From: Dehalococcoidia bacterium
GTDB lineage: Bacteria > Chloroflexota > Dehalococcoidia > Lucifugimonadales > Australimonadaceae
Direction: 5' to 3'
Assembly: GCA_965206315.1 (NCBI GenBank)
Contig: OZ242210.1
Coordinates: forward strand, 1,730,822 to 1,794,821
Length of the DNA stretch: 64,000 nucleotides
Part shown: one piece after another, positions 1 through 64,000 of the stretch
Position numbering within the stretch: the first letter of the stretch is position 1
Layout: each line of letters begins with the position of its first letter
Notes under the pieces: generated by a model
Database searches by the model: none
Seen by the model: the letters and a program-made list of their open reading frames with translations, nothing else
What the model was told of the DNA's origin: nothing
Position numbers and translations under genes: made by a program

Positions 1-165
1 ATGGACCCGTGCGGCCATGACCTGGCGTTCCATGAGGTGGCGTCGGAGTTCCGGCGCCATTTCCCCTGGGCCATAGCGGTGGGCGTCCAACTCTTGGTGG
101 ATTGCCGACAACTCGTTCAGCGACTCGCGAATGGCAGGCGTGAGCCTGAAGTTCGTGTAAAGCAT
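1..165 (-). CDS. hypothetical protein, N-terminal ~55 codons only (gene continues past the left edge)
   Basis: Reverse strand from ATG at 165 reads MLYTNFRLTPAIRESLNELSAIHQELDAHRYGPGEMAPELRRHLMERQVMAARVH. It is open to position 1 and has a purine-rich stretch upstream. No recognisable motif. Confidence 0.25.
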   Translation of the reverse strand, partial: MLYTNFRLTPAIRESLNELSAIHQELDAHRYGPGEMAPELRRHLMERQVMAARVH

Positions 166-301
166 GCACTGTCTTTCCTTCCGCTTGGCGGCGTGGCTGC
201 CCTCAGCCAGTGTAGCGCCCGCGCGAGCACCGTCCAAGGAGTGTATGGCAGGGCGTGGCGAGGCTAGCGGTGCCGTACTAGGCTGCCTATAATCCGCGTC
301 A

Positions 302-511
302 ATGGCGGAGATACAGTCAGACCCTAGCGACTTGATCTCCCTACGGGAGGCAGCTGAACTCTCCGGCTATTCCCTGTCCCACCTGAGGCACCTGGTTGCC
401 ATTGGCAACCTGTGGGGCAGGAAGATTGGCCGCAACTACATCACGTCGCGTGCGGCAGTTGAGAAGTACAGGCAGTCCCCTCCTCCCCCTGGTCGGCCAA
501 AGGAGGGTTGA
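302..511 (+). CDS. small helix-turn-helix DNA-binding protein (excisionase/MerR-like HTH); candidate controller of the downstream module
   Basis: 69 aa. LISLREAAELSGYSLSHLRHLVAIGNLWGRKIGRNYIT looks like an HTH_17-type motif. Its stop codon lies inside the -35 box of the next promoter. Confidence 0.65.
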   Translation: MAEIQSDPSDLISLREAAELSGYSLSHLRHLVAIGNLWGRKIGRNYITSRAAVEKYRQSPPPPGRPKEG

Positions 512-544
512 CAATATAAGCGATACCGCTTATATTACTGTCAA
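508..544 (+). promoter_or_regulatory. sigma70-like promoter TTGACA-17nt-TATATT with an embedded perfect palindrome (candidate operator)
   Basis: TTGACA at 508-513 and TATATT at 531-536. ATATAAGCG (514-522) and CGCTTATAT (527-535) are perfect inverted repeats. The outer TTGACA/TGTCAA (539-544) pair is also inverted. Confidence 0.5.
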
Positions 545-573
545 GACAGCTCATGCAGACAGGGGGATGCATC

Positions 574-1050
574 ATGCCAAAGTACTATGTGACGTACTCC
601 GCCAAGGGAGCTAGGCATAGGGTTGAGGTCGAGGCTCCGACCAGCACCAAGGCTGTGCGTATCGCGCGAGAGATGGCCCGCGCTGAAGGACTCGGACGTG
701 TGATGCTCAACTTGGTTGAGCAAGAAGACCCTCACCTGCTATCTGACGTTGATCAAGACAAGGTAGACAGAGAGATCGCTGAGCAGTTGGTGGCGACGCG
801 TGGCCGGGCCCTTACGGTGGAGGAGATAAACGTCTCGATATGGGAAATTATTGGCGAGGTACCTCTTCGGGCCGTTGAAAGGGACGGGCACATTCTCTTG
901 GATGACGGCGTGCACGAAACTGCTGATGGGGACGACCTCTCGTGGAACGAACTGTTCATCCTCGTCTACGAATGGGCGGTTTTCACCGGAGAGACCTCTG
1001 AGTCCTTTGAGGGATTCATTGAACTCTACGAGATGCCTATCTGGGAGTAG
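574..1050 (+). CDS. hypothetical acidic protein, no recognised domain
   Basis: ORF 553..1050. ATG at 574 (MPKYYVTYS) has AGGGGGA about 7 nt upstream. It lies 5 nt from the next gene and has island-like lower G+C. Confidence 0.55.
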   Translation: MPKYYVTYSAKGARHRVEVEAPTSTKAVRIAREMARAEGLGRVMLNLVEQEDPHLLSDVDQDKVDREIAEQLVATRGRALTVEEINVSIWEIIGEVPLRAVERDGHILLDDGVHETADGDDLSWNELFILVYEWAVFTGETSESFEGFIELYEMPIWE

Positions 1051-1055
1051 CATCC

Positions 1056-2099
1056 ATGCCTTCTAAACGCTCGACACGCAAATCCAAAGCCGGCACTGCC
1101 GACCTGAAAGAGACAGTGGTGCCGTATGTGGCCTCTCCACCATCTGTGCCTGTCCGCAGCCGGACCCTGGTGACCGGCCTCCGCAAGATGAAGGAGGTCA
1201 CTTGGGTTCACTACACCAAGTTCCTGAAGGACTACGAGACGGTATTGGTTGAAGGCAAGGATATCCGTCTCGAAGGGGGCCGAAGAATCAAAACGTTCGG
1301 ACCGGAGCAGGACGAGGAGCAGCAGACGACGGTCTGGTCGTTTCCCGACCGCGGGCGTTGGGCGACACATAAGGCGAGTTACAGGGGTAACTGGTCGCCG
1401 TGGGTGCCAAGGAACCTGATTCTCAAATACAGCGAACCAGGCGACACGGTGCTTGACCAGATGGTCGGCGGCGGCACAACACTTGTGGAGTGCAAGCTGC
1501 TGGGGCGCCGTGGGATAGGCGTGGACATCAGCCGTAATTCGCTCATGCTTGCCATGGACAGGTTGAACTTTCACCTACCACTCCCCGAGGATGGTGCGCC
1601 TGACGAACTGCCTCCGGAGATAAAGCTGTTTGAGGGAGATGCACGAAGCCTCAATGCGATCCCGTCAGACAGCGTTGACCTGATAGCGACTCACCCGCCG
1701 TATGCCAACATTATCCCGTACTCCAAGGCCGCGCCTATCGAGGGTGATCTGTCGCAGGTGCACACACTCAACGAGTTCTTTGATGGAATGGCAGTGGTCG
1801 CTGCTGAGAGCCTCCGTGTGCTCAAGCCTGGCGGCTACGCAGGCATCCTGATAGGAGATACGCACAAGCACGCACACTATGTCCCAATGGCATATCGCAC
1901 GCTGGAAGCGTTTCTACGGGCGGGGTTCATCCTCAAAGAGGACGTCATCAAACTTCAGCACAACGTGGAGACTGCCCGCACGCGCTGGCGCCCTTGGTTC
2001 CTGACGAACTTCCTCCAGACGATGCATGAGCACCTGTTCATCTTCCGGAAGCTGCGCCCTGAGGAGGATGAACGGAAGTTCGCGGCGAGCAGGTTCTAG
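1056..2099 (+). CDS. DNA amino-methyltransferase (N6-adenine/N4-cytosine class)
   Basis: AdoMet motif VLDQMVGGGTTLVEC precedes the catalytic DLIATHPPYANII (D/S-PPY variant). The HKASYRGNWSP segment resembles the HPxxFP segment of PF01555-type MTases. Confidence 0.8.
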   Translation: MPSKRSTRKSKAGTADLKETVVPYVASPPSVPVRSRTLVTGLRKMKEVTWVHYTKFLKDYETVLVEGKDIRLEGGRRIKTFGPEQDEEQQTTVWSFPDRGRWATHKASYRGNWSPWVPRNLILKYSEPGDTVLDQMVGGGTTLVECKLLGRRGIGVDISRNSLMLAMDRLNFHLPLPEDGAPDELPPEIKLFEGDARSLNAIPSDSVDLIATHPPYANIIPYSKAAPIEGDLSQVHTLNEFFDGMAVVAAESLRVLKPGGYAGILIGDTHKHAHYVPMAYRTLEAFLRAGFILKEDVIKLQHNVETARTRWRPWFLTNFLQTMHEHLFIFRKLRPEEDERKFAASRF

Positions 2100-2140
2100 G
2101 TAGACACGTTGAATGAAGCCCTCTAGAATCGCATGCCGTA

Positions 2141-3172
2141 ATGGCGGAGATTCGAATTATAGACAATGCTAGTCGGCCTGCTGGCGACGAGCTTAGGGAG
2201 AGCTTGGAGTGGGCTTCCCATGTTCGCATTGCAACTGCATTTGCGAAAGGGTCAGGTGTATCTAGGCTTCTTGACTCGTTCAGACGGGTTCTTTCCGACG
2301 GTGGAGAGTTGAGAGTAGTCTACGGCCTAGATTTCCATATTACCGATCCCCAGGCGATTGAACAGTTCAGAAGATTGGCTGATGACTATCCCAGCACGGT
2401 CATCCATCGCGCATACTCAGAGTGGGGTTTGGCCTTAAGTCAAGCATTCCACCCCAAGCTCTACATTTGCACCGGCGCTACAGGGGATGCCCAGGTACTG
2501 ACTGGATCCTCTAACCTGACACAGGGCGGACTGTGGGACAATTTCGAAGTGAACACGGTCATTACCGGGACATCAGACGATCCTGTAATCCTTCACGCAT
2601 ACAGCATTTTTGATCGGGCCTTTACTCATGAACATTGCTTTGTGCCCACCCAAGAATATGTCGATGCGTACAGAGAACTATACAGAAGAGCAGCAGCGGT
2701 TCCGCTTACAGCTAGCCCCCCTGAACGGCTGATGGCAGCTTACGAAGAACTGAAAGGAATCGCGGATAGGCGCACACTCGGTGATTGCCCTAGGCACGCA
2801 GGCCAACAGAATAGCGGGAATAGGGAACACTTAGATGGGCAGATGATGCTGTTGCCTATGAACCAAGCTGGCTTAGGTAGGCATAAGTGCTCGTACTGCG
2901 CGTATGAGCAGGCTTACTGGCAAGCCATAGACGACATACAATCCTCCCTAACTCAAGGCTGGACTACTGATATACCGCGTTCGCAGGACTGGTCTCCAAA
3001 TATTGATTGCCCTAGGCACGCAGGCCAACAGAATAGCGGGAATAGGGAACACTTAGATGGGCAGATGATGCTGTTGCCTATGAACCAAGCTGGGAGAGGC
3101 AGGCACAAATGTCCCTATTGCGCCTACGAGCGTGGCTACTGGCAGGCCATAGACGACCTACGAAACATCTAA
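2141..3172 (+). CDS. PLD-superfamily (single HKD motif) nuclease with duplicated C-terminal Cys/His module
   Basis: HPKLYICTGATGDAQVLTGSSNLTQGG matches HxK(x4)D(x6)GSxN. The C-terminus carries two 74-aa repeats, each CPRH...HKCxYCAYE. Confidence 0.75.
   Translation: MAEIRIIDNASRPAGDELRESLEWASHVRIATAFAKGSGVSRLLDSFRRVLSDGGELRVVYGLDFHITDPQAIEQFRRLADDYPSTVIHRAYSEWGLALSQAFHPKLYICTGATGDAQVLTGSSNLTQGGLWDNFEVNTVITGTSDDPVILHAYSIFDRAFTHEHCFVPTQEYVDAYRELYRRAAAVPLTASPPERLMAAYEELKGIADRRTLGDCPRHAGQQNSGNREHLDGQMMLLPMNQAGLGRHKCSYCAYEQAYWQAIDDIQSSLTQGWTTDIPRSQDWSPNIDCPRHAGQQNSGNREHLDGQMMLLPMNQAGRGRHKCPYCAYERGYWQAIDDLRNI
2783..3160 (+). repeat. intragenic tandem duplication, period 222 nt (74 codons)
   Basis: 2783-2871 and 3005-3093 are identical over about 89 nt. 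The remaining ~65 nt of each unit diverge while keeping CxYCAYExxYWQAIDD. Confidence 0.85.
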
Positions 3173-3186
3173 ACAAGCCTAGCCCC

Positions 3187-6153
<2,967 letters not shown>

Positions 6154-6254
6154 GGGGCTAGATGGTATCACCTGCCGCTGGGCTGGGGGATAGGCTCCGC
6201 CCGTGGTGAGCCTTGTTGTCCGCTCATGGTGAGCCTGTCGAACCACGCCCCTTT

Positions 6255-6339
6255 CCGTCATTCCTGCGGAGGCAGGAATCTCGCAGCCCACCTCGCCCTC
6301 AGGGAGAGGTCGCCGCACGGAGGGCGGCGGGTGAGGGTG
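6255..6339. repeat. REP-like hairpin pair (type 1 GTCATTCCTGCGGAGGCAGGAAT plus type 3 CCCTCAGGGAGAGG...GGCGGGTGAGGG)
   Basis: The same two hairpin motifs recur in many intergenic regions of this window. Confidence 0.8.
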
Positions 6340-6365
6340 GTACACTGCCAAGGAGAGACGAACCG

Positions 6366-6575
6366 ATGACAACGCAGATGCCGGCAATAGAAGAGCGCGT
6401 GAGCCGCCTTGAGGGCGCCTACGAGCAAGTGAATGAGCGGCTTGGCGACCTCACCCAGGCCATTGCGAGCCTCCGCTCAGAGATGAACAGCCGGTTCAAC
6501 ACGGTGTACGCCTTTCTCGCCACGTTGGTCGCGGCGAACCTCGGCACGCTCATCGCGATTCTGGTCAAGGACTAG
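6366..6575 (+). CDS. small coiled-coil protein with C-terminal transmembrane anchor
   Basis: MTTQMPAIEERVSRLEGAYEQVNERLGDLTQAIASLRSEMNSRF followed by the hydrophobic AFLATLVAANLGTLIAILV. Start taken at the internal ATG because the upstream ORF part is REP sequence. Confidence 0.5.
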   Translation: MTTQMPAIEERVSRLEGAYEQVNERLGDLTQAIASLRSEMNSRFNTVYAFLATLVAANLGTLIAILVKD

Positions 6576-6593
6576 GGACCCGACAGGGTTTCC

Positions 6594-6959
6594 CTACCGT
6601 TGCGCGATGGGACGCCCCGGCAGGCGCGCCCAGACCTCGTCGCCGCGCACGAACGTCTCGAACGCCACAGCGTCGTACGTGTAGCGGTCGAGGCACTCGC
6701 CGGTCACGATGTCGAAGATCGCCGAGTGCAGCGGACAGATGACCTGCCCCGGCTCGATCGTGCCCCACGAGAGCATCGCGCCCTGGTGCGGGCAGAAGTT
6801 CTCCAGCGTGCCGATGCGCTCTCCGTCCCAGAAGACGGCGACCTCCCACCCCCGGTACTTCGGATGCTCGATCTCGATGGCGAGCACGCCCTTCGCCTGC
6901 AGTTCGCTGAGCGGGCAGAGGTAGTACTCGTTCAGGGTGGTGGGGGCCCGGCTGAACAC
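6594..6959 (-). CDS. Rieske [2Fe-2S] domain protein (ferredoxin-like)
   Basis: CPHQG...CPLHS cluster ligands. Only the C-terminal ~121 aa of the 250-aa ORF look real. GTG at 6959 directly follows the stop of the upstream gene; the start is uncertain. Confidence 0.65.
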   Translation of the reverse strand: MFSRAPTTLNEYYLCPLSELQAKGVLAIEIEHPKYRGWEVAVFWDGERIGTLENFCPHQGAMLSWGTIEPGQVICPLHSAIFDIVTGECLDRYTYDAVAFETFVRGDEVWARLPGRPIAQR

Positions 6960-6961
6960 GG

Positions 6962-7369
6962 CTACTGGATCTCCAGGAGCGGCTGACCGGCCTCGACGGC
7001 CTGGTCCTTCTTGATCTTCACGCCCTTCACCACCCCGCTGCGCGCCATGCGCACGCTCTGCTCCATCTTCATCGACTCCAGCAGGCATATCTCGTCGCCC
7101 GCCTCCAGCTCCTGCCCCTTCGTGACCGTGACCGACACGATCTTGCCGGGGAGCGGACAGCGGATGACGCGCTCGTCGCCCTGCGTCATGCCGCGCAGGC
7201 CCGGCAGCTCCGCCTTGCGGGGCGCGGAGCGCCGCGCCGGAACGCCGGCCTCTCCCGGGTTGCCGACCTCCACCACGTACGTCTCGCCGTCCACGACGAC
7301 CTCCACCGGGTTCTGGAAGAGGTCGGCGATCTCGACGTCGTACCAATCGTCGTTCACTCGCACGCGCAT
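6962..7369 (-). CDS. biotin/lipoyl-attachment (biotin carboxyl carrier-like) protein
   Basis: EICLLESMKMEQSV biotinylation motif (MKM). ATG at 7369 lies 5 nt after the accC stop. Confidence 0.8.
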   Translation of the reverse strand: MRVRVNDDWYDVEIADLFQNPVEVVVDGETYVVEVGNPGEAGVPARRSAPRKAELPGLRGMTQGDERVIRCPLPGKIVSVTVTKGQELEAGDEICLLESMKMEQSVRMARSGVVKGVKIKKDQAVEAGQPLLEIQ

Positions 7370-7374
7370 CCGTT

Positions 7375-8862
7375 TCACTGCAACACTCCGCTGCTGAGGC
7401 GGTTCGCCATCGCCATCCGGCGTCCGTGCATCCGCCACCTGCTGAACTGTATCTCCTGCGGGGACTCCTGTTCCAGCGCCATGGCGACCGCTATCGCGGC
7501 GGCGAGCGCGCTGTTGCGCGCCGGTTCGTTCAGCATCCGCTCCAGGAATGCGTTGTCGAACGCGCCGTTCCTGAAGTCCTTGTGCTCCATCACCCGCCGC
7601 ACGAGCGGGATGTTCACGACCGGCCCCTCGACGACGTACTGGTCGAGCGCCGCCATCATGTGCGCGATCGCCTCCTCCCGCGTCTCACCGTGGACGATGA
7701 GCTTCGCCATCATCGATTCGTAGTGCGGCAACACCTCGTAACCCTGGTACAGCGCGCTGTCGACCCGCACGTGCGGCCCCTCCGGCTCGACGAGCACCGA
7801 GACCGTGCCCGCGGTCGGCAGCAGCATCACCGGGTCCTCCGGGTAGATGCGCGCCTCGATGGCCGCCCCGTGCTGGCGGACGTCGCTCTGCGAGAGCGGC
7901 AGACGCTCCCCCGCCGCGACCCGCAGCTGCAGCTCGACGAGGTCCAGCCCCGTGACCATCTCCGTGACGGGGTGCTCCACCTGCAGCCGCGTGTTCATCT
8001 CCAGGAAGTAGAACTTCTCCTCCCTGGCGTCGTACAGGTACTCGATGGTGCCCGCGTTCGTGTAGCCGATGCTTTTCACGAGCCGCACCGCCGACTCGAG
8101 CAGCGCGCTCCGCACCTCCGGCGTCAGCTTGGCGCACGGCGTCTCCTCGACCACCTTCTGGTTGCGCCGCTGTACCGAGCAGTCGCGCTCGAACAGGTGC
8201 AGTGCCTTGCCGAAGTGGTCCGCGATGACCTGCACCTCGACGTGCGACGCGTTCTGGATGCGGCGCTCCATGTAGACGCGGCTGCTGCCGAACGCGTTCT
8301 GCGCCTGCGACCGCGCGCGCGTCATCGCCTCCGGCACCTCGTCGATGCTGTTGACGACGCGGATGCCCATGCCGCCGCCGCCGTCCGCCGCCTTGATCAT
8401 CAGCGGGAAGCCGATGCCCCGTGCGATGGCCACGGCCTGCGCGTCGTCTATCTCGCCCTCCGCGCCCGGGCTGATCGGCACCCCCGCCTCCCGGGCGAGC
8501 CGCCGCGCCATGATCTTGTCGCCCATCTGCGCGATCACCTTCGACGACGGCCCGATGAACGTGAGCCCTTCCTTCTCGACCGCCTCGACGAACGACGGGT
8601 TCTCGGAGAGGAAGCCGTAGCCCGGGTGGATGGCCTGCGCCTTCGCCCGCTTCGCAGCCTTGATGATCGACTCGCCGTTCAGGTACGACTGCGACGCCGG
8701 CGCCCCGCCGATCTCTATGGCGCGGTCGGCCATGCCGACGTGCTTCGCCTTCGCGTCGGCGGACGAGTACACCGCGACTGCCTCGATGCCGAGACGCTGG
8801 CAGGTGCGGATGACGCGGCAGGCGATCTCGCCGCGATTGGCGATGAGCACGGTGTCGAACAT
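7375..8862 (-). CDS. accC: biotin carboxylase (acetyl/acyl-CoA carboxylase subunit)
   Basis: MFDTVLIANRGEIACRVIRTCQRLGIEAVAVYS, ATP-grasp core and the ...EMNTRLQVEHPVTE signature. Confidence 0.93.
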   Translation of the reverse strand: MFDTVLIANRGEIACRVIRTCQRLGIEAVAVYSSADAKAKHVGMADRAIEIGGAPASQSYLNGESIIKAAKRAKAQAIHPGYGFLSENPSFVEAVEKEGLTFIGPSSKVIAQMGDKIMARRLAREAGVPISPGAEGEIDDAQAVAIARGIGFPLMIKAADGGGGMGIRVVNSIDEVPEAMTRARSQAQNAFGSSRVYMERRIQNASHVEVQVIADHFGKALHLFERDCSVQRRNQKVVEETPCAKLTPEVRSALLESAVRLVKSIGYTNAGTIEYLYDAREEKFYFLEMNTRLQVEHPVTEMVTGLDLVELQLRVAAGERLPLSQSDVRQHGAAIEARIYPEDPVMLLPTAGTVSVLVEPEGPHVRVDSALYQGYEVLPHYESMMAKLIVHGETREEAIAHMMAALDQYVVEGPVVNIPLVRRVMEHKDFRNGAFDNAFLERMLNEPARNSALAAAIAVAMALEQESPQEIQFSRWRMHGRRMAMANRLSSGVLQ

Positions 8863-8880
8863 GGGAGATTAGTGTAACGG

Positions 8881-9107
8881 TTTGCGCTGCAATGTGTCGC
8901 TTCCACTCGTGGATGGGCCCTGCTCCGGGCAACGAATGGGTGGCGGTGCGCAGCGACCCAGGCGACAGAATGCAGCGGCGATGCAGCAGAATGCGACACT
9001 TTGCGACAGGGGGGCCGCTGGGGATGGGGGGGGCTGCGCCCACCGGCCGCTGTCCGTCGGGGACAGCGTACGCGCCCCAGCCGCGACCGCGAAAGGGCCG
9101 CGTGTCA
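8881..9107 (+). repeat. 227-bp direct repeat, copy 1
   Basis: Near-identical to 9355-9579 apart from a few substitutions and a 2-nt indel. It ends with CGTACGCGCCCCAGCCGCGACCGCGAAAGGGCCGCGTGTCA, related to the ~130-bp repeat family. Confidence 0.9.
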
Positions 9108-9130
9108 CAACGCCTCCGGCGTCCCTGCCC

Positions 9131-9180
9131 CCTTCCGTCATTCCCGCCCCCTTCCGTCATTCCCGCGAAGGCGGGAATCC
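9131..9180. repeat. REP-like type 1 hairpin (one truncated plus one full copy)
   Basis: CCTTCCGTCATTCCCGC followed by CCTTCCGTCATTCCCGCGAAGGCGGGAATCC. Confidence 0.8.
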
Positions 9181-9270
9181 AGAGGCGCGGCCGGGCATGG
9201 TGGCCTGGTGTAGGGGCGTCCCTTGTGGGCGCCCAGGGTACCCACGAGAGGTACCCCTACATCCGAACGC

Positions 9271-9345
9271 CTCCTCCCCCTCGCCCCTTGGGAGGAGTGT
9301 GCCGCCCCTGCGGGCCGGGGGTGAGGGTGTCCCCCCTCCCCCTCG
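9271..9345. repeat. REP-like type 3 variant hairpins
   Basis: CCTCCTCCCCCTCGCCCCTTGGGAGGAG...GGGGGTGAGGGTG resembles the type 3 elements at 6292, 9977, 28975 and 45361. Confidence 0.6.
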
Positions 9346-9354
9346 GATTTCCGT

Positions 9355-9579
9355 TTTGCGCTGCAATGTGTCGCTTTCACTCGTGGATGGGCCCTGCTCC
9401 GGGCAACGAATGGGTGGCGGTGCGCAGCGACCCAGGCGACAGAATGCAGCGGCGATGCAGCAGAATGCGACACTTTGCGACAGGGGGGCCGCTGGGGATG
9501 GAGGGGCTGCCCCACCGGCCGCTGTCCGTCGGGGACAGCGTACGCGCCCCAGCCGCGACCGCGAAAGGGCCGCGTGTCA
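9355..9579 (+). repeat. 227-bp direct repeat, copy 2
   Basis: See 8881-9107; offset about 474 bp. Confidence 0.9.
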
Positions 9580-9607
9580 GTAGGGTGGGGTGGGGGAGAC
9601 GTGGGGA

Positions 9608-9898
9608 CTACGCGCTTCGGGGCGCGACCGGCAACTCGCTCACCGCTGCGCCGGTGAACTGCTCCGCTGTGGCGAGATCGAACTGCGCCTGGAGGTTCAT
9701 CCAGAACTGCGGTTCGACTCCGAACCAGTGGCCGAGGCGGAGGGCGGTGTCGCCCGTTATCGAGCGCTTGCCGGCGATGATCTGGCTGATGCGGTTGGGC
9801 GGCACGTTGATTGAGCGTGCGAGCGCGGTCGGGCTGACGCCCAACTCGTCGAGCTCGTCCCTGAGGACTTCGCCTGGGTGCACAGCGCGCCTGAACAT
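9608..9898 (-). CDS. higA: HigA-family antitoxin (XRE-type HTH)
   Basis: HPGEVLRDELDELGVSPTALARSINVPPNRISQIIAGKRSITGDTALRLGHWFGVEPQFWMNLQ is the canonical HigA/VapI pattern. No adjacent higB-like ORF. Confidence 0.85.
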   Translation of the reverse strand: MFRRAVHPGEVLRDELDELGVSPTALARSINVPPNRISQIIAGKRSITGDTALRLGHWFGVEPQFWMNLQAQFDLATAEQFTGAAVSELPVAPRSA

Positions 9899-9940
9899 GC
9901 CGTCACCTCCTCACCTAATGGTAGTCCACGATCTCACCCC

Positions 9941-10043
9941 CGTCATTCCTGCGAAGGCAGGAACCCCGCATCCATGTCCCCTCGCCCCCTGGGAGAGGGA
10001 AGCCGCGCAGCGGCGGGTGAGGGTTGTCCGGCGGGTGAGGGTT
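9941..10043. repeat. REP-like type 1 plus type 3 hairpins
   Basis: CGTCATTCCTGCGAAGGCAGGAAC followed by CCCCTCGCCCCCTGGGAGAGGG...GGCGGGTGAGGG (x2). Confidence 0.8.
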
Positions 10044-10962
10044 ACCCCTCCCCCATCACGTTCCCGAGCGCCGACGCATAGTCCCGAGGCTCGATCTGCG
10101 GGAAGAGCGACCGCGCCAGATCGTCGGTCACCACGACGTCGTTGCGCAGACCCTCCACGAGCGCCCGCGTGATGGCGGTGGGGATCGGCGTGAACCAGTG
10201 CACCCAGTACGACGACAGGCGCGGCGTCAGCACCGGCACGGGAAGCAGCAGCCGGCGGAGCCCCCGCGCCCTCGCGTAGTCGAGCATCAGCCCCTCGTAC
10301 GTCGTCACGTCCTTCCCGCCCACCTCGATGGTGCGACCCCGGCACGACGGCGTGTCGAGCGCCGCGACGAGGTAGTCCAGCAGGTCGTCGACCGCTATCG
10401 GCTGCACGTGCGAGTAGAGCCACCGGGGACAGACCATGACCGGCAGACGCTCCACGAGATAGCGGATCATCTCGAACGAGACGCTGCCCGCCCCGACGAC
10501 CACGGCGGCCCGGAACTCCGTGACCGCGACCCCGCCCGCGCGCAGCGCCTGCCCGCACTCCTGCCGCGAGCGCAGGTGCGGCGAGAGATCGGCTCCCGAC
10601 CCCAGCCCGCCGAGATAGATGATGTGCCCGACGCCCGCCTCCGCGGCGGCCTGGCCGAACGTACGGGCCGCCTCGACGTCCAGCTCGTGGAACCCGGGGC
10701 CGCTCCCCATGCTGTGGACGAGGTAGTAGGCGGTGTCGACGCCCTCCAGCGCCTCGGACAGCGTCGCGGGGTCGAGTACGTCGCCGACCGCCACCTCGAC
10801 CTGCTCGGACCACGGACGCGAGCGAACGCGCTCCCGGTTGCGGACGAGGACGCGAACGCGGGGCTCATCGTCCAGCAGACGGGGCACGAGCCTTCCGCCG
10901 ATGTACCCCGTAGCGCCGGTGACCAGGATCGTTCGAGGAGCGGCCATCCGATTCCTCCCCAC
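10042..10962 (-). CDS. NAD(P)H-binding NmrA-like/atypical SDR family protein
   Basis: ILVTGATGYIGGRLVPRLL Rossmann motif near the N-terminus. The start could be ATG 10947 instead. Confidence 0.8.
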   Translation of the reverse strand: MGRNRMAAPRTILVTGATGYIGGRLVPRLLDDEPRVRVLVRNRERVRSRPWSEQVEVAVGDVLDPATLSEALEGVDTAYYLVHSMGSGPGFHELDVEAARTFGQAAAEAGVGHIIYLGGLGSGADLSPHLRSRQECGQALRAGGVAVTEFRAAVVVGAGSVSFEMIRYLVERLPVMVCPRWLYSHVQPIAVDDLLDYLVAALDTPSCRGRTIEVGGKDVTTYEGLMLDYARARGLRRLLLPVPVLTPRLSSYWVHWFTPIPTAITRALVEGLRNDVVVTDDLARSLFPQIEPRDYASALGNVMGEG

Positions 10963-11073
10963 ACCGCTATTGTACGAGGTGGGAGGGGCGCTCGCTCCTG
11001 CGGAGGCGGGACTTCGCAGCCCGTTGTCATGCTAAGGGCAGTCGAGGCATCCTCCAATTAGACCCCCTTTGTC

Positions 11074-12873
11074 GTGATAGCATGGTTCGCTATGGCTGAC
11101 GGGTCAACAAAGCAGGCAAGTGGTCGACCTCCCAACGCCACCCTTGAGGTGCACGAGATCCAGGCGGATGACTTTGCACGTCGATTCTCGTTGCGAGGGA
11201 GGAATCTCATGTGGTTGCTCGGTGCAGGCGCATCAGCCTCGGCTGGAGTTCCGACTGCTCAAGACATGGTTTGGGATTTCAAGCAACAACTATTCATTAG
11301 TCAACGGAGAATATCGCCAAGCACAGTCGCAGACCTGTCCAATCAGTCCGTCCGTCAGCAGCTGCAGGCGCACATTGACTCTCTCGGAAGGCTGCCTTTG
11401 CTTGGTTCTACCGATGAGTACGCGGCGCTGTTCGAGGAGGTGTACCCAGCCGAGGCAGACCGTAGAGCGTATTTGAATGCCAAGGTGGCGGGTTCAAAGC
11501 CGTCCTACGGGCACCTCGCCCTTGCCACGCTGATGCGGGCCAGCCTGGTTCCAGTTGTGTGGACTACTAATTTTGATGCACTTGTTGCCGACGCATGTGC
11601 CAAGGTATACGACACCACTGGCGCCTTGACACTCGCAGACCTCGATTCGCCCGACTTGGCAAAGCAGGCCATTCATGACGAGCGATGGCCAGTGGAAGTC
11701 AAACTGCACGGAGACTTTAGGTCGCGGAGGCTCAAGAACACTACGGATGAGCTTCGCTATCAAGACGTGAGACTGAGGAACACACTCGTTGATTCGTGTC
11801 GAAGGTTTGGGTTGATCGTGGTGGGATATAGCGGACGTGATGACTCCATTATGGATACCCTCTCCGAGGCTGTGCGTTCCCCCGATGCTTTCCCTAGCGG
11901 GTTGTTTTGGCTGCATCGCGGCGATGGGCCTCCTGTACCTAGAGTCATGGACTTATTGGCCCAAGCAACCAGTTCGGGCATTGAAGCGGGATTGGTACGA
12001 ATCGCGAATTTCGATGAAGCACTACGTGACTTGGTTCGTCTACTTGAAGACTTAGACACGACCACTCTGGATTCCTTGGCCAAGGAACGCCGTCCTTGGA
12101 GCAGTGCACCGATACCAAGCGGTCGACTTGGCTGGCCTGTTGTGCGTCTCAACGCCCTCAATGTGGTTCAGGTACCGAGTGTATGCCGGCGGGTGGTTTG
12201 TGAGATCGGAGGAACAGCTGCAGTGCGTGAGGCGGCAACTAAAGCTGGAGTCGAGATACTCGCAGTACGTTCGGTGACTGGGGTGCTGGCCTTTGGATCA
12301 GATTCGGACATGCGCGCGGCATTTGGGCCTTATGACATTTCTGAGTACGACATCTACACTCTGGACCCGAAGAAGCAGAGGCACGATTCAACTGAGCGAG
12401 GCCTACTGCGCGAGGCTCTCACACGGGCTATTTCGCGCTATCGTAGCCTCAGCGCAACTCATCGGCGCAGGGCGGACTTGCTTGTGCCGTGTGACCCTAC
12501 AGATCAAGCCTGGCTGCCCTTGAAACAGCTGGTGGGCGAACTTGATGGAACAGTTAATCGCCAGCCGGAATTGCGATGGCAAGAGGGCATAAGTATCCGA
12601 TTAGATTGGGCCGACGACCGGCTGTGGTTGCTGTTCGAACCGAGGACGGTGTTCTCCGGCATCAATGCCGAGAACAGGTTGGCAGCAACGGACTTTGCCC
12701 GCGAACGGTCGGTCAAGCGGTACAACAGGCAACTGAATAGCCTCTTGGACTTCTGGTCCAGATGGCTTTCGCAAGAGGGGAGCGCACTCAGAGCACTAGA
12801 CGTCGGCGATGGCATTGATGCTGTCTTCAGCATCTCTCCCATCACGGGCTTCTCACGGAGGGCGGGGGCTTGA
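11074..12873 (+). CDS. SIR2-APAZ protein (SIR2_2-type NADase domain fused to an Argonaute-associated APAZ region)
   Basis: MWLLGAGASASAGVP (nt 11221 onward), WTTNFDALV (Asn), VKLHGDF (His) and VVGYSGRDDSI, followed by ~300 aa non-SIR2 C-terminal region. GTG 11074 or ATG 11092 start. TGA overlaps the start of the pAgo gene. Confidence 0.85.
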   Translation: MIAWFAMADGSTKQASGRPPNATLEVHEIQADDFARRFSLRGRNLMWLLGAGASASAGVPTAQDMVWDFKQQLFISQRRISPSTVADLSNQSVRQQLQAHIDSLGRLPLLGSTDEYAALFEEVYPAEADRRAYLNAKVAGSKPSYGHLALATLMRASLVPVVWTTNFDALVADACAKVYDTTGALTLADLDSPDLAKQAIHDERWPVEVKLHGDFRSRRLKNTTDELRYQDVRLRNTLVDSCRRFGLIVVGYSGRDDSIMDTLSEAVRSPDAFPSGLFWLHRGDGPPVPRVMDLLAQATSSGIEAGLVRIANFDEALRDLVRLLEDLDTTTLDSLAKERRPWSSAPIPSGRLGWPVVRLNALNVVQVPSVCRRVVCEIGGTAAVREAATKAGVEILAVRSVTGVLAFGSDSDMRAAFGPYDISEYDIYTLDPKKQRHDSTERGLLREALTRAISRYRSLSATHRRRADLLVPCDPTDQAWLPLKQLVGELDGTVNRQPELRWQEGISIRLDWADDRLWLLFEPRTVFSGINAENRLAATDFARERSVKRYNRQLNSLLDFWSRWLSQEGSALRALDVGDGIDAVFSISPITGFSRRAGA

Positions 12874-14291
12874 CAAGTCAGATTGCTCCACACATATGGC
12901 TACCTGAACCGCAACTGGCATTCCATGCCGACCGCACGTCCGATCGCGACATCCACCCTCTGCGCGGCCTTCAGAAGTTCGGTCCTTACTCAGCCGGGAT
13001 GGTGCCTGATCCAATCAGGGTAGCTACCTTGTCACCGGCAGGAGAAGGTGGCCAACTTCACACTTTTCTGAAGAGCCTAAACTCGGCGCACATCCCTAAA
13101 GAGCGCAGAGACTATCTCCCGGAATGGCAGGGTTTTCGGCCTGTTTTTGGCCTCCAAATTACAGCAGCGGAGGAGAGTTGCCATATAGAACTAGACTCGT
13201 CCGTGGATGCTGACATGCGAGCTTCACTGAATCCTCACGTTGTGCTCGCAGACCGGTTAGTCAGGGCTATTCAGCGTGTGCAGGCACTCCGTCCCAAGTT
13301 CGATGTGCTTCTGATTTACTTACCCGGGCGTTGGACTCCAGGCTACACCGGTGGCCCCGACGAAGATTTCGACCTCCATGATCATCTGAAGGCTACTACG
13401 GCAGCCCTTGGATTGCCGGTTCAGCTGGTACGAGAAGACAGTGCCTTAGCCTACAACTGCCAAGCCAGTGTCATGTGGCGCTTGGGTATGGCCCTGTACA
13501 CCAAGGCTGGCGGCATCCCATGGAAACTGGCGGAGACTAACCCTGATACAGCGTATATCGGCATCTCCTACGCTTTGCGCTCAATCGCATCAGAAAGCCC
13601 ACGGTTCATTACTTGTTGCAGCCAAGTCTTCGATGCTGATGGTTCGGGCTTGGAATTTGTTGCGTATGATGCTCACGAGTTCGAAGTCCATCAAGATAAC
13701 CCGTTTTTGTCCCGTGCTGAGATGTTTCGCGTGATGACTCGTTCAATGGAACTCTACAGACGGCGTCATGCCGGAATGTCGCCTCGACGAGTTGTGGTAC
13801 ACAAATCCACGGAATTTAAGCCAGAAGAAGTCGATGGTTGCATGGAGGCCCTACACTTGTGTGAAGCCGTTGACTTGGTACAAGTTGTTGAAGACGTGGG
13901 GTGGCGCGGCGTACGGATTGACGAGAATCCAGGCTCCACTAGGGGCAACCCTGCTGCATTTCCAGTTTCGCGTGGAACGGCCATGGGCCTTTCACCACGC
14001 GATGTCCTGGTATGGACACATGGAGATGTAAGGGGTGTCAGCAGCAGAGGTTCCTACTTCAAAGGAGCCCGAAGCACTCCGACTCCCCTCCGGCTGGTGC
14101 GCCACGCCGGCCATGGGCCGTGGGACGACAACGTCCGCGCGATCTTGGGGCTCAGCAAGATGAACTGGAACAACGATTCCCTATACGACACGTTGCCCGT
14201 CACTATGGCCTATGCGAAGGTGCTGGCCCGCGTAGTCAAGCGCATGCCCAGCCTCACGCGCACGCCGTATCAGTTCAGATTCTTCATGTAG
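12870..14291 (+). CDS. short prokaryotic Argonaute (MID-PIWI only, catalytic tetrad absent)
   Basis: 473 aa. MID-like DLHDHLKATTAALGLPVQLV and PIWI signature LYTKAGGIPWKL. YIGISYA and RVVVHKST sit where active Agos carry catalytic Asp. No N/PAZ length. TTG start overlaps the upstream TGA (cTTGA). Confidence 0.85.
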   Translation: MTSQIAPHIWLPEPQLAFHADRTSDRDIHPLRGLQKFGPYSAGMVPDPIRVATLSPAGEGGQLHTFLKSLNSAHIPKERRDYLPEWQGFRPVFGLQITAAEESCHIELDSSVDADMRASLNPHVVLADRLVRAIQRVQALRPKFDVLLIYLPGRWTPGYTGGPDEDFDLHDHLKATTAALGLPVQLVREDSALAYNCQASVMWRLGMALYTKAGGIPWKLAETNPDTAYIGISYALRSIASESPRFITCCSQVFDADGSGLEFVAYDAHEFEVHQDNPFLSRAEMFRVMTRSMELYRRRHAGMSPRRVVVHKSTEFKPEEVDGCMEALHLCEAVDLVQVVEDVGWRGVRIDENPGSTRGNPAAFPVSRGTAMGLSPRDVLVWTHGDVRGVSSRGSYFKGARSTPTPLRLVRHAGHGPWDDNVRAILGLSKMNWNNDSLYDTLPVTMAYAKVLARVVKRMPSLTRTPYQFRFFM

Positions 14292-14334
14292 GAATCGCAG
14301 CTGGCTACCGAGCGACGACCGCTAACCCGCCAAA

Positions 14335-14433
14335 CCACTGACACCCGCCCCTATCGAGGTCGACCCCTCCCTGCGTACGCTGGTTGCATAACAGTCGTAC
14401 GCGCCCCTGCCGTGAGCGCGAAAGGGGACTGAG
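14335..14433. repeat. copy A of the ~130-bp repeat family (partial, arranged as an imperfect inverted pair)
   Basis: CCACTGACACCCGCCCCTATCGAGGTCGACCCCTCCCTGCGTACGCTGGTTGCATAACAGTCG matches 16544-16606. It is followed by CGTACGCGCCCC...GCGCGAAAGGGGACTGAG in the opposite sense. Confidence 0.8.
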
Positions 14434-14649
14434 GAGGTGGATCGTTGACGACTCAGCTTGAGGTTGCAGCCGAGGCTTGCAATGCCCTGAAGCCCGGCGT
14501 TAGCATCACCGCACTAGATCAGCAGCCGTACGTTGCAGGAGGAAGACATCGTAATGCCACAGCGTGCGGGAGCACAGGGCTTGCCGTGGAGCGGTTGAAA
14601 CATCGTGACTTGGCCGCTGCCTTCCCCGCGCTGCCGGAGGCGGTGAGCC

Positions 14650-15951
14650 ATGTCGGCTGATACCTTCCGGGACCCGGCATTCTCGGCGAACCGGGATGAA
14701 CCTGTACACCGGTGGGTTCCTTGGATCGCGGGGTTCTCAAGACAATTCATCCAAGACGCGCTCAACTCATACACCAACGGCCACTCTCAGGCTGTGTTGG
14801 ACCCCTTCGCTGGTGTAGCCACGACCTTGATAGAGGCCGATCTTGCTGGTCATGACGCTGTAGGCTTCGAGATTAACCCTTACGCTGCTTTCGCTGCCCA
14901 ACTCAAGCTGAGCGCCCACCGCCTGTCCGTGGAGGACTTGCGCTCCGTTGTCATCGACCTTTATGAGCACGCTCTGACCGTGGAAACCAACGGAGTGATG
15001 CCCATGTCTGTGCCACCCCCAGGATTCCGCACACGGTTGCCCTTCTACAGCCCGGAGGTAGAGCGCAAGGTACTGCTTATGCTGGACTTCGCCAGCCGTC
15101 AGTCCGACGACCAGGCGGCGGACCTGCTCAAGCTGGCTTTCGCATCGACGATGGTGGAGTATTCCAACTACTCGTACGAACCGAGCCTCGGGACGCGGAA
15201 CGCGGCTGGCCGGGCTGGCGTAGATGATTTCCCGGTAGCCCTGCGAATCGCCCGCAAGCTCACTCAAATGGCCACTGACGCGAAGTGGTATCGTGAGCAC
15301 CGCGAGCGAGCGCAGCGCGATGATGGACAGGTTCACCTTCAATCCTTCTTCGACGGATACGAACTGATTGGGCGGCAGAGCATCGATTTGATCGTGACCT
15401 CACCGCCCTACGCGAACAACTACCACTACAATCGCAATACTCGCCCGCACCTATACTGGCTTGGCTTCTGTAAATCGCCGGATGACATGAAGAGTCTTGA
15501 AGAACAGAACTTCGGCACCTACTGGCAGCGAGCGCGGGAGTTGGAGTGTGTAGAACTGAACCCCATCATCGCTGGCAGGGGCATTAGGGAGACCTTGGCT
15601 CAGATACGTCGACAGAATCCTGACCGTGGAATCTATGGTGGTCAAGGGTGGGCCAACTATGTCACCACGTACCTGAACGATTGCGTTCGGTTCATGGACG
15701 GGGTGAAGTGGTGCCTCCGTCCTGGCGGTACTGCCCTTGTGGTTATTGGGAACAGTATCGTGCAGGGTGTTCATGTACCCACTGACAGGTACTTAGCTGA
15801 GATTGCTGCTCAACATGACCTTGAAGTGGTAGAGATTCACACACCACGTCCCACCCGCGTTGGCAATAGCATAACGAACTCTAGTGTCCGTCGGGGCACT
15901 GCCGGACATACTAAGCTTTATGAGTCGGTGGTAGAGTTGAGACAGCCATGA
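14650..15951 (+). CDS. DNA amino-methyltransferase, alpha-class order (motif I - long variable region - SPPY)
   Basis: VLDPFAGVATTLIEA near the N-terminus and DLIVTSPPYANNYHY about 200 aa later. GGAGG lies ~10 nt upstream. The stop overlaps the start of the nuclease gene. Confidence 0.85.
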   Translation: MSADTFRDPAFSANRDEPVHRWVPWIAGFSRQFIQDALNSYTNGHSQAVLDPFAGVATTLIEADLAGHDAVGFEINPYAAFAAQLKLSAHRLSVEDLRSVVIDLYEHALTVETNGVMPMSVPPPGFRTRLPFYSPEVERKVLLMLDFASRQSDDQAADLLKLAFASTMVEYSNYSYEPSLGTRNAAGRAGVDDFPVALRIARKLTQMATDAKWYREHRERAQRDDGQVHLQSFFDGYELIGRQSIDLIVTSPPYANNYHYNRNTRPHLYWLGFCKSPDDMKSLEEQNFGTYWQRARELECVELNPIIAGRGIRETLAQIRRQNPDRGIYGGQGWANYVTTYLNDCVRFMDGVKWCLRPGGTALVVIGNSIVQGVHVPTDRYLAEIAAQHDLEVVEIHTPRPTRVGNSITNSSVRRGTAGHTKLYESVVELRQP

Positions 15952-16547
15952 GCGAGCTTTACGATCCACTCACCTGGCAGAACCTCATGGCAGGGCTCGT
16001 TGTTCGCTTCGAGCAACAGCCCCGCGTTAGTTTCGCAGAGATCGGCAACGCGGAAGGACCGGGAGTGTACGCGTTGTTCTACGTGGGAGGACATGCGGCA
16101 TACTCTCCGATCTCCGGCACGCTGCAGCCCATTTACGTAGGGAAGGCAGTTCCCGAAGGCACACGGAAGGGGAGCTTAGAAGGAGCGGGACAACACGCCC
16201 TAAGAGGGAGGCTGCGCAATCACCGACGATCCATTGACGCGGCCGTGAATCTTGAAACGGACGATTTCCTGTGCCGCTTCCTGGCAGTCGTTCCCGTGTG
16301 GATAACGCTGGCAGAGCGGTTCCTGATAGACCATTACCGTCCGATCTGGAACACGGGGATAGATGGATTCGGCAACAACCCGCAAGGCAGAAACCGAGTG
16401 ACCGGGGACAAGAGCTGGTGGGACACGCTGCACCCTGGCCGTGAATGGGCAATCAAGCGCACACCGAAGGGCACCGAGGGGGAGGCGCTGGCTTTGGTCG
16501 CTCAGTTCTTCAGCGAGGGAGACGAGGCCTCTCCCTCCCTCAACTGA
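15948..16547 (+). CDS. Eco29kI-family GIY-YIG restriction endonuclease
   Basis: GPGVYALFYVGG...PIYVGKAVPEG (GIY-YIG core), RLRNHRRSI, and YRPIWNTGIDGFGNNPQGRNR...WWDTLHPGREWA as recalled for the RE_Eco29kI family. ATGA overlap with the MTase gene. Confidence 0.75.
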   Translation: MSELYDPLTWQNLMAGLVVRFEQQPRVSFAEIGNAEGPGVYALFYVGGHAAYSPISGTLQPIYVGKAVPEGTRKGSLEGAGQHALRGRLRNHRRSIDAAVNLETDDFLCRFLAVVPVWITLAERFLIDHYRPIWNTGIDGFGNNPQGRNRVTGDKSWWDTLHPGREWAIKRTPKGTEGEALALVAQFFSEGDEASPSLN

Positions 16548-16676
16548 CACGCGCCCCTTTCGAGGTCGACCCCTCCCCCCGTACGCTGGTTGCATGACCG
16601 TCGACCGTGCACGACCTATAGACAGAGCCTATAGCTCGGGGCCCAGCCATAGATATGGTCTATGGGTCCGGCGCGC
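16544..16676 (-). repeat. copy B of the ~130-bp repeat family (full length, reverse orientation relative to copies C/D)
   Basis: CTGACACGCGCCCCTTTCGAGGTCGAC...CGTACGCTGGTTGCATGACCGTCG...CCTATAGAC...GTCTATGGG. It starts on the nuclease stop codon. Confidence 0.85.
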
Positions 16677-16701
16677 AAATTTTGAATTCGATGGCCATCT
16701 T

Positions 16702-16769
16702 GAGATTCTTGATGCTTCAGGGCCCGGGAAGCAGGCCACGGCCATGGAAACGCGCCGATCAAGAATCTC
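16702..16769. repeat. 12-bp perfect inverted repeat GAGATTCTTGAT / ATCAAGAATCTC separated by 44 nt
   Basis: 16702-16713 and 16758-16769. Related GATCAAGAG / CCTTGATC motifs follow at about 16811 and 16845. Confidence 0.6.
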
Positions 16770-16863
16770 AAGGGTGCCAAACGAAGTCGACCGTTTACTC
16801 GTAGACCGAGGATCAAGAGTGCCAGAATTCGGGGGCGTTGGCATCCTTGATCGGGGGCTGCGA

Positions 16864-16884
16864 GGTTCCTGCCTCCGCAGGAAC
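16864..16884. repeat. REP-like type 1 hairpin
   Basis: GGTTCCTGCCTCCGCAGGAAC. Confidence 0.7.
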
Positions 16885-16893
16885 GACGAGGTC

Positions 16894-18543
16894 CTAGAGG
16901 ACGGCCATCATGTGGTGCTGGACGCGGTTGGCGCGCTGCACCCCCATCTTCATCACCTGCCGCGCCGGGCGGTCGTCACGATCAGGGAAGATCTCGTCCC
17001 ACGCCGCGTCTATCGCCGGCAGGTCGGCGTAGTCCTGGATGAGCAGCTGGATGAGGCCCACGTTGTCCATCGTGCCGCCGCCCGACTCCAGCAGCGACCG
17101 GATGTTGCGGATGCCGTGGTGCGCCTGCCCCTCGATGCCCGGCACCGGCTCCAGCTTGTCCGGCCCCGCCGTGTCGACGCCGGAGACGCCGCCCGAGCAG
17201 AAGAGGTCGCCGATGCGCGCACCCATCGGGATGGGGTCGTGGTGCCCGTGCCCCTCTATCTCGTGGTTCGTCCGCTCGCCGCCTATCCTGCCGATCACCT
17301 GCAGCTGGATCTGCCCGCCCATGGGGTAGCGGTACGTCTTGCGCGCCGCCTGGTACTGGCCGATCGGCCACGCCTCCAGGTACACGTCCACCATGTACGG
17401 CTGGTACGCGAAGTCGTTCAGGTACACCCACTGCAGCACCACGTCGTCCACCGTCCCGCCCGCGTGCTCCATGAACACCCGCATGTTGTCGAAGCACTGG
17501 TCGGTCTGCGCGTCCTCCCCGATGACCGGCAGCGAGGTCGACAGGTCCCATGGCACGATGACGGACGAGAAGACGTAGTCGCCCAGCCGCGCGCCGTTCG
17601 GGAGCGGGTCGCGGTGCGTCAGCCCGGCGACCTCGATGCACTGCCGCTGCTGTCCGGCAACGCCTATCGCCTGCAGCTCGACGCCCTCGCCGGGCGGCAA
17701 GGGGTAGGACGTCGTCTTGCGCGCGGGGCGGTTGTCCGCGTCCGGGAACAGCTCCAGCCAGCCGGTGTTGATGTGCGGCCGGAAGTCCTGGCTGTCGATG
17801 AAGTTCGTGACGATGCCGATGTTGTCGGTCGAGTGCCCGGCGGACTCGACGAGCGTGCGCAGGTTGCGCCACGCGTTCAGGAACTGCTCCGCGGGGTCGT
17901 CGGGCATGATGCCGGTCTCGAGGTCGATGCCGCGCACGCCCGAGGTGAAGAAGAGGCCGCCGACCTCCACGAGGTCTGGCACAGGCGCGTCCGGCGCGCT
18001 GAGACCGGGCAGCCGCGTCGTCGTGCGCTTGTTCGGCCTGCCGGGCGCGCCCTTGTCGCTCAGCGCGGGGCCGGGCGCGCTGCGGAACTTCGGTCGAATC
18101 GCGGCGTTCGCCAGCCGGGCGTCGCCCGCGGGCTTGACCATCGCCTCGGCGCCCGCGAGCGCGAGCCGCTCGTCGCGGTCCTCGTCGCCGGTGCCGCTCA
18201 CGCCGATGCCGCCGATGACCTCGCTCGCCCGGTGCAGCGTCAGCCCGCCGTGCAGCGTCGTCACGCCGTCGTTCGACCAGTCGGCGACGGTGCGGCCGTC
18301 GTGCGATATCTGCTGCCGGTAGATGAGCGTGTCGCGCCCGATGAAGGCGGCGGTGTACGCCTTGCGCTCGGCGTTCCGCACGTCGGTCCCGGACGCGCCG
18401 TCGCGCCGGACCTTGTAGACGAGCGCGCCGCTCTCGTCGACGACGGCGACCGCGAACGGGCGCTCGGTCGGGCGCGCGGCGGCCATCGCCGCGTCCACGG
18501 CGCGTTCGGCGTCTTCCAGGCTGATCGTCTCTTTCGCGGGCAT
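16894..18543 (-). CDS. four-domain fusion: GlcG/HbpS-like (DUF336) domain plus three RidA/YjgF-like domains
   Basis: N-terminus PFAVAVVDESGALV...GGIGVSGTGDEDRDERLA (DUF336). Then three units of the type FFTSGVRGID...AEQFLNAWRNLRTLVESAG, DYVFSS...QCFDNMRVFMEHAGG, and LFCSGGVSG...HGIRNIRSLLESGGG. Confidence 0.7.
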   Translation of the reverse strand: MPAKETISLEDAERAVDAAMAAARPTERPFAVAVVDESGALVYKVRRDGASGTDVRNAERKAYTAAFIGRDTLIYRQQISHDGRTVADWSNDGVTTLHGGLTLHRASEVIGGIGVSGTGDEDRDERLALAGAEAMVKPAGDARLANAAIRPKFRSAPGPALSDKGAPGRPNKRTTTRLPGLSAPDAPVPDLVEVGGLFFTSGVRGIDLETGIMPDDPAEQFLNAWRNLRTLVESAGHSTDNIGIVTNFIDSQDFRPHINTGWLELFPDADNRPARKTTSYPLPPGEGVELQAIGVAGQQRQCIEVAGLTHRDPLPNGARLGDYVFSSVIVPWDLSTSLPVIGEDAQTDQCFDNMRVFMEHAGGTVDDVVLQWVYLNDFAYQPYMVDVYLEAWPIGQYQAARKTYRYPMGGQIQLQVIGRIGGERTNHEIEGHGHHDPIPMGARIGDLFCSGGVSGVDTAGPDKLEPVPGIEGQAHHGIRNIRSLLESGGGTMDNVGLIQLLIQDYADLPAIDAAWDEIFPDRDDRPARQVMKMGVQRANRVQHHMMAVL

Positions 18544-18546
18544 TGT

Positions 18547-18834
18547 CTACACTCCTTCCACGCCGATCACGGAGGCCGTCGCGGCCGCCCAGCGTATCCC
18601 CACGATGCCCTGGTAGGCGTCCGAGGCGTGCCAGGCTTTCAGCGACTCCATGTCCGGGAACTCGATGACGACGAGGCGGTGGGGCTCCCACTCGCCCTCG
18701 ATGACCTCGCTCGCGCCGCCGCGCACCAGGAAGCGCGCGCCGTACGGCTCCAGCGTCGCGGGCACCTGCGCTCCGTACGCCTGGTACGACTCCTGGTCGT
18801 GCACCTGTACGTCTGCCATGAGATACGCTGGCAT
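18547..18834 (-). CDS. DUF1330 family protein
   Basis: MPAYLMADVQVHDQESYQAYG...FPDMESLKAWHASDAYQ, 95 aa. Its ATG overlaps the upstream stop by 1 nt (TGATG). Confidence 0.75.
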   Translation of the reverse strand: MPAYLMADVQVHDQESYQAYGAQVPATLEPYGARFLVRGGASEVIEGEWEPHRLVVIEFPDMESLKAWHASDAYQGIVGIRWAAATASVIGVEGV

Positions 18835-19253
18835 CACTTCACCCCCATCGCTTCGAGGCCGATGCGCGCCAGCGCCTCGTCCCGTATCGTCGAGTTGCCG
18901 CTCATCGCGATCCCGCCGACGACCTGCCCGCCCGAGACGATGGCGAGCCCGCCCTGGAGCGTCGTCAGCTTCGGGTCGCCCCAGTCGTTCAGCGTGCGAC
19001 GGTTCGCCTTCACGACGTGGTCGCGGAAGTCGACCGTGTTCATGCCGACGCGGGCGGCGGTGTACGCCTTCGCGCGGGCGCGTCCCAGCATCCGGGCGGG
19101 GGCGCCGTCCACCCGGGCGCAGAGCACCTCCTCGCCGCTGGCGTCGGTGATGCAGAGCGCGCCGGGATTGTCCGTGCCGTCGGCGAACTCGGCGAATATC
19201 GCCTCCTTCGCCTTCAGGGCCTCCTCGAGGCCGATGCTCTTCGTCTCGAACAT
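18834..19253 (-). CDS. GlcG/HbpS-like heme-binding (DUF336) protein
   Basis: ALCITDASGEEVL...AKAYTAARVGMNT...LTTLQGGLAIVSGGQVVGGIAMSGNSTIRDEALA. Confidence 0.8.
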   Translation of the reverse strand: MFETKSIGLEEALKAKEAIFAEFADGTDNPGALCITDASGEEVLCARVDGAPARMLGRARAKAYTAARVGMNTVDFRDHVVKANRRTLNDWGDPKLTTLQGGLAIVSGGQVVGGIAMSGNSTIRDEALARIGLEAMGVK

Positions 19254-19256
19254 GGC

Positions 19257-20027
19257 TTACAACTCCCTCAGCAGCCGGCCGAAGCCGGGTATCTGGTCGT
19301 CCACTCCGGCGAGGCGCAGCGACTGCCACGCCATCGCCTGCATACTGCTCACGACCGGCACGCCGAGCTCCTGCTCCAGCGTGTCGACGACGGCGACGCT
19401 CGGCATGAGCGCGCCCGTGATCCACACCCCGTCGGCGTTGGGCGTCGCGCGGAACAGGTCCGCCGCCATCCGTCGCACGATGCCGAGGTCCATCGTCGAG
19501 ACCTCGAACGCGCGCAACTCCCCGCCCGCGACCTCGCCGACCACCGAGCCCGCGTTCGCGACCTCGATGTCCGCGTTCGCGACGTACTCGGCCAGCTGGG
19601 CGTGCGTCTTGTCGTCGAACGGCGTCAGCATCGCCACCCGGCTCATGCCGAGCGCGTTCATCGCCTTGATGCACGAGCCGAGGTCGGTCGCCGCGGGTGT
19701 GTCCGTGACGCTGCCGATGCGGCGCAGGATCTCGTCCTCGAACCTCCACCCGCGCCCGGCGATGATCGGCACGCCCGCCTGCATGATCGACTGCGGCCGG
19801 CGCGTCATGATCTCCTCGGTCGCCGCCGGCAGGCGTTCGATGCCCGCCGCGTACGACCGCTCGCCCTCCGAGAGGACGACGCCGAGCGACGTCATGACGA
19901 TGGTCACGCCCTCCGGCGCGATGAGGTAGAACTCGTACGAGTTGTTCTCGTGCGCGGGCGACGGGGTGATGAACCCGCACCGTGCGCGCCAGCCGTAGGG
20001 GCGGTCAGCGGTCGCGGTCAGCGCCAT
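19257..20027 (-). CDS. Asp/Glu racemase superfamily protein (maleate isomerase / arylmalonate decarboxylase-like)
   Basis: MALTATADRPYGWRARCGFITPSPAHENNSYEFYLIAPEGV... Internal ATG chosen at 20027. Confidence 0.7.
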   Translation of the reverse strand: MALTATADRPYGWRARCGFITPSPAHENNSYEFYLIAPEGVTIVMTSLGVVLSEGERSYAAGIERLPAATEEIMTRRPQSIMQAGVPIIAGRGWRFEDEILRRIGSVTDTPAATDLGSCIKAMNALGMSRVAMLTPFDDKTHAQLAEYVANADIEVANAGSVVGEVAGGELRAFEVSTMDLGIVRRMAADLFRATPNADGVWITGALMPSVAVVDTLEQELGVPVVSSMQAMAWQSLRLAGVDDQIPGFGRLLREL

Positions 20028-20119
20028 GCGTCCTCCTCCTGGAAGGGGTGCGGTGGGAGTGTACCCGGAGGGTTGGCGGCGCGCCACTCGTGGAGGGGGG
20101 TTGAGTAACTATGTGAACA

Positions 20120-20143
20120 GATGATAGAATCATAACTATCATC
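20120..20143. promoter_or_regulatory. AT-rich 8-bp-arm palindrome GATGATAG-N8-CTATCATC upstream of the Fic gene
   Basis: Perfect inverted repeat in the only AT-rich stretch between two convergent/divergent high-G+C genes. Confidence 0.4.
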
Positions 20144-20244
20144 TGAGCAGAGGTGATACTATCTTCTCGCCGCGATACACATACTCCGCCCGGATACGGG
20201 GCTCACTGGAAGCTCTGGACCGGCAGCGCTGGCTGTTCGAGAAC

Positions 20245-21201
20245 ATGCTGCTCATGCCCAAGTACGAGGTGTGGGTCAAGCGCAGCATCTCGGTTGCGCG
20301 CGTCGCTGGAACAACCGCCATCGAAGGCGAGGGGATCGGCGCGGAAGCGGTCAGCGACCTGATGCGGGGCGGCGCTGCCGCGCGTTCGGACGCCGACGCC
20401 GTACGTGCCAACAGTAACGCGATCGCCGCGTATGAGTTCATCGACTACCTGAGCGACCAGTCGGACATACCGCTGAGTGAGTTGGTGATACGCGAACTGA
20501 ACAGGCAGTTCATGCGGGGTGGCCCGGAACTGCTGACGCCGGGGGTCTACCGCAGAGGGCAGAACTCGGTAGGGAACTTCATGCCGCCGAACCAGGGCGA
20601 CGTCCCCGCGCTCATGCGCGACTTCGCCGAGTGGCTCTGCGCGGACGACGACGTGCATCCGGTGCTCCGCGCCGGTATCGCGCACCTGCACCTCGTGTCC
20701 ATCCATCCGTTCTGGGACGGCAACGGGCGGACGTCGCGCGGGCTGATGACGCTCATCCTTCAGCGTTCCCCGTTCGGGTTCCGGAACCTGCTGTCGGTAG
20801 AGTCCTGGTTCGCGGACAGGCGGGACGCCTACATAGACGCCATCGAACGAGCGCAGGGGAGGGCGTTCTCCAAGACATACGACATGACCGGTTGGCTGGA
20901 GTTCTTCGTCGAGGCACTGGCAGCGGCGGCGCAGTCACTGATGAACGAGCTGACGGACTGGCATCGGTGGATGCAGGAGGTCCAGGGTTCACTGAGGCAG
21001 GCGGGGCTCAATGATCGGCAGGCTGACGGGCTCGCCTACGCCGCGCGGGCGGGGCGCATCACCAGACCGGAGTACATCGAGATTACCGGCGTCTCGCCCA
21101 TCACGGCGACCCGTGACCTGGCGCGCCTTGTGGAGGCGGGCTTCCTGGAGGTACAGGGGCGTACGCGAGGCCGCGCCTACCTCTTCAAACGGCAGGTGTA
21201 A
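20245..21201 (+). CDS. Fic/DOC family protein with C-terminal winged-helix domain
   Basis: SIHPFWDGNGRTSRGL matches the Fic motif HPFx(D/E)GNGRxxR. C-terminal ITRPEYIEITGVSPITATRDLARLVEAGFLE. The frame is open and protein-like back to 20128 with no ATG/GTG/TTG, so the true start is probably upstream. Confidence 0.85.
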   Translation: MLLMPKYEVWVKRSISVARVAGTTAIEGEGIGAEAVSDLMRGGAAARSDADAVRANSNAIAAYEFIDYLSDQSDIPLSELVIRELNRQFMRGGPELLTPGVYRRGQNSVGNFMPPNQGDVPALMRDFAEWLCADDDVHPVLRAGIAHLHLVSIHPFWDGNGRTSRGLMTLILQRSPFGFRNLLSVESWFADRRDAYIDAIERAQGRAFSKTYDMTGWLEFFVEALAAAAQSLMNELTDWHRWMQEVQGSLRQAGLNDRQADGLAYAARAGRITRPEYIEITGVSPITATRDLARLVEAGFLEVQGRTRGRAYLFKRQV

Positions 21202-21295
21202 CTGGCGTTAGCCTGTGGGCATTGGCTTAAACAAATCCGGCGAAAAGTTACAGTTTCGAGCGAAACAGTAACCGGCGTTACTGTGCGCGGCCGCC

Positions 21296-21931
21296 CTAGC
21301 CGCGGCGCTTGCGCAGCTCCGCCCAGACGTCGTCCGGCGAAAGGCCCGCGTCGGCCAGCAGCACGAGCGTGTGGTAGAGGAGGTCGGCGACCTCGCCGGG
21401 GAGCTCCGCAGTCTCCTTCGTGGTCGCGGCGAGCGCGACCTCCACGCCCTCCTCGCCGACCTTCTGCGCGATGCGGGCCGTGCCGCTCTCGAACAGCGAC
21501 GTCGTGTAGCTACCCTCGGGGCGCTCCTGCTGTCGCTGGCGTATGACCTGGAACACCTCCGAGAGGACGCCGGGGCCCGCGTCGCTCCGCTCATACTCCG
21601 GCTGCTCCGGCAGCGGCGTGAAGAAGCACGAGCGCTCGCCGGTGTGGCACGCCGGGCCGTCCGCGCGCACCTTGAACAGCAGCACGTCGCCGTCGCAGTC
21701 GACCTGCGCGGATGAGACGTGCAGGAACGCGCCGGACGTCTCGCCCTTGTGCCACGGCGCCTGGCGCGAGCGGCTGTAGAAGTGCATCTCGCCCGACTCC
21801 AGCGTGCGCGCGACCGCGTCCGGGTTCATGTACGCGACCATCAGCACCTCGCCGGTGGCCTCGTCCTGGCAGATGGCCGTCACGAGCCCCTGGGCGTCGA
21901 GTTGTATCCGTGGGTCCTCTGCGGTCGTCAT
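21296..21931 (-). CDS. hisI: bifunctional phosphoribosyl-AMP cyclohydrolase / phosphoribosyl-ATP pyrophosphatase
   Basis: LVTAICQDEATGEVLMVAYMN...WHKGETSG...DCDGDVLLFKV (HisI), then SYTTSLFESG...KVGEEGVEV...ADLLYHTLVLL (HisE). Confidence 0.92.
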   Translation of the reverse strand: MTTAEDPRIQLDAQGLVTAICQDEATGEVLMVAYMNPDAVARTLESGEMHFYSRSRQAPWHKGETSGAFLHVSSAQVDCDGDVLLFKVRADGPACHTGERSCFFTPLPEQPEYERSDAGPGVLSEVFQVIRQRQQERPEGSYTTSLFESGTARIAQKVGEEGVEVALAATTKETAELPGEVADLLYHTLVLLADAGLSPDDVWAELRKRRG

Positions 21932-21954
21932 CGGGTCCCTCCGTTCGCGGCGCG

Positions 21955-22695
21955 TCAGTCCAGCAGCGCCGGGATCTCGGACAGATCGCTCACGATGTGG
22001 TCCGGCGGCAGCAGCGCGCCGTTCTCGGGCGGCGGCGTGCGCCCCGGCGTGTCCTGCGTACGCTGCACCAGCACCGTCTGCATGCCGGCGAGCTTCGCGC
22101 CGTGCGCGTCGTCGTAGGGCGAGTCGCCCACGTAGAGCACGGCCTCCGGCGCGACGCCCATCTCGTCCACGAGGCGGGCGAAGATGCGCGGGTCCGGCTT
22201 GTAGGCGCACGCCTCCTCCGATGAGAGGACATAGGAGAAGCAGTCCCAGCCGTTGTGCGCGATCGTCCCGTAGAGGAAGCGGTCGTCCGCGTTGGAGAGC
22301 ACAGCGAGCGTCCGCGTTCTCGCCAGCGCATCGAGCGCGTCGTTCGTCTCGGGAAACGCGTCCCTGGCAGCGAGCGCCGTCACGCTGTCGGATGCCGCCT
22401 GCTCCGCGTCGCCGGTCAGCCCCATCGCCTCGAACGTTTCGATGAAGGCGTCGCGCCACGCCTCCCAGTACGTCTTGAACGGCGGGCTCGCCTCCGGGTC
22501 GGCCATGTTCGTGCGCGTCTTGCGGAACTGCACGTCGCGGATGGCCCACTCCTTCCAGAAGGCGAGGGCGTCCACGGGCAGGCGCTGCCCGTCCACGATC
22601 GCCTTGTGCGCCATCTGCCATTCCGCCGTGTCGTTCTTCACGAGCGTGCTGAACATGTCGAAGGCGACGACTTCGATGTGCCTGAGGCCTGCCAT
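21955..22695 (-). CDS. HAD-superfamily hydrolase (subfamily IA-like)
   Basis: VVAFDMFSTLV (DxF/DxT motif I), LSNAD, YKPDPRIF and YVGDSPYDDAHGA (motif IV). Confidence 0.8.
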   Translation of the reverse strand: MAGLRHIEVVAFDMFSTLVKNDTAEWQMAHKAIVDGQRLPVDALAFWKEWAIRDVQFRKTRTNMADPEASPPFKTYWEAWRDAFIETFEAMGLTGDAEQAASDSVTALAARDAFPETNDALDALARTRTLAVLSNADDRFLYGTIAHNGWDCFSYVLSSEEACAYKPDPRIFARLVDEMGVAPEAVLYVGDSPYDDAHGAKLAGMQTVLVQRTQDTPGRTPPPENGALLPPDHIVSDLSEIPALLD

Positions 22696-22699
22696 CGTC

Positions 22700-23539
22700 T
22701 CAGTGGACCTCGCGCGTGGGGATGCCCTGCGCCGCCAGCGAACGCTTCACGTCCGCGATGACGTGCTGGCCGTAGTGGAAGATGGAGGCCGCGAGCGCCG
22801 CATCGGCGTGGCCGTCGGTCACCGCCTGCGCGAGGTGCTCGATGCAGCCCGCACCGCCGCTCGCGATGACGGGGATAGGGACGGCGTCGGCCACCGCGCG
22901 GGTGAGCTCGAGGTCGTAGCCGTCCTGGTGGCCGTCGGCGTCCATGCTCGTGAGCAGCACCTCGCCCGCGCCGAGCTCCGCCGTGTACTCCGCCCATCGC
23001 ACGGCGTCGATGCCGGTGGGCGTGCGACCGCCGTGGATGTAGACCTCCCACCGCGACTCCGGGCCGACGGCGAGCGCTCCTTTGCCGGGATGGCCGTCCG
23101 CCAGCAGCGACGGGTCCGCCGCCGGGCTGTCCGGTGCGATGCGGCGCGCGTCGATGGCGATCACGAGGCACTGGTTGCCGAACGCCGCCGTCGCCGCCGC
23201 GAACGCGTCCGGGTTCAGCACCGCCGCCGTGTTCATCGACACCTTGTCCGCGCCCGCGTTCAGCAGCTTCCGCACGTCCTCGACGGTGCGCACGCCTCCG
23301 CCGACCGTGAGCGGGATGAAAACCTGCTCCGACACGTGCTCCACCACGTCGATGATGGTGTCGCGTCCGTCCGAGCTGGCGGTGATGTCGAGGAAGACGA
23401 GCTCGTCCGCGCCCTCACGGTCGTAGAAGGCGGCGAGCTCGACGGGGTCTCCGGCGTCGCGCAGGTTGACGAAGGACGCGCCCTTGACGACGCGCCCGCC
23501 GGTGACATCCAGGCACGGGATGATGCGCTTGGTGAGCAT
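22700..23539 (-). CDS. hisF: imidazole glycerol phosphate synthase cyclase subunit
   Basis: [55 protein letters not shown]. It has an internal insertion around aa 125-165 relative to typical HisF length. Confidence 0.92.
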
Positions 23540-23607
23540 GGCCCTAACAGGATACCGGACGAGCGTGAGGGCGTGCTCCCGCGTAGGCGTGCTTCGCAGG
23601 AGTACGC

Positions 23608-24246
23608 CTACGCCGTCCACTGCACGTGGCCGTACAGGTCGTCGGGCTGCGGCTTGCTCTTGAAGACGGCGAACTCCGCCTTCGACGCTGCGACGGTCGT
23701 GTCCGCGCCGTGGCCGGGGAGCACGAGCGAGCCGTCGGGCAGCGTGAGCAGCCGCTCCTCGATGCTCTGCACGACCTGCCGGAGGTCGTCGGGCGTGTTC
23801 GTGCGGCCCGGACCGCCGGGGAAGAGGGTGTCGCCGGAGACGAGCGTGCCGTCGGTGAAGAGGCAGAGCGCGCCGGGCGTGTGGCCGGGCGTGTGCAGGA
23901 TGCGTATGCGCGTCGCGCCGATGCTGAGCTCGTCGTTGTGGGCGAGCAGCGCGTCCGGCTCTCCGGGCAGCCTGCGGGCGTCGCTCTCGTGCACCGAGAC
24001 CGGAAGGTCGGTGAGCCGCTTGAGGTCGGCGTAACCCGCGACGTGGTCAGGGTGCGTGTGCGTGACGATGACGCCCTTGACCTGGAAGCCGTCCGCCTCG
24101 CTCAGCAGCCGCTCGATCTCCGCGGGCGCGTCGACGAGGTACGCCTCCTTCGTGGCCGGGTCGGCGATGACGTAGCCGTTGTTGTCGTACGGCCCCATGC
24201 CGGCGACCTTGAACACGAGATGCGGGCCATCGTAGACGAGCGTCAT
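23608..24246 (-). CDS. MBL-fold metallo-hydrolase (glyoxalase II-like)
   Basis: [13 protein letters not shown] (HxHxDH); start at MTLVYDG. Confidence 0.85.
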
Positions 24247-24306
24247 GCGCAACTCCTTCGCTCGGTGTCTGCGTAGGATAACGCGGAGCGCGCCGATCGG
24301 GGTGCT

Positions 24307-24708
24307 ATGGTGGGCGGCACGAACGTAACGGAGGCGCAGGAAGTGGAAGGCTCGTTGAAGGACGCGGTGCGCGAGTACGCGCTCGGGCTGCCCGGAGCGT
24401 GGGAGGACCACCCGTGGGGCGAGAGCGCCATCAAGGTGGGGAAGAAGGTGTTCGCGTTCCTCGGTGTGCCGGGGACGGGGTTCGGCATGGGCGTGAAACT
24501 GCCGCAGTCCTCCGGCGCGCTGCTCTCGATGCCGTTCGCGCGTCCGGCGGGCTACGGCCTCGGCAGAAGCGGATGGGTGGAGATGACGTTCGCCGAGGAC
24601 GATGCCGACGCTCCTCCGCTCGATCTGCTGCTGGAGTGCGTCGAGGAGAGCTACCGCGCCATCGCGCCGAAGACGCTCGTGAAGGAACTCGACGCGCGGG
24701 GAGGGTAG
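24307..24708 (+). CDS. MmcQ/YjbR family DNA-binding protein
   Basis: LPGAWEDHPWGESAIKVGKKVFAFLG...GWVEMTF pattern typical of YjbR-like proteins. Confidence 0.7.
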   Translation: MVGGTNVTEAQEVEGSLKDAVREYALGLPGAWEDHPWGESAIKVGKKVFAFLGVPGTGFGMGVKLPQSSGALLSMPFARPAGYGLGRSGWVEMTFAEDDADAPPLDLLLECVEESYRAIAPKTLVKELDARGG

Positions 24709-24714
24709 GGCCGC

Positions 24715-25719
24715 CTACCGCAGGGCGGGCAGCACCTCTGCCGCCGCAAGGCGTATCGCGCCCTCGACGACGTCGCGCGGCGTGCCCGGCCACCCGAAGC
24801 GCAGCGACGCGTGCGTGACGCCCACGTCGGCGAAGCGCTGCAGGTCGGCGGTGACGTCGTCCGGGCTGCCGACGATGAAGCGTCCCGCGGCCAGCTCCTC
24901 GAACGGTTGGGTGAAGTCTTCCTCGCCGGGGAGCGCCTTGTCCTGCCCCCATGCGGCGTACGCCTGGTACTTCCCCTCCAGGAAGGGGCGCGCCGTCGCG
25001 ATGGCCTGCTCCCGGGTCGGCGCCACGAACGTCTCGCGCGACATCGGCAGCGTGTCGACGGGCGGGTGGCCGTGCTCGGCGCGCACCGTCTTGTACAGCT
25101 CCACCTGCCGTGCCAGCGTGTCGAATGGGGCGTGCGGGTTGAGGTACCACGTCTCCCCGGTGCGGGCGATGCGGCGGACCATGCCGTCGCCGTTCGCGGC
25201 GATCCAGATGCGCGGGTGCGGCTGCTGGATGGGGCGTATGCCGAGGTGCACGCCGGTGACCTTCGTGAAGCGACCCTCGAACGTCACCTCGCCGCCGGCC
25301 CAGAGCTGCCGCGCGAGGCGCAGGTTCTCGAACATCCGCGCGATGCGGTCCTCGTGCGTGACGCCGAACGCCTCGTACTCCTCGTCGCGGTAGCCGAGCG
25401 CCGCGTTGATGATGACGCGCCCGTTCGTGAGTACGTCCAGCGTCGCGACGTCCTCGGCCATCTGCACGGGGTTCTGCAGCGGGATGAGGACGGTCGAGAG
25501 CATGTCCATGTCGCCGGTCTCGGCGCTGATGCGGGCGAGCGCGATGAGCGGCTGGAGCATCTGGAACGGGTGCGAGAGGTAGTGCTGACCGGCGTAGATG
25601 TAGTCGAAGCCCAGTTCGCGCCCGACGCGCACGAGGTGGAGCACGTCGGCGAACCGCTGCACCATGTCGCCGTCGCCGGAGTGCTGGAGGAGGCCGGAGA
25701 GGGAGAGTCCGAACTTCAC
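24715..25719 (-). CDS. LLM-class (luciferase-like) flavin/F420-dependent oxidoreductase
   Basis: VKFGLSLSG...GFDYIYAGQHYL...LDVLTNGRVIINAALGY. GTG start at 25719 overlaps the upstream stop (GTGA). Confidence 0.8.
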   Translation of the reverse strand: MKFGLSLSGLLQHSGDGDMVQRFADVLHLVRVGRELGFDYIYAGQHYLSHPFQMLQPLIALARISAETGDMDMLSTVLIPLQNPVQMAEDVATLDVLTNGRVIINAALGYRDEEYEAFGVTHEDRIARMFENLRLARQLWAGGEVTFEGRFTKVTGVHLGIRPIQQPHPRIWIAANGDGMVRRIARTGETWYLNPHAPFDTLARQVELYKTVRAEHGHPPVDTLPMSRETFVAPTREQAIATARPFLEGKYQAYAAWGQDKALPGEEDFTQPFEELAAGRFIVGSPDDVTADLQRFADVGVTHASLRFGWPGTPRDVVEGAIRLAAAEVLPALR

Positions 25720-26243
25720 GATGCCGCGTCCAGCCGCGCGATGTCGGCCTGTATCTCGGTGAGCCTGCCGATGATCTCCCTGATGCGGGCCCGGTTCTCC
25801 CGGCTGTTCGCCTGGGCGCCTTGCGCCCACACAGAGGTTGTCTCTATCCACTCGTCGTAGTCCTCTATCCGGGCCGCATGCTCTTGCACTCGTTCCTGGT
25901 ACAACTCCATCCAGTGTTCGTACGCCTGGCCCCGGGCCTGGAACTCCCGTATGCGTGCGTCGGACTCCCTTATGCGTTCCTCAGACTCCCTGATGCGCGC
26001 CTCGTGCTCTTCCGTTCGCGCTTCATGCTCCCGCATCTGCGCCCAGAACTGCTGCCGCCACTCCTCGTGCGCCTTCTCCCGCTCCTGCCACTCTTGCGCC
26101 CGCGCCTGGACCGCCTGGAACTTCTCCTCCATTACCTGGAAGCGCTGCTCCTGCGCTTCGTGCTCCCCCTCCATCCGGTCCATCGCCTGGACGAGGTTGG
26201 CTATGGCCCTGGCGTGCATCTCCATGCGGTCCGGTGAACTCAT
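25716..26243 (-). CDS. coiled-coil protein with Glu/Arg heptad repeats
   Basis: HEARTEEHEARIRESEERIRESDARIREFQARGQAYE repeats. No domain recognised. Translationally coupled to the LLM gene. Confidence 0.5.
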   Translation of the reverse strand: MSSPDRMEMHARAIANLVQAMDRMEGEHEAQEQRFQVMEEKFQAVQARAQEWQEREKAHEEWRQQFWAQMREHEARTEEHEARIRESEERIRESDARIREFQARGQAYEHWMELYQERVQEHAARIEDYDEWIETTSVWAQGAQANSRENRARIREIIGRLTEIQADIARLDAAS

Positions 26244-26431
26244 CGACTCTCCTCCGTGCGCCGCGATTATAGCAACGGGCGTCGCCCCCAACGACCGCCG
26301 CGTGTCACTCGTTTCCGGCGCATCCCGAGAGATTCCTCGACTCCGCCATCGGCTACCGCCGACGGCTCCGCTCGGAATGACAATTGCTATGATTTGCCCG
26401 CGACCGGAACGCCGGACGGAGGCCGAGACCG

Positions 26432-27253
26432 ATGGACCGCACAGCCCACATCGCGCAGCGCATCGTTGGCGCGCGCATATTCGAGTACGCCATCATCGCG
26501 CTCATCCTCGCGAGCGGCGCGCTGCTCGGACTCGCCACCTCACCCGACATCGTCGACCGCTACGGCGACGCCATCGAGATGGGCAACCGGGTCATCCTCG
26601 GCGTGTTCATCGTGGAGGCGGCGCTCAAGATGCTGGCGCTCGCCCCGACTTCCCAGCGCTACTTCCGCGACGGCTGGAACGTCTTCGACTTCGCCATCAT
26701 CGTCTTCGCGCTCGTGCCGGCGACCGGCTCGTTCGCCATGGTCGCGCGGCTCGGACGGCTGCTGCGCGTGCTGCGCCTCATCTCCGCGATCAAGGAGCTG
26801 CGGCTCATCGTCGGCGCGCTCGTGCGCTCCATCCCCAGCGTCGCCAACATCATGATGCTGATGAGCATCGTCGTGTACATCTACGCCATCGTCGGTTACC
26901 ACCTCTTCCACGAGGCCGACCCCACCCACTGGCGCACTCTCGGCATATCGCTGCTGTCGCTCTTCCGCGTCATCACGCTGGAGGACTGGACGGACATCAT
27001 GTACGCGGCGATGGAGCACCACGGGCTCGCGTGGCTCTACTTCCTCAGCTTCGTGGTGGGCGGCACGTTCGTCGTGGCGAACCTCTTCATCGCGGTCGTC
27101 ATCAACAACCTGGACAAGGCGAAGGTCGACCAGCTGATGACACTGGAGTCGCCGCCCTCGCGCGAGGAACTCCTGCGCGAGCTCCGCACGACGCAGGAGA
27201 CACTCCGCCGCCTGGAGGAGCGCCTCGGCGGATACGGCGGGGAGGGGCGGTAG
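26432..27253 (+). CDS. bacterial voltage-gated cation channel (BacNaV/NaChBac family, single 6-TM domain)
   Basis: S4 RLGRLLRVLRLISAIKELR (Arg every third residue), pore FRVITLEDWTDIMY, and C-terminal coiled coil SREELLRELRTTQETLRRLEERL. Confidence 0.85.
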   Translation: MDRTAHIAQRIVGARIFEYAIIALILASGALLGLATSPDIVDRYGDAIEMGNRVILGVFIVEAALKMLALAPTSQRYFRDGWNVFDFAIIVFALVPATGSFAMVARLGRLLRVLRLISAIKELRLIVGALVRSIPSVANIMMLMSIVVYIYAIVGYHLFHEADPTHWRTLGISLLSLFRVITLEDWTDIMYAAMEHHGLAWLYFLSFVVGGTFVVANLFIAVVINNLDKAKVDQLMTLESPPSREELLRELRTTQETLRRLEERLGGYGGEGR

Positions 27254-27275
27254 GCTTCCTCCGTCAATCCGCCTC

Positions 27276-27305
27276 CTTCCGTCATTCCAGCGGAGGCTGG
27301 AATCC
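27276..27305. repeat. REP-like type 1 hairpin
   Basis: CCTTCCGTCATTCCAGCGGAGGCTGGAATCC. Confidence 0.8.
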
Positions 27306-27314
27306 AGCGGCCCT

Positions 27315-27465
27315 GAACAAGGTGGCCAACCGGCCCGAAATCTGGCCACCTTGTTACCGGCGTTACGAGTAAACCAGGCGCTCCATTTGGCCACCTTGGC
27401 CACCTTGTGTTGCTCTGCGCAAGGCCACGACCTGGTTTCCGCAACAAGTGAACAAGGTGGCCAAC
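27315..27465. repeat. cluster of four copies of the 13-mer AACAAGGTGGCCA (two direct, two inverted) plus AAACCAGG/CCTGGTTT inverted repeat
   Basis: GAACAAGGTGGCCAAC at 27315 and 27450. TGGCCACCTTGTT at 27343 and within 27387-27412. AAACCAGG at 27371 and CCTGGTTT at about 27431. Confidence 0.7.
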
Positions 27466-27483
27466 GAATTTCACAAGTTGGGC

Positions 27484-27615
27484 GGCGGACCTATAGACCA
27501 GATCTATGGCTCAGCCCCGGGCTATAGACGCGGTCTATGGCTGCTGTCCGCACGACGGTCATGCAACCAGCGTACGCAATCGCGCGGCGACCGCGAAAGG
27601 GGCGCGTGTCAGTGG
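27484..27615 (+). repeat. copy C of the ~130-bp repeat family
   Basis: GGACCTATAGACC...GGCTATAGACGCGGTCTATGG...CGACGGTCATGCAACCAGCGTACGC...GACCGCGAAAGGGGCGCGTGTCAGTGG. Confidence 0.85.
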
Positions 27616-27806
27616 AATCCACGGAAGCACTACTCGGCATGAGGGTCAACGCGAATGCCCTACACACTCGAAGGGAACCCTCTTTTCAAGAATGTCATAT
27701 AAACGTAATCTATATTGATTGGAATGTTACCCCATTGTCACTCTCAGGGGAGTATAGTTGTTTACAGGCTGATAGCTTCCGCATCCAATCCACGAGGGAG
27801 AGACTG

Positions 27807-28166
27807 ATGGCATTTGACTTCAACTTCTACGATGACGCGCCAAGAGCCCGGCCACGATTCTCCAAGGCTGACAAGGAGCCCTTCTACAAGGCGCAGGGCG
27901 GGAAGTGCGCGATTTGCAGGCGGAGCCTCCCCATTGATCTCCTGCAGGTAGATCACAAACGGGCGTTCTCCAAGGGTGGGAGCAACAAACCGGGCAACCT
28001 GCAGCTACTCTGCGCCACGTGCAACGGCAAGAAGGGCGACCGCTCCCCCAAGCAGGCCGCAAAGATACTCTCCAAGACAAAGTCGCCCCCAAAGACGAAG
28101 AAGCCCGCCAAGATAACCACCGCCAAGAAGCGCACGACCACGAAGCGCAGTGGCACGAGGAGATAA
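27807..28166 (+). CDS. HNH endonuclease with Lys-rich basic tail
   Basis: GGKCAICRRSLPIDLLQVDHKRAFSKGGSNKPGNLQLLCATCNGKKG (CxxC...H...N...CxxC). Tail is KTKSPPKTKKPAKITTAKKRTTTKR. GAGGGAG lies upstream of ATG 27807. Low G+C. Confidence 0.85.
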   Translation: MAFDFNFYDDAPRARPRFSKADKEPFYKAQGGKCAICRRSLPIDLLQVDHKRAFSKGGSNKPGNLQLLCATCNGKKGDRSPKQAAKILSKTKSPPKTKKPAKITTAKKRTTTKRSGTRR

Positions 28167-28459
28167 CTGACGGAGACGCATTCCTCTGTCCGGCTAACCG
28201 GCTGTTGCATCGTTATGCAGACCATGCACTCCAAGGACGGTATCAAGCTCGAATCCAGATCGGCTATATCCACATGGCTTGGGGATAGCCTCATGGTCTG
28301 AAATCGATGTCTCAGTTGGGGAAGCGATGGTGGGCGGTATGGTCGGCAGTGAAGTCCTCGTGTGGATGCTCCTCTCTGGTAGGAGCTAGCCGACGAAACA
28401 CACATCCGAGAGGAGATCCACGTCAGAGTGGACTCCGCGCTTGAGGGAGATGAGTAGCC

Positions 28460-28741
28460 ATGACCACCGGAGAAGAACGTGAGTCGATCCACCAGAAACT
28501 GGACCGCGTACTGAGCATCCTGAACAACGAGGCGCTGACAGTGGAGGGCGCGACAAAGATGGATGCCGGGGAGGTGGTCCGTGCACTGCTTGAACAGGAT
28601 CCATCGCTCACTCGGGATGATCTTATTGACCGTATACCTATGGGTTGCTACTGGGAGTGGTTCGACGCGGATGCCATGTTCAAGATCCGGGGCAGCGTCT
28701 CGAATCTAAGGACCCACCATCTGAAGCAGCTGGAAGGATAA
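28460..28741 (+). CDS. hypothetical small protein
   Basis: 93 aa, low-G+C patch, GGGAGATGAG upstream of the ATG; no recognisable motif. Confidence 0.45.
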   Translation: MTTGEERESIHQKLDRVLSILNNEALTVEGATKMDAGEVVRALLEQDPSLTRDDLIDRIPMGCYWEWFDADAMFKIRGSVSNLRTHHLKQLEG

Positions 28742-28842
28742 CCGCCGCGTAACCCCGCGCAATCTTGTCTAGGCTGTTCGTAGAGTGTGTGGCAGGAACA
28801 GCCGCGCCCACCATCCCCACCGCGTGCACTGCCCGTGCACCT

Positions 28843-29096
28843 GGATTCCCGCCGGTGCGGGAAAGACGGAGAAGGGGCGCTAGTTGCGCGAGAGGCGGCA
28901 TGCCGCTCTAACGGCCGCGAGGTTGCGCGCTTAGGCGCGGGCTCCGCTCAACATGACAAGCCCCCCTCCAAGTGCCCTCACCCGCCGCTGCGCGGCGACC
29001 TCTCCCTCAGGAGAGGTGGGGTTGCGGGGTTCCCGCCGGTTGCGCGCTGAAGCGCGGGAATGACGGAGAGAGGCGCGCTAGTTGCGCGAGGGGCGG
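28843..29096. repeat. two copies of a composite REP unit (type 1 hairpin plus GCGCTAGTTGCGCGAGRGGCGG) flanking a type 3 hairpin
   Basis: GGATTCCCGCCGGTGCGGGAAAGACGGAGAAGGGGCGCTAGTTGCGCGAGAGGCGG at 28843. GGTTCCCGCC...GCGGGAATGACGGAGAGAGGCGCGCTAGTTGCGCGAGGGGCGG at 29028. The type 3 hairpin is at 28975-29020. Confidence 0.75.
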
Positions 29097-31438
29097 CCGC
29101 CCCGGCGCGCGGCGGTCTTGCCGTTGCGGCTTGCGGCCCCGTTGCGTGCGGCAGCGCCGTTCTTCCCGGACGCGCCGTTGCGCGGTGCGGACCTGGGCGG
29201 CGGCTTGTGCGCGGTGCGGTTGACGCTGCGGACGCCGCGCACGCCCTCGATCCGCGTGAACAGCCGCGAGAGCTGCTCGATGCTCGTCACCTGCGTGTTC
29301 AGGTGGATGACCACCATGCCGCCCTCGGTCGGCTCCGTCGTGGAGCCGGCGATGTTCACGTGCTCGGCGGAGGTCGCGCCGGTGATGTCGTGCAGCAGCC
29401 CCACGCGGTCGAAGCACTCGATGACGATGCGGGCGGGGAAGACGTTGCGGCTCTGCCCCCACGTGACCGGCACGATGCGGTCCGTCTCCGTCACGCTGCG
29501 GACGTTGGGACAGTCCACCTTGTGGACGGTGACGCCCCGGGTGCGGGTGATGAAGCCCTCGATCTCGTCGCCCGGCAGCGGGTTGCAGCACTCGCCCATG
29601 CGGGTGAGGAGGTCGCCGACGCCGAGGACGCTGACGCTGCCGAGCACAGGCGCCTCGGGCGTGTCCGGCGCTTCCCGCGGCAGCGCGCGCTCCGCCGCCG
29701 CCTGCGCGGCGGAGAGCCGCCCGGCGATCTGCGCTATCGTCACGAGCCCGGAGCCGATGGCCGCGTACAGGTCGTCCGTTGCCTCGTAGTGGAACCAGCG
29801 CGCGACCTCGGCCTCGTCCACCTGCGCGGAGAGGCGCTTCAGCTCCTTCTTCAGGATGGCGCGGCCCCGTTCGATGTTCGTGCCGCGCTCCTGGTGCCGG
29901 AACCACGAGCGTATCGCCTGCCGCGCGCTCGCCGTCTTCACGTAGTCCAGGTGCGGGTTCAGCCAGTCCAGGCTCGGCCCGCGCGCCACTTTGCTGGTCA
30001 GCACCTCGACGGTGTCGCCGTTCTTGAGCGGTGTGTTGAGGGCGACGAGCCGCCCGTTCACCTTCGCGCCGATGCACTTGTGGCCGATCTGCGTGTGGAT
30101 GCGGTAGGCGAAGTCGATGGGCGTCGCTCCCGCCGGCAATTCGCGTATCTCGTTCTTCGGCGTGTAGACGAACACCTGGTCGCCGAAGAGGTCGCCGGTC
30201 ACGTTCTCCAGGAACTCGTCCGTTCCGCTCACGTCGCGCTGCCACTCCAGCAGCTGGCGCAGCCACGTCATCCGCTCCTCGAACTGGCTGCTGCGCGCGC
30301 CGCCCTCCTTGTAGCTCCAGTGCGACGCGACGCCGTACTCGGAGATGCGGTGCATCTCGTGCGTACGCACCTGCACCTCCACCGGCAGCCCGTCGATGGA
30401 GCGCACCGTCGTGTGGAGCGACTGGTACATGTTCTCCTTGGGGCTGGCGATGTAGTCGTCGAACTGGCCGGGAACGGGGCGCCAGAGCGAGTGCACGAGG
30501 CCGAGCACGCCGTAGCAGTCCTGCACCGTGTTGACGAGGACGCGCACCGCGAAGAGGTCGTAGATCTCGCTCATCTGCTTCCCCTGCGCGGCGTACGACT
30601 GGGTCTTCCGGAAGATGCTGTAGATGTGCTTGGGGCGTCCCGTCACCTCGGCGTCGAAGCCGGCCCTGGCGAGCTCGTCCCGCAGCAGATCGGTCACCTG
30701 CTTGATGTACGCCTCCCGCTCCGTGCGCTTGGTGGAGAGCAGGGTGGAGATGCTCCGGTACTGGTTCGGCTGGATGTAGCGGAAGGCGAGGTCCTCCAGC
30801 TGCCACTTGATCTCGCCCATGCCGAGGCGGTGCGCGAGGGGGGCGTAGATGTCCAGCGTCTCCTGCGCGATGGCGACGCGCCGGTCCGGCGGCAGAGCGT
30901 GGAGCGTGCGCATGTTGTGCATCCGGTCCGCCAGTTTGATGAGGATGACGCGAATGTCGTTCGCCATCGCAACGAGCATCTTGCGCAGGCTCTCCGCCTC
31001 GCTGTCGCTCCTGGCGACGAGCGGCTCCGCATCGCCGGTGATGGTGTCCATGCGGGTGAGCTTGGTGACGCCGTCGGCCAGTTTCGCCACGTCCTCGCCG
31101 AACTCCTTGCGGAGGTCGTCGGCGGTCACTTCGCAGTCCTCGATGACGTCGTGGAGGAGCGCGGCGGCTATGGTGGGGGCGTCCAGGTTGAGGTCGGCGA
31201 GGTACTCGGCGACGGAGATGGGGTGCTCGATGTAGTCCTCGCCGGACTTGCGCTTCTGCCCCTCGTGCGCGGCGGCGGCGAAATCGAGCGCCCGTTCGAT
31301 CATCCCGGCGCGGTCGCCGGGGAGGTAGCCACGCACTTTGTCGAGAAGGCTATGCACGCCTGCATTATACGTGCTGCCTCCGTTAATTGAGACCTCTGTG
31401 CGATACATCGTCATACCCCTGATTCCAGAGGAGGGCAC
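29078..31438 (-). CDS. relA: bifunctional (p)ppGpp synthetase/hydrolase (RelA/SpoT homologue)
   Basis: HD domain (HEGQKRKSGEDYIEHP), synthetase core (YRSIST...DLFAVRV), TGS and ACT regions. Asn/Arg/Ala-rich C-terminal tail. The start may be one of three ATGs (31438/31414/31408). Confidence 0.92.
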   Translation of the reverse strand: MPSSGIRGMTMYRTEVSINGGSTYNAGVHSLLDKVRGYLPGDRAGMIERALDFAAAAHEGQKRKSGEDYIEHPISVAEYLADLNLDAPTIAAALLHDVIEDCEVTADDLRKEFGEDVAKLADGVTKLTRMDTITGDAEPLVARSDSEAESLRKMLVAMANDIRVILIKLADRMHNMRTLHALPPDRRVAIAQETLDIYAPLAHRLGMGEIKWQLEDLAFRYIQPNQYRSISTLLSTKRTEREAYIKQVTDLLRDELARAGFDAEVTGRPKHIYSIFRKTQSYAAQGKQMSEIYDLFAVRVLVNTVQDCYGVLGLVHSLWRPVPGQFDDYIASPKENMYQSLHTTVRSIDGLPVEVQVRTHEMHRISEYGVASHWSYKEGGARSSQFEERMTWLRQLLEWQRDVSGTDEFLENVTGDLFGDQVFVYTPKNEIRELPAGATPIDFAYRIHTQIGHKCIGAKVNGRLVALNTPLKNGDTVEVLTSKVARGPSLDWLNPHLDYVKTASARQAIRSWFRHQERGTNIERGRAILKKELKRLSAQVDEAEVARWFHYEATDDLYAAIGSGLVTIAQIAGRLSAAQAAAERALPREAPDTPEAPVLGSVSVLGVGDLLTRMGECCNPLPGDEIEGFITRTRGVTVHKVDCPNVRSVTETDRIVPVTWGQSRNVFPARIVIECFDRVGLLHDITGATSAEHVNIAGSTTEPTEGGMVVIHLNTQVTSIEQLSRLFTRIEGVRGVRSVNRTAHKPPPRSAPRNGASGKNGAAARNGAASRNGKTAARRGGRPSRN

Positions 31439-31461
31439 TGGCTAAGTCTGAAACCGGGGGG

Positions 31462-31902
31462 TTAGCTACGGCGTATCAGGAGGCCGATGCCGATGCCGAT
31501 ACCGACCAGAACGATCACGAAGAAGATGAAGGAGAGGAGCGGGACGTAATAGCCCTCCAGTCCGCTGCTGCGCCGCACCGCTATCTCGATCCCGCGTTCT
31601 ACGGGGTCAATCCCTGCGGAGTGGAGTACTTCGAAGACGCTGGTCCCCGGCTCTCTGAAGGCGATGAGCTGCCGGTCGTTCAGGCGCTGGACCGCTATGA
31701 GACGGTCGCCGTCAACCACGATGCTCGTAATCTCTCCGTTCTCCGCCATCGCAAGTATCGTCGTCAGGTCGACCTGATCCCCGTCGTCTCCGGGCAGGAA
31801 TAGCATGAAGATGACCGCTACGAAGACGACCGCTACGAAAATAATCGGATAGATGAACTTGTTGCCGGTCCAGCGATTGCCCATCGAACTCGTCAACTCC
31901 AA
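31462..31902 (-). CDS. two-TM membrane protein with FtsH_ext-like extracytoplasmic domain
   Basis: TM helices IYPIIFVAVVFVAVIFMLF and LLSFIFFVIVLVGIGIGIGLLI flank LTTILAMAENGEITSIVVDGDRLIAV..., which resembles the FtsH N-terminal ectodomain. There is no AAA/protease part. Lower G+C. Confidence 0.5.
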   Translation of the reverse strand: MELTSSMGNRWTGNKFIYPIIFVAVVFVAVIFMLFLPGDDGDQVDLTTILAMAENGEITSIVVDGDRLIAVQRLNDRQLIAFREPGTSVFEVLHSAGIDPVERGIEIAVRRSSGLEGYYVPLLSFIFFVIVLVGIGIGIGLLIRRS

Positions 31903-32121
31903 GAGCGCAGATCCACTGAATCCGGCTGCACACCATGAATGTGCCTACCTCCACGAGCACACTACCACAGGCACGCCAGGGACGCGATACGCCTAGTCGT
32001 GAGGTTATTGAGGTTGAGCCGGTAGCCAGCGAGGCTAATCGGGAATGGGACTAGCGGGTCTGGGGGTGAGGGTCGGGCAAACGCCTATAATGAACCGCAC
32101 CCCGTCCGAACGAGAGGTCCG

Positions 32122-33372
32122 ATGCACCAGGCCCCTAGAGGAACAGCCGACATCCTGCCCGAGCAGCAGCGGTACTGGTCGTTCGTGTACGGCACGGTCG
32201 CCGAGGCCGCGCGGGCGTTCGGCTATGAGCGCGTCGACACGCCCATCTTCGAGGACACGGCGCTGTTCGCCCGCACCGTCGGCGAAGAGACGGACATCGT
32301 CCAGAAGGAGATGTACAGCTTCCAGGACCGGGGCGGGCAGGAGATCACGCTCCGGCCCGAGGGGACGGCAGCCGTCTGCCGCGCGTACCTGGAGCACGGG
32401 CTGCACAACCAGCCGCTGCCGGTGCGGCTCTACTACCTCTGCCCAATGTTCCGTTACGACCGCCCGCAGGCGGGACGCTTCCGCCAGTTCCACCAGTTCG
32501 GCATCGAGGCGATTGGCGACCCCGACGCGACGGTCGACCTCGAGGTGCTGCAACTGGCGATGGAGAGCATGGAGCGGCTCGGGCTCGGCGGCATGACGCT
32601 CGTGCTCAACAACATCGGCGACGCCGCCGACAGGCCGCGCTACGTCGAGGCGCTCCGCGAGCACTTCAGCCCGCACGCCGCCCACATGGGCAAGGACGAC
32701 CGCCGCCGCCTCGACACCAACCCGCTGCGGCTGCTCGACTCCAAGGAGCTTGCGGGCGAGTCGTTCATGGCGTCGGCGCCGCGCAGCGTCGACTACATCG
32801 GCGACGAGGCGCGCGAGCACTGGCAGGAGCTGCTCGGCTACCTGGGCGCGCTCGGCATCCCGTACCGGCTCGACCATACGCTCGTGCGCGGGCTGGACTA
32901 CTACACCCGCACCGTCTTCGAAGTGCATCCGTCGCGCGAGGGCGCGCAGAGCGCGGTCTGCGCCGGCGGGCGCTACGACGGCCTCATCGAGCAGCTCGGC
33001 GGACGCCCCACGCCCGGCATCGGCTTCGCGGCGGGCATCGAGCGCCTCATCCTCAACCTGCGCGAGCAGGGAACGGAGCCGCCCGGCACGGCCTCGGCGC
33101 CGCTGGTGATGGCCTATCGCGGCCCGCGCGCCAAGGCGGAGGCGGTCCGCCTCGCCGCGACGCTCCGCTCTGCCTCGGACGCGGCGGTCGTGGTCGCGCC
33201 TCCGCGCAGCCTCAAGGCGCAGCTGCGGTACGCGTCGGCGCTCGGCGCGCGCGGGGTCTTCATCCTGGGCGACGCGGAACTCGAGAACGGCACGGTGACG
33301 TACCGCGACATGGCGACGAGCGAGCAGCGCGAAGTGCCGGTGGCGCAGGCGGCGGATGCGGCGGGGCGCTGA
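32122..33372 (+). CDS. hisS: histidine--tRNA ligase
   Basis: PRGTADILPEQQRYW, LYYLCPMFRYDRPQAGRFRQFHQFGIE (motif 2) and GGGRYDGL (motif 3). Confidence 0.95.
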   Translation: MHQAPRGTADILPEQQRYWSFVYGTVAEAARAFGYERVDTPIFEDTALFARTVGEETDIVQKEMYSFQDRGGQEITLRPEGTAAVCRAYLEHGLHNQPLPVRLYYLCPMFRYDRPQAGRFRQFHQFGIEAIGDPDATVDLEVLQLAMESMERLGLGGMTLVLNNIGDAADRPRYVEALREHFSPHAAHMGKDDRRRLDTNPLRLLDSKELAGESFMASAPRSVDYIGDEAREHWQELLGYLGALGIPYRLDHTLVRGLDYYTRTVFEVHPSREGAQSAVCAGGRYDGLIEQLGGRPTPGIGFAAGIERLILNLREQGTEPPGTASAPLVMAYRGPRAKAEAVRLAATLRSASDAAVVVAPPRSLKAQLRYASALGARGVFILGDAELENGTVTYRDMATSEQREVPVAQAADAAGR

Positions 33373-33400
33373 ACGCCGGGCTCCGCTGCGCTCCATTCTC

Positions 33401-33443
33401 TTCACCCCCATCCTAACCTTCCCCCGTCAAGGGGGAAGGGACC
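33401..33443. repeat. REP-like type 2 hairpin
   Basis: TTCACCCCCATCCTAACCTTCCCCCGTCAAGGGGGAAGGGACC; also at 41176 and 63369. Confidence 0.85.
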
Positions 33444-33510
33444 AGACAGCGCACGCCCGTGTGCGCTCCGCTGTCTGCGCATGCGCGCAGCTACGCAGCG
33501 CGGCTGTGTT

Positions 33511-33552
33511 CGCGCCTGCGCGGGAATGACGGGTTATGGTGGGAATGACCGG
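33511..33552. repeat. REP-like type 1 remnants
   Basis: CGCGCCTGCGCGGGAATGACGG and GGGAATGACCGG. Confidence 0.6.
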
Positions 33553-33554
33553 GG

Positions 33555-34778
33555 CTAGAACGTCAGGTTGAGCGAGTGCACGCCGGAGTCGCTGCGGGTG
33601 ACCTCGGCGCTGGTGAGCGAGCGCTCGGCGTCCTTCCAGAACTCGATGGTCGCCCCCAGGTACGTGGAGACGTTCAGCGATATCGCTATGTCGTACTCGC
33701 CCGCGGTCGATACCTGCTGGGTGAACCAGAGGGTTTCCTTCCCTTCCTTGATCACTTTGGCGTACAGCCGGGTGCCGACAGGGACCGGCTGGCCGTCCAC
33801 CGTGACGTCGCCGAGGAAGACGAGCGGGATCGCGGGTGGCCCGCCCGGCGGGCCGGTGGTGTCCAACACAGGCGGGCTTATCTGCGTGTAGCCTTCCCGC
33901 AGTGTAGGAATGATGCTGGCCCCGAGGTCTACACCGCTCGCGGCGTAGACCTCCCTCGGCTCGCCGATCCCTCGCTGGGTCAGCAACGACGTAGGCATCC
34001 GGATGCCCTGCAATTTTGCCTGGTCGTTGACCAGCGCCGCGCCGTCGAACGCTGAGCTCTCGCCGATGTGCACCTGGATGAGGCCGTAGCCGAGCAGCGA
34101 GAAGATGAATCCCCGAGCGGTCACCGGGCGCGGGTCCAGCGAGCCGTTGAACGGGTCGTACTGCACCAGCACCATACGCTCCCCGATGTCGGGAATGTCG
34201 GCGGAGAGGGACACGAAGTCGTAGGCGCGCGGCTCGCCGAGCGGCGTGAGCAGCGCCAGTCCCTGCTGGTCGTTCCGCCCGGTGACCCACGCGACCCCTT
34301 CCGTGCCGTCGGCCAGCGTGAACGTCACCTGCGGCGCGTTCCCCAGCGGACCGGATACGGTCAGTATCTCGCCGCTCTCGCTGATGACCGTGCCGGTCCA
34401 GATGGTCTCGCCGAGTGTGAGCTTCACGACCCCGCCGCTTGCCTGTGCTGCAGCCTCCTCCAGCGCGAGCATGGGAACGGGCGTAGCCGTGGCCGTTGGC
34501 GTCGGGGTCGCCGTTGGCGCGGGCGTCGCGGTGGCCGTTGGGGTCGGCGTCGGGGTGTGGGTTGCCGTCGGCGTTGGCGTAGCGGTCGCCGTGGGGGTCG
34601 GCGTGGCCGTGGGCATCGGGGTGGGTGTGGGCGTTGGCGTCGGCGGAGTCTGGGTCGGCGTGGGGGTGGGGGTCGGCGCAGGCTCTTCTTCCTGCGAGGC
34701 GTCGTACGCGACGACCATCGCCAGCGCAAAGATGGCTGCAAGGATGATCAGGGTTGGGATGCGCAGGGATTTCCGCAT
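33555..34778 (-). CDS. secreted protein: signal peptide, Pro/Thr linker, degenerate trypsin-like fold, C-terminal beta-rich domain
   Basis: MRKSLRIPTLIILAAIFALAMV, long (TPTP/ATPT)n run, then WTGTVISESGEILTVSG...QGLALL...GESSAFDGAALVN. The last segment aligns to HtrA-type GSGF..LTNAHV / DLALL / GNSGGPL but lacks His and the GxSGG Ser context. Confidence 0.6.
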   Translation of the reverse strand: MRKSLRIPTLIILAAIFALAMVVAYDASQEEEPAPTPTPTPTQTPPTPTPTPTPMPTATPTPTATATPTPTATHTPTPTPTATATPAPTATPTPTATATPVPMLALEEAAAQASGGVVKLTLGETIWTGTVISESGEILTVSGPLGNAPQVTFTLADGTEGVAWVTGRNDQQGLALLTPLGEPRAYDFVSLSADIPDIGERMVLVQYDPFNGSLDPRPVTARGFIFSLLGYGLIQVHIGESSAFDGAALVNDQAKLQGIRMPTSLLTQRGIGEPREVYAASGVDLGASIIPTLREGYTQISPPVLDTTGPPGGPPAIPLVFLGDVTVDGQPVPVGTRLYAKVIKEGKETLWFTQQVSTAGEYDIAISLNVSTYLGATIEFWKDAERSLTSAEVTRSDSGVHSLNLTF

Positions 34779-34869
34779 GGTCTATAGGGGTCTCACCCGC
34801 TCTTCAGCGCCGCAGGCCCGGTTCCGTTCATCGCAGGGACACGCTCGCCCCACTTCGAGCAGGCATCAG

Positions 34870-36090
34870 TTAGAACGCGAGGCCCAGTTCTATGACAGAC
34901 CCTGCGGGCCGGTCGTACGATCCTGTTGCCCCGGCGAGTTTGCCGTTCACCCAGAACTCTATGACGGCTCCGGCGTAGTTGTTGTTCGGAGCGGATACTG
35001 GAAGGCTGAAGAGGCCAGGTCCCTCCGTTGGCGCCGATTCCCAGTAGTCGGGTTGACCGGACTTCTTCAGCCGGGCGTAGAGTTGTGTCCCACCTGGTGC
35101 GTCCACGCCGTCGATGGTGATGTGACCATAGAAAATGATGGGGAGTGCCGGCGGGCTATCACCCGGCCCATCGGTTGAGCTTGTGATGTCTCTAATGACG
35201 ATGCGTCCGGTCCTCAGGTCGGGGATGGCGGTGGTCCCGACCTGCGCCGCGTCGACGGCGCAGACCTCGCCCGGGTTGCATACCTGCTGCTGCAGCAGCC
35301 AGAGCGTAGGCATGCGGATGCCCTGGATCTTCCCGACGGCGTTGATCAGCATCGCTCCGTCCGCCGTGGAATCCGTGGCCTGTATCTTGATGTAGCTGTA
35401 CCCGATGGGAGAGGAGTTGTACCCGTTCACTCGGGTGATGCGCTGGTCCAACGCCGGGGAGAAGCTCGAGTGCTGGAGCAGCCCGAGCTGGTCTCCTATC
35501 GTGGGGGGCGTGGCTGAGAGCGCGATGGTGTCGTACGGGGGCGTAGGATTGATGGGGCTGAGCAGGGCAAGCCCCAGTTGGTCGTTCCTACCGGTTACCC
35601 ATGCCTGCCCCTGGTTGCCGTTACTCAGGACGAAGTCAACAACCGGCGCGCTTCCCAGAGCGGCGGACGTAGTGAGGATCTCGCCGCTGTCGTTGATGAC
35701 GGCGCCCGTCCACACCGTCTCGTTCGCCGTCAGCCTGACCATGGCTCTACTGGAGAAGTCGACGACCTCTCCGGCCGTGGGCGTTGCCGTTGCGGTCGGC
35801 GTTGCGGTGGGCGTGGGAGTAAAGGTCGCCGTCGGCGTCGGCGTGGGTGTGAGGGTTGCGGTGGGCGTAGGCGTTACCGTGGGCGTAGCCGTGGCGGTAG
35901 GCGTCGGCGTGGGCGTTGCCGTCGGGGTGGGCGTGGCCGTGGGCAGCGGGGTGGGCGTCGCGGCGACCGGCACGACCGGCGGCGGAGGGTCATCGCAGGC
36001 GACGGCAACCGTCATCGCAAGCGCGATGGCGAGGATGGCGAGCACAGGGGCAGTCGGAGATATCCGCATAAGCCTCATTTTGGGTAACAA
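34870..36090 (-). CDS. paralogue of 33555..34778 (secreted, PT linker, degenerate trypsin-like fold)
   Basis: Same architecture: WTGAVINDSGEILTTSA...LGLALL...TDSTADGAMLIN and C-terminal ...GAVIEFWVNGK. Confidence 0.6.
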   Translation of the reverse strand: MLPKMRLMRISPTAPVLAILAIALAMTVAVACDDPPPPVVPVAATPTPLPTATPTPTATPTPTPTATATPTVTPTPTATLTPTPTPTATFTPTPTATPTATATPTAGEVVDFSSRAMVRLTANETVWTGAVINDSGEILTTSAALGSAPVVDFVLSNGNQGQAWVTGRNDQLGLALLSPINPTPPYDTIALSATPPTIGDQLGLLQHSSFSPALDQRITRVNGYNSSPIGYSYIKIQATDSTADGAMLINAVGKIQGIRMPTLWLLQQQVCNPGEVCAVDAAQVGTTAIPDLRTGRIVIRDITSSTDGPGDSPPALPIIFYGHITIDGVDAPGGTQLYARLKKSGQPDYWESAPTEGPGLFSLPVSAPNNNYAGAVIEFWVNGKLAGATGSYDRPAGSVIELGLAF

Positions 36091-36239
36091 GTTATGCCGT
36101 CCATTGCGGGGACAATGGAGCGATTCTATGCCGCCGGGGGACTATCTCCAATGAGTTAGGCATGCTTGTTTAGAACGCTATGCTATGCTGACTACTACGT
36201 TCCCGGACCTCCCGGGGTTCCATTCCGAGAGCACCTGCC

Positions 36240-37313
36240 ATGTTCGAACGGCTCGATAACCTGCTGAAGCGCCGTGAGGAGATAGACACGCTCCTTGCTT
36301 CACTGGAAGTCGTTTCCGATCCTGCCCAGCTCACGAGGCTGGGCAGGGAGCGTGCCGCTCTGCTGCCGGTGGTGAACGCGTGGGAGCGACTCCAGACCGC
36401 CCGGAATGAACTGGCGGAGGCGAAAGAGCTCGCTTCCGATGAGGACCCGGAAGTTGCGGCGCTCGCCACGGAAGAGGCCGAGAGCCTCGACGCCGAAGTG
36501 GAGCGGCTGAACGAGGAGCTTCGGGAGGCCCTGCTGCCCAAGGACCCGAACGACAGCAAGAACGTGATCATGGAGATCCGCGGCGGGGCCGGAGGGGACG
36601 AGGCCGCGCTCTTCGCGGGCGATCTCTTCCGCATGTACCAGCGGTATGCACAGCGCCACGGGTTGCGCGTGGACATCGTCAACACGAGCGAGACCGAGCA
36701 GGGCGGGTTGAAAGAGGTGGTCTGCGAGATAGAGGGGGCGGACGCCTACCGCCTCCTGAAGCACGAGAGCGGCGTGCATCGCGTACAGCGCGTGCCCGTG
36801 ACCGAGGCGCAGGGTCGCATACACACGTCGACCGCCACGGTGGCCGTGCTGCCGGAGGCGGACGAGGTGGACGTGGATATCAGACCCGAAGACCTGCGGG
36901 TAGACATCTTCCACTCCGGCGGCCCCGGCGGGCAGAACGTCAACAAGGTCGCCACCGCCGTGCGCGTCGTGCACAACCCCACGGGCATCATGGTCGTCTC
37001 GCAGGACGAGCGGTCGCAGCTGCGGAACAAGACGAAGGCGATGGCCGTGCTCCGCTCACGCCTCTACGAGCAGCAGTTGCGGGAGCAGCAGGCCGCGACG
37101 TCGGCGACGCGGCGCTCCCAGGTGGGCGCGGGCGACCGCTCGGAGAAGGTGCGCACCTACAACTTCCCGCAGGACCGCCTCACGGACCATCGCATCGGCA
37201 TGTCGGTCCACGGTCTGCAGGAGATCATGGCCGGGCAGATAGACGCGGTGGTCGATGCGCTGCTGCGGGACGAGCAGGCCCGGTTGCTGGAGGAGGCGGA
37301 GGCAGCCGTCTGA
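36240..37313 (+). CDS. prfA: peptide chain release factor 1
   Basis: PVT tripeptide (RVPVTEAQGRIHTS) and HSGGPGGQNVNKVATAV GGQ motif. Confidence 0.95.
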   Translation: MFERLDNLLKRREEIDTLLASLEVVSDPAQLTRLGRERAALLPVVNAWERLQTARNELAEAKELASDEDPEVAALATEEAESLDAEVERLNEELREALLPKDPNDSKNVIMEIRGGAGGDEAALFAGDLFRMYQRYAQRHGLRVDIVNTSETEQGGLKEVVCEIEGADAYRLLKHESGVHRVQRVPVTEAQGRIHTSTATVAVLPEADEVDVDIRPEDLRVDIFHSGGPGGQNVNKVATAVRVVHNPTGIMVVSQDERSQLRNKTKAMAVLRSRLYEQQLREQQAATSATRRSQVGAGDRSEKVRTYNFPQDRLTDHRIGMSVHGLQEIMAGQIDAVVDALLRDEQARLLEEAEAAV

Positions 37314-37334
37314 CGTCCGTCGTCCGCGAGCGGG

Positions 37335-37778
37335 CTACGCCGCCACCGGGTCGGCGGACCCGGCAGCCGTATCGGAAGCCGACGCCGAGGGGAGCGTCTC
37401 GTCCCACTCCATGCCTCCGCGCTTCCACTCGTAAGCCCAGCCCGCGACCATCACGGCGGTGAAGAACAGGATGGCCCCGAACGCGGACCAGCCCATGACG
37501 CCTGCCTGGGACGCCCACGGGAAGAGGAAGACGACTTCCACGTCGAACAGGAGAAAGAGGAGTGCGAACCGGTAGTAGCGCACGTTGAAGCGCTCCCAGC
37601 GTCCGCGCTCCGGCTCCATGCCGCACTCGTAGGGGGTGTACTTGATGGGGTTGGGCCGGAACGGACGAGCCTTGATCCTGGTGGCGACCTGTGAGAGCAC
37701 GAGCACGCTTGCGGGTATGACAACCGCAACCGCGGAGAGCATGAGAACGAGCCCGTACTGCCGGAGGTAGTCTTCCAT
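37335..37778 (-). CDS. nuoA: NADH-quinone oxidoreductase subunit A
   Basis: KYTPYECGMEP...RYYRFALLFLLFDVEVVFLFPWA. No other nuo gene is adjacent. Confidence 0.88.
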   Translation of the reverse strand: MEDYLRQYGLVLMLSAVAVVIPASVLVLSQVATRIKARPFRPNPIKYTPYECGMEPERGRWERFNVRYYRFALLFLLFDVEVVFLFPWASQAGVMGWSAFGAILFFTAVMVAGWAYEWKRGGMEWDETLPSASASDTAAGSADPVAA

Positions 37779-37959
37779 GGGCTCATGCTATGGATGGCGG
37801 AAGGCCAGCGTCAAGCCTCGCCCCCGGAAGCGGTCAGGAGTGGGGACGCCCTCCGTCGCTTGCGCCGCATACTCGGCAGGTGCTAGCATGCGCCATTGTG
37901 TCCGCTTGTTCCGCAGGGAACTCCGCAAGCGGTACTTTCCGGAAAGGGGGGCTGCTTGA

Positions 37960-38331
37960 TTGGAAGCGCTGGGTCGCCACGTTCTGCTGGAGCTTCGCTC
38001 CTGTAATCCCGCATTGCTCGATGACCTTCCGTTCCTGGAAGGTATGATGCTGCGCGCCGCAGAAGAGACCGGCGCGACCGTTATCGGCAAGATCTTCCAT
38101 CAGTTCAGTCCCCAGGGCGTTACCGGCGTCGTCGCCATCGCCGAATCCCACCTCTGCATCCATACCTGGCCCGAATACGCTTACGCTGCAGTGGACATCT
38201 TCACCTGCGGTGAGAACTTCGATCCCACGGAAGCGGCCAAGCTCATCATCGTCGGCCTCGAATCGGCTGACTCGGAGATCACGGAGGTCGCACGCGGCGT
38301 CGACATCCTCTCCGTCGCCACCCCCGCCTGA
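37960..38331 (+). CDS. speH: S-adenosylmethionine decarboxylase proenzyme (small bacterial/archaeal type)
   Basis: GVTGVVAIAESHLCIHTWPEYAYAAVDIFTCG (ES self-cleavage site). TTG start with AAGGGGGG upstream. Confidence 0.88.
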   Translation: MEALGRHVLLELRSCNPALLDDLPFLEGMMLRAAEETGATVIGKIFHQFSPQGVTGVVAIAESHLCIHTWPEYAYAAVDIFTCGENFDPTEAAKLIIVGLESADSEITEVARGVDILSVATPA

Positions 38332-38332
38332 C

Positions 38333-39262
38333 ATGAACGGACTCTCTCCCCGGACGCTCTGGTACATGGAGTACCTGACGCCTGACCTCGTACAGGCATC
38401 CAGCGTCCGGGAGGTCATCTACGAAGGCGACACTCCCTATCAGCACGTGCAGGTGCTGGAGACCGGCTCCTTCGGCAGGATGCTCGTGCTGGACGGCAAG
38501 ACGCAGTCTTCCGAGTCTGACGAATGGGTCTACCACGAGGCGCTCGTCCAGCCCGTGATGCTCGCGCACGCGGACCCCCGCCGCGTCATGGTCGCCGGCG
38601 GCGGCGAGGGCGCCACGATCAGGGAGGTGCTGCGCCACGACTCGGTCGAGGAGGTCGTCATGGTCGACCTCGACAAGGCCGTGGTCGATCTCTGCAAGGA
38701 GCATCTCCCCGAGCATCATCGCGGCGCGTTCGACGACCCCCGAGTGACGCTGCTGCACGAGGACGCGCTGGCGTACCTGGAGCAGCGAGAGACTCCCTTC
38801 GACGTCATCGTCATCGACGTGCCGGACCCGTTGGAAGGCGGGCCCGCGTACCTGCTCTTCACGGTGGAGTTCTACGAACTGGTGCGGGCGCGGCTCGCGC
38901 CGGGCGGGCTGATGGTCGCGCAGTCCGGCCCCACAGGCCCCACGAACGTGCGCGAGGTCTTCACGGCCATCGCCCGGACGATGCAGCGCGTGTTCGACCA
39001 CACGTCCGGCTATCACACGCACATCCCCAGTTTCGGGATGACGTGGGGGTTCATCGCCTGCGGCGGCGCGGATGCGCCGAACGTTGCAGCGATGAGCGGA
39101 CCGGAAGTGGACGCGCGCGTGCGTGAGCGCGTCGCGTCGCCGCTGCGCTTCTACGACGGCGAGGCGCACCGGGGGATGTTCGGCCTGCCGAAGTACGTTC
39201 GCGATGCGGTCGCCGCGGAGACGCGCATCATCACGCGGGACAACCCCATCTACGCGGTCTAG
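38333..39262 (+). CDS. speE: spermidine synthase (polyamine aminopropyltransferase)
   Basis: YQHVQVLETGSFGRMLVLDGKTQSSESDEWVYHEALV, GGGEGATIREVL and VMVDLD. The ATG lies 1 nt after the speH stop. Confidence 0.92.
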   Translation: MNGLSPRTLWYMEYLTPDLVQASSVREVIYEGDTPYQHVQVLETGSFGRMLVLDGKTQSSESDEWVYHEALVQPVMLAHADPRRVMVAGGGEGATIREVLRHDSVEEVVMVDLDKAVVDLCKEHLPEHHRGAFDDPRVTLLHEDALAYLEQRETPFDVIVIDVPDPLEGGPAYLLFTVEFYELVRARLAPGGLMVAQSGPTGPTNVREVFTAIARTMQRVFDHTSGYHTHIPSFGMTWGFIACGGADAPNVAAMSGPEVDARVRERVASPLRFYDGEAHRGMFGLPKYVRDAVAAETRIITRDNPIYAV

Positions 39263-39264
39263 GA

Positions 39265-39291
39265 CCGTCATTCCCGCGCAGGCGGGAATCC
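39265..39291. repeat. REP-like type 1 hairpin
   Basis: CCGTCATTCCCGCGCAGGCGGGAATCC. Confidence 0.8.
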
Positions 39292-39363
39292 AGCGCGCGA
39301 AGCGCCCTTGGACGCGAGAAGGGGCGCATGACGCGCCCCTTTCCTTGCGGGTTGCTGCTCCGG

Positions 39364-39825
39364 TCAGGAAGCGACCGCGTCCGAGGAGGTCCCACCGGAG
39401 TCCTTGTCCCGGGACTTCCAGCCGTGACTCCAGGATCCGCCTCGCTTGCCGTAGTGGCCGCGTCCGAAGCCGAACTTGCCGTGCGAACGGTCGGGCGCGA
39501 TCTCGGGCGGGTTCAGGTACCAGTCAAGGTACTCGTCCGCCTGCTCCTGCGTGATCTTGCCTTCCTCGACCATCGCCGCCAGCTTGTCGCGCAGCCGTTG
39601 CTCCCAGGCCGCCTTCCGCTCGGCCTCCAACTCCACCTTCGTTTCCTCAACCGCCGTCTGGACCTGGTCCTCGTCGATGCCGAGCTTCTCCGCGAGTATC
39701 TCTACGAAGCGCGACACCGAAGAAGAGTCGTCGTCCGACTCGCCCTGGGCGAACGCGGTCCCCGCGATGGCTCCGGTCAGGAGCAGGGCCGCCAAGGCCG
39801 GGATGATCAGCCACTTTCTGCGCAT
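39364..39825 (-). CDS. secreted hypothetical protein (signal peptide, acidic helical core, Gly/basic tail)
   Basis: MRRKWLIIPALAALLLTGAIAGTAFAQG signal; no domain recognised. Confidence 0.55.
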   Translation of the reverse strand: MRRKWLIIPALAALLLTGAIAGTAFAQGESDDDSSSVSRFVEILAEKLGIDEDQVQTAVEETKVELEAERKAAWEQRLRDKLAAMVEEGKITQEQADEYLDWYLNPPEIAPDRSHGKFGFGRGHYGKRGGSWSHGWKSRDKDSGGTSSDAVAS

Positions 39826-39954
39826 GCTGCCGCCTCCTCTAACGCACTACAGGACACTACGCGCCGCGCCGCCGTGCGGATTCATGGCGTCGAGCGGGTT
39901 CTCCCGAAGCGCGCAGCGCTACGTCGTTGAAGGCGCAGTGTGGCGGGTGCATAG

Positions 39955-40473
39955 TTGGACTCGATGAACCCCATAGATCTGCTCATCCTCGTGCTGGTGG
40001 TAGGCGGAGGTTTCCTCGGCTGGGTGAACGGGCTCGTCAAGTGGCTGTTCACCTTCCTGGGACTCATCGTGGGCGTCGTACTCGCCAGCAGGCTCTACGA
40101 GACGCTCGATTGGGCCATCCCGCTGGTCGATAGCGATGGCGTGCGGCAGTTCGTCATATTCATCCTCATCGTCGGCGCCGCATCGATAGGGGGGTGGATG
40201 CTGGGACGCGCGGTCAAGATGACGTTGAGCATCCTGATGCTGGGGTGGGTCGACCGGGGCGCGGGGATGGCGATAGGGCTGGTCGTCGGCCTGCTTGCCT
40301 CAGCGGCGGTTGCCCTGGCAGTGACCTCCATACCGGTGGAGGAGGCGCAGCAGGCGGTCGAGGATTCGCTCCTGGCGGACACGCTCCTGGATGCGACGAC
40401 GCTCCTGCGCGGGCTCATGCCGTCGGAGTTCGACGTGAAGAGTTCGCTGTTCGGCGGCGCCGGCCGCGCATAG
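39955..40473 (+). CDS. cvpA: CvpA family membrane protein
   Basis: NPIDLLILVLVVGGGFLGWVNGLVKWLFTFLGLIVGVVLA plus three or four TM helices. Confidence 0.75.
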   Translation: MDSMNPIDLLILVLVVGGGFLGWVNGLVKWLFTFLGLIVGVVLASRLYETLDWAIPLVDSDGVRQFVIFILIVGAASIGGWMLGRAVKMTLSILMLGWVDRGAGMAIGLVVGLLASAAVALAVTSIPVEEAQQAVEDSLLADTLLDATTLLRGLMPSEFDVKSSLFGGAGRA

Positions 40474-40571
40474 CCCTTGTGGCCGGCTTACGGACAGAGG
40501 TTGCCGTATGCTCCGCCGCCCTCTTATGATTTGAGAGAGCGAGCCTCTGAACGGACGGCAGGCTCGTTGGG

Positions 40572-41132
40572 GTGGACGCTCTGAGCGAGGCTGTTCTCAT
40601 CCTGAACCAGAACTACGAGCCGTTGAACGTCTGCGGCGTGAGGCGGGCGCTGCTCCTTGTCCTGGGGCAGAAAGCGCAGCCCCTCGAGCTGGGGACCGGC
40701 GAGTACCACTCCGTGTCGCAGAACTTCCCCATCCCCTCGGTCATACGCCTGCTGTACATGGTGAAGCGGCCGCTGTTCACGCGCCGTCTCTCTCGTCGCG
40801 AGGTGTTCTGGCGGGACCAGTTCTCGTGCCAGTACTGCGGCAGGCAGACACGGGAACTGACGCTCGATCACGTCGTGCCCCGCGTGCTGAACGGCCCGCA
40901 CACCTGGGAGAACGTCGTGGCGGCTTGTGTGCCGTGCAACCATCGCAAGGCAGGGCGCACGCCCGCACAGGCGAACATGCGTCTGCTGCGTGAGCCGATG
41001 CCGCCCAGGGCGAACCCGTACTACCACCTGATGCATCGGAGCCTGCCCGACGAGTGGAGCATGTACCTGCCGTGGATGGTGCAGCCGCGGCGCAGCACGG
41101 AGAGCGAGTTCGTGGCGCTCGCGGAGGCGTAG
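40572..41132 (+). CDS. HNH endonuclease (McrA-like, widely conserved housekeeping-type)
   Basis: FSCQYCGRQTRELTLDHVVPRVLNGPHTWENVVAACVPCNHRKAGR; GTG start. Confidence 0.85.
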   Translation: MDALSEAVLILNQNYEPLNVCGVRRALLLVLGQKAQPLELGTGEYHSVSQNFPIPSVIRLLYMVKRPLFTRRLSRREVFWRDQFSCQYCGRQTRELTLDHVVPRVLNGPHTWENVVAACVPCNHRKAGRTPAQANMRLLREPMPPRANPYYHLMHRSLPDEWSMYLPWMVQPRRSTESEFVALAEA

Positions 41133-41175
41133 GGACTGCTGCGCTGCTGCGCCGGCCGAGGTGCCCCACTCCGGG

Positions 41176-41218
41176 TTCACCCCCATCCTAACCTTCCCCC
41201 ATCAAGGGGGAAGGGATC
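41176..41218. repeat. REP-like type 2 hairpin
   Basis: TTCACCCCCATCCTAACCTTCCCCCATCAAGGGGGAAGGGATC; overlaps the holB stop codon. Confidence 0.85.
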
Positions 41219-42236
41219 AGCCACTCGATTCCACCTTCGTTGCGCGTGCTTCCAGTAGCGGCGCTTCCAGCATGAAGACGTCCAGCGCGAGCCGGACGTT
41301 GGCGTTGCGCTCCAGCGCCTCGATGGTGCGGGTCACGTTCTGCGCCCACCGGACGACGTCCGCTGGCTGGAGAGCAGCGGCCTGCCGCTCCAGCACCTCC
41401 CGCCAGGAGAGGTTGGTGATGCTCGCCCCGTGCCCCTGCTGGATGAGCATGATGTCCCGCAGCCACCGCAGCCAGAGGAAGAGCTCCTCCCGGCCCGCGC
41501 CGCGATCGCGGTCGATGCGCCGGGCGAGTTCGCCCGCATAGGTGAACCGCTCCTCCAGTCCCCCGTCGATGGCGTCCACGATCTGCTCCATCCGCTGATG
41601 CACCGACGCGTAGAGCGTGTCGTCTCCCGTCGCGGCGATGGCCCAGCCGATGCAGCCGCGCGAGAGACGGGCGAGCACCTGCGCCTGCTCCTCGCTCACA
41701 CTATGCTCCTCCTGCAGGACGTGCGCGACCTCATCCACCGGCAGGGGGCGGAAGTAGAGCGTCTGGCAGCGGGAGCGGACGGTCGGCAGCTGGTTGTCCG
41801 CGCTGGTTCCCACGAGGATGAGCACCACGTCGTCAGGCGGCTCCTCCAGCACCTTGAGCAGGGCGTTGGCGGCGTCGCGGGTGAGAGAGTCGGCCTCGGT
41901 GATGATGAACACGCGGGTGCGTCCTTCGTAGGGGCGCAGGTGGGCGGAGTTGATGATGTCGCGTACCGCGTCGATGCCGATGGACGCCGCGTTCTCGCCG
42001 AGGTCGATGAGGCGCACGTCGGCGTGATTGCCCTCGGCGATGCGGACGCAACTCGGGCAGACGCCGCACGGAGGCGCGTCCGCGTCGCAGTTGAGGGCCT
42101 GTGCGAACTGGACGGCGAGGGTTGCCTTCCCCAGGTGCGCGGGGCCGGTGAAGAGGTAGGCGTGGTGGATGCGGCCCTCCGCCAGTGAGCGCTTCAGGGT
42201 CTGGACCGGAAGTTGCTGGCCGTGCAGACGCAGCAT
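41217..42236 (-). CDS. holB: DNA polymerase III subunit delta-prime
   Basis: RIHHAYLFTGPAHLGKATLAVQFAQALNC, Cys cluster CGVCPSC and VFIITEADSLT. Confidence 0.88.
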   Translation of the reverse strand: MLRLHGQQLPVQTLKRSLAEGRIHHAYLFTGPAHLGKATLAVQFAQALNCDADAPPCGVCPSCVRIAEGNHADVRLIDLGENAASIGIDAVRDIINSAHLRPYEGRTRVFIITEADSLTRDAANALLKVLEEPPDDVVLILVGTSADNQLPTVRSRCQTLYFRPLPVDEVAHVLQEEHSVSEEQAQVLARLSRGCIGWAIAATGDDTLYASVHQRMEQIVDAIDGGLEERFTYAGELARRIDRDRGAGREELFLWLRWLRDIMLIQQGHGASITNLSWREVLERQAAALQPADVVRWAQNVTRTIEALERNANVRLALDVFMLEAPLLEARATKVESSG

Positions 42237-42239
42237 GGG

Positions 42240-43556
42240 TCAGACGACGTCCTGCGCGATGAGGTCCTCGTAGGACTCGCGGCGTCGCATGAGGGTCGCC
42301 GCGCCCTCCGACGCCATGACGATGGCGGGGCGGCCGTTCATGTTGTAGACGCTGGCCATGGACGGGGCATACGCGCCGGACGCGGGGATGGCGATGATGT
42401 CGTTCGCGTGCACCGGAGCGAGGGACGCGTCGTGGATGAGTACGTCGCCGGACTCGCAGTACTTCCCGGCGATGGTGACGGTCTCGGTGGCAGCGTCGTT
42501 GGCCCGGTTGGCGAGGGTGGCGATGTAGCGCGAGCCGTAGAGCGCGGGTCGGATGTTGTCGCCCATGCCGCCGTCCACGGAGACGTAGGTGCGGACGCCC
42601 GGCACTTCCTTGATGGCGCCGACGGTGTAGACGGCGACCCCGGCAGGGCCGGCGAGCGAGCGCCCCGGTTCGATGGTCAGCTCGGGCTGGGGGAGGCCGT
42701 TCGCGGCGCAGCCGTCCGTGAGCGCGCCGACGATGGCCTCGGCGTATTCGTCTATCGAGGGCGGTGCGTCGTCCTCGGTGTAGGCGATGGCGAAGCCGCC
42801 GCCGGGGCTGAAGCGGCGCATCTCCAGGCCGTACTCGCCCATGCGGGCCGCGAACCGCAGCACGCGCTCGATCGCCTCGGTGTACGGCTCGAGTTCGAAG
42901 ATGGGTGAGCCGAGGTGGAAGTGGATGCCCTGCATGTCCAGGTTGGGCGCGGCCATCACCTGCCGGACCGCCTCCTCGGCGTCGCCGGTCTCGATGGGGA
43001 AGCCGAACTTGCTGTCCAGTACACCCGTGGTGGTGAGGCGATGGGTGTGCGGGTCTATGGAGGGCGAGACGCGGATGAGGACGGGTTGCCTGCGTCCGAC
43101 CGCGCCCGCCGCTTCGTCGAGCAGGCGCAGTTCGTGGAAGCTGTCTATCACGAAGGTGCCAACGCCCCAGGCGACTCCTTGTGCGATCTCCTCGGGCGTC
43201 TTGTTGTTGCCGTGGAAGTCCACTGTGGCGAGGTCGACGCCCGCGGCGCGCAGCACGGCAACCTCTCCCCCCGAGACGACGTCGAACCCGAGGCCGAGGC
43301 CTGTGAGGTAGCGCGCGAGTGGGACGTTGATGAACGCCTTGCAGGCGTAGACGACACGGCTTTCGGCGTAGCGGGAGCGGAAGGCGTTCAGGAAGCCCTC
43401 CGCCTGGTTGCGGAGCGTGGCCTCGTCGAACACGTAGAGCGGCGTGCCGAACTCGCGGGCGAGCGACGTGACGTCGCAGCCGCCGATCTCCAGGTTGCCG
43501 TCGTCGTTGACGGCGGTGGTGATGGGGAAGACTTTCGAGTCGAGAGGGACAGACAT
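42240..43556 (-). CDS. lysA: diaminopimelate decarboxylase
   Basis: YACKAF (PLP Lys), HFHLGS, GGGFAI, CESGDVL and GAYAPSMAS. Confidence 0.93.
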   Translation of the reverse strand: MSVPLDSKVFPITTAVNDDGNLEIGGCDVTSLAREFGTPLYVFDEATLRNQAEGFLNAFRSRYAESRVVYACKAFINVPLARYLTGLGLGFDVVSGGEVAVLRAAGVDLATVDFHGNNKTPEEIAQGVAWGVGTFVIDSFHELRLLDEAAGAVGRRQPVLIRVSPSIDPHTHRLTTTGVLDSKFGFPIETGDAEEAVRQVMAAPNLDMQGIHFHLGSPIFELEPYTEAIERVLRFAARMGEYGLEMRRFSPGGGFAIAYTEDDAPPSIDEYAEAIVGALTDGCAANGLPQPELTIEPGRSLAGPAGVAVYTVGAIKEVPGVRTYVSVDGGMGDNIRPALYGSRYIATLANRANDAATETVTIAGKYCESGDVLIHDASLAPVHANDIIAIPASGAYAPSMASVYNMNGRPAIVMASEGAATLMRRRESYEDLIAQDVV

Positions 43557-43780
43557 GAAGTTCTCCTGTCAGTGATTGCCGGTTAAGTGTGCCATCTGGG
43601 ACTCCGGCGCGCCATCGGCGGATGCCGGGAGCCCGCGAGCAAGGCGGCATTCAAGGCATCATGGTCACGAGTGAGGAAGGGGGCGAGGCGGCAACTCGCC
43701 GTCTTGCTCGCCAAGGCCGCGGCCTGCTTCCCGGACCAAGGCGGCAAGATGTGGGGCCGGGCGTGCGTGTAACTGTTCGT

Positions 43781-43907
43781 GCCATAGACCCCATCGATAG
43801 CCTGGTGGCCGGGCCACAAGCGCGGTCTACGGGTGCAATCAGTGCGACGGTCATGCAACCAGCGTACGGGGCCAGAGTGCGACCGCGAAAGGGGCGGGTG
43901 TCAGTGG
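43781..43907 (+). repeat. copy D of the ~130-bp repeat family
   Basis: GCCATAGACC...GCGGTCTACGG...CGACGGTCATGCAACCAGCGTACGG...GACCGCGAAAGGGGCGGGTGTCAGTGG. It abuts the stop of the next gene. Confidence 0.85.
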
Positions 43908-44684
43908 TCAATCTTCGTGGCGACGGCCGATGGCGGCATATATCCGGTGCGGCACGGGGAGCGGATTGTCCGGGAACCGCTCGGCGAGCATGTCGGCGTG
44001 AGTCCGGTCGAACGCTGCCACCTTATCGGGCGTGAGGGTCGCTCCGATACCAGCACTCGCCCTGATCCTTCCCCGCCAGGCTTCGTGCGTGTACGGGATG
44101 TCGATGTCGTACTCGAAACTGCGGACGTTGGAGAACCCTGCGAGCCGGAGGTCGTCCAGCCATCCGGGGTGTTGTCCTGTCCCTCCGTAGAGCGTCCAGC
44201 CCGGGTTGGCCTGCCGAATCAACTGCTCGGTGGCCTCCGGCACGCTTCCCGGCATCGGGAGCCAGTCCAGCGACGTGATCACGATATGGCCGCCCGGCGC
44301 CAGCAGCCGGTGCGCCTCTCTCGCAGCCAGTTCCGCTTCGAACCACCACCAGCACTGCGCAGCGATCACGAGGTCGAAGGACTCCGAGGGCAGTCCGGTG
44401 GCCTCGGCGGTCGTATGCACGTACCCCACCTGCACGCCGGCCGTCTTATCGAGGTTCCGGGCTTGGCTCGTGAGCGCATCCGACGGGTCGACGCCGATCA
44501 CGCTGGCCGCGTCGCGGACGGCGAGCGTCCGGGCTACCGAACCCGTTCCGGTGCCGAGGTCGACGGCGCGGGCTCCCTGGATGGGAACGCTATGCTCTTC
44601 AAGCAGGTCGAAGAAGCTGTCGGGGAAGCCTGCGCGGTACGTGGCGTAATCGGCAGCCGTCTGGCCGAAGTCGACACCCCGCAT
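43908..44684 (-). CDS. class I SAM-dependent methyltransferase
   Basis: AVDLGTGTGSVARTL (motif I) and FDLVIAAQCWWWF. Internal ATG chosen at 44684. Confidence 0.8.
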   Translation of the reverse strand: MRGVDFGQTAADYATYRAGFPDSFFDLLEEHSVPIQGARAVDLGTGTGSVARTLAVRDAASVIGVDPSDALTSQARNLDKTAGVQVGYVHTTAEATGLPSESFDLVIAAQCWWWFEAELAAREAHRLLAPGGHIVITSLDWLPMPGSVPEATEQLIRQANPGWTLYGGTGQHPGWLDDLRLAGFSNVRSFEYDIDIPYTHEAWRGRIRASAGIGATLTPDKVAAFDRTHADMLAERFPDNPLPVPHRIYAAIGRRHED

Positions 44685-44730
44685 CTCGCGGGCCCGGCTG
44701 GTGGGGTCGGGATTATGGTGGGTCACGTCC

Positions 44731-45279
44731 TCAGACGGGGAGCTGGTCGGCGTCCGGGGCGGCAACGACGCCGAACGTGGTGTTGATCGCCGAGATGTAC
44801 TGGTACTGGCCGACGGTGGCAGCGAGCTCGACGAGCCATCGGACGCCCTTGCGGCCCACCAGCGCGTCGAAGAGGTCTTGCTCGACCTTGTTGTTCTGCA
44901 GGAGTTGCCGTACGAACTCGATGATGTCGCGCTCGTCCTCTTCGAGGCCACTGGTGTCCTGCCTGTGCCTGACGGCTTCGATGGCCTCTTCCCGCATGCC
45001 GGCAGCGCGTCCGGCTCTCACGTGCGCGGCCCACTCGTAGGTCGCGTCCTTCTCCCTGGCGACGGCGATGATGGCCAGTTCGCGCTCGACCGGGCTGAGG
45101 GTCGAGCCCAGCCTGACCTGCGCGCCGGCCTCCATGACTTTCCGGGCGAGGCCGGGGCTGTGCATGAGGACGGCGAAAGGCCCTCGCACCCCGTGAAGCG
45201 TTTCGACGATCGCGTCGAACTCAGCGTGCCGGTCTTCGGGGACCTGGGCCTTGTCGGTGATCATCTCGATGCGTGGCAT
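44731..45279 (-). CDS. carboxymuconolactone decarboxylase (AhpD-like) family protein
   Basis: LSPVERELAIIAVAREKDATYEWAAHV pattern; start at MPRIEMI. Confidence 0.7.
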   Translation of the reverse strand: MPRIEMITDKAQVPEDRHAEFDAIVETLHGVRGPFAVLMHSPGLARKVMEAGAQVRLGSTLSPVERELAIIAVAREKDATYEWAAHVRAGRAAGMREEAIEAVRHRQDTSGLEEDERDIIEFVRQLLQNNKVEQDLFDALVGRKGVRWLVELAATVGQYQYISAINTTFGVVAAPDADQLPV

Positions 45280-45360
45280 GACTTCTCCTGGCGGCATCAA
45301 CGCCCGGTCCGCTCGGGAGCATTTTCTCCGGCTATTGTACTGCCCCACACCACGCCACGG

Positions 45361-45412
45361 TTCACCCTCACCCGCCGCTGTGCGGCGACCTCTCCCAAGG
45401 GGAGAGGTAGGG
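45361..45412. repeat. REP-like type 3 hairpin
   Basis: TTCACCCTCACCCGCCGCTGTGCGGCGACCTCTCCCAAGGGGAGAGGTAGGG. Confidence 0.8.
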
Positions 45413-45517
45413 AACAGCCCGAGAGATTTCTCGGCTGCACTCGAAATGACATGGGCAGGCGCACGGCCCGGTGCGTTGCGCTAGAATCCCGCCATCCGGA
45501 GTACGGAGGGAGGACGT

Positions 45518-46576
45518 ATGAAGGCAGCGGTGTTGCAGGGCGCCGACCAGGACCTCGTGATCGAGGACTTCGAGTCGCCCGACGTTGGCGACGACGACGT
45601 GCTGATGGAAGTGACGGCGTGCGGCGTCTGCCACACGGACCTGAAGGTGCAGGACGGCTCAATACCGACGTCGTTGCCCGCGGTGCTGGGGCACGAGGTT
45701 TCCGGGGTCGTCGTGGGCGCGGGCAAGAACCAGCGCGAGCACTTCAACGACGGCGACAACGTGACGGTGGGGATGCGCTTCCGCTGCGGACGGTGCGAGT
45801 ACTGCATGACCGGGCTGTCGAACCTCTGCCAGCAGATGCCGCTCGGCTCGCCCTACCGCAGGGCGAGCGGCGAGACCGTGACGCGCTGGAACGTCGGCGG
45901 CTTCACACAGCTGCTGTCGGTGCCGGCGTACATGGTTTTCCACCTGCCGGACGGCGTGGGGCTGGAGGAGTCGTGCATCGTCGGATGCCGGGTGACGACG
46001 GCATACAACGCGGTGAAGAACGGCGCGCACCTCGCTCCCGGGGAGTCGGCGATGGTCATCGGCTGCGGCGGCGTCGGACTGAACATCATCCAGATGCTGC
46101 GGCTGTTCGGGGCGTACCCCATCGTCGCGGTGGACGTGGTCGGCAGCAAGCTGGAGGCGGCGCTCTCCTACGGCGCGACCCACATCGTGAACGCGACCTC
46201 CGACGACCCGGTCGAAGCGACGAAGGAGATCACGAAGGGCGGCGCGCGGAAGACGTTCGAGGCGATCGGCAACCCGGTGACCGCGGACCAGATCGTGCGG
46301 GCGACGCGGCCCACGGGCACGGCCACCATCGTTGGGGCGATGCCTCCGGGCCCCATCACCATCAACGACTCGCGCTTCCCGTTCAAGGAGATCAAGGTGA
46401 CAGGCGTGGCGATGCGCAGGACGAGCGACGTGACGGAGGTGCTCGACCTCGTCTCGCAGGGGCGCATCGAGCTCGGCTCGTTCATCACGAAGCGCTACGG
46501 GTTCGAGCAGATCAACGAAGCCATCGAGGACGTACACCACGGCAACGTGCTGATGGGCATCACGCTCTGGAACTAG
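45518..46576 (+). CDS. zinc-dependent alcohol dehydrogenase (MDR family)
   Basis: VTACGVCHTDLKVQDG, GHEVSGVV, structural Zn Cys cluster CGRCEYC and GCGGVGL. Confidence 0.9.
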   Translation: MKAAVLQGADQDLVIEDFESPDVGDDDVLMEVTACGVCHTDLKVQDGSIPTSLPAVLGHEVSGVVVGAGKNQREHFNDGDNVTVGMRFRCGRCEYCMTGLSNLCQQMPLGSPYRRASGETVTRWNVGGFTQLLSVPAYMVFHLPDGVGLEESCIVGCRVTTAYNAVKNGAHLAPGESAMVIGCGGVGLNIIQMLRLFGAYPIVAVDVVGSKLEAALSYGATHIVNATSDDPVEATKEITKGGARKTFEAIGNPVTADQIVRATRPTGTATIVGAMPPGPITINDSRFPFKEIKVTGVAMRRTSDVTEVLDLVSQGRIELGSFITKRYGFEQINEAIEDVHHGNVLMGITLWN

Positions 46577-46603
46577 GGGCGTGGGCGGCGAAAGGAGGAC
46601 GGC

Positions 46604-47401
46604 ATGACGCAGGCTCTGAGGGCATACGCGATCGGCGCGGCGAAGGGCGTCGAGGAGCACGTCTCCTTCCTGGAGGCGACGCCGAAGCGCATCCGCGCTA
46701 CGTTCGGCGGAGAGACGATCGTCGACACGACGCACGCGGTCATCATGTACGAAACGCGGCATCAGCCCGTGTACTACTTCCCGATGGCCGACGTGCGGAT
46801 GGACCTGCTGGAGGCGACCGATAAGAGCACCTTCTGACCGATCAAGGGAGACGCTCAGTACTGGAGCGTCAAGGTCGGCGACCGGGTGGAGGAGAACGCG
46901 GTCTGGGCATACCAGGAGCCGCTGGAAGGCTGCGTGGACGCCCGGAACTACGTTGCGTTCTTCTGGAACCGGATGGACGGCTGGTTCGAGGAGGAGGAAG
47001 AGGTCTTCATCGGCCCGAAGGACCCGTACACCCGGGTGGACTGCCTGCAGAGCTCGCGCCACGTGCGGGTGGAGCTGAACGGCGTGACGGTCGCGGAGAC
47101 CGACCAGCCGGTGATGCTGCTGGAGACCGGGCTGCCGCACCGCTACTACATCCCCGGCAAGGACGTGCGGAAGGACCTGCTCCGCCCGAGCGAGCGCGTG
47201 CTGGGCTCCACCTACAAGGGGATGGCGAACTACTTCCATGCGGACGTGGGCGGCGAGACGTTCGAGGACGTCGCGTGGACGTACCGCGACCCGACCACGG
47301 AGTCTGCGAAGATCGCGGGGTACGTCTGCTTCCCGCAGGGGAAGGCGGACGTGTACGTGGACGACGAACTGGAGCCGAAGCCGAATACGAGGTGGGACTA
47401 G
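46604..47401 (+). CDS. tandem DUF427 protein interrupted by one in-frame TGA (46835-46837): selenocysteine candidate or pseudogene
   Basis: ORFs 46604..46837 and 46886..47401 are in the same frame with no other stop. The read-through gives ...ATDKSTF[TGA]PIKGDAQYWSV..., and the second domain has STYKGMANYF at the equivalent spot. Confidence 0.55.
46838..46878 (+). promoter_or_regulatory. SECIS-like stem-loop immediately 3-prime of the in-frame TGA
   Basis: Lower stem CCGAUC/GGUCGG (46838-43 with 46873-78, one G-U). Upper perfect 7-bp stem GACGCUC/GAGCGUC (46850-56 with 46864-70). Loop AGUACUG starts 20 nt after the UGA. Confidence 0.45.
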
Positions 47402-47479
47402 GGGGCGCATACGCTCAAGTTCCGATGCGGCAAGCAGCGTGACGCCTGCTGGTATCATGGAGGCGGGGAGTAGGCCGCG

Positions 47480-48187
47480 ATGACGCCGCTGGTGGAAGAA
47501 CGCATCGCCGAGATAGAACGGCTCTGCCGGGAGCACGAAGTTGCCCGGCTGGAGCTGTTCGGCTCCGCTGCATCGGGAGCGTTCCGTCCCGGCGAGAGCG
47601 ACCTCGATTTCCTCGTGAGCTTCGAGCCCCGTCCAAAGGGCAGCCGCCCCGCGCCCTACTTCCGCCTCGTTGCCGCGCTTCAAGAGCTGTTCGGCATGGA
47701 CGTGGACCTAGTGGAGGAGGGGGCTATTCGCAACCCGTACTTCAGGCAGGCGGTTGATGCCGGCCCGAGGACGCCACTCTACGAATCTCCGACCGCGCCG
47801 GAACGCCCGCCGCTCACTGCCCCCCATCCCGCTCCGGAGTGCTCTCCCGTGGAACTACGAACCAAGAAACTGCTCTACGACATCAACCAGGCCGCCGGAA
47901 ACATCATCCGCTTTACGGAGGGCAAGACGCTCGACGACTACCTGGACGACCTGTTTCTCCGCAGCGCGGTGGAGCGGCAGTTCGAGATCATCGGCGAGGC
48001 GGCCACCCGCCTGGGCAGGCAAGACCATGCGACCCTCGAACGCATCACCGGCGACCAGGAGATCATCGGGTTCCGTAACCTCATCGCGCACGAGTACGAC
48101 AGGTTGGAGCATGCCCAGATATGGGAGATCGTCGAGCGGGACATCGCCGTCCTGCACGACGAGACCACAGCTCTTCTCGCCGAGTGA
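47480..48187 (+). CDS. single-polypeptide fusion of MNT-type nucleotidyltransferase (antitoxin-like) and HepT/DUF86 HEPN (toxin-like) domains
   Basis: N-terminus ELFGSAASGAFRPGESDLDFLV (GSx..DxD). Pro-rich linker PTAPERPPLTAPHPAPE. C-terminus GFRNLIAHEYD (Rx4HxY HEPN motif). Confidence 0.75.
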   Translation: MTPLVEERIAEIERLCREHEVARLELFGSAASGAFRPGESDLDFLVSFEPRPKGSRPAPYFRLVAALQELFGMDVDLVEEGAIRNPYFRQAVDAGPRTPLYESPTAPERPPLTAPHPAPECSPVELRTKKLLYDINQAAGNIIRFTEGKTLDDYLDDLFLRSAVERQFEIIGEAATRLGRQDHATLERITGDQEIIGFRNLIAHEYDRLEHAQIWEIVERDIAVLHDETTALLAE

Positions 48188-48205
48188 GGCACCCGTGCGG
48201 CGGTG

Positions 48206-49057
48206 CTATTCGTCGAACTCGCCGCGGAGTTCGCGGTAGAGGCGGGACATGAGCGGCGGGAGGCGGTCCTCCTGCCGCCCCCAGCCTGAGAACGGGCCGA
48301 GGTCGAGCGACGCCAGCGCCTCCTCCTCGGAGCGCCCCTGAGCGAAGCTGCGCTCGCCGTGCGCGGTGATGCGCAGCAGGCACTCCCGCATCTCGTCCAT
48401 GTCGGCGCGCGTCCCCAGCGGCCCGTGTCCGGGCACCACGACGTCGTACTCAACCTGCGCGGCACGCTCGGCGGTGTCCGCCCACGCGAGCGGGAAGCCG
48501 TCGCGGGCGTTCGGGATGTACTGGTGGAAGGAGAGGTCGCCCGCGAAGAAGACGCCCTCCGTCGGCAGGTAGACGGCGACGTCGCCGCGCGTGTGCGCCC
48601 TGCCGAAGAAGCGGAGCTCGACGGGACGCTCGCCGAGATGGAGCGTGAGCGTGTCGTTGAAGGTGAGGTTGGGAGGCGTCTGGGGAAGGTCGCGCCACTC
48701 CTCGTAGAGGGCGGGGTAGAGGTCGCGCAGGAACGCGCGGTGCGTGTCCCACTCGGTAGCGAGGTCGTCGCGGCAGGTGTCGTGCGCGATGATCGGCGCC
48801 TGTGGCATGAGCGCGTTGCCGAAGAGGTGGTCGCCGTGCCAGTGCGTGTTCACGACGTAGCGCACGGGCTTGTCGGTGACGCGGCGCGCTTCTGCCAGCA
48901 ATCGCTCGGCGAGCGCGGGGGTCATGAGCGTGTCGATGATGACGACGCCTTCCTCCTCCACGAGGAAGCCCGCGTCCGTGGCGCCGCCCGCCTGGATGAA
49001 GGCGTACGCGCCGGGGGCGACCTCGATGGCGCCGGTCCGGTAGTCGGCCTGCGTCAT
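48206..49057 (-). CDS. MBL-fold metallo-hydrolase
   Basis: VVNTHWHGDHLFGN; ATGA overlap with the upstream LLM gene. Confidence 0.85.
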   Translation of the reverse strand: MTQADYRTGAIEVAPGAYAFIQAGGATDAGFLVEEEGVVIIDTLMTPALAERLLAEARRVTDKPVRYVVNTHWHGDHLFGNALMPQAPIIAHDTCRDDLATEWDTHRAFLRDLYPALYEEWRDLPQTPPNLTFNDTLTLHLGERPVELRFFGRAHTRGDVAVYLPTEGVFFAGDLSFHQYIPNARDGFPLAWADTAERAAQVEYDVVVPGHGPLGTRADMDEMRECLLRITAHGERSFAQGRSEEEALASLDLGPFSGWGRQEDRLPPLMSRLYRELRGEFDE

Positions 49058-50004
49058 GACCGCAGCTCCGGCACGACCTTTGCGCTGAGCACGTCGATGG
49101 TGCGCTGCACGTCGGCGAGGCTTCGCGCCTGCGGCAGGAAGACGAAGTGGCTCACGCCCGCTTCCGCGTACTCCGCGAGCGTCGCCGTGATCCGCTGCGG
49201 CTCGCCGGTGAGCGCGCCGCGCTTCTCCGCGCCCGCGAGGTCCGGCTCGCTGCGCAGGTCGACGAGCACGCGGAGCGAGAGCGCGACCGCGTCGTCGCCG
49301 CGTCCGTGAGTCGCCGCCTCCTCGTTCATGGCGCGGTGCGCCTCTGCGAGCGCCTGGGGCGTCGTGGCGAACAGCGGTGGGAACCATGCGTCGCCGTACT
49401 TCGCAGCGCGACGCATGACCGGCTTCGTGTGACCGCCGACCCAGATGGGCGGATGGGGCGTCTGCGCCGGATGAGGGTAGGACTGGACGCCGCTCACGTC
49501 GAAGAACCGCCCCTCGAACCGTATCTCCTGCTCCGTCCACGCGGCGCGCACGAGGCGGAGGCTCTCGTCGAGCACGGCCCCGCGCCGGTCGAAGTCGAGG
49601 CCGAGCGCCTCGAACTCCTCGCGCAGCCAGCCTGCGGCGACGCCGAGGATGCTCCGTCCGCCGGAGAGCACGTCCAGCGTCGCCGTCGTCTTGGCCGCGG
49701 CGAGGGGGTGGCGCAGGGGCAGCAGCGTCACCGCCGTGCCGAGCTTGACGCGCGACGTGAACCCGGCGACCCAGGCGAGCGTCGTGAACTGGTCGAGGAA
49801 AGGGAGACCGGGGGCGATGAGGAACTCGCCGTCGGCGCTGTAGGGGTAGGTGGAAGTGTGACTGGTCGGGAGGACGACGTGGTCGGCGGCCCAGACGGAG
49901 TCGAGGCCGGACGCCTCGGCCTGCTCGGCGACGAGCCGCACGGCCGAAGGATCGTCCATGCCGATGGTGGGGAGCGACACGCCGAACTCGATCATGGGGC
50001 GCAT
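49054..50004 (-). CDS. LLM-class F420/flavin-dependent oxidoreductase
   Basis: FGVSLPT...GLDSVWAADHVV...LDVLSGGRSILGVAAGW. Confidence 0.85.
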   Translation of the reverse strand: MRPMIEFGVSLPTIGMDDPSAVRLVAEQAEASGLDSVWAADHVVLPTSHTSTYPYSADGEFLIAPGLPFLDQFTTLAWVAGFTSRVKLGTAVTLLPLRHPLAAAKTTATLDVLSGGRSILGVAAGWLREEFEALGLDFDRRGAVLDESLRLVRAAWTEQEIRFEGRFFDVSGVQSYPHPAQTPHPPIWVGGHTKPVMRRAAKYGDAWFPPLFATTPQALAEAHRAMNEEAATHGRGDDAVALSLRVLVDLRSEPDLAGAEKRGALTGEPQRITATLAEYAEAGVSHFVFLPQARSLADVQRTIDVLSAKVVPELRS

Positions 50005-50124
50005 GGTACAGGAGGAGGCGGCAGGCGCGGGAGCGGAGCAGTCTCCGGAAATGTGTCATCTGCCTCTTCCGGTTGCGGGATACACCTCGTATATGCTCCA
50101 TGCAGACGTACAGGAGGAACGGTT

Positions 50125-50568
50125 ATGCCTGTCGACGACGAACTTATCGTTGCGCTGCGTACTCAGGCCCACAACCTGCGTACCCCACGGCAGCGGGCGC
50201 AAGCGACGGGGTACGCGCTCATCCAATGCGCAGAACTGCTCGAGCGGGCGGTCCGCGTAACGGTGGACGAATCGCACAGGGCAGGAGTAGCGGAACGAAG
50301 GGCGCTTGCCACGCTGGAGATGCAGGAGCAGGCATCGGAGTCGCTGCAACGCGCGATGGACCTGCTCCAAGAGGCCATACGCATGACGGAGCCGGAGGAA
50401 CACGAGGCGGTGGTGCGGGCGGAACGGCTGCGGGCGCTTGCCGAATTCAAGGAGCAGGCAGCCCAGATGCTCAGGGAAGAGGAGCAACAGCAGGCCGAGA
50501 CCGAACGAGAGTTGGCGCAGGCATCCGACATGCTGCTTCGCGTGGCGGACAATCTCAGCAGAGGCTAG
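50125..50568 (+). CDS. hypothetical helical/coiled-coil protein
   Basis: AGGAGG lies 8 nt upstream of ATG 50125; Glu/Ala/Arg-rich with no motif. Confidence 0.5.
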   Translation: MPVDDELIVALRTQAHNLRTPRQRAQATGYALIQCAELLERAVRVTVDESHRAGVAERRALATLEMQEQASESLQRAMDLLQEAIRMTEPEEHEAVVRAERLRALAEFKEQAAQMLREEEQQQAETERELAQASDMLLRVADNLSRG

Positions 50569-50631
50569 CGGCGTGCACGTACGGCCGGGCGTATACTTGC
50601 CGCCGCATCCTACACGGACGGAGGCCTGACC

Positions 50632-51363
50632 ATGGCGCTCGACACCAGGGAGTTTCTCGCCGAGATGCAGCAGCTGCAGGAGCGGAAGCACAGCCGCAAG
50701 CACCCGCTGTTCGAGATGATCGAGGAGGGGCAGCTCACGCGCCCCCAGCTCAACGGGTTCATCAAGCAGTTCTACCTGCTCTTCCCCAAGCCGTTCCCGA
50801 AGCCCATCGCCGCGATGTTCGCGCGCGCCCCGCAGGACACGGAGCTGGAAAGGATGTGGTTCGAGAACCTGTCGGAGGAGGCGGAAGGCGGCGAGACCGG
50901 CACGGCGGGCCACAAGGAGCTGTATATCCGCTTCGCCGAGGCCGCAGGCATCCCGCGCGACGAGCTCAACGCGACCCAGCCGCTGCCGGAGACGCGCGGC
51001 CTGCTGAACTGGCGTGAGCTGCTCATCGGCCAGCGCTCGTGGCTGGAGCTGTACGCGTCGCAGGGGTTGGCGTTGGAGGGCACGGCGAGCGGTCGGATGC
51101 ACCGCGTGGTCAACGGCCTCGTCGACCACTACGGCTTCGAGCGCGACAGCGACGACATCCTGTACTGGACGCTGCACATGTCGGTCGACGAGGAGCACAT
51201 GAAGGTCGGGCCGTACGTCATCGAGAAGTACGCGGTGAGCGACCTCGAGCAGCAGTCCGTGCGGGAGTCGCTGAACGCGACGCTGGACATCTTCTGGCTG
51301 GTGTACGACGGCATCGTGCGCGCGTTCGTTGACGAGGACCCGCTCTACGAGGAGTGGCGGTAG
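50632..51363 (+). CDS. heme-oxygenase-like fold protein (TenA/PqqC family)
   Basis: HPLFEMIEEGQLTRPQLNGFIKQFY...ENLSEEA...HKELYIRFAEAAGI resembles PqqC/TenA-type iron-containing redox enzymes. Confidence 0.65.
   Translation: MALDTREFLAEMQQLQERKHSRKHPLFEMIEEGQLTRPQLNGFIKQFYLLFPKPFPKPIAAMFARAPQDTELERMWFENLSEEAEGGETGTAGHKELYIRFAEAAGIPRDELNATQPLPETRGLLNWRELLIGQRSWLELYASQGLALEGTASGRMHRVVNGLVDHYGFERDSDDILYWTLHMSVDEEHMKVGPYVIEKYAVSDLEQQSVRESLNATLDIFWLVYDGIVRAFVDEDPLYEEWR
51319..51363 (+). repeat. 45-nt direct repeat, copy 1 (last 14 codons plus stop of the TenA/PqqC-like gene)
   Basis: CGCGCGTTCGTTGACGAGGACCCGCTCTACGAGGAGTGGCGGTAG. Confidence 0.85.
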
Positions 51364-51380
51364 GGGATCAGGCAGAAGGA

Positions 51381-51414
51381 TGCCGTTGGCATGCTTGCTA
51401 CTATGCCGATGGCA
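51381..51414 (+). promoter_or_regulatory. two TGCCGNTGGCA palindromes upstream of vapB (candidate operator)
   Basis: TGCCGTTGGCA at 51381-51391 and TGCCGATGGCA at 51404-51414, 23 bp centre to centre, each followed by TGCT. Confidence 0.5.
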
Positions 51415-51429
51415 TGCTATAGTCATCCC

Positions 51430-51678
51430 ATGACGAACCTGCAAGTGAAGAACATTCCCGACGATCTCCATGACCGGCTGCGCCGCTATGCACAACGGAA
51501 GAACTGCACCATAGGCGCTGCAGTGCTTGCCGCCATCGAGCACGAATTGGCGATGAGCGAATGGAAGGAACGGTACGCTGAATTGCCTGAGACGCAACTC
51601 AGTGCGCCAGCCGCCACCCTTATCGCCACTGAACGCCAGTTGCGCGATGACGAGCTCTCCAACCCGGGCATGGAGTGA
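51430..51678 (+). CDS. vapB: ribbon-helix-helix antitoxin (VapB/FitA-like)
   Basis: MTNLQVKNIPDDLHDRLRRYAQRKNCTIGAAVLAAIEHEL; 4-nt overlap with the PIN gene. Confidence 0.8.
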   Translation: MTNLQVKNIPDDLHDRLRRYAQRKNCTIGAAVLAAIEHELAMSEWKERYAELPETQLSAPAATLIATERQLRDDELSNPGME

Positions 51679-52076
51679 GCAGCTACGTCGTAGATTCATC
51701 GGTCGCGGTCGAATACCTTCTCAAGACCCCACGCGGCCTCGCGGTTGGCCATGTCATCGGAGACGCCTGGCTGGCGGCGCCGGAACTAGTCGATGCCGAA
51801 GTGCTTTCCGTGCTGCGGCGTGAGGTCCTGGGTGGACGCCTCAACCCAGCCAAGGCCCGGGCGGTTATCGAGGTGATGTCTGCTTGGCCCCTAGAGAGGA
51901 TCCCTCACCGCGTGCTCGCTCCCCTTGCGTGGGAACACCACAGGAACGTAAGCGCCTACGACGCCTTCTATGTGGCTGCTGCGCAGTTGTACCAACTCCC
52001 GCTCATCACTGCTGATGGCCGCCTTGCGCGAGCACTGGAATCGAGTGCCGCAGTGCAGTACGTACACGTCGGGTAG
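51675..52076 (+). CDS. vapC: PIN-domain ribonuclease toxin
   Basis: YVVDSSVAVEYL (first acidic residue), ELVDAEV, SAYDAFYVAAA and ITADGRLA. Confidence 0.85.
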   Translation: MSSYVVDSSVAVEYLLKTPRGLAVGHVIGDAWLAAPELVDAEVLSVLRREVLGGRLNPAKARAVIEVMSAWPLERIPHRVLAPLAWEHHRNVSAYDAFYVAAAQLYQLPLITADGRLARALESSAAVQYVHVG

Positions 52077-52079
52077 GCG

Positions 52080-52124
52080 CGCGCCTTCGTGGACGAGGAC
52101 CCGCTGTACGAGGAGTGGGGGTAG
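52080..52124 (+). repeat. 45-nt direct repeat, copy 2
   Basis: CGCGCCTTCGTGGACGAGGACCCGCTGTACGAGGAGTGGGGGTAG has 40/45 identity to 51319-51363, and the differences are mostly third-codon positions. Confidence 0.85.
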
Positions 52125-52159
52125 AGGTTAGTCCCACTCAGATGATCCAGGCCCGTCGG

Positions 52160-52393
52160 CTACCTCGATGCGGTGGGTCTAACACCGGCGGGGTATCTGG
52201 CGACTACCTGGGACCATTCGCAGCCGGTGCACTCGAAGACCAGTTCGACCCATACGGTGTTCTCCCAGTCCAGGAGCTGCCGGGGCTCCGTCTCCCGCTG
52301 GGTCACGGTCGTCTCCCCGCAGCGAGGACACGCATAGGCGATGACCGGCTTCGTACCCTGCGGCATCGGCTGGCTTCCTTCGAGGGGCGGCAC
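52160..52393 (-). CDS. small zinc-ribbon protein
   Basis: CPRCGETT...CTGCEWS (CxxC x2). It starts 3 nt after the stop of the upstream Rieske oxygenase gene. Confidence 0.5.
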   Translation of the reverse strand: MPPLEGSQPMPQGTKPVIAYACPRCGETTVTQRETEPRQLLDWENTVWVELVFECTGCEWSQVVARYPAGVRPTASR

Positions 52394-52395
52394 CT

Positions 52396-53739
52396 TCAGC
52401 GCACCGCGCCGTAGACCTCTTCGACCCGCCTGTGCAACTCCTGCACGAGCTCATTGGCAGGAGCGTAGCGGCCAACGTCGTCGCGCCAGTAGCCGCGATG
52501 GTACTGCTCGCGGTAGCCGCCGATCCTGCTGCCGATACGCCGGAGGGCCTCTTCTTCGTCCCGGTAGCGGACCTGCGAAACGATCTCCTCCATGTGGTCA
52601 GGGTCGCGGAACACGTTGAGGGGGTCGCCGCCGTCCTCCACGATGCGCATGTTCTCCTCCAACTGGCGCCGGAGGAAGACGATGGGGATGTCGGTGCGGC
52701 CGAGGTTCTCGGCGGTGCGGTCCGTTATGGCGCCCTGCGACCACCACGCGATCATGTCCTGAGTGAAGGTGTGGTCGAGGATCGCCTTCCCCTGCCGGTC
52801 CCAGAGGGGGACTTCGTAGAAGGGGACGATCTCCTGCACGGGCGCATCGACTCCCTTCGGGGCGGCTGCTATCTCGTAGTGGATGTAGTAGGTGCTGGTG
52901 TCGTCGATGGGCACGCGCACCTGGGTCCTGTTGTACATGGTGTTGCCGATCTCGCCGCCGGTCATGACGGGGAAGATGACGGTCGAGTGTCCGGCCTCCC
53001 CGTCGAAGTCGGCGCCGAGTGCACTGGAGTAGCTGATCCCCTTCTCCATGCCGTACGGGGTGGGCCGGGCGTAGAGGCCCTCTATGCCGACGCCGGAGCG
53101 GATGGAGGTGAAGGCCCGGTGCGTCTGCTCGTCCGGGACCCGGTCCTCCAGCAGCCCATCTTTCTCCAGCGCGTACTTGAAGAGCTCGCCGTGGAGCCAG
53201 GGGTTGTGAGCGGGGTCTCCGGTGTTCTCCCAGCTCTGGAGCCAGTTGCAGGGCAGGACCGTGCAGGCGACCTGGCGGATGGCGTTGGGCCATACGAAGA
53301 CGGGCCAGGGCGGCAGCAGCGGCGCGGGTTCGGGGCCAAGGTAGGCCCAGATGAGGCCGCCCACCTCCCGCGTCGGGTAGCCCCTGAGCTTGATGCGGCC
53401 AGTGAAGGCGCTGTCGCGCGCCTCCAGCGGAGTGTCGAGGCATCGCCCGTCGGCGCCGTAGAGCCAGCCGTGGTATGAACAGCGCAACCCATCTTCATCC
53501 GGGATGCCCCATTCCAGGCCCATCGAGCGGTGGGCGCACCTGTCCCCGATGAGGCCGATCTCTCCGTTGAGCGTGCGGAAGAGAACGAGGTCCTCGCCCA
53601 GCAGGCGCACCTTCATGACCGGCTCGGAGAGGAGTTGGGCGTAGGGCCTGAGCGGCAGCCAGTAGCGGCGCAGCAACTCGCCGCCCGGAGTCCCCGGGCC
53701 CACCCGAGCCAACCGCTCGTTCGTTTCCGCCGTGAGCAT
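52396..53739 (-). CDS. Rieske non-heme iron oxygenase, alpha-subunit type (paralogue 1)
   Basis: CAHRSMGLEWG...CSYHGW Rieske ligands and GDPAHNPWLHGE mononuclear iron motif; GGAGGA upstream. Confidence 0.88.
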   Translation of the reverse strand: MLTAETNERLARVGPGTPGGELLRRYWLPLRPYAQLLSEPVMKVRLLGEDLVLFRTLNGEIGLIGDRCAHRSMGLEWGIPDEDGLRCSYHGWLYGADGRCLDTPLEARDSAFTGRIKLRGYPTREVGGLIWAYLGPEPAPLLPPWPVFVWPNAIRQVACTVLPCNWLQSWENTGDPAHNPWLHGELFKYALEKDGLLEDRVPDEQTHRAFTSIRSGVGIEGLYARPTPYGMEKGISYSSALGADFDGEAGHSTVIFPVMTGGEIGNTMYNRTQVRVPIDDTSTYYIHYEIAAAPKGVDAPVQEIVPFYEVPLWDRQGKAILDHTFTQDMIAWWSQGAITDRTAENLGRTDIPIVFLRRQLEENMRIVEDGGDPLNVFRDPDHMEEIVSQVRYRDEEEALRRIGSRIGGYREQYHRGYWRDDVGRYAPANELVQELHRRVEEVYGAVR

Positions 53740-53760
53740 GCTGGCCTCCTCCCGGCTTCG

Positions 53761-54927
53761 TTATGCCCGGACGGCACCCCAGCGGTGGGTGGGCTGCTTC
53801 TGCCAGACGTCCTCGTCGATGTTCGTGTCGACGATGGGGTGGTCCGGGTCGCGGATGACGCCCATCGGGTCCTCGCCGCGTGCGACGCGCTCCATCTGCT
53901 CGAACATCGTGCGTCGCAGCAGGACGACACCCCGGTCCGAGTACGAGAGGTGCTCGACCGAGCGGTCGGTGACAGGGCCCTGCGTCTCCCAGGCCATGTG
54001 GTCCTGGGAGAGCACGGAGCGGCGGTCGTACCACGCGTGCGGGTGGCTCTTGTCCGCGGGCTCCTTGTACGGCTCGATGTACTCGACGGGCGGGTCCCAC
54101 GTCGTCTCGTCGGGCTGGCCGTCCTCGTTGAGCCAGAAGTTGATGTGGACGTGCCATGTGTGGGTGTCGTCTATCGGCGTGCGGAACTGCGTGCTCGGCC
54201 CCTGCCGGAGGATGGACGGGAAGAGGACGGGGTGCTCGTCGACGACGCCGTTCACGTAGGTGCGCTTCTTCATCATGCCGTAGCTGGTGGTGTAGAATTC
54301 GAACGAGTCGACGTCGTCGGTGAAGCCGCGCGTCGTGTTGACCGGCTCGCGCTGGCCGCGTGCGTAGTACTCCTGGTGGAGGATCTGCAGGTGGGCCGGG
54401 TCCATGGAGTTCTCCATGGCCTGGAACCAGTTGCAGTCCAGCACGGGGTGGAGGTTGATCTTGCGACGTCCGTCCTCCCGGACGAGCGTGTCGAACGGGG
54501 TGAAGACGGGCGCGGGTTTCGGCCCCATGTACGCCCAGACGACGCCGAGGTAGACCTTGCAGTCGTAGGCGGGCTGCTTCACGGAGCGCATGATCGCCTC
54601 GTTCTTCTCAGGCGGGGTCTCGAGGATGTTGCCCTCCGTGTCGTACAGCCAGCCGTGGTAGGCGCAAGAGATGCCGCGCTCCTCGACGCGGCCGTAGACG
54701 AGCGACGCGCTGCGGTGCGCGCAATGGTCGGCGAGCAGCCCCCACCGCCCGGACTTGTCGCGGAAGATGACGAGGTCTTCGCCCAGGATGCGGACGGCCT
54801 TGGTGGGCCGCTCCTCGGTGACCTCTGAGGCGATGGCGATGGGGTGCCAGTAGCGGCGCAGCAGTTCGCCTGCAGGCGTGCCGGGGCCGACGCGCGTGAG
54901 TTTCTCGTTGTCCTCTCTCGTCAGCAT
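53761..54927 (-). CDS. Rieske non-heme iron oxygenase (paralogue 2)
   Basis: CAHRSASLVYG...CAYHGW and MDPAHLQILHQE; start at MLTREDNEKLTRVGPGTP. Confidence 0.88.
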   Translation of the reverse strand: MLTREDNEKLTRVGPGTPAGELLRRYWHPIAIASEVTEERPTKAVRILGEDLVIFRDKSGRWGLLADHCAHRSASLVYGRVEERGISCAYHGWLYDTEGNILETPPEKNEAIMRSVKQPAYDCKVYLGVVWAYMGPKPAPVFTPFDTLVREDGRRKINLHPVLDCNWFQAMENSMDPAHLQILHQEYYARGQREPVNTTRGFTDDVDSFEFYTTSYGMMKKRTYVNGVVDEHPVLFPSILRQGPSTQFRTPIDDTHTWHVHINFWLNEDGQPDETTWDPPVEYIEPYKEPADKSHPHAWYDRRSVLSQDHMAWETQGPVTDRSVEHLSYSDRGVVLLRRTMFEQMERVARGEDPMGVIRDPDHPIVDTNIDEDVWQKQPTHRWGAVRA

Positions 54928-54949
54928 GACGCTTCCTCCCTGCGTTCGA

Positions 54950-56317
54950 CTAGACGCTCTGTCCCACCATCTTGCGGCGCTCGATGGAGTCCTCACCGCC
55001 CTCGACGCCGCGCTGGTTCAGGATGGGGCTGTACTTGCTCGCCATGCCCTGGCGCCTGATGCCCTTCTCTCCCTCACCGCGCTCCTGGTACTGCTCGTTC
55101 CGGCGGGACTTGTGCTCCGTGTCCATGCCGAGGTAGACGTTGGACGCCGGGTCGCGGAACGTGTTGATGGGGTCGCCGCCGTCCTCGACGATGCGGATGT
55201 TCTCCTCCAGCATGCGGCGGAACATGATGATGCCCTTGTCCGAGCGTCCGAGCGACTCCTTGGTGCGGTCGGCTATCGCGCCCTGCGTGATCCACGCGGC
55301 AACGTCCTGCGCCGAGTTGGAGTCGAGGATCTCGAATCGGACGCGGCCGTCCTCGGCGAGTTGAATGAGCGGCGGGAAGAAGAGGGGCACGTCCTCGTCC
55401 CGCTGTTCGGGGTCGTCCGGCGACAGCTTCGGGTGGCACATCACCCACCAGTGTCCCGTGTGGGTGTCGTCCAGCGGGACGCGTATCTGGAACGACGGGC
55501 CGACGCCGGCGTTGCCGCCGCCGCGCCTGCCGTCCCACGTGTCTATGGCGGTGCCGCTGCCGCCCTGGCGGAGGAAGTAGGGGAAGACGATGGGGTGGCC
55601 CTGCGCCCACTCGCCGTCGTCGTAGCTTCCGCCCTTGACGAGCCTGCGCTTGTAGATGCCGTACTGGAACTTGTCGAAGCCGATGCGCTCGTTCTCGTAG
55701 CGCTTGCGCACCTTGTCGCCCTCGCCGCGCATCTCCAGTATGTAGTTCGCCCACTCGCCGTGCAGCCACTCGGAGTGTACCGGGTCGAGCGAGTTCTCCT
55801 GGCACTGCAGCCAGTTGCTCGGGAGCTCGGTGTAGCCGATGTCCCGCACGACGTTGTCGAGCGCGAAGACGTCCCAGCTGGGGAGGAGCGGCACGGGGGC
55901 CGGGCCGAGGTAGGCGAAGATGAGGCCCGCCTTCACCTGCAGGGGGTACGCCTTGATGCGCACCTTGTCCTTGAAGCGGTTGTCCGGCGCCTCGGTCTCC
56001 TCGTAGGGCTGTTCGAGGCAGCGGCCCGTCTCGTCGAACATCCAGCCGTGGTACGGGCAGCGGATGCCGTCGTCGGTCGGGATGCCGTAGACCATGCCCA
56101 TGCGACGGTGCGGGCAGTAGTTGTCCACGAGGCCGAAGACGCCCTGCTTGCTCTTGTAGAGGATGAGGTCCTCGCCAAGGAGCCTGATGGGCTTGGTGGA
56201 GCGGTCGTTCATCATGGCGACGGCGGCGATGGGGTGCCAGTAGCGGCGCATCAGTTCGCCGGTGGGGGTACCGGGGCCTACTCGGGTCAGGCGGTCGTTC
56301 TGCTCAGCAGTCAGCAT
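54950..56317 (-). CDS. Rieske non-heme iron oxygenase (paralogue 3)
   Basis: CPHRRMGMVYG...CPYHGW and LDPVHSEWLHGE; start at MLTAEQNDRLTRVGPGTP. Confidence 0.88.
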   Translation of the reverse strand: MLTAEQNDRLTRVGPGTPTGELMRRYWHPIAAVAMMNDRSTKPIRLLGEDLILYKSKQGVFGLVDNYCPHRRMGMVYGIPTDDGIRCPYHGWMFDETGRCLEQPYEETEAPDNRFKDKVRIKAYPLQVKAGLIFAYLGPAPVPLLPSWDVFALDNVVRDIGYTELPSNWLQCQENSLDPVHSEWLHGEWANYILEMRGEGDKVRKRYENERIGFDKFQYGIYKRRLVKGGSYDDGEWAQGHPIVFPYFLRQGGSGTAIDTWDGRRGGGNAGVGPSFQIRVPLDDTHTGHWWVMCHPKLSPDDPEQRDEDVPLFFPPLIQLAEDGRVRFEILDSNSAQDVAAWITQGAIADRTKESLGRSDKGIIMFRRMLEENIRIVEDGGDPINTFRDPASNVYLGMDTEHKSRRNEQYQERGEGEKGIRRQGMASKYSPILNQRGVEGGEDSIERRKMVGQSV

Positions 56318-56346
56318 CAGCTTTCCTCCCAGACTGTGTTTCTTGC

Positions 56347-57441
56347 TTATCCGGCGGCCCCGGCGAGCACCGGGGAATCGACGGTGATGCCGTAGAAGTC
56401 GAGGGCGTTCTGCCCCATGATGTCGTCGACGACACCCGGCGCGAGGCCGCCTTCCTCCTTGATGATGCGCATCGCCTCGATCTCGCTCGACTGGTCCTGG
56501 TGGCCGTAGTCGGTGCCGATGAGGATGTGGCGGTGGTTCACGTACTTCAGCACGTCGACGAGGTTGTCGTCGGTCTGGGCGGTGACCCAGATGTGGTACG
56601 CGCCCAGCACGTCCTCCTCCAGCTCGCGGCCCCGCGTCTCCAACCTGCGGCGCAGGTCGTGGATGGCGTAGGGGAGCCACTGGCTGCTCGCCTCGATGTA
56701 GCCCCAGCGCAGGTCCGGGAACTTCTTCGGGGTGCCCGTGGTGATGAGCTGGTGGAAGCTGGCGACGGACATGAGGCGCAGGCCGCCGAACGTGCCGCCG
56801 ATGCCGTCCTTGGCCATGAGGTTGCGGATGTAGGCGTTGGAGTTGCCGATGTGGATGGCGATGGGCTGGTTCAGCCGTGCGGCCTCTTCATACAGCGGGT
56901 AGAAGTACTCGTCTATGAGCAGCCGCTCGTCCTCGATAGTGCGCATCGTGACGCCGCATGCGCCGTGCTCGGCCGACCACCGCAACTGGTCCAGCGCCTC
57001 GTCCATCGTGGCGAGCGGGAGGATGGACGTCCAGCGGAGGCGTCCCTTGCTCTGCTCCCAGATGTCGGCGAGCCAGCGGTTGTAGCTCTTGGAGAGCGCG
57101 ACCTCGGTGTCGGGGTTCTCGCACATGCGCCCGATGTACATGGTGGGGTAGAGCACCTGCACGTCTATGCCGAGCTCGTCCATGTGGGCGACGCGTCCGG
57201 GGATGTCCTCCATGTAGCGCTTGGCGTCGTCCGTCACCATGTTGCGCTTCACCTTGTCGGAGAGCCCGAACGCGGCGACAGGGCCACGCGCGCGACCGCG
57301 TATCTCGCCGTCTATCTTCCAGAACTTCCCGCCGCTGCCGTCGTCCACCACCTGCGGACGGTACTTCTCGTCCCCGGGGTCCATGTAGTCCCAGGTCTGC
57401 TCCGTCTCAACGACATGCGCGTCAGAGTCGATAACCGGCAT
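56347..57441 (-). CDS. amidohydrolase-2 (ACMSD-like) family metal-dependent hydrolase/decarboxylase
   Basis: MPVIDSDAHVVE (HxH-type start), ...IAIHIG..., ILIGTDYGH. Confidence 0.8.
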   Translation of the reverse strand: MPVIDSDAHVVETEQTWDYMDPGDEKYRPQVVDDGSGGKFWKIDGEIRGRARGPVAAFGLSDKVKRNMVTDDAKRYMEDIPGRVAHMDELGIDVQVLYPTMYIGRMCENPDTEVALSKSYNRWLADIWEQSKGRLRWTSILPLATMDEALDQLRWSAEHGACGVTMRTIEDERLLIDEYFYPLYEEAARLNQPIAIHIGNSNAYIRNLMAKDGIGGTFGGLRLMSVASFHQLITTGTPKKFPDLRWGYIEASSQWLPYAIHDLRRRLETRGRELEEDVLGAYHIWVTAQTDDNLVDVLKYVNHRHILIGTDYGHQDQSSEIEAMRIIKEEGGLAPGVVDDIMGQNALDFYGITVDSPVLAGAAG

Positions 57442-57607
57442 GGCAGTCCTCCTTGCCGTTCCTGTTCCGGCACCCGCTCTGGAGCGGATATGCATACTTC
57501 GACAAGTGGGAAAGTAGCACCGCAGGGACTGAGTGTCAAAGGCAATGACCGGATTCCGGCGGAGCCTGCGGCTACAATGCGCGCATCAGTGGTCCAGGAG
57601 GCTGACC

Positions 57608-58195
57608 ATGCTCGAACTGCCCGCACGGGAGACGCTTGCGTACGTCTGCCACGACATGCAGAACGACTACCTGAAGCAGGGAGGACGGACGCCCGAGGCG
57701 GGGCGCAACCCCCGCACACCGCAGCTCATCGAGAACCACGTCCGCCTGCTGTCGGCGGCGCGGGCCGCCGGACTGCCGGTCTTCTTCACCGGCCACTTCC
57801 TGCGCGAGGACTACCTGGACGCGGCTCGGCACGGGCGCGCCCGCTCGCTCGGCTCGCTGCGCGACGGCACGTGGGGCGCGGAGGTCATCGACGAGCTCGC
57901 GCCGCTGCCGGGCGAGTTCCTCATCCGCAAGGGCGGCGGGATGAGCGCGTTCACGGGCACGGCGCTGGAGAAGTGGCTGCGACGCCTCGGCGTCTCGACG
58001 CTCATCGTGGCGGGCATCGCCACGCAGGCGGGAGTGGAGAGCACGGTGCGGGACGCCCGTGAGCGGGACTTCGACAGCATCGTCGTCGGCGACGCGTGCG
58101 ACGGGCGCACCGAGAACCACGAGGCGTCGCTGCTGAACATGGGCACGTTCGCGCAGGTCGTATCGACGGAGGAGGTCGTCGCGGCGCTCGGTTGA
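57608..58195 (+). CDS. isochorismatase-family hydrolase (nucleophile Cys position is Ala)
   Basis: YVCHDMQNDY (Asp), FLIRKGGMSAF-type Lys, and TLIVAGIATQAGVEST where cysteine hydrolases have TxxCV. Confidence 0.75.
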   Translation: MLELPARETLAYVCHDMQNDYLKQGGRTPEAGRNPRTPQLIENHVRLLSAARAAGLPVFFTGHFLREDYLDAARHGRARSLGSLRDGTWGAEVIDELAPLPGEFLIRKGGGMSAFTGTALEKWLRRLGVSTLIVAGIATQAGVESTVRDARERDFDSIVVGDACDGRTENHEASLLNMGTFAQVVSTEEVVAALG

Positions 58196-58199
58196 GCGG

Positions 58200-59600
58200 T
58201 CACTCTTCGAGGCGCTGAAACCCGTCGAGCGCCGCCGCCACGTAGGCTTCCGCGAGCGTCGGGAAGCTGGTGACAGACTCCACGAAGTAGTCGAGCCTTC
58301 CGCCGTGGGCGATGACCGCCTGTCCTATCTGGACTAACTCGGCGGCGCCCTCGCCCGCGATATGGACGCCGAGCAGTTCCCGCGTGTCGATGTGGAACAG
58401 CAGCTTCAGGATGCCGGACTCGTCGCCCTCGATGACGCTCTTCGCGATCTCCCGGTACTGGGCCTTGCCCACCTCGTAGGGGATGCCCTCATCCGTCAGC
58501 TGGGACTCCGTCTTGCCGACCATCGCGACCTCCGGGGTCGTCTTGACCGCGTAGGGGAAGAGGCCGGGGACGCTGTTGGTGGGGATGTCGAACGCATGGC
58601 ACGCGGCCAGCCGTCCCTGCATCTGTGAGGTCGACACGAGGTCGGGGAAGCCGATGACGCCCCCTACCGCGTAGATGCCCTCCACGCTCGTCTGGTAGTT
58701 GTCGTCGACGCTGATGCGCCCTCTCTCATCCGTTCCCAGTCCCGCAGCTTCCAGGTTAAGCCCCTCCGTCGCGCCGGTGCGCCCCACGCAGTACATCACC
58801 GCGTCGCTCATGATCTGCTTGCCGCTCCTCAGCAGCACGCGCACGTGGTTGCCTCGTTCGCCGGGGAGGTACTCGATGTCGAAGACGTCCTCGTTCAGTC
58901 GGAACGTCACCCCGTTCTCGCGCAGGTGGTAGACGAGCGCGTCCACGATCTCGTCGTCCGCGAATGGCAGCAGCCGCGGGCTCCTGTCGACGAGCGTCAC
59001 CCGCACGCCAAGGGCCGCGAACGTGCTGGCGTACTCCAACCCGATCGCGCCGCCGCCCACCACGGTCAGGATGCGCGGCAGGTCCGGCAGGTCCATGACG
59101 TCGTCGCTGAGGAAGATGAGCCTCCCGTCCGTGTGGATGGTCGGGGGCTGGGTCGAGTGCGAGCCGACGGCGATGATCACCTTGTCCGTGGTGATGGTGG
59201 TGTTGGGGTCATCCTCGGTGGCCATGTTGATGGTGTGGCGGTCGATGAAGGACGCCTGCGCGTGGAACATGTCCGTCCGGTTCCGGGCGAGCTGGCTGCG
59301 GAGCATCTCCGCCTGCTGGTGCATCACGTGGTTGGTGCTGACCATGAGGTCGCTCATCGTGATGTTCTGCTTGACGGTGTACGACTCGCCGTAGAGGGTG
59401 CGCTCGCGGAAGCCGCTCAGGTGCAGCGCGGCCTCGCGCAGCGCCTTGCTCGCGGTGCCGGTGGTGACGTTGAGGCCGCCGATGTGCGGCAGGCGCTCGA
59501 CGACGGCCACCCGTTTCCCGATCTTCGCGGCCTGGAGCGCGGCTCTGTGGCCGGCCGGGCCTGACCCGATGACCACCATGTCGTAGTCGTAGCCGCTCAT
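58200..59600 (-). CDS. SthA-like soluble pyridine nucleotide transhydrogenase / flavoprotein disulfide reductase family
   Basis: YDMVVIGSGPAGHRAA (FAD). GGLNVTTGTASKALRE lacks the CxxxxC disulfide, as in SthA. Second GGGAIGLEYA NAD site. Confidence 0.75.
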   Translation of the reverse strand: MSGYDYDMVVIGSGPAGHRAALQAAKIGKRVAVVERLPHIGGLNVTTGTASKALREAALHLSGFRERTLYGESYTVKQNITMSDLMVSTNHVMHQQAEMLRSQLARNRTDMFHAQASFIDRHTINMATEDDPNTTITTDKVIIAVGSHSTQPPTIHTDGRLIFLSDDVMDLPDLPRILTVVGGGAIGLEYASTFAALGVRVTLVDRSPRLLPFADDEIVDALVYHLRENGVTFRLNEDVFDIEYLPGERGNHVRVLLRSGKQIMSDAVMYCVGRTGATEGLNLEAAGLGTDERGRISVDDNYQTSVEGIYAVGGVIGFPDLVSTSQMQGRLAACHAFDIPTNSVPGLFPYAVKTTPEVAMVGKTESQLTDEGIPYEVGKAQYREIAKSVIEGDESGILKLLFHIDTRELLGVHIAGEGAAELVQIGQAVIAHGGRLDYFVESVTSFPTLAEAYVAAALDGFQRLEE

Positions 59601-59668
59601 AGCGGTGTTCTCCCTCCGGGCGCCAACGGCGGGGACCATAGCAATCCTGTATCAGCGCGGGGGTCGCG

Positions 59669-60895
59669 TCAAGGTCGCTCGCCGAAGGTCCGCTCCGCGC
59701 CGGGGACGAACCAGCGATAGAGCAGCGGGAAGAGTATGCCCGCGGCGACGAACAAGGCTCCGGCGATCAAGAAGCCCGCTTCGAGCCCGAACGCTCCCGC
59801 CAGCGCGCCGAACCCTATCGGCACGAGGACCTGCGCGGTGCCCCAGTAGAGCCCCACGTAGGCCATCGCCATCCCGCGCTGGTCCGGCGAGCTGTGGTCC
59901 GCTGCCGCGATGGGGTAGAGGATGCCGAGGGCGGACCGGAAGAGCCCGTAGAGCAGCATGAGCGGCACGAGCGTCACGTACGTTCCCGCCCCGACCGACA
60001 TCCCGAGCATCGTGAGGCCGACCATGACGAGGGCGATGATGTACGTCCAGCGCCGCCCCAGCCGCTCGAGAACGAGACCGAACACGATGCCGAGCGCAAC
60101 GCTTCCGCCGACGCTGACGGCCTGCATGCCGCCGTTCACCGGCTCGCTGTACCCGAGTTCACGGAGGTACGGGATGAAGAGGACGCTGGACATGATGATG
60201 GACGTGGAGGCGGCGAATGCGGCGAAGCCTCCGAGCCCCATGCCGCGGTGGCTCGCGATGCCCCGCAGCTGTCCGAGCGGAGCACGGAAACCGCGTCTCG
60301 TGGAACGCATCGCGAGCGGCGGCAGCGCGAGGCTGCCGAGGAACCCGGCGAGCGCGACTGCCCCGGTGATGCCGAACGCGGCGCCGTAGCCCAGTGCGGC
60401 GACCAGCACCCCGCTGAGGAACGCGCCGATGAGCCCGCCCGCGTTGCCGGCGCCGTTGACGCGGCCGTAGATCTCGCCGGAGCGCTCCGGGTTGATGCGG
60501 CTCGCGTACGACTGCGTCGCCGTCCAGTACGTCGCCCGCGAGTAGCCGACGAACGACTGCCCGAGGATGAGCATCCAGAAGTAACCGGAGGCGATGAAGA
60601 AGACCATGCCGGAGACCATCGTGACGAAGCTGGCCCAGAGCACCCATCGCTCACCGAACTGGTCGGCTATGGCGCCGGCGAACAGGCGGAGCATGAGGCC
60701 GAACACGGCCTGCGACGCCACGATGACGCCGAGCGTCGTGAGGTCGTAGCCGAGGTGCAGCGCGTAGAGCGGCACGAGCACCTGGATGAGGCCGAGGGTG
60801 ATCTGGTACGAGAACGCCGCCCCGTATATCAGCAGGATGGCGCGGGACTCGGTGCGCTGGTCCAGCTGCGCTTGCCCCGGCGCCTGCGCGCTCAT
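59669..60895 (-). CDS. MFS transporter
   Basis: 12 hydrophobic segments and a GAIADQFGERW motif between TM2 and TM3. ATGA overlap with the upstream gene. Confidence 0.8.
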   Translation of the reverse strand: MSAQAPGQAQLDQRTESRAILLIYGAAFSYQITLGLIQVLVPLYALHLGYDLTTLGVIVASQAVFGLMLRLFAGAIADQFGERWVLWASFVTMVSGMVFFIASGYFWMLILGQSFVGYSRATYWTATQSYASRINPERSGEIYGRVNGAGNAGGLIGAFLSGVLVAALGYGAAFGITGAVALAGFLGSLALPPLAMRSTRRGFRAPLGQLRGIASHRGMGLGGFAAFAASTSIIMSSVLFIPYLRELGYSEPVNGGMQAVSVGGSVALGIVFGLVLERLGRRWTYIIALVMVGLTMLGMSVGAGTYVTLVPLMLLYGLFRSALGILYPIAAADHSSPDQRGMAMAYVGLYWGTAQVLVPIGFGALAGAFGLEAGFLIAGALFVAAGILFPLLYRWFVPGAERTFGERP

Positions 60896-62034
60896 GCGGA
60901 GAAGCGGCCGGGCGCGTAGGGCGCGAGGTCGAGCGCCGCCGCGCCTCCTGCGACGAGGTCCGCCGTCGCCCTGGCCATCCCCGGCCCCAGCATGATGCCC
61001 TGCCGGCCGCCGCCGGTGACGACGTACGCGCCGTCCGTTCCGGGGACCTCGCCGAGCATCACCACGCCGTCCGGGGTGACCGGGCGCAGGCAGGCCGTCT
61101 GCAGCACCAACTCCGCGTCCTCCAGCGACGGCAGCATCCGCAGCGTGGACTCGATGATGGCGTCGCGCGCTTCCGTCGTGCGGGACTCGTCGAAGCCGGC
61201 GTGCTCCTCGGTCGTGCCGCACCAGACGAGACCGTCGGCCGGCTTGGTCATGGCGTAGTTCCCGAGATGGCCGACGCTGATCGCGTACGGAGCGCCCGGC
61301 GCCTGCAACCGGATGATCTGTCCCTTGAGCGGCGCCACGGGCAGCGGCACGCCGAACCAGTCTGACGCCTGCGCCGTCCACGGCCCCATCGCGACGACGA
61401 CCGTGTCGCAGGCGATGCGTTCCACGCTCCCCGCGCCGGTCGCGATGCTGACGCCCTCGACGCGCGCGCCGTTCACGTGGACGGCAGTGACCTCGCCGCT
61501 GCGGAGCGTCACGCCGCGCTGCTCGGCGGCCTGCCCCAGCGCCAGCGTCAGGCGGTACGGCTCGACGTCCGACGAGCCCTCGACGTGGAGCGCGCCGACA
61601 GTCTCCGGCGAGATGCGCGGCTCGAGCGCGCGGGCCTCGTCCGGCGCGAGCCACCGCACCGCGTAGCCCGGCAGCGCCTGCTGCCAGTCGAAGTGCCGCG
61701 TGAGCGCGGCGGCCTCGTCGTCGTTGAGGGCGATCCGCAGCAGGGGGCGCGGCTGGTACTGGATGTCGACGTTCGTCTCGGCGGTGAGTTCACCGGCGAG
61801 CGCGGGGTAGAGCGACATGCTGTACTCGATGAGCGGGGTGTTGACGTGCGGGCCGTTCGTGACGCCGCCGGAGAGTCCGCCGTAGGCGAACCCGGAGGCG
61901 TGGCTCGCGATGCCGTCGCGCTCGATGATCGTGCTGCGGACACCCATCGCCGCGAGGTAGTACGCGGTGCCGATGCCCGCGATGCCCCCGCCGATGATGA
62001 CGACGTCCCGCTCTCCCGAAGTGGTCATGCGCAT
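60892..62034 (-). CDS. FAD-dependent oxidoreductase (DAO/glycine-sarcosine oxidase beta-like)
   Basis: DVVIIGGGIAGIGTAYYLA dinucleotide fold; 380 aa. Confidence 0.85.
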   Translation of the reverse strand: MRMTTSGERDVVIIGGGIAGIGTAYYLAAMGVRSTIIERDGIASHASGFAYGGLSGGVTNGPHVNTPLIEYSMSLYPALAGELTAETNVDIQYQPRPLLRIALNDDEAAALTRHFDWQQALPGYAVRWLAPDEARALEPRISPETVGALHVEGSSDVEPYRLTLALGQAAEQRGVTLRSGEVTAVHVNGARVEGVSIATGAGSVERIACDTVVVAMGPWTAQASDWFGVPLPVAPLKGQIIRLQAPGAPYAISVGHLGNYAMTKPADGLVWCGTTEEHAGFDESRTTEARDAIIESTLRMLPSLEDAELVLQTACLRPVTPDGVVMLGEVPGTDGAYVVTGGGRQGIMLGPGMARATADLVAGGAAALDLAPYAPGRFSA

Positions 62035-62603
62035 TACGCCGTGCCGAGCCTGCGCACGGCGTCTCCCACCCGTACGATGCCCGACTGCACGACCTTCGCG
62101 TTGATGCCACGGAGGCAGAGCTCCTGTCCCACCGGCGAAACGACGAGCCGCAGCGCGTCCGCGCCGAACCGCCCGCTGAACTTCGCACAGCCGTTGTGGG
62201 GCTTGGCCGAGACCTCCAGCACCGCCGTCCCGATGGCCAGCCGCGTGCCGGGCGGAAGGTTCGTCCTGCCGATGTCCATGTCGACGAAGAGCTGGTCGCC
62301 CGCCAGATGCCAGCGCTCCCTGCTGCCCGCCACGAGGTCGGCGGCGCGGGAATTCATGAGTGTCACCTGCAACTCGGGGTCGGCGGAGCCGTCCGGCGTG
62401 CCGGTGCTGCCGCGGGTGCTCCAGTTGTCGCCCACCAACCCGACGGCCACGTCGAGCGTACCCTCGTCCACCAGCACGCGTTCGCCCCGTTCCGGGCGCT
62501 GTACGACGAGCCGTAAGACGCCTTCGTCCTTCGGCGAGCGACGAACCTCATCGAGTCCCGCTTCCAACTGCGCCGTCGTCCGGTGTTGCGCTGTCGTTGC
62601 CAC
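62034..62603 (-). CDS. MOSC domain-containing protein
   Basis: LAGDQLFVDMDIGRTNLPPGTRLAIGTAVLEVSAKPHNGCAKF (conserved Cys). GTG 62603 chosen just after the upstream stop; the start is uncertain. Confidence 0.75.
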   Translation of the reverse strand: MATTAQHRTTAQLEAGLDEVRRSPKDEGVLRLVVQRPERGERVLVDEGTLDVAVGLVGDNWSTRGSTGTPDGSADPELQVTLMNSRAADLVAGSRERWHLAGDQLFVDMDIGRTNLPPGTRLAIGTAVLEVSAKPHNGCAKFSGRFGADALRLVVSPVGQELCLRGINAKVVQSGIVRVGDAVRRLGTA

Positions 62604-62605
62604 TC

Positions 62606-63361
62606 TTACACCTTGTAGCCGCCCACGAGGGCGAGGGAGAGGTTCTTCCAGAAGCACTCGACGTGGGTGAAACCCGCGGCGCGCAGCCACTCCAGGTGAC
62701 GCGCGAGCGTGGCGTTCCGGTGGTGGTGCATCGCGTCGTGGGCCATCTGCTCCGGGGTGCGGCGCTCCTCGCGGGGAGGCCGGTTCTCGTCGCGGCGCCG
62801 CGCGCCCCGCATCGCGTTACGCAGGAAGTCCGTCTCCGGCGAGGCGGTGTCGAGGTTGAAGAACACGCCGCCCGGGTTGAGCGCGCCGTGGACGCTGGTG
62901 TAGAGGTTCGCCATCAGCTCGGCGGGGAGGTGGTGGATGGCGCGCGCCGAGACGACGAGGTCGTACGGCCCGGCATCGACGACGTCCTGCGGCAGCACGC
63001 CGTCCGCGAAGTCGCCGAACATGTAGGCGAAGCGCTCGCCGAACCGGGCCATGCGCGGTCTGCCCGCCTCCATCATCGCCTCGGACACGTCGAGGCCGAC
63101 CGCCGTGGCGTTCGGGAACGCGTCGAGGCAGGCCGTCGCGACGGGGCCGTAGCCGGTGCCTATGTCGAGGATACGGATCGGCGCGTCGGGTTCGGCCTGC
63201 ACGAGGCGGGTCAGGAGATCGAAGACGGGCTGGCGTTCGTCCTGCTGCTCGTCCATGCGCTCGACGTAGTCGGCGACGCGGTCCTCCTCTTTCCAGGAGT
63301 GGCCCCACCGGAGCCCTTCGTGCTCGCCGTGGCCTCGGTGTTCGTGCTGGTGCGTGGTCAT
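62606..63361 (-). CDS. class I SAM-dependent methyltransferase with His-rich N-terminus
   Basis: ILDIGTGYGPVA (motif I) and YDLVVSARAIHHL; N-terminal MTTHQHEHRGHGEHEG. Confidence 0.8.
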   Translation of the reverse strand: MTTHQHEHRGHGEHEGLRWGHSWKEEDRVADYVERMDEQQDERQPVFDLLTRLVQAEPDAPIRILDIGTGYGPVATACLDAFPNATAVGLDVSEAMMEAGRPRMARFGERFAYMFGDFADGVLPQDVVDAGPYDLVVSARAIHHLPAELMANLYTSVHGALNPGGVFFNLDTASPETDFLRNAMRGARRRDENRPPREERRTPEQMAHDAMHHHRNATLARHLEWLRAAGFTHVECFWKNLSLALVGGYKV

Positions 63362-63368
63362 ATGTTTC

Positions 63369-63410
63369 TCACCCCCATCCTGACCTTCCCCCATCCAGGG
63401 GGAAGGGATA
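63369..63410. repeat. REP-like type 2 hairpin
   Basis: TCACCCCCATCCTGACCTTCCCCCATCCAGGGGGAAGGGATA. Confidence 0.85.
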
Positions 63411-63415
63411 AGGCG

Positions 63416-64000
63416 CTAGCCGGACTGGCGCATGGCGAGGTTGCCGCCGTCGACCGGCAGGTCCGCGCCGGTGATGAAGTCCGCGTTGTCGGAGACGAGG
63501 AAGAGGACGGCCTGCGCCTGGTCGCGGGGCTTGCCCCAGCGCCCGCGCGGCACGCTCTGCGGCACTTCGTCGTCGGGGCGCGCGGGCTTGCCGCCCACCG
63601 GCATGCCGGTCTGCGTCGGCGTGAGCGAGTTGACGCGGATTCCGTGCGGGGCGAGCTCCATCGCGCAGGCGCGCGTGAAGTTGAGGATGCCCGCCTTGGC
63701 CGACTGGTACGCGATCGCGCCGCTCTTGCCGCGGTGGCCGGACGTGGAGGCGACGTTGACGATGGCGCCGCCGGTGCCCTGCGCCACCATCTGCCGCGCG
63801 ACGTGCTGCGTGCAGTTGAACGTGCCCGCGAGGATGACGTCCACGACTTTGCGGAACGTGCCGAGGTCCTCGTCGAGCAGGCCGGGACTGCTGGTGATGG
63901 CCGCGTTGTTCACGAGGATGTCCACGTGGCCGTAGGCCGCGAGCGCCTGGGAAACGAGGTTCTCCATGTCCTCCGGCTTCGTGATGTCGCCGTCGACGGC
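63416..64000 (-). CDS. SDR-family oxidoreductase (FabG-like), N-terminus beyond the right edge
   Basis: ILVNNAA, SGAIAYQSAKAG (YxxxK) and the ITGADLPVDGG tail. The frame stays open to position 64000. Confidence 0.85.
   Translation of the reverse strand, partial: AVDGDITKPEDMENLVSQALAAYGHVDILVNNAAITSSPGLLDEDLGTFRKVVDVILAGTFNCTQHVARQMVAQGTGGAIVNVASTSGHRGKSGAIAYQSAKAGILNFTRACAMELAPHGIRVNSLTPTQTGMPVGGKPARPDDEVPQSVPRGRWGKPRDQAQAVLFLVSDNADFITGADLPVDGGNLAMRQSG

Follow-up and report, generated by a model that had tools for sequence, protein, structure and literature searches.

The four genes at positions 302–3172 of the window (the whole 64-kb stretch of DNA that was analysed) form a restriction-modification system, and the block is probably a horizontally acquired, mobile cassette built of two units, a core and a controller. 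The core consists of a permuted amino-methyltransferase and a PLD nuclease; the controller consists of a small HTH protein, a putative operator and a 158-amino-acid protein (Table 1). Our "probably" applies to the explanation as a whole, i.e., jointly to the mechanism of the core, the C-terminal modules of the nuclease as reader, repression by the controller, the timing of expression and a possible GATC target. The first-pass annotation, made from the sequence, had proposed a controller-regulated restriction module that is not quite textbook Type II. This proposal holds, since the methyltransferase–nuclease pair is conserved across contexts and the HKD residues and fold of the nuclease match those of PLD nucleases.

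Table 1. Features of the cassette in window coordinates
Feature	Position	Strand	Remarks
TATAAT -10 element of HTH gene	288–293	+	8 nt before ATG; read from sequence
69-aa HTH protein, MerR/excisionase (HTH_17) type, putative repressor	302–511	+	basic (pI 9.7); profile matches
Near-consensus sigma-70 promoter	508–536	+	TTGACA-17-TATATT; 11/12 match to consensus
Putative operator, perfect 9-4-9 palindrome	514–535	.	ATATAAGCG-atac-CGCTTATAT; fills spacer, overlaps -10
158-aa protein, function not assigned	574–1050	+	GGGGGA 8 nt before ATG; mechanical ORF start 553
Amino-methyltransferase (N6-A or N4-C), 347 aa	1056–2099	+	circularly permuted beta-class N6_N4 fold
Internal promoter-like site	2101–2129	+	TAGACA-17-TAGAAT; 10/12 match; 11 nt before nuclease ATG; no Shine-Dalgarno
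PLD nuclease gene, 343 aa	2141–3172	+	ORF reading
Catalytic domain, aa 1–210, single-HKD PLD fold	2141–2770	+	H104, K106, G122-S-S-N125, N134, E136
Module copy 1, aa 214–267, putative zinc-binding DNA reader	2780–2941	+	DCPRH...NQAGLGRHKCSYCAYE; sequence pattern
Module copy 2, aa 288–341	3002–3163	+	repeat of copy 1

The cassette contains these four genes only, all read as ORFs on the + strand at the positions first given for them, and lies between a Fic gene and uvrA. The genes are tightly spaced (gaps of 62, 5 and 41 nt). The lower G+C noticed earlier is also found: 51–59% over positions 250–3250 versus 68–70% in the flanks. The GC3 of the cassette genes is 50–71% versus 94% in uvrA, which points to a foreign origin.

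The second-to-last gene had been called an amino-methyltransferase from its motifs, correctly so: motif I (VGGGTT, at approximately amino acids 137–143) precedes motif IV (THPPY, at approximately amino acids 211–215), which is the permuted order. The His in the first position of motif IV is unusual compared to (D/N/S)PP(Y/F). The protein matches Pfam PF01555 (N6_N4_Mtase; 6.8e-22) in two permuted pieces and the PADLOC model MTase_II (PDLC03376; 5.3e-65), and aligns to PDB 2zie in swapped order. Its Shine-Dalgarno sequence, GGGAG, sits inside the end of the 158-amino-acid gene. As in Type II systems, the enzyme has an AdoMet motif I and a catalytic motif IV, and its linkage to a nuclease is conserved across genomes: the two genes are adjacent in five loci (the window, L001, L002, L006 and L007) whose flanks differ (gyrB/IS, gyrA, Fic, uvrA), which suggests a mobile restriction-modification pair. 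Methyltransferase orthologues adjoining the PLD gene are 78–88% identical, the PLD proteins of the paired loci are 59–83% identical, and the gap between the two genes is 11–84 nt. Both hexamers of the internal promoter-like site are kept in L006 and L002 (TACAAT), with a diverged spacer in L002. L001 and L007 are without this site and instead have an 11-nt gap with GGAG, which suggests co-translation of methyltransferase and nuclease. In the proposed mechanism the methyltransferase would mark host DNA, and the nuclease would be expressed from its own weaker, near-leaderless promoter.

The controller unit begins with the 69-amino-acid HTH protein, found where the first-pass annotation had placed it. 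Its -10 element lies so close to the ATG that a leaderless or near-leaderless transcript is implied; the string cTATAATccgcg-N3-ATG is kept in L006, L008, L009 and L010, and L002 has TATACT at the same place. HTH orthologues are 82–93% identical in L002, L003, L006, L008, L009 and L010, and the copies in L020 and, more remote, in L039 were taken from ORF readings and aligned visually. The stop codon of the HTH gene falls within the -35 hexamer of the next promoter, for which a strong promoter with an embedded palindrome had been claimed; we find 11 of the 12 consensus positions and a perfect palindrome inside. The palindrome is unique in the 64-kb window, with no second copy at three or fewer mismatches (in a shuffling control, such a match appeared in only 6 of 100 shuffles). 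Seven loci with varying flanks keep it exactly between their conserved -35 and -10 hexamers. The arms are complementary at 9/9 positions in the window, L009, L020 and L039, at 8/9 in L008, 7/9 in L006 and 6/9 in L002, and L039 stays at 9/9 by a compensatory A>T / T>A change.

This position, within the promoter of the next gene, makes the HTH protein most likely a repressor of the 158-amino-acid gene and the methyltransferase, and not an activator of the nuclease. Activation from a site between -35 and -10 is possible for MerR-type regulators, but the optimal 17-bp spacer found here favours repression. We propose that the HTH protein, made from a leaderless transcript, would bind the palindrome as a dimer and repress the near-consensus promoter. 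In a naive cell this promoter would be unrestrained and methyltransferase would be made in a burst; once the promoter is throttled, read-through from the HTH promoter would remain.

The 158-amino-acid protein, whose function had been left unassigned, has no match in Pfam, NCBIfam, PADLOC or PHROGs. It has only five close relatives and 19 representatives among 1.84 billion proteins. The N-terminal domain (amino acids 3–50; beta-beta-alpha-beta) is basic, with a pI of 10, and the C-terminal domain (amino acids 61–151) is acidic, with a pI of 4.05 and 28 D/E in 108 amino acids. A structure prediction by AF2 (mean pLDDT 85.6) gives no fold match at E ≤ 1e-3. A weak structural lead links approximately 50 amino acids of the N-terminal domain to the RNA-polymerase binders T7 Gp2 and YkzG (E 0.08–0.4, TM 0.5–0.7). 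The unit of HTH gene, operator and 158-amino-acid gene precedes the permuted methyltransferase and PLD nuclease in the window, L006 and L002, a permuted methyltransferase and DndB-like/PDDEXK_11 genes in L008, and a beta-class methyltransferase with DUF6996/6997 in L039. Because it accompanies the HTH gene and operator before these other combinations, we group the protein with the controller and not with the nuclease. The methyltransferase–nuclease pair can do without it: L001 and L007, which have no HTH gene, lack the protein, and so does L020.

Our best guess is that this protein is a co-regulator or an establishment-phase factor. Alternatively, it could be produced in the early burst and protect the naive host by transiently inhibiting the nuclease, either as a DNA mimic or by binding it directly: its gene is under the same repressible strong promoter as the methyltransferase, its C-terminal domain is very acidic, and the nuclease is served by a separate promoter in loci with the HTH and 158-amino-acid proteins but is coupled to the methyltransferase in loci without them. 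We consider this rather unlikely, however, since a specific inhibitor would not be expected beside three unrelated nuclease types. Moreover, the fold search linked the protein to neither Ocr, ArdA nor any other mimic, L020 keeps HTH gene, operator and methyltransferase without the protein, and its sole structural lead, the weak one, is to RNA-polymerase binders.

The C-terminus of the nuclease had been called unusual, and it is: it consists of a tandem duplication that the first reading had overlooked, seen as 158-nt direct repeats at 2782–2939 and 3004–3161. The first 90 nt of module copies 1 and 2 are identical, which points to recent gene conversion. The module has 54 amino acids and the pattern CxxH...GRHKCPYCAY, in which positions C3, H6, Q29, G31, G33, R34, H35, C37, Y39, C40 and A41 are invariant; the putative metal ligands among them (C3, H6, C37, C40) are invariant in 26 aligned modules. 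The module has no Pfam or NCBIfam model. The only named family is phrog_3941 (PHROG "unknown function"), which the nuclease C-terminus matches in two stretches (4.2e-21). AF2 leaves the modules unfolded (pLDDT 40–70), so that zinc and DNA binding are argued here from sequence pattern and gene context only.

Both MutH/Sau3AI-like nucleases (several also fused to beta-class methyltransferases) and PDDEXK_11 nucleases carry the module at the C-terminus, and McrB-like AAA_5 proteins carry it at the N-terminus; L041 has a D12 methyltransferase followed by module::McrB and McrC. In two unrelated operons the module stands alone, with a D12 methyltransferase on one side and PDDEXK_11 on the other. It also lies beside DUF6996/6997 in one phage-like contig and forms more than 300 stand-alone small proteins. 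Tandem arrays have two copies in the window protein and four in P0046. An amino-methyltransferase is adjacent or nearby in the bacterial module loci examined (only nearby in two of them). The same module on several nuclease and motor scaffolds next to or near methyltransferases suggests that it reads an unmethylated target; the two copies in the window protein, probably zinc-binding, would read the target site for the PLD nuclease. A fusion of the module to a trypsin-like protease, and copies in phage contigs at a distance from any methyltransferase, are not well explained by the reading of a DNA target.

Could the module instead act like an effector-associated domain, as a protein–protein adaptor or an oligomerisation element that joins nucleases, NTPases and proteases and reads no DNA? 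It forms the N-terminus of AAA_5/nSTAND3-like NTPases and also that of a Trypsin_2 protease, and nucleases of several unrelated types carry it; this spread resembles that of adaptor domains of conflict systems, and stand-alone copies of the module are abundant. We nevertheless judge this unlikely. In McrB-like proteins the module takes the place of the variable DNA-binding domain of McrB, within an operon of methyltransferase, module::McrB and McrC. Its fusion to and fission from a minimal PDDEXK_11 nuclease of 141–156 amino acids looks like the behavior of a specificity subunit, and its tandem repeats (two or four copies) and invariant polar/basic motif (NQxGxGRHK) are features usually seen in zinc modules that bind DNA. 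The 64-kb window yielded no other module-bearing partner.

The catalytic domain is that of a single-HKD PLD-superfamily nuclease, as first proposed, by profile, structure model and catalytic residues. It matches PLDc_2 (6.5e-6) at 26.5 bits, just short of the cut-off of 27, and also the PLD domain of NgoFVII (RE_NgoFVII; 1.5e-3). AF2 gives a pLDDT above 90 over amino acids 1–210, and Foldseek matches this domain to SauUSI (2.6e-11), NucT (2.4e-7), BfiI (6.1e-7), NgoAVII (4rct; 2.6e-6) and Nuc (3.5e-6). The residues listed in Table 1 make up the HxK...GSxN...E pattern of the superfamily and are invariant in 23 homologues; H104 and K106 align with H105 and K107 of BfiI and with SauUSI, and the motif as a whole aligns with BfiI 103–142. 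In BfiI this motif includes H105, and the homodimer has one active site and cleaves independently of metal (PMC2853115). By analogy, two N-terminal PLD domains of the window nuclease would dimerise to form one metal-independent active site from two H104 residues, and cleavage would proceed via a phospho-histidine intermediate.

The closest relatives of this catalytic domain are Chloroflexota PLD-DpnI_C proteins (approximately 65% identical over amino acids 1–211), and in related genomes PLD-DpnI_C (wH) proteins occupy the same uvrA-adjacent hotspot. The PLD-wH endonucleases Aba4572I and CbaI are putative Type IV enzymes dependent on Gm6ATC (PMC11037411). If the window nuclease were likewise modification-dependent, the neighboring methyltransferase would be an orphan or would protect by a different mark; the relationship just described, the best structural match (SauUSI, a Type IV enzyme) and a weak PADLOC match to mREase_IV (7e-6) agree with this. 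We find it improbable, because the reader is precisely the part that differs: the C-terminus of Aba4572I and CbaI is a DpnI winged-helix 6mA reader (4esj, 4.5e-10), and PF17726, present in paralogues P0012 and P0032, is absent from the window protein, which has the tandem modules. The pairing with the methyltransferase is also kept in five different contexts, with the arrangement suggesting co-translation in L001 and L007, and in most other module-bearing nuclease or motor loci examined the methyltransferase is directly adjacent or fused, a signature of methylation-sensitive and not of methylation-dependent restriction. Replacement of the wH domain by modules, with a cognate methyltransferase attached, has the same implication.

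The cassette can be compared with several other known systems. Like BfiI, the window nuclease has an N-terminal single-HKD PLD domain and a separate C-terminal domain, is of similar length (343 versus 358 amino acids) and has a methyltransferase alongside. The C-terminal reader of BfiI is a B3-like domain, whereas the window nuclease has there the two approximately 54-amino-acid CxxH...CxxC modules with no detected similarity; overall identity is approximately 17%. Foldseek matches to 2c1l and 4rct cover approximately 175–185 columns, which is close to the size of the PLD domain. NgoAVII and CglI share the PLD N-terminal domain and the setting in a restriction-modification operon, but their R-proteins combine PLD with B3 and are ATP-dependent with an N-protein; the window nuclease is without B3, and no helicase/ATPase N-protein gene is found among the four genes between Fic and uvrA. 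Readers such as B3, wH, SRA and PUA are shuffled between nuclease scaffolds (PMC11037411). LlaJI-type McrBC-like systems and others with swapped readers offer a parallel, in that one small domain appears on MutH-like, PDDEXK_11, PLD and McrB proteins beside a methyltransferase, although this module lies outside the described reader families.

The HTH protein had been taken for a C-protein-like regulator, and this part of the first-pass annotation does not stand. Like C.PvuII, C.AhdI and C.Esp1396I it is a small HTH regulator within the cassette, with a palindromic operator and leaderless transcripts, and its presumed purpose is likewise to order the expression of methyltransferase and nuclease; C.Esp1396I acts at the M promoter too (PMC2691842). 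However, the window protein is of the HTH_17/MerR/excisionase type and not Xre/HTH_3, and the region ahead of its gene showed no C-box. Its one operator belongs to the promoter that follows, the one serving the methyltransferase side; the regulator gene appears not to be co-transcribed with the nuclease gene, and a second conserved protein, of 158 amino acids, travels along. All family matches fall below curated cut-offs (HTH_17 1.1e-3, TIGR01764 excisionase 1.6e-4, PADLOC mad1 5.4e-4, PHROG excisionase families approximately 1e-3). That the best of them are excisionase models and that the composition of the block is foreign would fit an excisionase at the edge of an integrative element, with the palindrome as a recombination or excision site, but this is very hard to credit given that neither an integrase or tRNA gene nor flanking direct repeats turned up, that the palindrome is kept between -35 and -10 in seven loci with varying flanks, and that the HTH gene is fixed immediately upstream of methyltransferase operons.

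Several hints suggest that the target of the restriction-modification cassette may contain GATC. PLD paralogues bear the DpnI wH domain, and Dam-dependent toxicity has been described for the PLD-wH family (PMC11037411). D12 methyltransferases adjoin the module in four contexts, and a DpnII nuclease is present in L023. In annotated plasmid and phage collections, the closest homologue of the window methyltransferase is in a Fusobacterium record, where a D12 methyltransferase and DpnII come two genes upstream of it and an Mrr_cat gene directly precedes it. GATC is the second lowest tetramer in the window (observed/expected 0.63), a depletion often seen among bacteria; the MvaI/BcnI (CCWGG/CCSGG) enzymes, too, have MutH-like domains.

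We tentatively go one step further, in a proposal that may well prove wrong. The module may be a portable reader of a kind not described before, which recognises an unmethylated site, possibly of GATC type, and is fitted to at least four scaffolds (PLD, MutH-like, PDDEXK_11, McrB). If so, the same Chloroflexota PLD chassis would exist at one hotspot in a methylation-dependent form, with the DpnI wH domain, and a methylation-sensitive form, with two modules and a methyltransferase; this would amount to an alternation like that of DpnI and DpnII with one nuclease as its basis. The phrog_3941 proteins of phages would then be decoys or site-maskers derived from the reader, and the unit of HTH gene, operator and 158-amino-acid gene would be a second, non-Xre controller class for restriction-modification systems.

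A search with the PADLOC defence-system models, which the first-pass annotation had recommended, gives the MTase_II match described above; the mad2 match is far weaker, and the mad1, DrmC and mREase_IV matches are weak as well. MADS (mad1–mad8) is represented by mad1 and mad2 (7.9e-14) matches, with no other mad genes in the cassette. For DISARM, which has the DrmA helicase and DrmB (DUF1998) beside a PLD protein, there is a DrmC match only (7.5e-6), and the neighbors of the nuclease are the methyltransferase and uvrA. Public sequencing runs that contain the locus behave as low-depth metagenome DNA.

The locus appears to be a real restriction-modification cassette, and its borders and features are collected in the table. 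All four plus-strand ORFs of the first-pass annotation exist as described, and the low-G+C block that it had noticed is confirmed: the cassette has 51–59% G+C against 68–70% in the flanks, and a GC3 of 50–71% against 94% in the adjacent uvrA. The block is therefore foreign DNA. We took the ATG after GGGGGA as the start of the 158 amino acid protein because its homologues likewise start with MPxYY. No intrinsic terminators are found on the plus strand between the cassette genes. The window starts inside the Fic-domain gene, whose N-terminus (MLYTNFRLTPAIRESLNEL...) matches the 397 amino acid Fic-domain protein that likewise neighbors the cassette in L006, one of the related loci that we numbered on other contigs. 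Three things are new in this cassette: the tandem CxxH...CxxC module, not described before, that the PLD nuclease carries; a controller that is not of the Xre type and has a clear candidate operator; and a rare partner protein without detectable fold relatives. Membership in the MADS or DISARM systems was rejected: for each, the hits were weak and limited to single genes, and the partner genes are lacking. The edge of a prophage or integrative element was rejected as well; tRNA, integrase and bounding repeats were all not found. For the sequencing runs that contain the locus no library type is recorded, and their data behave like metagenome assemblies of low depth; two related runs are labelled sponge metagenome.

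Features of the cassette and its borders (positions in the window)
Feature	Position	Strand	Remarks
Fic-domain gene, N-terminus	1–165	-	left border, divergent orientation
HTH gene	302–511	+	69 aa
Promoter TTGACA-17-TATATT	508–536	+	11/12 consensus match
Perfect 9-4-9 palindrome ATATAAGCG-atac-CGCTTATAT	514–535		inside promoter; unique in window
158-aa protein gene	574–1050	+	158 aa
Methyltransferase gene	1056–2099	+	347 aa
PLD nuclease gene	2141–3172	+	343 aa
uvrA	3187–6387	-	right border

The core of the cassette is the METHYLTRANSFERASE-nuclease pair. Residues 1–210 of the nuclease are modelled with pLDDT >90 (AlphaFold2, 59 sequences), and a Foldseek search of the PDB retrieves SauUSI (2.6e-11), NucT (2.4e-7), BfiI (6.1e-7), the NgoAVII R-protein (2.6e-6) and Nuc (3.5e-6). 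Residues H104, K106, G122-S123-S124-N125, N134 and E136 do not vary among 23 homologues. The HKD motif, read at first as that of a PLD-superfamily nuclease, does align in a profile search with an active member, over residues 103–142 of BfiI and with H105 included. BfiI has one active site, located where the two subunits of the dimer meet, and H105 is its nucleophile (PMC2853115). By analogy, the nuclease would act as a homodimer and cleave DNA independently of metal, by way of a phospho-histidine intermediate.

The methyltransferase is of the amino-methyltransferase type (PF01555, 6.8e-22; PADLOC MTase_II, 5.3e-65), with N6-A or N4-C as the predicted target base. Because its motif I precedes motif IV, it is a circular permutation of the beta-class order, and a swapped-order alignment to 2zie displays the permutation directly. 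We traced full-length nuclease homologues (58–83% identical) to their contigs. In L001, L002, L006 and L007, a methyltransferase of the same family (78–88% identity) immediately precedes the PLD gene, with a gap of 11 nt containing GGAG in L001 and L007, while the flanks of the pair vary (gyrB and an IS element; gyrA; Fic; PaREP1 and uvrA). That the two genes move together across differing flanks argues that they form a cognate restriction-modification pair. L003 (4261–5916), a sibling of L002 with low (9x) coverage, has an intact PLD gene but frameshifts in the genes for the HTH protein and the methyltransferase; these more probably stem from errors in long-read assembly than from a nuclease that lacks its methyltransferase.

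The first-pass annotation had proposed a C-protein-like HTH controller. A small HTH controller with an operator is indeed predicted, but the likeness to C proteins does not hold: the protein weakly matches HTH_17, excisionase and MerR-type models, and comparison with Xre-type C proteins gives no match. A PDB sequence search with the HTH protein returned nothing useful. A TATAAT, conserved in five loci, lies 8 nt before the HTH ATG, which predicts a leaderless mRNA. The HTH stop codon falls within the -35 hexamer of the promoter that follows, whose predicted strength and embedded palindrome, both reported at first reading, are borne out (see table). Seven loci keep the same layout, in which TTGACA is followed by two 9-nt arms 4 nt apart and the -10 forms part of the right arm; the arms are complementary at 9/9 positions in four of them and at 6–8/9 in the other three. 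In the remote L039 the operator reads ATATATGCG-atag-CGCATATAT, a change in one arm being matched by a complementary change in the other, which supports a putative dimer-binding operator. Since the operator spans both the -10 and the 17-bp spacer, HTH binding would likely repress the promoter. Neither the HTH promoter nor the nuclease promoter has a further copy of the operator nearby.

The genes for the 158 amino acid protein and the methyltransferase are 5 nt apart, with the Shine-Dalgarno sequence inside the upstream gene, and these two are the genes predicted to be under the operator-bearing promoter. A separate promoter-like site, TAGACA-17-TAGAAT, precedes the nuclease ATG by 11 nt, and this gene lacks a Shine-Dalgarno sequence; the hexamers of the site are conserved in L006 and L002, the spacer of the latter having diverged. 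It is tempting to propose that in a naive cell the strong promoter would fire and methyltransferase would build up, that the HTH protein would later throttle this promoter and leave basal expression to read-through, and that the weak, nearly leaderless nuclease message would yield its enzyme only gradually.

The 158 amino acid protein belongs to a very small family, with five close relatives and 19 representatives among 1.84 billion proteins. Structure prediction, suggested earlier for this protein, yields a good model (AlphaFold2, 23 sequences; mean pLDDT 85.6) but no known fold, as fold searches against PDB and BFVD return no match at E<=1e-3. The model has a basic beta-beta-alpha-beta N-domain (residues 3–50) and an acidic C-domain (residues 61–151, pI 4.05). 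The 50-residue N-domain weakly resembles T7 Gp2 and YkzG, both small RNA-polymerase binders; this is a lead, not a finding. In the window, L006 and L002 (whose version lacks the N-domain), the gene follows the HTH gene and operator and precedes the permuted methyltransferase and PLD genes. In L008 the same upstream elements are followed, after it, by the permuted methyltransferase and a DndB-like/PDDEXK_11 combination, and in L039 (31% identity) by a beta-class methyltransferase and DUF6996/6997. It is absent from L001 and L007, and also from L020, though HTH, operator and methyltransferase are present there. These varied nuclease contexts and absences suggest that the protein belongs to the controller unit and not to any particular nuclease. 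It may be an HTH co-regulator or an establishment-phase factor.

The C-terminal part of the nuclease, which had been called unusual and put forward for structure prediction, resolves by sequence into two copies of a 54 amino acid module (residues 214–267 and 288–341), although the modules in the AlphaFold2 model of the full nuclease are unreliable (pLDDT 40–70). They are encoded by 158-nt direct repeats (within 2782–3161), the first 90 nt of which are identical and the remainder diverged, a pattern that would indicate recent gene conversion; in the orthologues the two copies are less alike. One Logan contig (run X4) joins 2781 straight to 3004, omitting exactly one 222-nt unit, and represents either a one-module allele or an assembler collapse. 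In an alignment of 26 modules (consensus DCPxHaG...LPxNQsGxGRHKCPYCAYExGY), C3, H6, Q29, G31, G33, R34, H35, C37, Y39, C40 and A41 are invariant, and the CxxH...CxxC pattern points to a putative zinc site with four ligands. The module finds no counterpart among Pfam or NCBIfam models; its sole family match is PHROG 3941 (“unknown function,” 4.2e-21). The window has no further copies, and a scan of metagenome contigs with the module profile found 6 loci only.

The module occurs in a range of other contexts. It is found at the C-terminus of MutH/Sau3AI-like nucleases, several of them fused to beta-class N6_N4 methyltransferases, and of PDDEXK_11 nucleases, and at the N-terminus of McrB-like AAA_5 proteins (L041 has the order D12 methyltransferase, module::McrB, McrC) and of one trypsin-like protease. 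One protein, P0046, has four copies in tandem, and more than 300 proteins of 55–90 amino acids are stand-alone modules. Two unrelated operons (L013/L014 and L021) encode a stand-alone module with a D12 methyltransferase on one side and a 155 amino acid PDDEXK_11 nuclease on the other. A methyltransferase is adjacent or fused in most of the bacterial module loci examined; in L012 and L016 it is 1–1.6 kb away. McrB homologues carry a variable DNA-binding domain at the N-terminal position where the module sits in the McrB-like proteins. Together with the adjacency of methyltransferases, this makes it the most economical reading, and a reasonably probable one, that the module binds the unmethylated target of the neighboring methyltransferase. 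The main rival, that the module is a protein-protein adaptor, seems to us rather improbable. A phage-like IMG/VR contig (L023, 789–6134) contains, in order, a D12 methyltransferase, a DpnII endonuclease, DUF6996/6997, a 90 amino acid module-like protein, a 167 amino acid ORF, a DndB-like protein and an N6_N4 methyltransferase; the phage versions of the module have one Cys-containing and one Cys-less repeat.

About 35 further nuclease homologues share the PLD domain only (~65% identity). Whereas the window nuclease ends in tandem modules, these end in a DpnI_C winged helix (PF17726; match to DpnI 4esj, 4.5e-10), and we call them PLD-wH. The PLD-wH family is regarded as Type IV and Gm6ATC-dependent, although its proteins resisted purification (PMC11037411). 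In L004, L016 and L011 (a Dehalococcoidia MAG), the PLD-wH gene is convergent with a methyltransferase::MutH::module gene, and in L011 and L016 this arrangement adjoins uvrA. The uvrA-adjacent cassette of L007 is the methyltransferase with PLD-2xmodule, and L008 has at this site HTH, a 158-aa-type protein and methyltransferase, then DndB-like and PDDEXK_11 genes instead of the PLD gene. Differing cassettes beside uvrA in related genomes suggest that this spot (the 3172–3187 junction in the window; L007, L008, L011, L016) is a hotspot of defense genes, where alternative cassettes appear to replace one another. One PLD chassis occurs there with either a predicted winged-helix methyl-reader or tandem modules and a methyltransferase. 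In L011 (8899–10584, minus strand) and L012 (4265–5968), single polypeptides of 561–567 amino acids combine the beta-class N6_N4 methyltransferase, MutH/Sau3AI-like nuclease and module. They adjoin the PLD-wH gene, a predicted reader of Gm6ATC, a pairing that would self-restrict unless the methyltransferase makes another mark, e.g., N4mC.

What is the target? A GATC-containing site is our leading guess, a tentative one that we put at somewhat below even, from circumstantial evidence of several kinds. The module has D12 (Dam-class) methyltransferases as neighbors in four contexts, and a genuine member of the DpnII nuclease family (4e-101) is encoded in the phage-like cluster. Searching plasmids and phages with the methyltransferase gave distant homologues only (<=44% identity). 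The closest in the annotated collections (43.5%) is in a Fusobacterium vincentii record, itself unannotated, whose ORFs we read directly; it retains the HPPY of motif IV, the first residue of which is unusual, and comes after a D12 methyltransferase, a DpnII nuclease and a Mrr_cat gene. The PLD-wH paralogues use a DpnI reader. Finally, GATC is depleted: the window has 207 occurrences against 329 expected (ratio 0.63), a deficit that only CTAG exceeds among the 256 tetranucleotides, and every related locus from L001 to L016 shows depletion too (observed/expected 0.42–0.81). A CCWGG/CCSGG target, raised by weak MvaI_BcnI matches of the MutH-like proteins, was rejected, as the ratios in the window (0.80 and 1.00) show no notable depletion.

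To our knowledge, PLD-family restriction enzymes are few in number. Those characterized (BfiI, BmrI, NgoAVII/CglI, SauUSI) have each given mechanistic insight or served the engineering of cutters, and joining a PLD nuclease to another kind of small, tandem reader would be a new domain combination for the group. Should the module prove sequence-specific, then nature would already be combining a DNA-recognition unit of just 54 amino acids with four or more catalytic or motor scaffolds. The HTH-operator-158-aa cassette would represent a second type of restriction-modification controller, distinct from the classical C proteins, and its clear operator can be tested. The uvrA-adjacent hotspot points to alternation between methylation-dependent and methylation-sensitive forms (both predicted) of one nuclease, in sponge-associated or environmental Chloroflexota.

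The window is rich in defense genes over its first 17 kb. A second low-G+C island (11074–14291, plus strand) encodes a 599 amino acid SIR2_2-domain protein (PF13289, 1.1e-13) and, directly after it, a 473 amino acid Piwi-domain protein (PF02171, 7e-6; 25.9 bits, below the 28.9-bit cut-off), which look like a short prokaryotic Argonaute/SIR2 defense pair. At 14650–16547 (plus strand), an N6_N4 methyltransferase (433 amino acids) is followed by an Eco29kI-family restriction endonuclease (199 amino acids; PF09517, 1.9e-47), presumably another restriction-modification pair.

Follow-up and report, generated by a model that had tools for sequence, protein, structure and literature searches.

Results

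A split SPARSA operon of clade S1B

The two-gene pair at positions 11074-14291 of the window (the whole stretch of 64,000 nucleotides that we analyzed) is very probably a SPARSA (Sir2/Ago) system of clade S1B, with a predicted function in abortive infection. A first-pass annotation of this DNA had proposed a SPARSA-type two-gene system. The identification is correct but ordinary: the pairing of a short, non-cutting Argonaute (pAgo) with an NAD-destroying SIR2 enzyme is an already well-studied type, and the family, whose relatives in databases number in the thousands, already has solved structures and its own detection models. Both proteins match dedicated PADLOC models for Class I short-pAgo systems end to end, and the E-values across the evidence for the pair, from 1e-73 to 1e-196, are far beyond chance. 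The ORF coordinates, the lengths (599 and 473 aa) and all of the motifs quoted in the annotation were present on reading the sequence. The features of the locus are as follows.

11074-12873, plus strand: SIR2-APAZ effector gene, 599 aa from GTG 11074 (PADLOC and PDB 8in8_B matches)
11164-12063, plus strand: predicted SIR2 NADase domain, residues ~31-330 (Pfam SIR2_2, GsSir2 alignment)
11221-11235, 11569-11571, 11707-11709 and 11839-11841, plus strand: SIR2 sites, respectively the GAGAS NAD loop, Asn166, His212 and Asp256
12064-12870, plus strand: linker and APAZ domain, residues 331-599 (alignment to GsSir2 318-548)
12857-12873, plus strand: coupling junction, with Shine-Dalgarno GGAGGG at 12857-12862 followed by TTGA at 12870-12873 (sequence read)
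12870-14291, plus strand: short prokaryotic Argonaute gene, catalytically dead by sequence, 473 aa from TTG, MID and PIWI only
13371-13469, plus strand: predicted MID pocket for the guide 5' end, with D168, H170, K174 and Q185 conserved (residue mapping, 79 relatives)
13566-14219, plus strand: degenerate PIWI active site and sensor loop (hhalign against PDB-verified TtAgo)
11016-16855, no strand: low-G+C island, acquired horizontally, that contains the SPARSA operon and a type II restriction-modification (R-M) pair (composition)

The relatives that we compared came from 80 related genomic loci in at least 15 phyla, 78 of them entering the counts of upstream genes and overlaps; the residue counts for the pAgo cover 79 relatives. 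SIR2-APAZ stood immediately upstream of pAgo in 78/78 loci, the 4-nt NTGA overlap of the two genes was kept in 74 of the 78, and no third gene was conserved, since no family among 2577 clustered flanking ORFs occurred in more than 7/80 loci. These three properties place the pair in clade S1B, the split-operon architecture as defined by Koopal et al. 2022 (PMC9097488). The missing third gene agrees with the account in the same paper. As the definition has it, the two genes are separate and co-oriented in one operon, in contrast to the S1A fusions; the pAgo has no domains besides MID and PIWI, its PIWI lacks the DEDX tetrad and its MID pocket has the residues to bind a 5'-phosphate, and the partner carries both SIR2 and APAZ. 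Within the subclade the amino-acid identity is 62-82% across at least 15 phyla, which indicates strong purifying selection.

The SIR2-APAZ protein

The upstream protein covers positions 1-557 of the 558 in the PADLOC model Aga_SIR2-PNTD1-PNTD2 (E 1.1e-188), and GsSir2 of Geobacter sulfurreducens (Gs; PDB 8in8_B) aligns with its residues 32-566 at E 1.2e-73. The motifs LLGAGASASAGVP, WTTNFD, VKLHGDF and VVGYSGRDDS start at residues 48, 163, 209 and 249, respectively. A SIR2_2-type N-terminal domain had been read from these motifs, and the profile search that the first-pass annotation recommended bears it out: Pfam SIR2_2 was found at E 1.1e-13, with 51.9 bits against a curated cutoff of 24.5. 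Searched without the rest of the protein, the SIR2 half aligns with GsSir2 7-300 (E 5.5e-53). Gs N142, H186 and D230, all three essential in the Geobacter enzyme (PMC10781750; bioRxiv 10.1101/2021.12.14.472599), are matched here by N166, H212 and D256, which do not vary among 70-71 relatives. The rest of the NAD pocket (G50, Y116, F120, T165, F167, D168, G213 and D214) is also the same as in Gs, with no variation among 70 relatives.

The SIR2 fold serves several kinds of chemistry, and the protein has a weak similarity to CobB-type deacylases, far below cutoffs (NCBIfam E 7e-4 to 6e-3). An output other than bulk NAD+ hydrolysis, be it protein deacylation, ADP-ribosylation or a signalling nucleotide, is nevertheless extremely unlikely. 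Each residue of the NAD pocket has an identical counterpart in the Gs NADase, the product of the Gs enzyme is ADPR, and no gene that might act as a signal sensor is conserved next to the pair. NAD+ hydrolysis is the predicted activity of the domain.

The sequence behind the SIR2 domain had been assigned to APAZ by its position. Residues 331-599 (~270 aa), searched alone, match GsSir2 318-548 at E 2.8e-14, which makes this region an APAZ homologue in its own right; the APAZ domain of Gs spans residues 332-583 (PMC10781750). The start of the protein is uncertain among GTG 11074, ATG 11092 and GTG 11149 (start-site analysis, 71 relatives). The internal ATG 11209 (MWLLGAG, preceded by GAGGGAGG) was excluded as a start because conservation in the family sets in already at about residue 25-30; all relatives keep the DDFARRFSLR block, which lies upstream of this ATG, in their protein sequence.

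The short Argonaute

The downstream protein matches the PADLOC model pAgo_I at E 7e-196 (model positions 2-457 of 457), and GsAgo (PDB 8in8_C) aligns with its residues 3-473 at E 1e-115. Its 473 aa equal the median of a family that spans 467-478 aa. In hhalign comparisons it covered TtAgo 406-662 only, leaving no N or PAZ region, as expected of the short Argonaute that had been proposed. The motifs HDHLK, PVQLV, LYTKAGGIPWKL, YIGISYA and VVVHKST start at residues 170, 183, 209, 229 and 308.

The MID pocket retains the residues that hold the guide 5'-phosphate, in keeping with the 5'-end pocket proposed earlier: H170, K174 and Q185 are the counterparts of Gs H166, K170 and Q181. The metal ligands of Gs are matched by N434 and by the C-terminal M473 of the ...RFFM end. 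All five residues are conserved in 78-79/79 relatives.

The slicer site is lost. The positions of TtAgo D478, D546 and D660 are taken by S233 (13566-13568), S313 (13806-13808) and K450 (14217-14219), so that Ser replaces both of the catalytic Asp residues whose loss the first-pass annotation had read from the motifs. Position 233 is Ser in 79/79 relatives, position 313 is Thr, Ser or Asn, and position 450 is mostly Lys. E272 aligns with TtAgo E512, but this loop is of low confidence and the column is variable. The absence of an N/PAZ region and the replacement of both catalytic Asp residues rule out a long, catalytically active pAgo. Overall, the profile searches returned SIR2 and PIWI/MID hits, and the alignment held neither a PAZ domain nor an intact DEDX tetrad. 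The sensor loop (residues 264-285, 13659-13724) has its tip residues N277 and F279 conserved; the role of this loop in Gs is described in PMC11452484.

The gene junction and expression signals

The two genes meet in the sequence GCT TGA / TTG ACA and have the TTGA of 12870-12873 in common. The TGA stop of SIR2-APAZ lies at 12871-12873, and the pAgo begins in a different frame at TTG 12870. This stop/start overlap implies translational coupling, which is distinct from strict co-translation; of the earlier reading, the overlap stands and co-translation in the strict sense does not. TTG is a legitimate start codon in bacteria. As the pAgo start it is used by 0/78 relatives (ATG in 58, GTG in 18), and the expression of the pAgo could be lower for this reason. 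There was no clear Shine-Dalgarno sequence before GTG 11074. A scan limited to a sigma-70-type consensus, and powerless in a high-GC lineage, found no sigma-70-like promoter upstream of the operon; the terminator scan, itself uninformative, identified no terminator for it. ARAGORN and Rfam detected no RNA genes on the island.

A horizontally acquired island

The operon lies on an island (11016-16855) with a G+C content of 0.57, compared to 0.67 in the remaining window, and host hairpin repeats are found at both of its edges (10996-11011 and 16867-16882). GC3 is 0.58 in the operon and 0.58-0.69 over the island, against 0.91-0.96 in the flanking host genes, which are metabolic. This difference in GC3 argues that the operon was acquired recently by horizontal transfer. 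The adjacent R-M pair consists of an N6_N4 methylase (14650-15951) and an Eco29kI-family endonuclease (15948-16547), and the earlier description of a lower-G+C island beside an R-M system was thus accurate. The Eco29kI-type pair was considered as a functional partner of SPARSA and rejected: it is adjacent in 0/80 related loci, and we regard it as an independent neighbour. The 68-nt direct repeats around the R-M module do not qualify as att sites of a cassette, with more copies at 27453-27613 and 43845-43908; the 68-nt repeat is a dispersed host repeat. A 71-aa ORF (14445-14660), with a strong GAGGAGG Shine-Dalgarno in front of it, gave no Pfam or PADLOC hit and no tblastn match in the 80 related loci. 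Its fusion to the methylase did not lengthen the alignment to the methylase model. The ORF was rejected both as the N-terminus of the methylase, split off by a frameshift, and as a controller protein, and is left unassigned.

The unameliorated composition of the operon invites the reading that it is a silent or decaying passenger, recently acquired and, in this host, either inactive or expressed at a low level. The TTG start without precedent in the relatives, the ambiguous SIR2-APAZ start with no clear ribosome-binding sequence at 11074 and the empty promoter scan would fit such a reading. Decay does occur in the family, as the SIR2-APAZ gene is disrupted in 4/78 related loci. We consider the passenger reading improbable nonetheless. 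Both ORFs are full length, the catalytic and binding residues are all intact, and the TTG, legitimate as a start, has a good GGAGGG Shine-Dalgarno before it. The promoter scan moreover covers sigma-70-type sites alone and is powerless in such a lineage. The first-pass annotation had called the pair intact, and the lengths at the family medians and the presence of every key residue support an intact operon; that it is also functional, as the annotation proposed, is a prediction from homology.

Discussion

Proposed mechanism

From the strict co-occurrence of the two genes, their coupling and the Gs structures, we infer that the two proteins form a heterodimer. The guide type, oligomerization, NADase activity and defence phenotype of the pair are likewise drawn by analogy in what follows. 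One transcript would give both proteins, with the stop/start overlap coupling their translation, and SIR2-APAZ and the short pAgo would pair 1:1 in a heterodimer with no activity in the resting state. The MID pocket of the pAgo may anchor a small guide by its 5'-phosphate; by analogy, this guide would be an RNA that stems from transcripts of the invader. Once the guide pairs with complementary single-stranded DNA of the invader, the PIWI sensor loop would be displaced and oligomerization would follow. Oligomerization would in turn reposition the catalytic loop of SIR2, where His212 and Asn166 are predicted to support the hydrolysis of NAD+ to ADP-ribose and nicotinamide. The depletion of NAD+ would then arrest or kill the infected cell.

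Significance of the locus

The analysis provides correct names for two genes that are usually annotated as "hypothetical protein", "SIR2 family protein" or, misleadingly, "nuclease PIN". These are the labels that we encountered in plasmids and MAGs, in accord with the earlier remark that such genes are commonly called hypothetical. It also indicates that the host recently gained a predicted abortive-infection module beside an R-M system. The value for the field is incremental, the locus being one example of a very widespread and uncharacterized S1B subclade; it opens no new question and overturns nothing.

Comparison with known systems

GsSPARSA (the GsSir2/Ago of G. sulfurreducens; PDB 8in8, 8jkz, 8jl0, 8k87, 8k88 and 8y7z-8y82) is the sole structurally characterized system. 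The demonstration of guide- and target-dependent NAD+ hydrolysis, and of defence against plasmids or phages, is confined to the Gs, Cc and Pg systems. The window pair has the same two-gene operon as GsSPARSA, in which SIR2-APAZ precedes a MID-PIWI pAgo of 473 aa, and the proteins align from end to end. The SIR2 NAD pocket with its N/H/D residues, the H/K/Q of the 5'-phosphate site, the metal ligand N434 and the C-terminal Met are common to both, as are a sensor loop with an N-x-aromatic tip and a Ser at the position of the first slicer Asp. The identity is modest by contrast, ~42% for the pAgo and ~31% for SIR2-APAZ, and the window pair falls into a different subclade, which is very abundant and has its own best-scoring PADLOC models.

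The differences at the guide-reading residues, whose roles in Gs are described in PMC10781750 and PMC11452484, are of note. The base readers Gs N184, R190 and N195 are replaced in the window by E189, Y195 and S200, which are nearly invariant in the 79 relatives, and the 2'-OH readers Gs Y240 and H310 by F246 and E315. The third 2'-OH reader, Gs K396, is matched by K398 in the window, yet this column holds Gln in 69/79 relatives. [quoted passage not shown] The residues of the window protein thus failed to match Gs-like guide specificity (5'-AU RNA guides), which leaves its membership in SPARSA unaffected. With the base and 2'-OH readers replaced and the tetramer contacts not conserved, the guide chemistry, the sequence preference and the exact oligomer of Gs are not transferable to this pair.

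These replacements raise the possibility of a functionally distinct subclade within the same SPARSA architecture, one that reads another guide 5' end or chemistry (for example, DNA) or assembles into an oligomer other than the Geobacter tetramer. In Gs, the NADase activity is abolished by N184A and by the R190A/N195A double mutation (PMC10781750). As other residues are fixed at these positions throughout the subclade, the pattern points to a different solution and not to drift, and the differences at the 5'-AU and 2'-OH readers suggest that the guide preference may differ. Conversely, the contact to A1 (D168) and the aromatic residue at Gs F158 (Y159 in the window) are conserved, as are the 5'-phosphate pocket, the metal site and the sensor loop. 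Hydrogen-bonding residues at interfaces often co-vary with the assembly unchanged, and specificity is not predictable from sequence alone. On balance, we hold a distinct function to be possible but rather unlikely. Were the guide-end reader or the interface indeed different, the system could have another range of invaders and offer a new specificity for SPARSA-based tools of nucleic-acid detection. The consistent departure from Geobacter at the guide-reading and oligomer-interface residues is a good reason to choose a member of the subclade for the next biochemical study.

SPARTA (clade S2A, TIR-APAZ with a short pAgo) has in common with the window pair an APAZ-fused NADase effector and a dead short pAgo, and, by a logic inferred from homology, the guide-dependent sensing of DNA and the depletion of NAD(P)+. 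The SPARTA pAgo is homologous to that of the window (PDB 8ifk and 8fex, E 1e-19 to 1e-22), but the similarity is much weaker, and the effector is SIR2 here, whereas it is TIR in SPARTA. The fused S1A SPARSA proteins (PgSir2-Ago, JomSPARSA) have the same three modules in identical order, and the window proteins match the corresponding halves of the fused S1A models of PADLOC (~1010-1030 aa) at E 8e-78 and 7e-109. The window differs from S1A in having the modules on two polypeptides, with the stop codon of the one overlapping the start of the next. In the S1B SPARSA systems (SPARSA-B; XavSPARSA, CcSir2/Ago), compared here by definition only, separate genes encode SIR2-APAZ and a short pAgo without the DEDX tetrad, no other gene is specifically associated, and by this definition the window operon shows no difference from them.

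The operon and its low-G+C island

The first-pass annotation had described a SIR2-APAZ gene followed by a short pAgo gene; both reading frames are as described, and its quoted peptide motifs (9/9) were found at the expected places. The two genes lie, as had also been noted, where the G+C content drops from about 0.70 to 0.50-0.60 (roughly 11000-16900).

~11016-16855: island, between ordinary metabolic genes
11074-12873, plus strand: ORF1 (SIR2-APAZ), 599 aa, GTG start
12857-12862, plus strand: GGAGGG, Shine-Dalgarno of ORF2, seven bases 5' of its TTG
12870-14291, plus strand: ORF2 (short pAgo), 473 aa, TTG start
14650-16547: type II R-M pair, methylase (433 aa, N6_N4 type, PF01555) and endonuclease (199 aa)

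At the junction, the first frame ends ...GGG GCT TGA and the second begins TTG ACA AGT; the four bases TTGA (12870-12873) are thus common to the end of ORF1 and the start of ORF2. The GC3 of ORF1 and ORF2 is 0.585 and 0.580, compared to 0.91-0.96 in the flanking host genes. To the left of the island are biotin carboxylase/BCCP, an HTH protein and an NmrA-like reductase, and to the right are HbpS-like/RidA and Amdase-like genes. The window is chromosomal, carrying uvrA and relA/spoT, and no integrase or transposase is adjacent to the island.

The R-M system reported next to the pair was identified as an N6_N4 methylase and an endonuclease of the Eco29kI family (PF09517, E 1.9e-47), whose genes overlap by 4 nt (ATGA, 15948-15951). 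A 71-aa ORF (14445-14660, TTG start) with a strong GAGGAGG Shine-Dalgarno 5' of it stops 11 nt inside the methylase gene and is read in a different frame. Neither Pfam nor PADLOC matched it, and the related loci lack a homologue; it was considered as an N-terminal part of the methylase, and its fusion to that protein left the model match unextended. It could be a small R-M regulator, or spurious.

The SIR2-APAZ protein

The SIR2_2-type domain claimed for ORF1 is significant in Pfam (E 1.1e-13; 51.9 bits, cutoff 24.5). The PADLOC model Aga_SIR2-PNTD1-PNTD2 matched ORF1 over model positions 1-557 of 558 (E 1.1e-188), and query residues 32-566 aligned to the Sir2-APAZ chain (8in8_B, E 1.2e-73) of GsSPARSA, the structurally characterised system of Geobacter sulfurreducens (Gs). 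The N-terminal 330 aa alone matched GsSir2 7-300 (E 5.5e-53), and the C-terminal 269 aa alone matched GsSir2 318-548 (E 2.8e-14), the region delimited as the APAZ domain in PMC10781750; the APAZ region placed after SIR2 is thereby borne out. The Gs sequences were rebuilt from printed alignments, their lengths check out, and the experimentally defined residues were then mapped. In GsSir2, N142 and H186 are required for NADase activity (PMC10781750), and NAD+ binding, defence and NAD+ depletion are all lost in D230A (bioRxiv 10.1101/2021.12.14.472599). Their window counterparts are N166, H212 and D256, which, together with the remaining residues of the NAD pocket, are invariant in 70-71 relatives.

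The short pAgo and its slicer site

The Pfam Piwi match of ORF2 was sub-threshold (25.9 bits vs 28.9). PADLOC pAgo_I (Class I) matched it over positions 2-457 of 457 (E 7e-196), and query residues 3-473 aligned to residues 6-473 of the Gs Ago chain (8in8_C, E 1e-115). Each protein also matched the corresponding half of the PADLOC fused SIR2-APAZ-pAgo models. At the level of sequence, these dedicated defence models are decisive for the identity of both proteins. The 5'-phosphate ligands H166, K170 and Q181 of GsAgo are conserved as H170, K174 and Q185; the metal ligands N434 and the C-terminal M473 are the same residues in both pAgos; and the tip of the sensor loop (Gs N272/Y274) is conserved as N277/F279.

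The slicing reference was TtAgo, whose catalytic tetrad we take to be D478, E512, D546 and D660. A PDB entry named 'TtAgo (D546N)' is consistent with D546 as a tetrad residue, and the sequence used is identical to PDB 3dlb_A across all 685 residues. The profile of the window family aligned to TtAgo 406-662 (MID and PIWI) only (probability 92%, E 6.7e-7), placing S233, S313 and K450 opposite D478, D546 and D660. Among 79 relatives, these columns hold S (79/79), T, S or N, and mostly K, respectively. E512 falls opposite E272, in the short-pAgo sensor loop, which is poorly aligned and variable. The assignment of YIGISYA and VVVHKST to catalytic Asp positions is correct, since S233 and S313 lie opposite two of them and the columns agree. 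What had been named as contrary evidence, an intact DEDX with a PAZ domain, was not found: the alignment is confined to TtAgo 406-662 and the Asp positions are replaced.

Relatives and gene neighbourhood

Database relatives of the pAgo number more than 2000 (E <1e-10), with at least 120 cluster representatives at 70% identity or above. When one genome per species was scanned, 80 loci (62-75% identity) were recovered, from Chloroflexota, Planctomycetota, Gemmatimonadota, Acidobacteriota, Nitrospirota, Actinomycetota, Verrucomicrobiota, Poribacteria, Binatia, Latescibacterota, several proteobacterial classes and others. The SIR2-APAZ gene is directly upstream of pAgo in 78/78 loci with upstream DNA, and the 4-nt NTGA overlap is retained in 74 of these; the remaining four have a disrupted SIR2-APAZ. 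In those four (L006, L014, L037, L046) the frame is interrupted or apart from an intact pAgo (gaps of 130-1478 nt), which could reflect natural pseudogenisation or insertion, or else assembly errors. The pAgo starts with ATG in 58 relatives and GTG in 18, and with TTG only in the window.

Each flanking gene family is present in at most 7 of the 80 loci, consistent with the conclusion published in PMC9097488 that the APAZ protein is the sole specific partner. The Eco29kI-type R-M pair occurs in none of the 80 and is therefore an independent neighbour of the operon here. Two plasmids, of 273 kb (Sagittula) and 22 kb (Paracoccaceae), also carry the subclade at 68% identity; no phage record does. 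In the plasmid records the annotations are 'hypothetical protein', 'SIR2 family protein' or 'nuclease PIN', much as the first-pass annotation had anticipated; pipelines leave both products unnamed because NCBIfam has no model for either.

Repeats around the island and other features

6262, 9161, 9947, 10996, 16867 (minus strand), 39272: palindromic hairpin TCCYGCGRAGGCRGGA, mostly at gene ends
14337-14404 and 16543-16610: 68-nt direct repeat, 87% identical, bracketing exactly the R-M module
27453-27613 (minus), 43845-43908 (minus), 9556-9581: further copies of the dispersed repeat

The host hairpin TCCYGCGRAGGCRGGA has six copies in the window (0.04 expected by chance), two of which (10996-11011 and 16867-16882) flank the island in opposite orientation; it probably represents a REP-like or terminator hairpin. 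The stop codon of the endonuclease is provided by the right-hand copy of the 68-nt repeat. The 68-nt repeat is part of a dispersed host repeat, up to about 160 nt long, that also has copies beside a low-GC HNH endonuclease patch. These repeats may be integration hot spots for foreign DNA, or a MITE-like element. Together, the hairpin and 68-nt patterns suggest separate acquisition of the SPARSA and R-M modules at hot spots marked by repeats.

A non-coding element of ~230 nt, with no Rfam match, has two copies (8878-9107 and 9352-9579; 98-100% identical, 472-474 nt apart). Both lie in 1.2 kb of gene-poor sequence (8870-10040) dense in smaller repeats, and part of the element (CGTACGCGCCCC...GAAAGGG) recurs at 14396-14426, just downstream of pAgo. 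The repeat-rich stretch upstream of the island also encodes a solitary 96-aa HTH_3 (Xre/HigA-like) protein (9608-9898, minus), for which no toxin partner is obvious. The HNH endonuclease ORF (27537-28166, 209 aa; low-G+C patch 27000-29000, 0.59-0.60) overlaps at its start the repeat copy at 27453-27613. Another low-G+C patch (553-3172, 0.52-0.58), beside uvrA, holds a 165-aa ORF (no Pfam match), a second N6_N4 DNA methylase (1056-2099) and a PLD-family protein (2141-3172; weak PLDc_2 match), and is probably another R-M-like module. At 51391-52076 lies a VapBC/FitAB-type toxin-antitoxin module (lower GC3, 0.67-0.69), an overlapping pair that encodes a FitA-like ribbon-helix-helix antitoxin (95 aa) and a PIN-domain toxin (133 aa).

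Class, proposed mechanism and comparison with GsSPARSA

Clade S1B SPARSA is defined as an operon of SIR2-APAZ and a short pAgo without DEDX (PMC9097488). Judged by its sequence, the window operon is a clade S1B SPARSA, with every element of that definition present; it is intact, recently acquired and of a well-known kind. The original observation is confirmed, and its SPARSA-type interpretation is supported by the full-length PADLOC and 8in8 matches and by the conserved residues. Beyond architecture and residue conservation, what we say of this locus we infer. Under the mechanism established for GsSPARSA, which we adopt here, SIR2-APAZ and pAgo would form a heterodimer carrying a 5'-P guide RNA. 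Recognition of complementary ssDNA would displace the sensor loop, leading to tetramerisation and alignment of the catalytic His; the SIR2 site would then hydrolyse NAD+ to ADPR and nicotinamide, resulting in abortive infection.

Identity to Gs is only about 42% (pAgo) and 31% (SIR2-APAZ). The readers of the guide 5'-AU in Gs, N184, R190 and N195 (activity is lost in N184A and in the R190A/N195A double mutant), are replaced by E189, Y195 and S200, which are nearly invariant in the subclade. The RNA-guide preference of Gs is explained by the 2'-OH readers K396, Y240 and H310, of which the window retains only the Lys (K398), where most relatives have Gln; the others are F246 and E315. Ten residues of the Gs Sir2-Sir2 interface are likewise not conserved, including Y168 and Q297, mutation of which breaks the Gs tetramer. 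These differences leave the SPARSA membership of the operon unaffected. Yet, because the reader and interface residues differ, the guide specificity and active oligomer known from Gs should not be taken for granted here. We consider a real functional difference between the subclade and GsSPARSA possible, if rather doubtful; the consistent divergence of the subclade at guide-reading and oligomer-interface positions is the sole lead here with some novelty.

Follow-up and report, generated by a model that had tools for sequence, protein, structure and literature searches.

At positions 46604–47401 of the window, as we call the whole 64,000-nucleotide stretch of DNA analysed here, two open reading frames of 77 aa (46604–46837, ATG start) and 171 aa (46886–47401, GTG start) lie in one frame, with a TGA at 46835–46837 as their sole separator. 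This arrangement, from which the original prediction for the locus started, was confirmed in the sequence. Reading through the TGA gives the peptide ...KSTF-[TGA]-PIKGDAQYWSV within a product of 265 residues that has two DUF427 domains (PF04248/NTP_transf_9, E 2e-65; 217 bits against a gathering cutoff of 22.1). The 77-aa ORF alone corresponds to positions 1–48 of the 93-position PF04248 profile, so the TGA cuts the first domain in its middle. NCBI records name the fragments 'DUF427 domain-containing protein'. The signature C-x-(Y/W)-K-G-x-A-x-Y-(Y/W), given for DUF427 when the locus was first described, is correct according to our alignment of homologues, and the second domain does carry the S-T-Y-K-G-M-A-N-Y-F block listed at that time, reading G-S-T-Y-K-G-M-A-N-Y-F. 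The features of the locus are collected in Table 1.

Table 1. Features of the DUF427 locus, in window positions.
Feature	Position	Strand	Remarks
Zn-dependent alcohol dehydrogenase	45518–46576	+	Ends 27 nt upstream; Pfam ADH_N/ADH_zinc_N
Shine-Dalgarno AGGAGG	46593–46598	+	5 nt 5' of ATG 46604; read from sequence
Predicted tandem DUF427 selenoprotein gene	46604–47401	+	265 codons, predicted Sec at codon 78, stop TAG
DUF427 domain 1, with the predicted Sec	46691–46966 (aa 30–121)	+	Pfam PF04248; aligns with PDB 3DJM
Predicted Sec-encoding UGA, codon 78	46835–46837	+	Aligns with conserved Cys of H-C-P-Y-K-G-D-A-S-Y-W
Whole SECIS-like element, including possible lower stem	46838–46878	+	Lower stem 46838–46843 with 46873–46878
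Candidate bSECIS upper hairpin, 8 bp	46850–46870	+	44 distinct sequences, all pairs form
Hairpin, 5-bp part	46850–46854 with 46866–46870	+
Hairpin, 3-bp part	46855–46857 with 46862–46864	+
Apical tetraloop GUAC (consensus GUAY)	46858–46861	+
Hairpin, bulged A	46865	+
DUF427 domain 2, Cys to Ser (G-S-T-Y-K-G)	47063–47335 (aa 154–244)	+	Pfam on C-terminal half

An AlphaFold (AF2) model of the DUF427 protein (pLDDT 84.9) gave a single strong match in Foldseek, the solved DUF427 structure 3DJM (TM 0.91, rmsd 1.2 Å), followed by weak matches to Yippee/Mis18 domains (E 0.06–0.4, TM 0.5–0.7 on the target). Together these matches are in line with the published placement of DUF427 in the beta-tent (Mss4-like) fold alongside MsrB and GFA, with the Zn site absent in DUF427 (PMC4287342). 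A literature search found no functional study of DUF427; apparent matches to the name in papers on the glutamine riboswitch and on Menshen concern DUF4278 and DUF4276.

Conservation of the TGA and selection on both sides of it

A protein search with the product returned full-length homologues of ~270 aa at 50–58% identity as well as '171-aa' proteins at 77–95% identity. In the DNA around three of the '171-aa' relatives we found the same split into 77 and 171 aa with the TGA between them, in gene neighbourhoods that were partly different. Scanning with one genome per species yielded 46 genomic loci, all in Dehalococcoidia/SAR202-type Chloroflexota MAGs (many of them complete chromosomes and several from sponges), each with a single in-frame TGA and with protein identities from 97% down to 54%. 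Adding 26 metagenomic orthologues, in which the residue after the TGA is sometimes A, S or Q instead of P, the column reads TGA in 72 out of 72 orthologues spanning 97% to ~50% protein identity, and TGC, TGT, TAA and TAG do not occur there in any of the 72. One TGA-form (L044, 338–1129 of PBOV01000133.1) comes from a MAG labelled Rhodospirillaceae (Tara Red Sea), and its hairpin region is identical to that of the SAR202 MAG carrying L043; this contig is probably a mis-binned SAR202 contig and not evidence for the family in Alphaproteobacteria.

Homologues without the TGA have Cys at this column, as had been anticipated from the motif: 15 of 17 in a first alignment and 109 of 111, with Ser in the other two, in a larger one. 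The solved structure 3DJM also has Cys at the position of the predicted Sec. In a neighbour-joining tree, all 59 TGA-forms included (59/59) fell into one clade with no Cys-form inside it, and this monophyly is consistent with a single Cys-to-Sec change at the base of the clade.

The prediction had left two readings side by side: DUF427 in a new form that carries Sec, or a TGC-to-TGA nonsense mutation of recent date. Loss of function in the window genome would take no more than one T-G-C to T-G-A change, and annotation pipelines do call two ORFs or a partial protein here, but a pseudogene agrees poorly with a TGA that is fixed in 72 of 72 orthologues over deep divergence (~50% identity), is confined to a monophyletic group and has no close relative with TGC, and it agrees no better with the purifying selection downstream of the codon and the 45 genes free of frameshifts or extra stops described below. 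We therefore regard the recent nonsense mutation as refuted. That the TGA is a sequencing or assembly artefact is hardly conceivable, since dozens of independently produced assemblies, which differ in project and technology and include complete chromosomes, show the same codon.

Elsewhere in the window, TGA is an ordinary stop, closing 23 of the 61 long ORFs, which speaks against a genome-wide reassignment of this codon. Ten further places in the window where ORFs are joined by a TGA turned out to be unremarkable. At 41217–43556 (minus strand), taken up as a possible second split gene, a PLP-dependent decarboxylase (438 aa) ends at the TGA 42240–42242, and after one more codon the gene for DNA polymerase III delta' (339 aa) begins with an ATG in the same frame, making the two ordinary neighbours; in the nine remaining pairs, a gene ends at an ordinary TGA and the sequence beyond it is out of frame. 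Screening TGA-joined ORF pairs, which covers Sec codons away from the protein termini, revealed no second selenoprotein gene in the window.

Selection on the protein was compared along the gene in the window's own clade (17 genes), where pN/pS was 0.26 for codons 1–77, 0.22 for codons 79–94 and 0.11 for codons 95–265, which indicates purifying selection on both sides of the TGA. The 45 distinct orthologous genes compared were free of further stops and of frameshifts. Downstream of the TGA, the next start codon in frame is reached after 17–67 codons, depending on the orthologue, and its position is not conserved; at codon 95, called as the GTG start in the window, many orthologues have GTC, GAG or GTT. 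The codons between the TGA and GTG 46886 encode the most conserved motif of DUF427.

These observations bear on the possibility that the TGA is a true stop and that the locus yields two half-proteins of 77 and ~171 aa, perhaps through termination-reinitiation coupled by the hairpin described below. Gene finders call both ORFs, and in the window a GTG does follow 17 codons after the TGA. However, the restart codon is not kept among relatives, the 16 codons that would go untranslated hold the most conserved motif at a pN/pS of 0.22, and the split would sever a DUF427 domain after 48 of its 93 profile positions. Reading the sequence upstream of GTG 46886, we saw no Shine-Dalgarno sequence comparable to the AGGAGG that precedes the ATG. 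Moreover, an ordinary stop would be expected to change between the three stop codons over time, as happens at the end of these genes (TAG 37, TAA 6, TGA 2 in 45 genes). Given the selection, the intact frames, the absence of a conserved restart and the motif that spans the gap, a true stop with a separate downstream protein is very unlikely.

In tandem Cys-forms, each of the two domains has the motif Cys. In the second domain, the residue equivalent to the predicted Sec is Ser in the crown TGA-forms (in the window Ser202, TCC, 47207–47209), and Cys (TGT/TGC) is kept in the Cys-forms and in the basal TGA-forms (the loci concerned being L042, L045, L047, L167, L179, L183, L186 and L187). This distribution suggests that the domain-2 Cys was lost after Sec had been gained in domain 1.

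A conserved hairpin downstream of the TGA

The RNA immediately after the TGA had been predicted to form a lower stem (CCGAUC/GGUCGG) and an upper stem (GACGCUC/GAGCGUC) closed by the loop AGUACUG. These elements exist in the sequence, but comparison with relatives shifted the register of the upper part. Over 44 distinct 60-nt segments, the structure as first proposed, with a 7-bp stem and a 7-nt loop in its upper part, has 93% of cells (base pairs across sequences) paired, against 30–46% in controls with the 3' partners slid along, and one upper-stem pair is a C.A mismatch in 17 of the 44. RNAfold of the variants suggested instead a register in which an A is bulged and the loop is a GUAY tetraloop; here 100% of cells are paired over the 44 distinct sequences, and slid controls gave 25–40%. 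The upper hairpin in this register begins 12 nt after the UGA and has an MFE of −10.3 kcal/mol.

Five of its eight pairs vary and yet stay paired, and the covariation amounts to one doubly changed pair and four wobble-compatible ones (U.G/C-G and A-U/G.U alternations). The doubly changed pair provides the compensatory change that the prediction had proposed looking for among TGA orthologues: C-G becomes U-A in 5 sequences, and the 3' change, which costs a Val-to-Ile substitution, never occurs without its partner. The lower stem is a possible part of the element that is less well supported than the upper hairpin, with 91.7% of cells paired, one pair unpaired in 14 of 44 sequences and another doubly changed (CG 31, UA 4).

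All eight consensus pairs can form in 72 of 72 TGA-forms, so the hairpin is conserved wherever the TGA is, as opposed to 0 of 47 versions of the motif with a Cys or Ser codon, in which 2–7 pairs are possible. Distant homologues, the second domain of the TGA-forms and the three closest orthologues of the Cys-form made up these 47 controls. Synonymous diversity in the codon alignment, ~0.35 gene-wide, falls to a minimum of 0.13 at codons 81–90, and single codons near the hairpin are nearly fixed (Ser88 AGC 45/45, Gly82 GGA 44/45, Val89 GTC 43/45), although the nucleotide conservation of this region partly reflects the conserved peptide motif. Where the Sec-form peptide departs from that of the Cys-forms (Tyr to Ile, Ser to Gln/Arg), the codons concerned lie in the hairpin, and it therefore appears that the RNA structure shapes the peptide.

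The bSECIS model of Zhang and Gladyshev, in the excerpt quoted in PMC13188914, asks for a loop of 3–9 nt, an upper stem of 4–16 bp, a G at loop position 1 or 2 with, as a rule, G or U after it, a spacing of 16–37 nt from the UGA and an MFE of at most −7.5 kcal/mol. The hairpin fits all the constraints in this excerpt, with a loop of 4 nt that starts G-U, a stem of 8 bp with one bulge, a spacing of 20 nt and −10.3 kcal/mol; the register first proposed also fits them as quoted (a loop of 7 nt with G as its second nucleotide, 19 nt from the UGA). Compared with shuffled sequences, the free energy of the hairpin is ordinary for a sequence of 66% GC (z −0.47 and −0.95). Given that the folding energy is unexceptional, the case for the element rests on the comparison with relatives. 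Rfam gave no match at gathering thresholds in the window, and around the site only a chance lncRNA match (E 9.5); the hairpin thus has no corresponding model in that database.

The prototype of bacterial selenoprotein genes is E. coli fdhF, whose SECIS has a GGUC-type loop and a bulged U on the 5' side. The DUF427 genes resemble such genes in their short hairpin within ~12 nt of the UGA, the small apical loop starting with G-U, the single bulged stem nucleotide and the distance of 20 nt between UGA and loop, inside the 16–37 nt range. They differ from fdhF in the protein family, in the loop (GUAY instead of GGUC-type) and in the bulge, which here is an A on the 3' side instead of a U on the 5' side.

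Selenocysteine machinery in the host genomes

All hosts of the TGA-form are MAGs. A search of the genome for selA, selB, selD and tRNA-Sec had been proposed as a check on the prediction, and with E. coli SelB (from NC_000913) as probe we found full-length SelB in at least eight host genomes of TGA-form orthologues, covering all four clades A–D. Four were identified directly at a locus (L056, L057, L232, L261; hosts include OZ251500.1, OY282355.1, OZ252245.1 and MAG S32_235) and four indirectly, through SelB proteins on contigs of exactly matching length (P0130, P0134, P0250 and P0351, for OZ252088.1, OZ241740.1, OZ253466.1 and OZ241751.1). The SelB of OZ251500.1 has TIGR00475 as its best family and aligns with E. 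coli residues 2–605, and a TGA-form (L030) lies on the same chromosome. For clade A, to which the window belongs, MAG S32_235 has both a TGA-form (L013, DAOUJA010000079.1) and SelB (L232, DAOUJA010000042.1), a link that relies on correct binning. Two weaker links point the same way for this clade: one contig of 567,408 bp bears both a CMD neighbour of the clade-A type and a SelB from the same cluster, and MXY59158.1 (the MBL neighbour) and MXY60388.1 (a SelB fragment) are adjacent in one accession block.

The other components did not appear in the regions covered: selA, selD and tRNA-Sec were absent from the ~20-kb loci around selB or DUF427 of the hosts, a tRNA scan of the window and 53 DUF427 loci found no tRNA-Sec, and the window itself has no tRNA and no tblastn match to E. 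coli SelA, SelB or SelD. In other Dehalococcoidia, selA, selD and tRNA-Sec adjoin selB. The top ten of bacterial selenoproteomes by size in BSepDB includes two from Dehalococcoidia MAGs, with 49 and 46 genes (PMC13326102).

Several candidates were set aside in this search: the GTPase match at L024 is BipA/TypA-like by its sequence and not a SelB, and the SelB candidates P0208, P0210 and P0235 belong to other MAGs. The SelB cluster P0222 has many members of 198 aa beside those of 620 aa, some on megabase contigs; in part of the assemblies, the short ones may stem from a selB gene that was called truncated or in pieces. On OZ251500.1 (L051, 3001–6713), a tandem-DUF427 paralogue without the domain-1 Cys/Sec motif lies ~1.4 kb from selB on the opposite strand, with a transposase-like ORF (3890–4900) between the two.

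The hosts' SelB also bears on whether the UGA could be read through without Sec, by a near-cognate tRNA inserting Trp, Cys, Gly or Arg, with the hairpin as stimulator. In some systems, read-through of a stop codon can be promoted by a hairpin 3' of it, and the inserted residue is not readable from sequence data. Against this stand the Cys found at the column in 109 of 111 homologues, which is the classic Sec/Cys signature, the fit of the hairpin to the SelB-type SECIS model as excerpted, including the G-U loop start, and the intact SelB that the hosts keep, a protein whose only known role is Sec delivery. The lineage is, in addition, a documented heavy user of Sec (PMC13326102). On balance, read-through with a residue other than Sec seems unlikely.

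A probable new selenoprotein family and its possible function

We consider it highly probable (roughly 0.9) that the gene at 46604–47401 encodes a selenoprotein in which UGA codon 78 is decoded as Sec, the first of the two readings offered by the original prediction; the conserved TGA, the Cys homologues, the covarying hairpin specific to TGA-forms and the SelB of the hosts all favour it. Of the three findings that had been named as refuting it (a complete genome without the Sec machinery, orthologues without Cys at the column, close relatives with TGC and no conserved hairpin), none turned up as far as the comparison reached. Sec insertion, SelB binding and a redox role are deduced from sequence comparison, and the sequence of events would be as follows. 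The upper hairpin in its bulged register, 12 nt downstream of the UGA, would act as a bacterial SECIS, to which SelB carrying Sec-tRNA(Sec) would bind, delivering Sec to a ribosome paused at the UGA. Sec would thereby take the place of Cys in the signature motif C-P-Y-K-G-D-A-S-Y-W, a change that would have occurred once, at the base of the SAR202-type Dehalococcoidia clade, and been kept since.

PF04248/DUF427 is absent from a 2026 review table of 119 prokaryotic selenoprotein families and subfamilies. No NCBIfam model matches the DUF427 selenoprotein, which is thus not an NCBIfam-defined selenoprotein family, and full-text literature searches returned only irrelevant papers for DUF427 with selenoprotein and none for COG2343. 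Given these three absences, we regard it as a new selenoprotein family that uses a known bacterial mechanism. As with known bacterial selenoproteins, Cys homologues exist and the hosts have SelB. The DUF523 domain protein and other families recently predicted by deep-Sep (PMC12013277), as well as Haft's NCBIfam selenoproteins, are similar cases in combining a Sec/Cys pair, TGA orthologues, a SECIS-like hairpin and a DUF domain, and with 72 orthologues the DUF427 selenoprotein has deeper support than several listed families. The Cys-containing DUF427 proteins (3DJM from Rhodobacter sphaeroides; tandem forms in Rubrobacter, other Actinomycetota and Chloroflexota) share the domain; the tandem ones have the same architecture and signature motif as the Sec-form, and 3DJM has the same fold. 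In contrast to the Sec-forms, of which the crown members would combine a Sec in the first domain with a Ser in the second, they carry TGC/TGT and lack the hairpin.

Such a family would add to the inventory one that the 119-family table (2026) and NCBIfam, and hence PGAP annotation, have missed, and it would explain two-fragment or partial annotations in hundreds of Dehalococcoidia/SAR202 assemblies, many of them from marine sponges and the deep ocean. A SECIS inside a conserved peptide motif would also restrict which codons are used and which residues are possible (Ser to Gln/Arg, Val to Ile).

Where Sec stands in for a Cys, that Cys is nearly always a catalytic redox residue. By this usual logic of Sec/Cys pairs, the Sec/Cys position is probably the catalytic residue of DUF427, most likely redox-active, which marks one Cys position of the family as a probable active site and as the residue to mutate. 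A further selenoprotein with a catalytic Sec is MsrB1 (SelR). MsrB has been assigned to the beta-tent fold together with DUF427 (PMC4287342). The two have no detectable sequence similarity, however, DUF427 is without the Zn site, and MsrB1 uses a eukaryotic 3'-UTR SECIS.

The most conserved neighbour of the DUF427 gene is a Zn-dependent alcohol dehydrogenase, which lies just upstream in the same orientation. It was seen at 22 of the 45 loci compared, in members of clades A, C and D, mostly with a gap of 26–89 nt, and is a probable operon partner. This conserved neighbour suggests a pathway. By NCBIfam, it is generic class-III-like, so the dehydrogenase gives only a weak functional lead; the JGI label 'S-(hydroxymethyl)glutathione dehydrogenase' is unspecific, every NCBIfam match being far below its cutoff. 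We tentatively propose that DUF427 proteins are unrecognised thiol/selenol redox or nucleophile enzymes with the motif Cys as catalytic residue, which would work with the co-transcribed Zn alcohol/aldehyde dehydrogenase and in which the domain-2 Cys would have become dispensable after Sec was acquired; this proposal is more doubtful than it is probable. By analogy, the pairing may be comparable to that of the beta-tent protein GFA with the dehydrogenase to which it supplies a thiol-aldehyde adduct. Between clades, the upstream dehydrogenases (window; L004–L039) are 84–100% identical, as against 68–97% for the DUF427 selenoprotein.

AhpD-like proteins are a known selenoprotein family. Two genes upstream of the DUF427 gene, the window has a CMD/AhpD-like, peroxidase-related protein (44731–45348, minus strand; TIGR01926-like) with no in-frame TGA. 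Downstream, at 47480–48187 (plus strand), a 235-aa ORF joins an NTP_transf_2 domain (MNT-type, aa 13–90) to a HepT-like RNase (aa 135–229), a fused version of the normally two-gene MNT/HepT toxin-antitoxin pair, and six related loci have a similar ORF (~240 aa) downstream of their own DUF427 gene.
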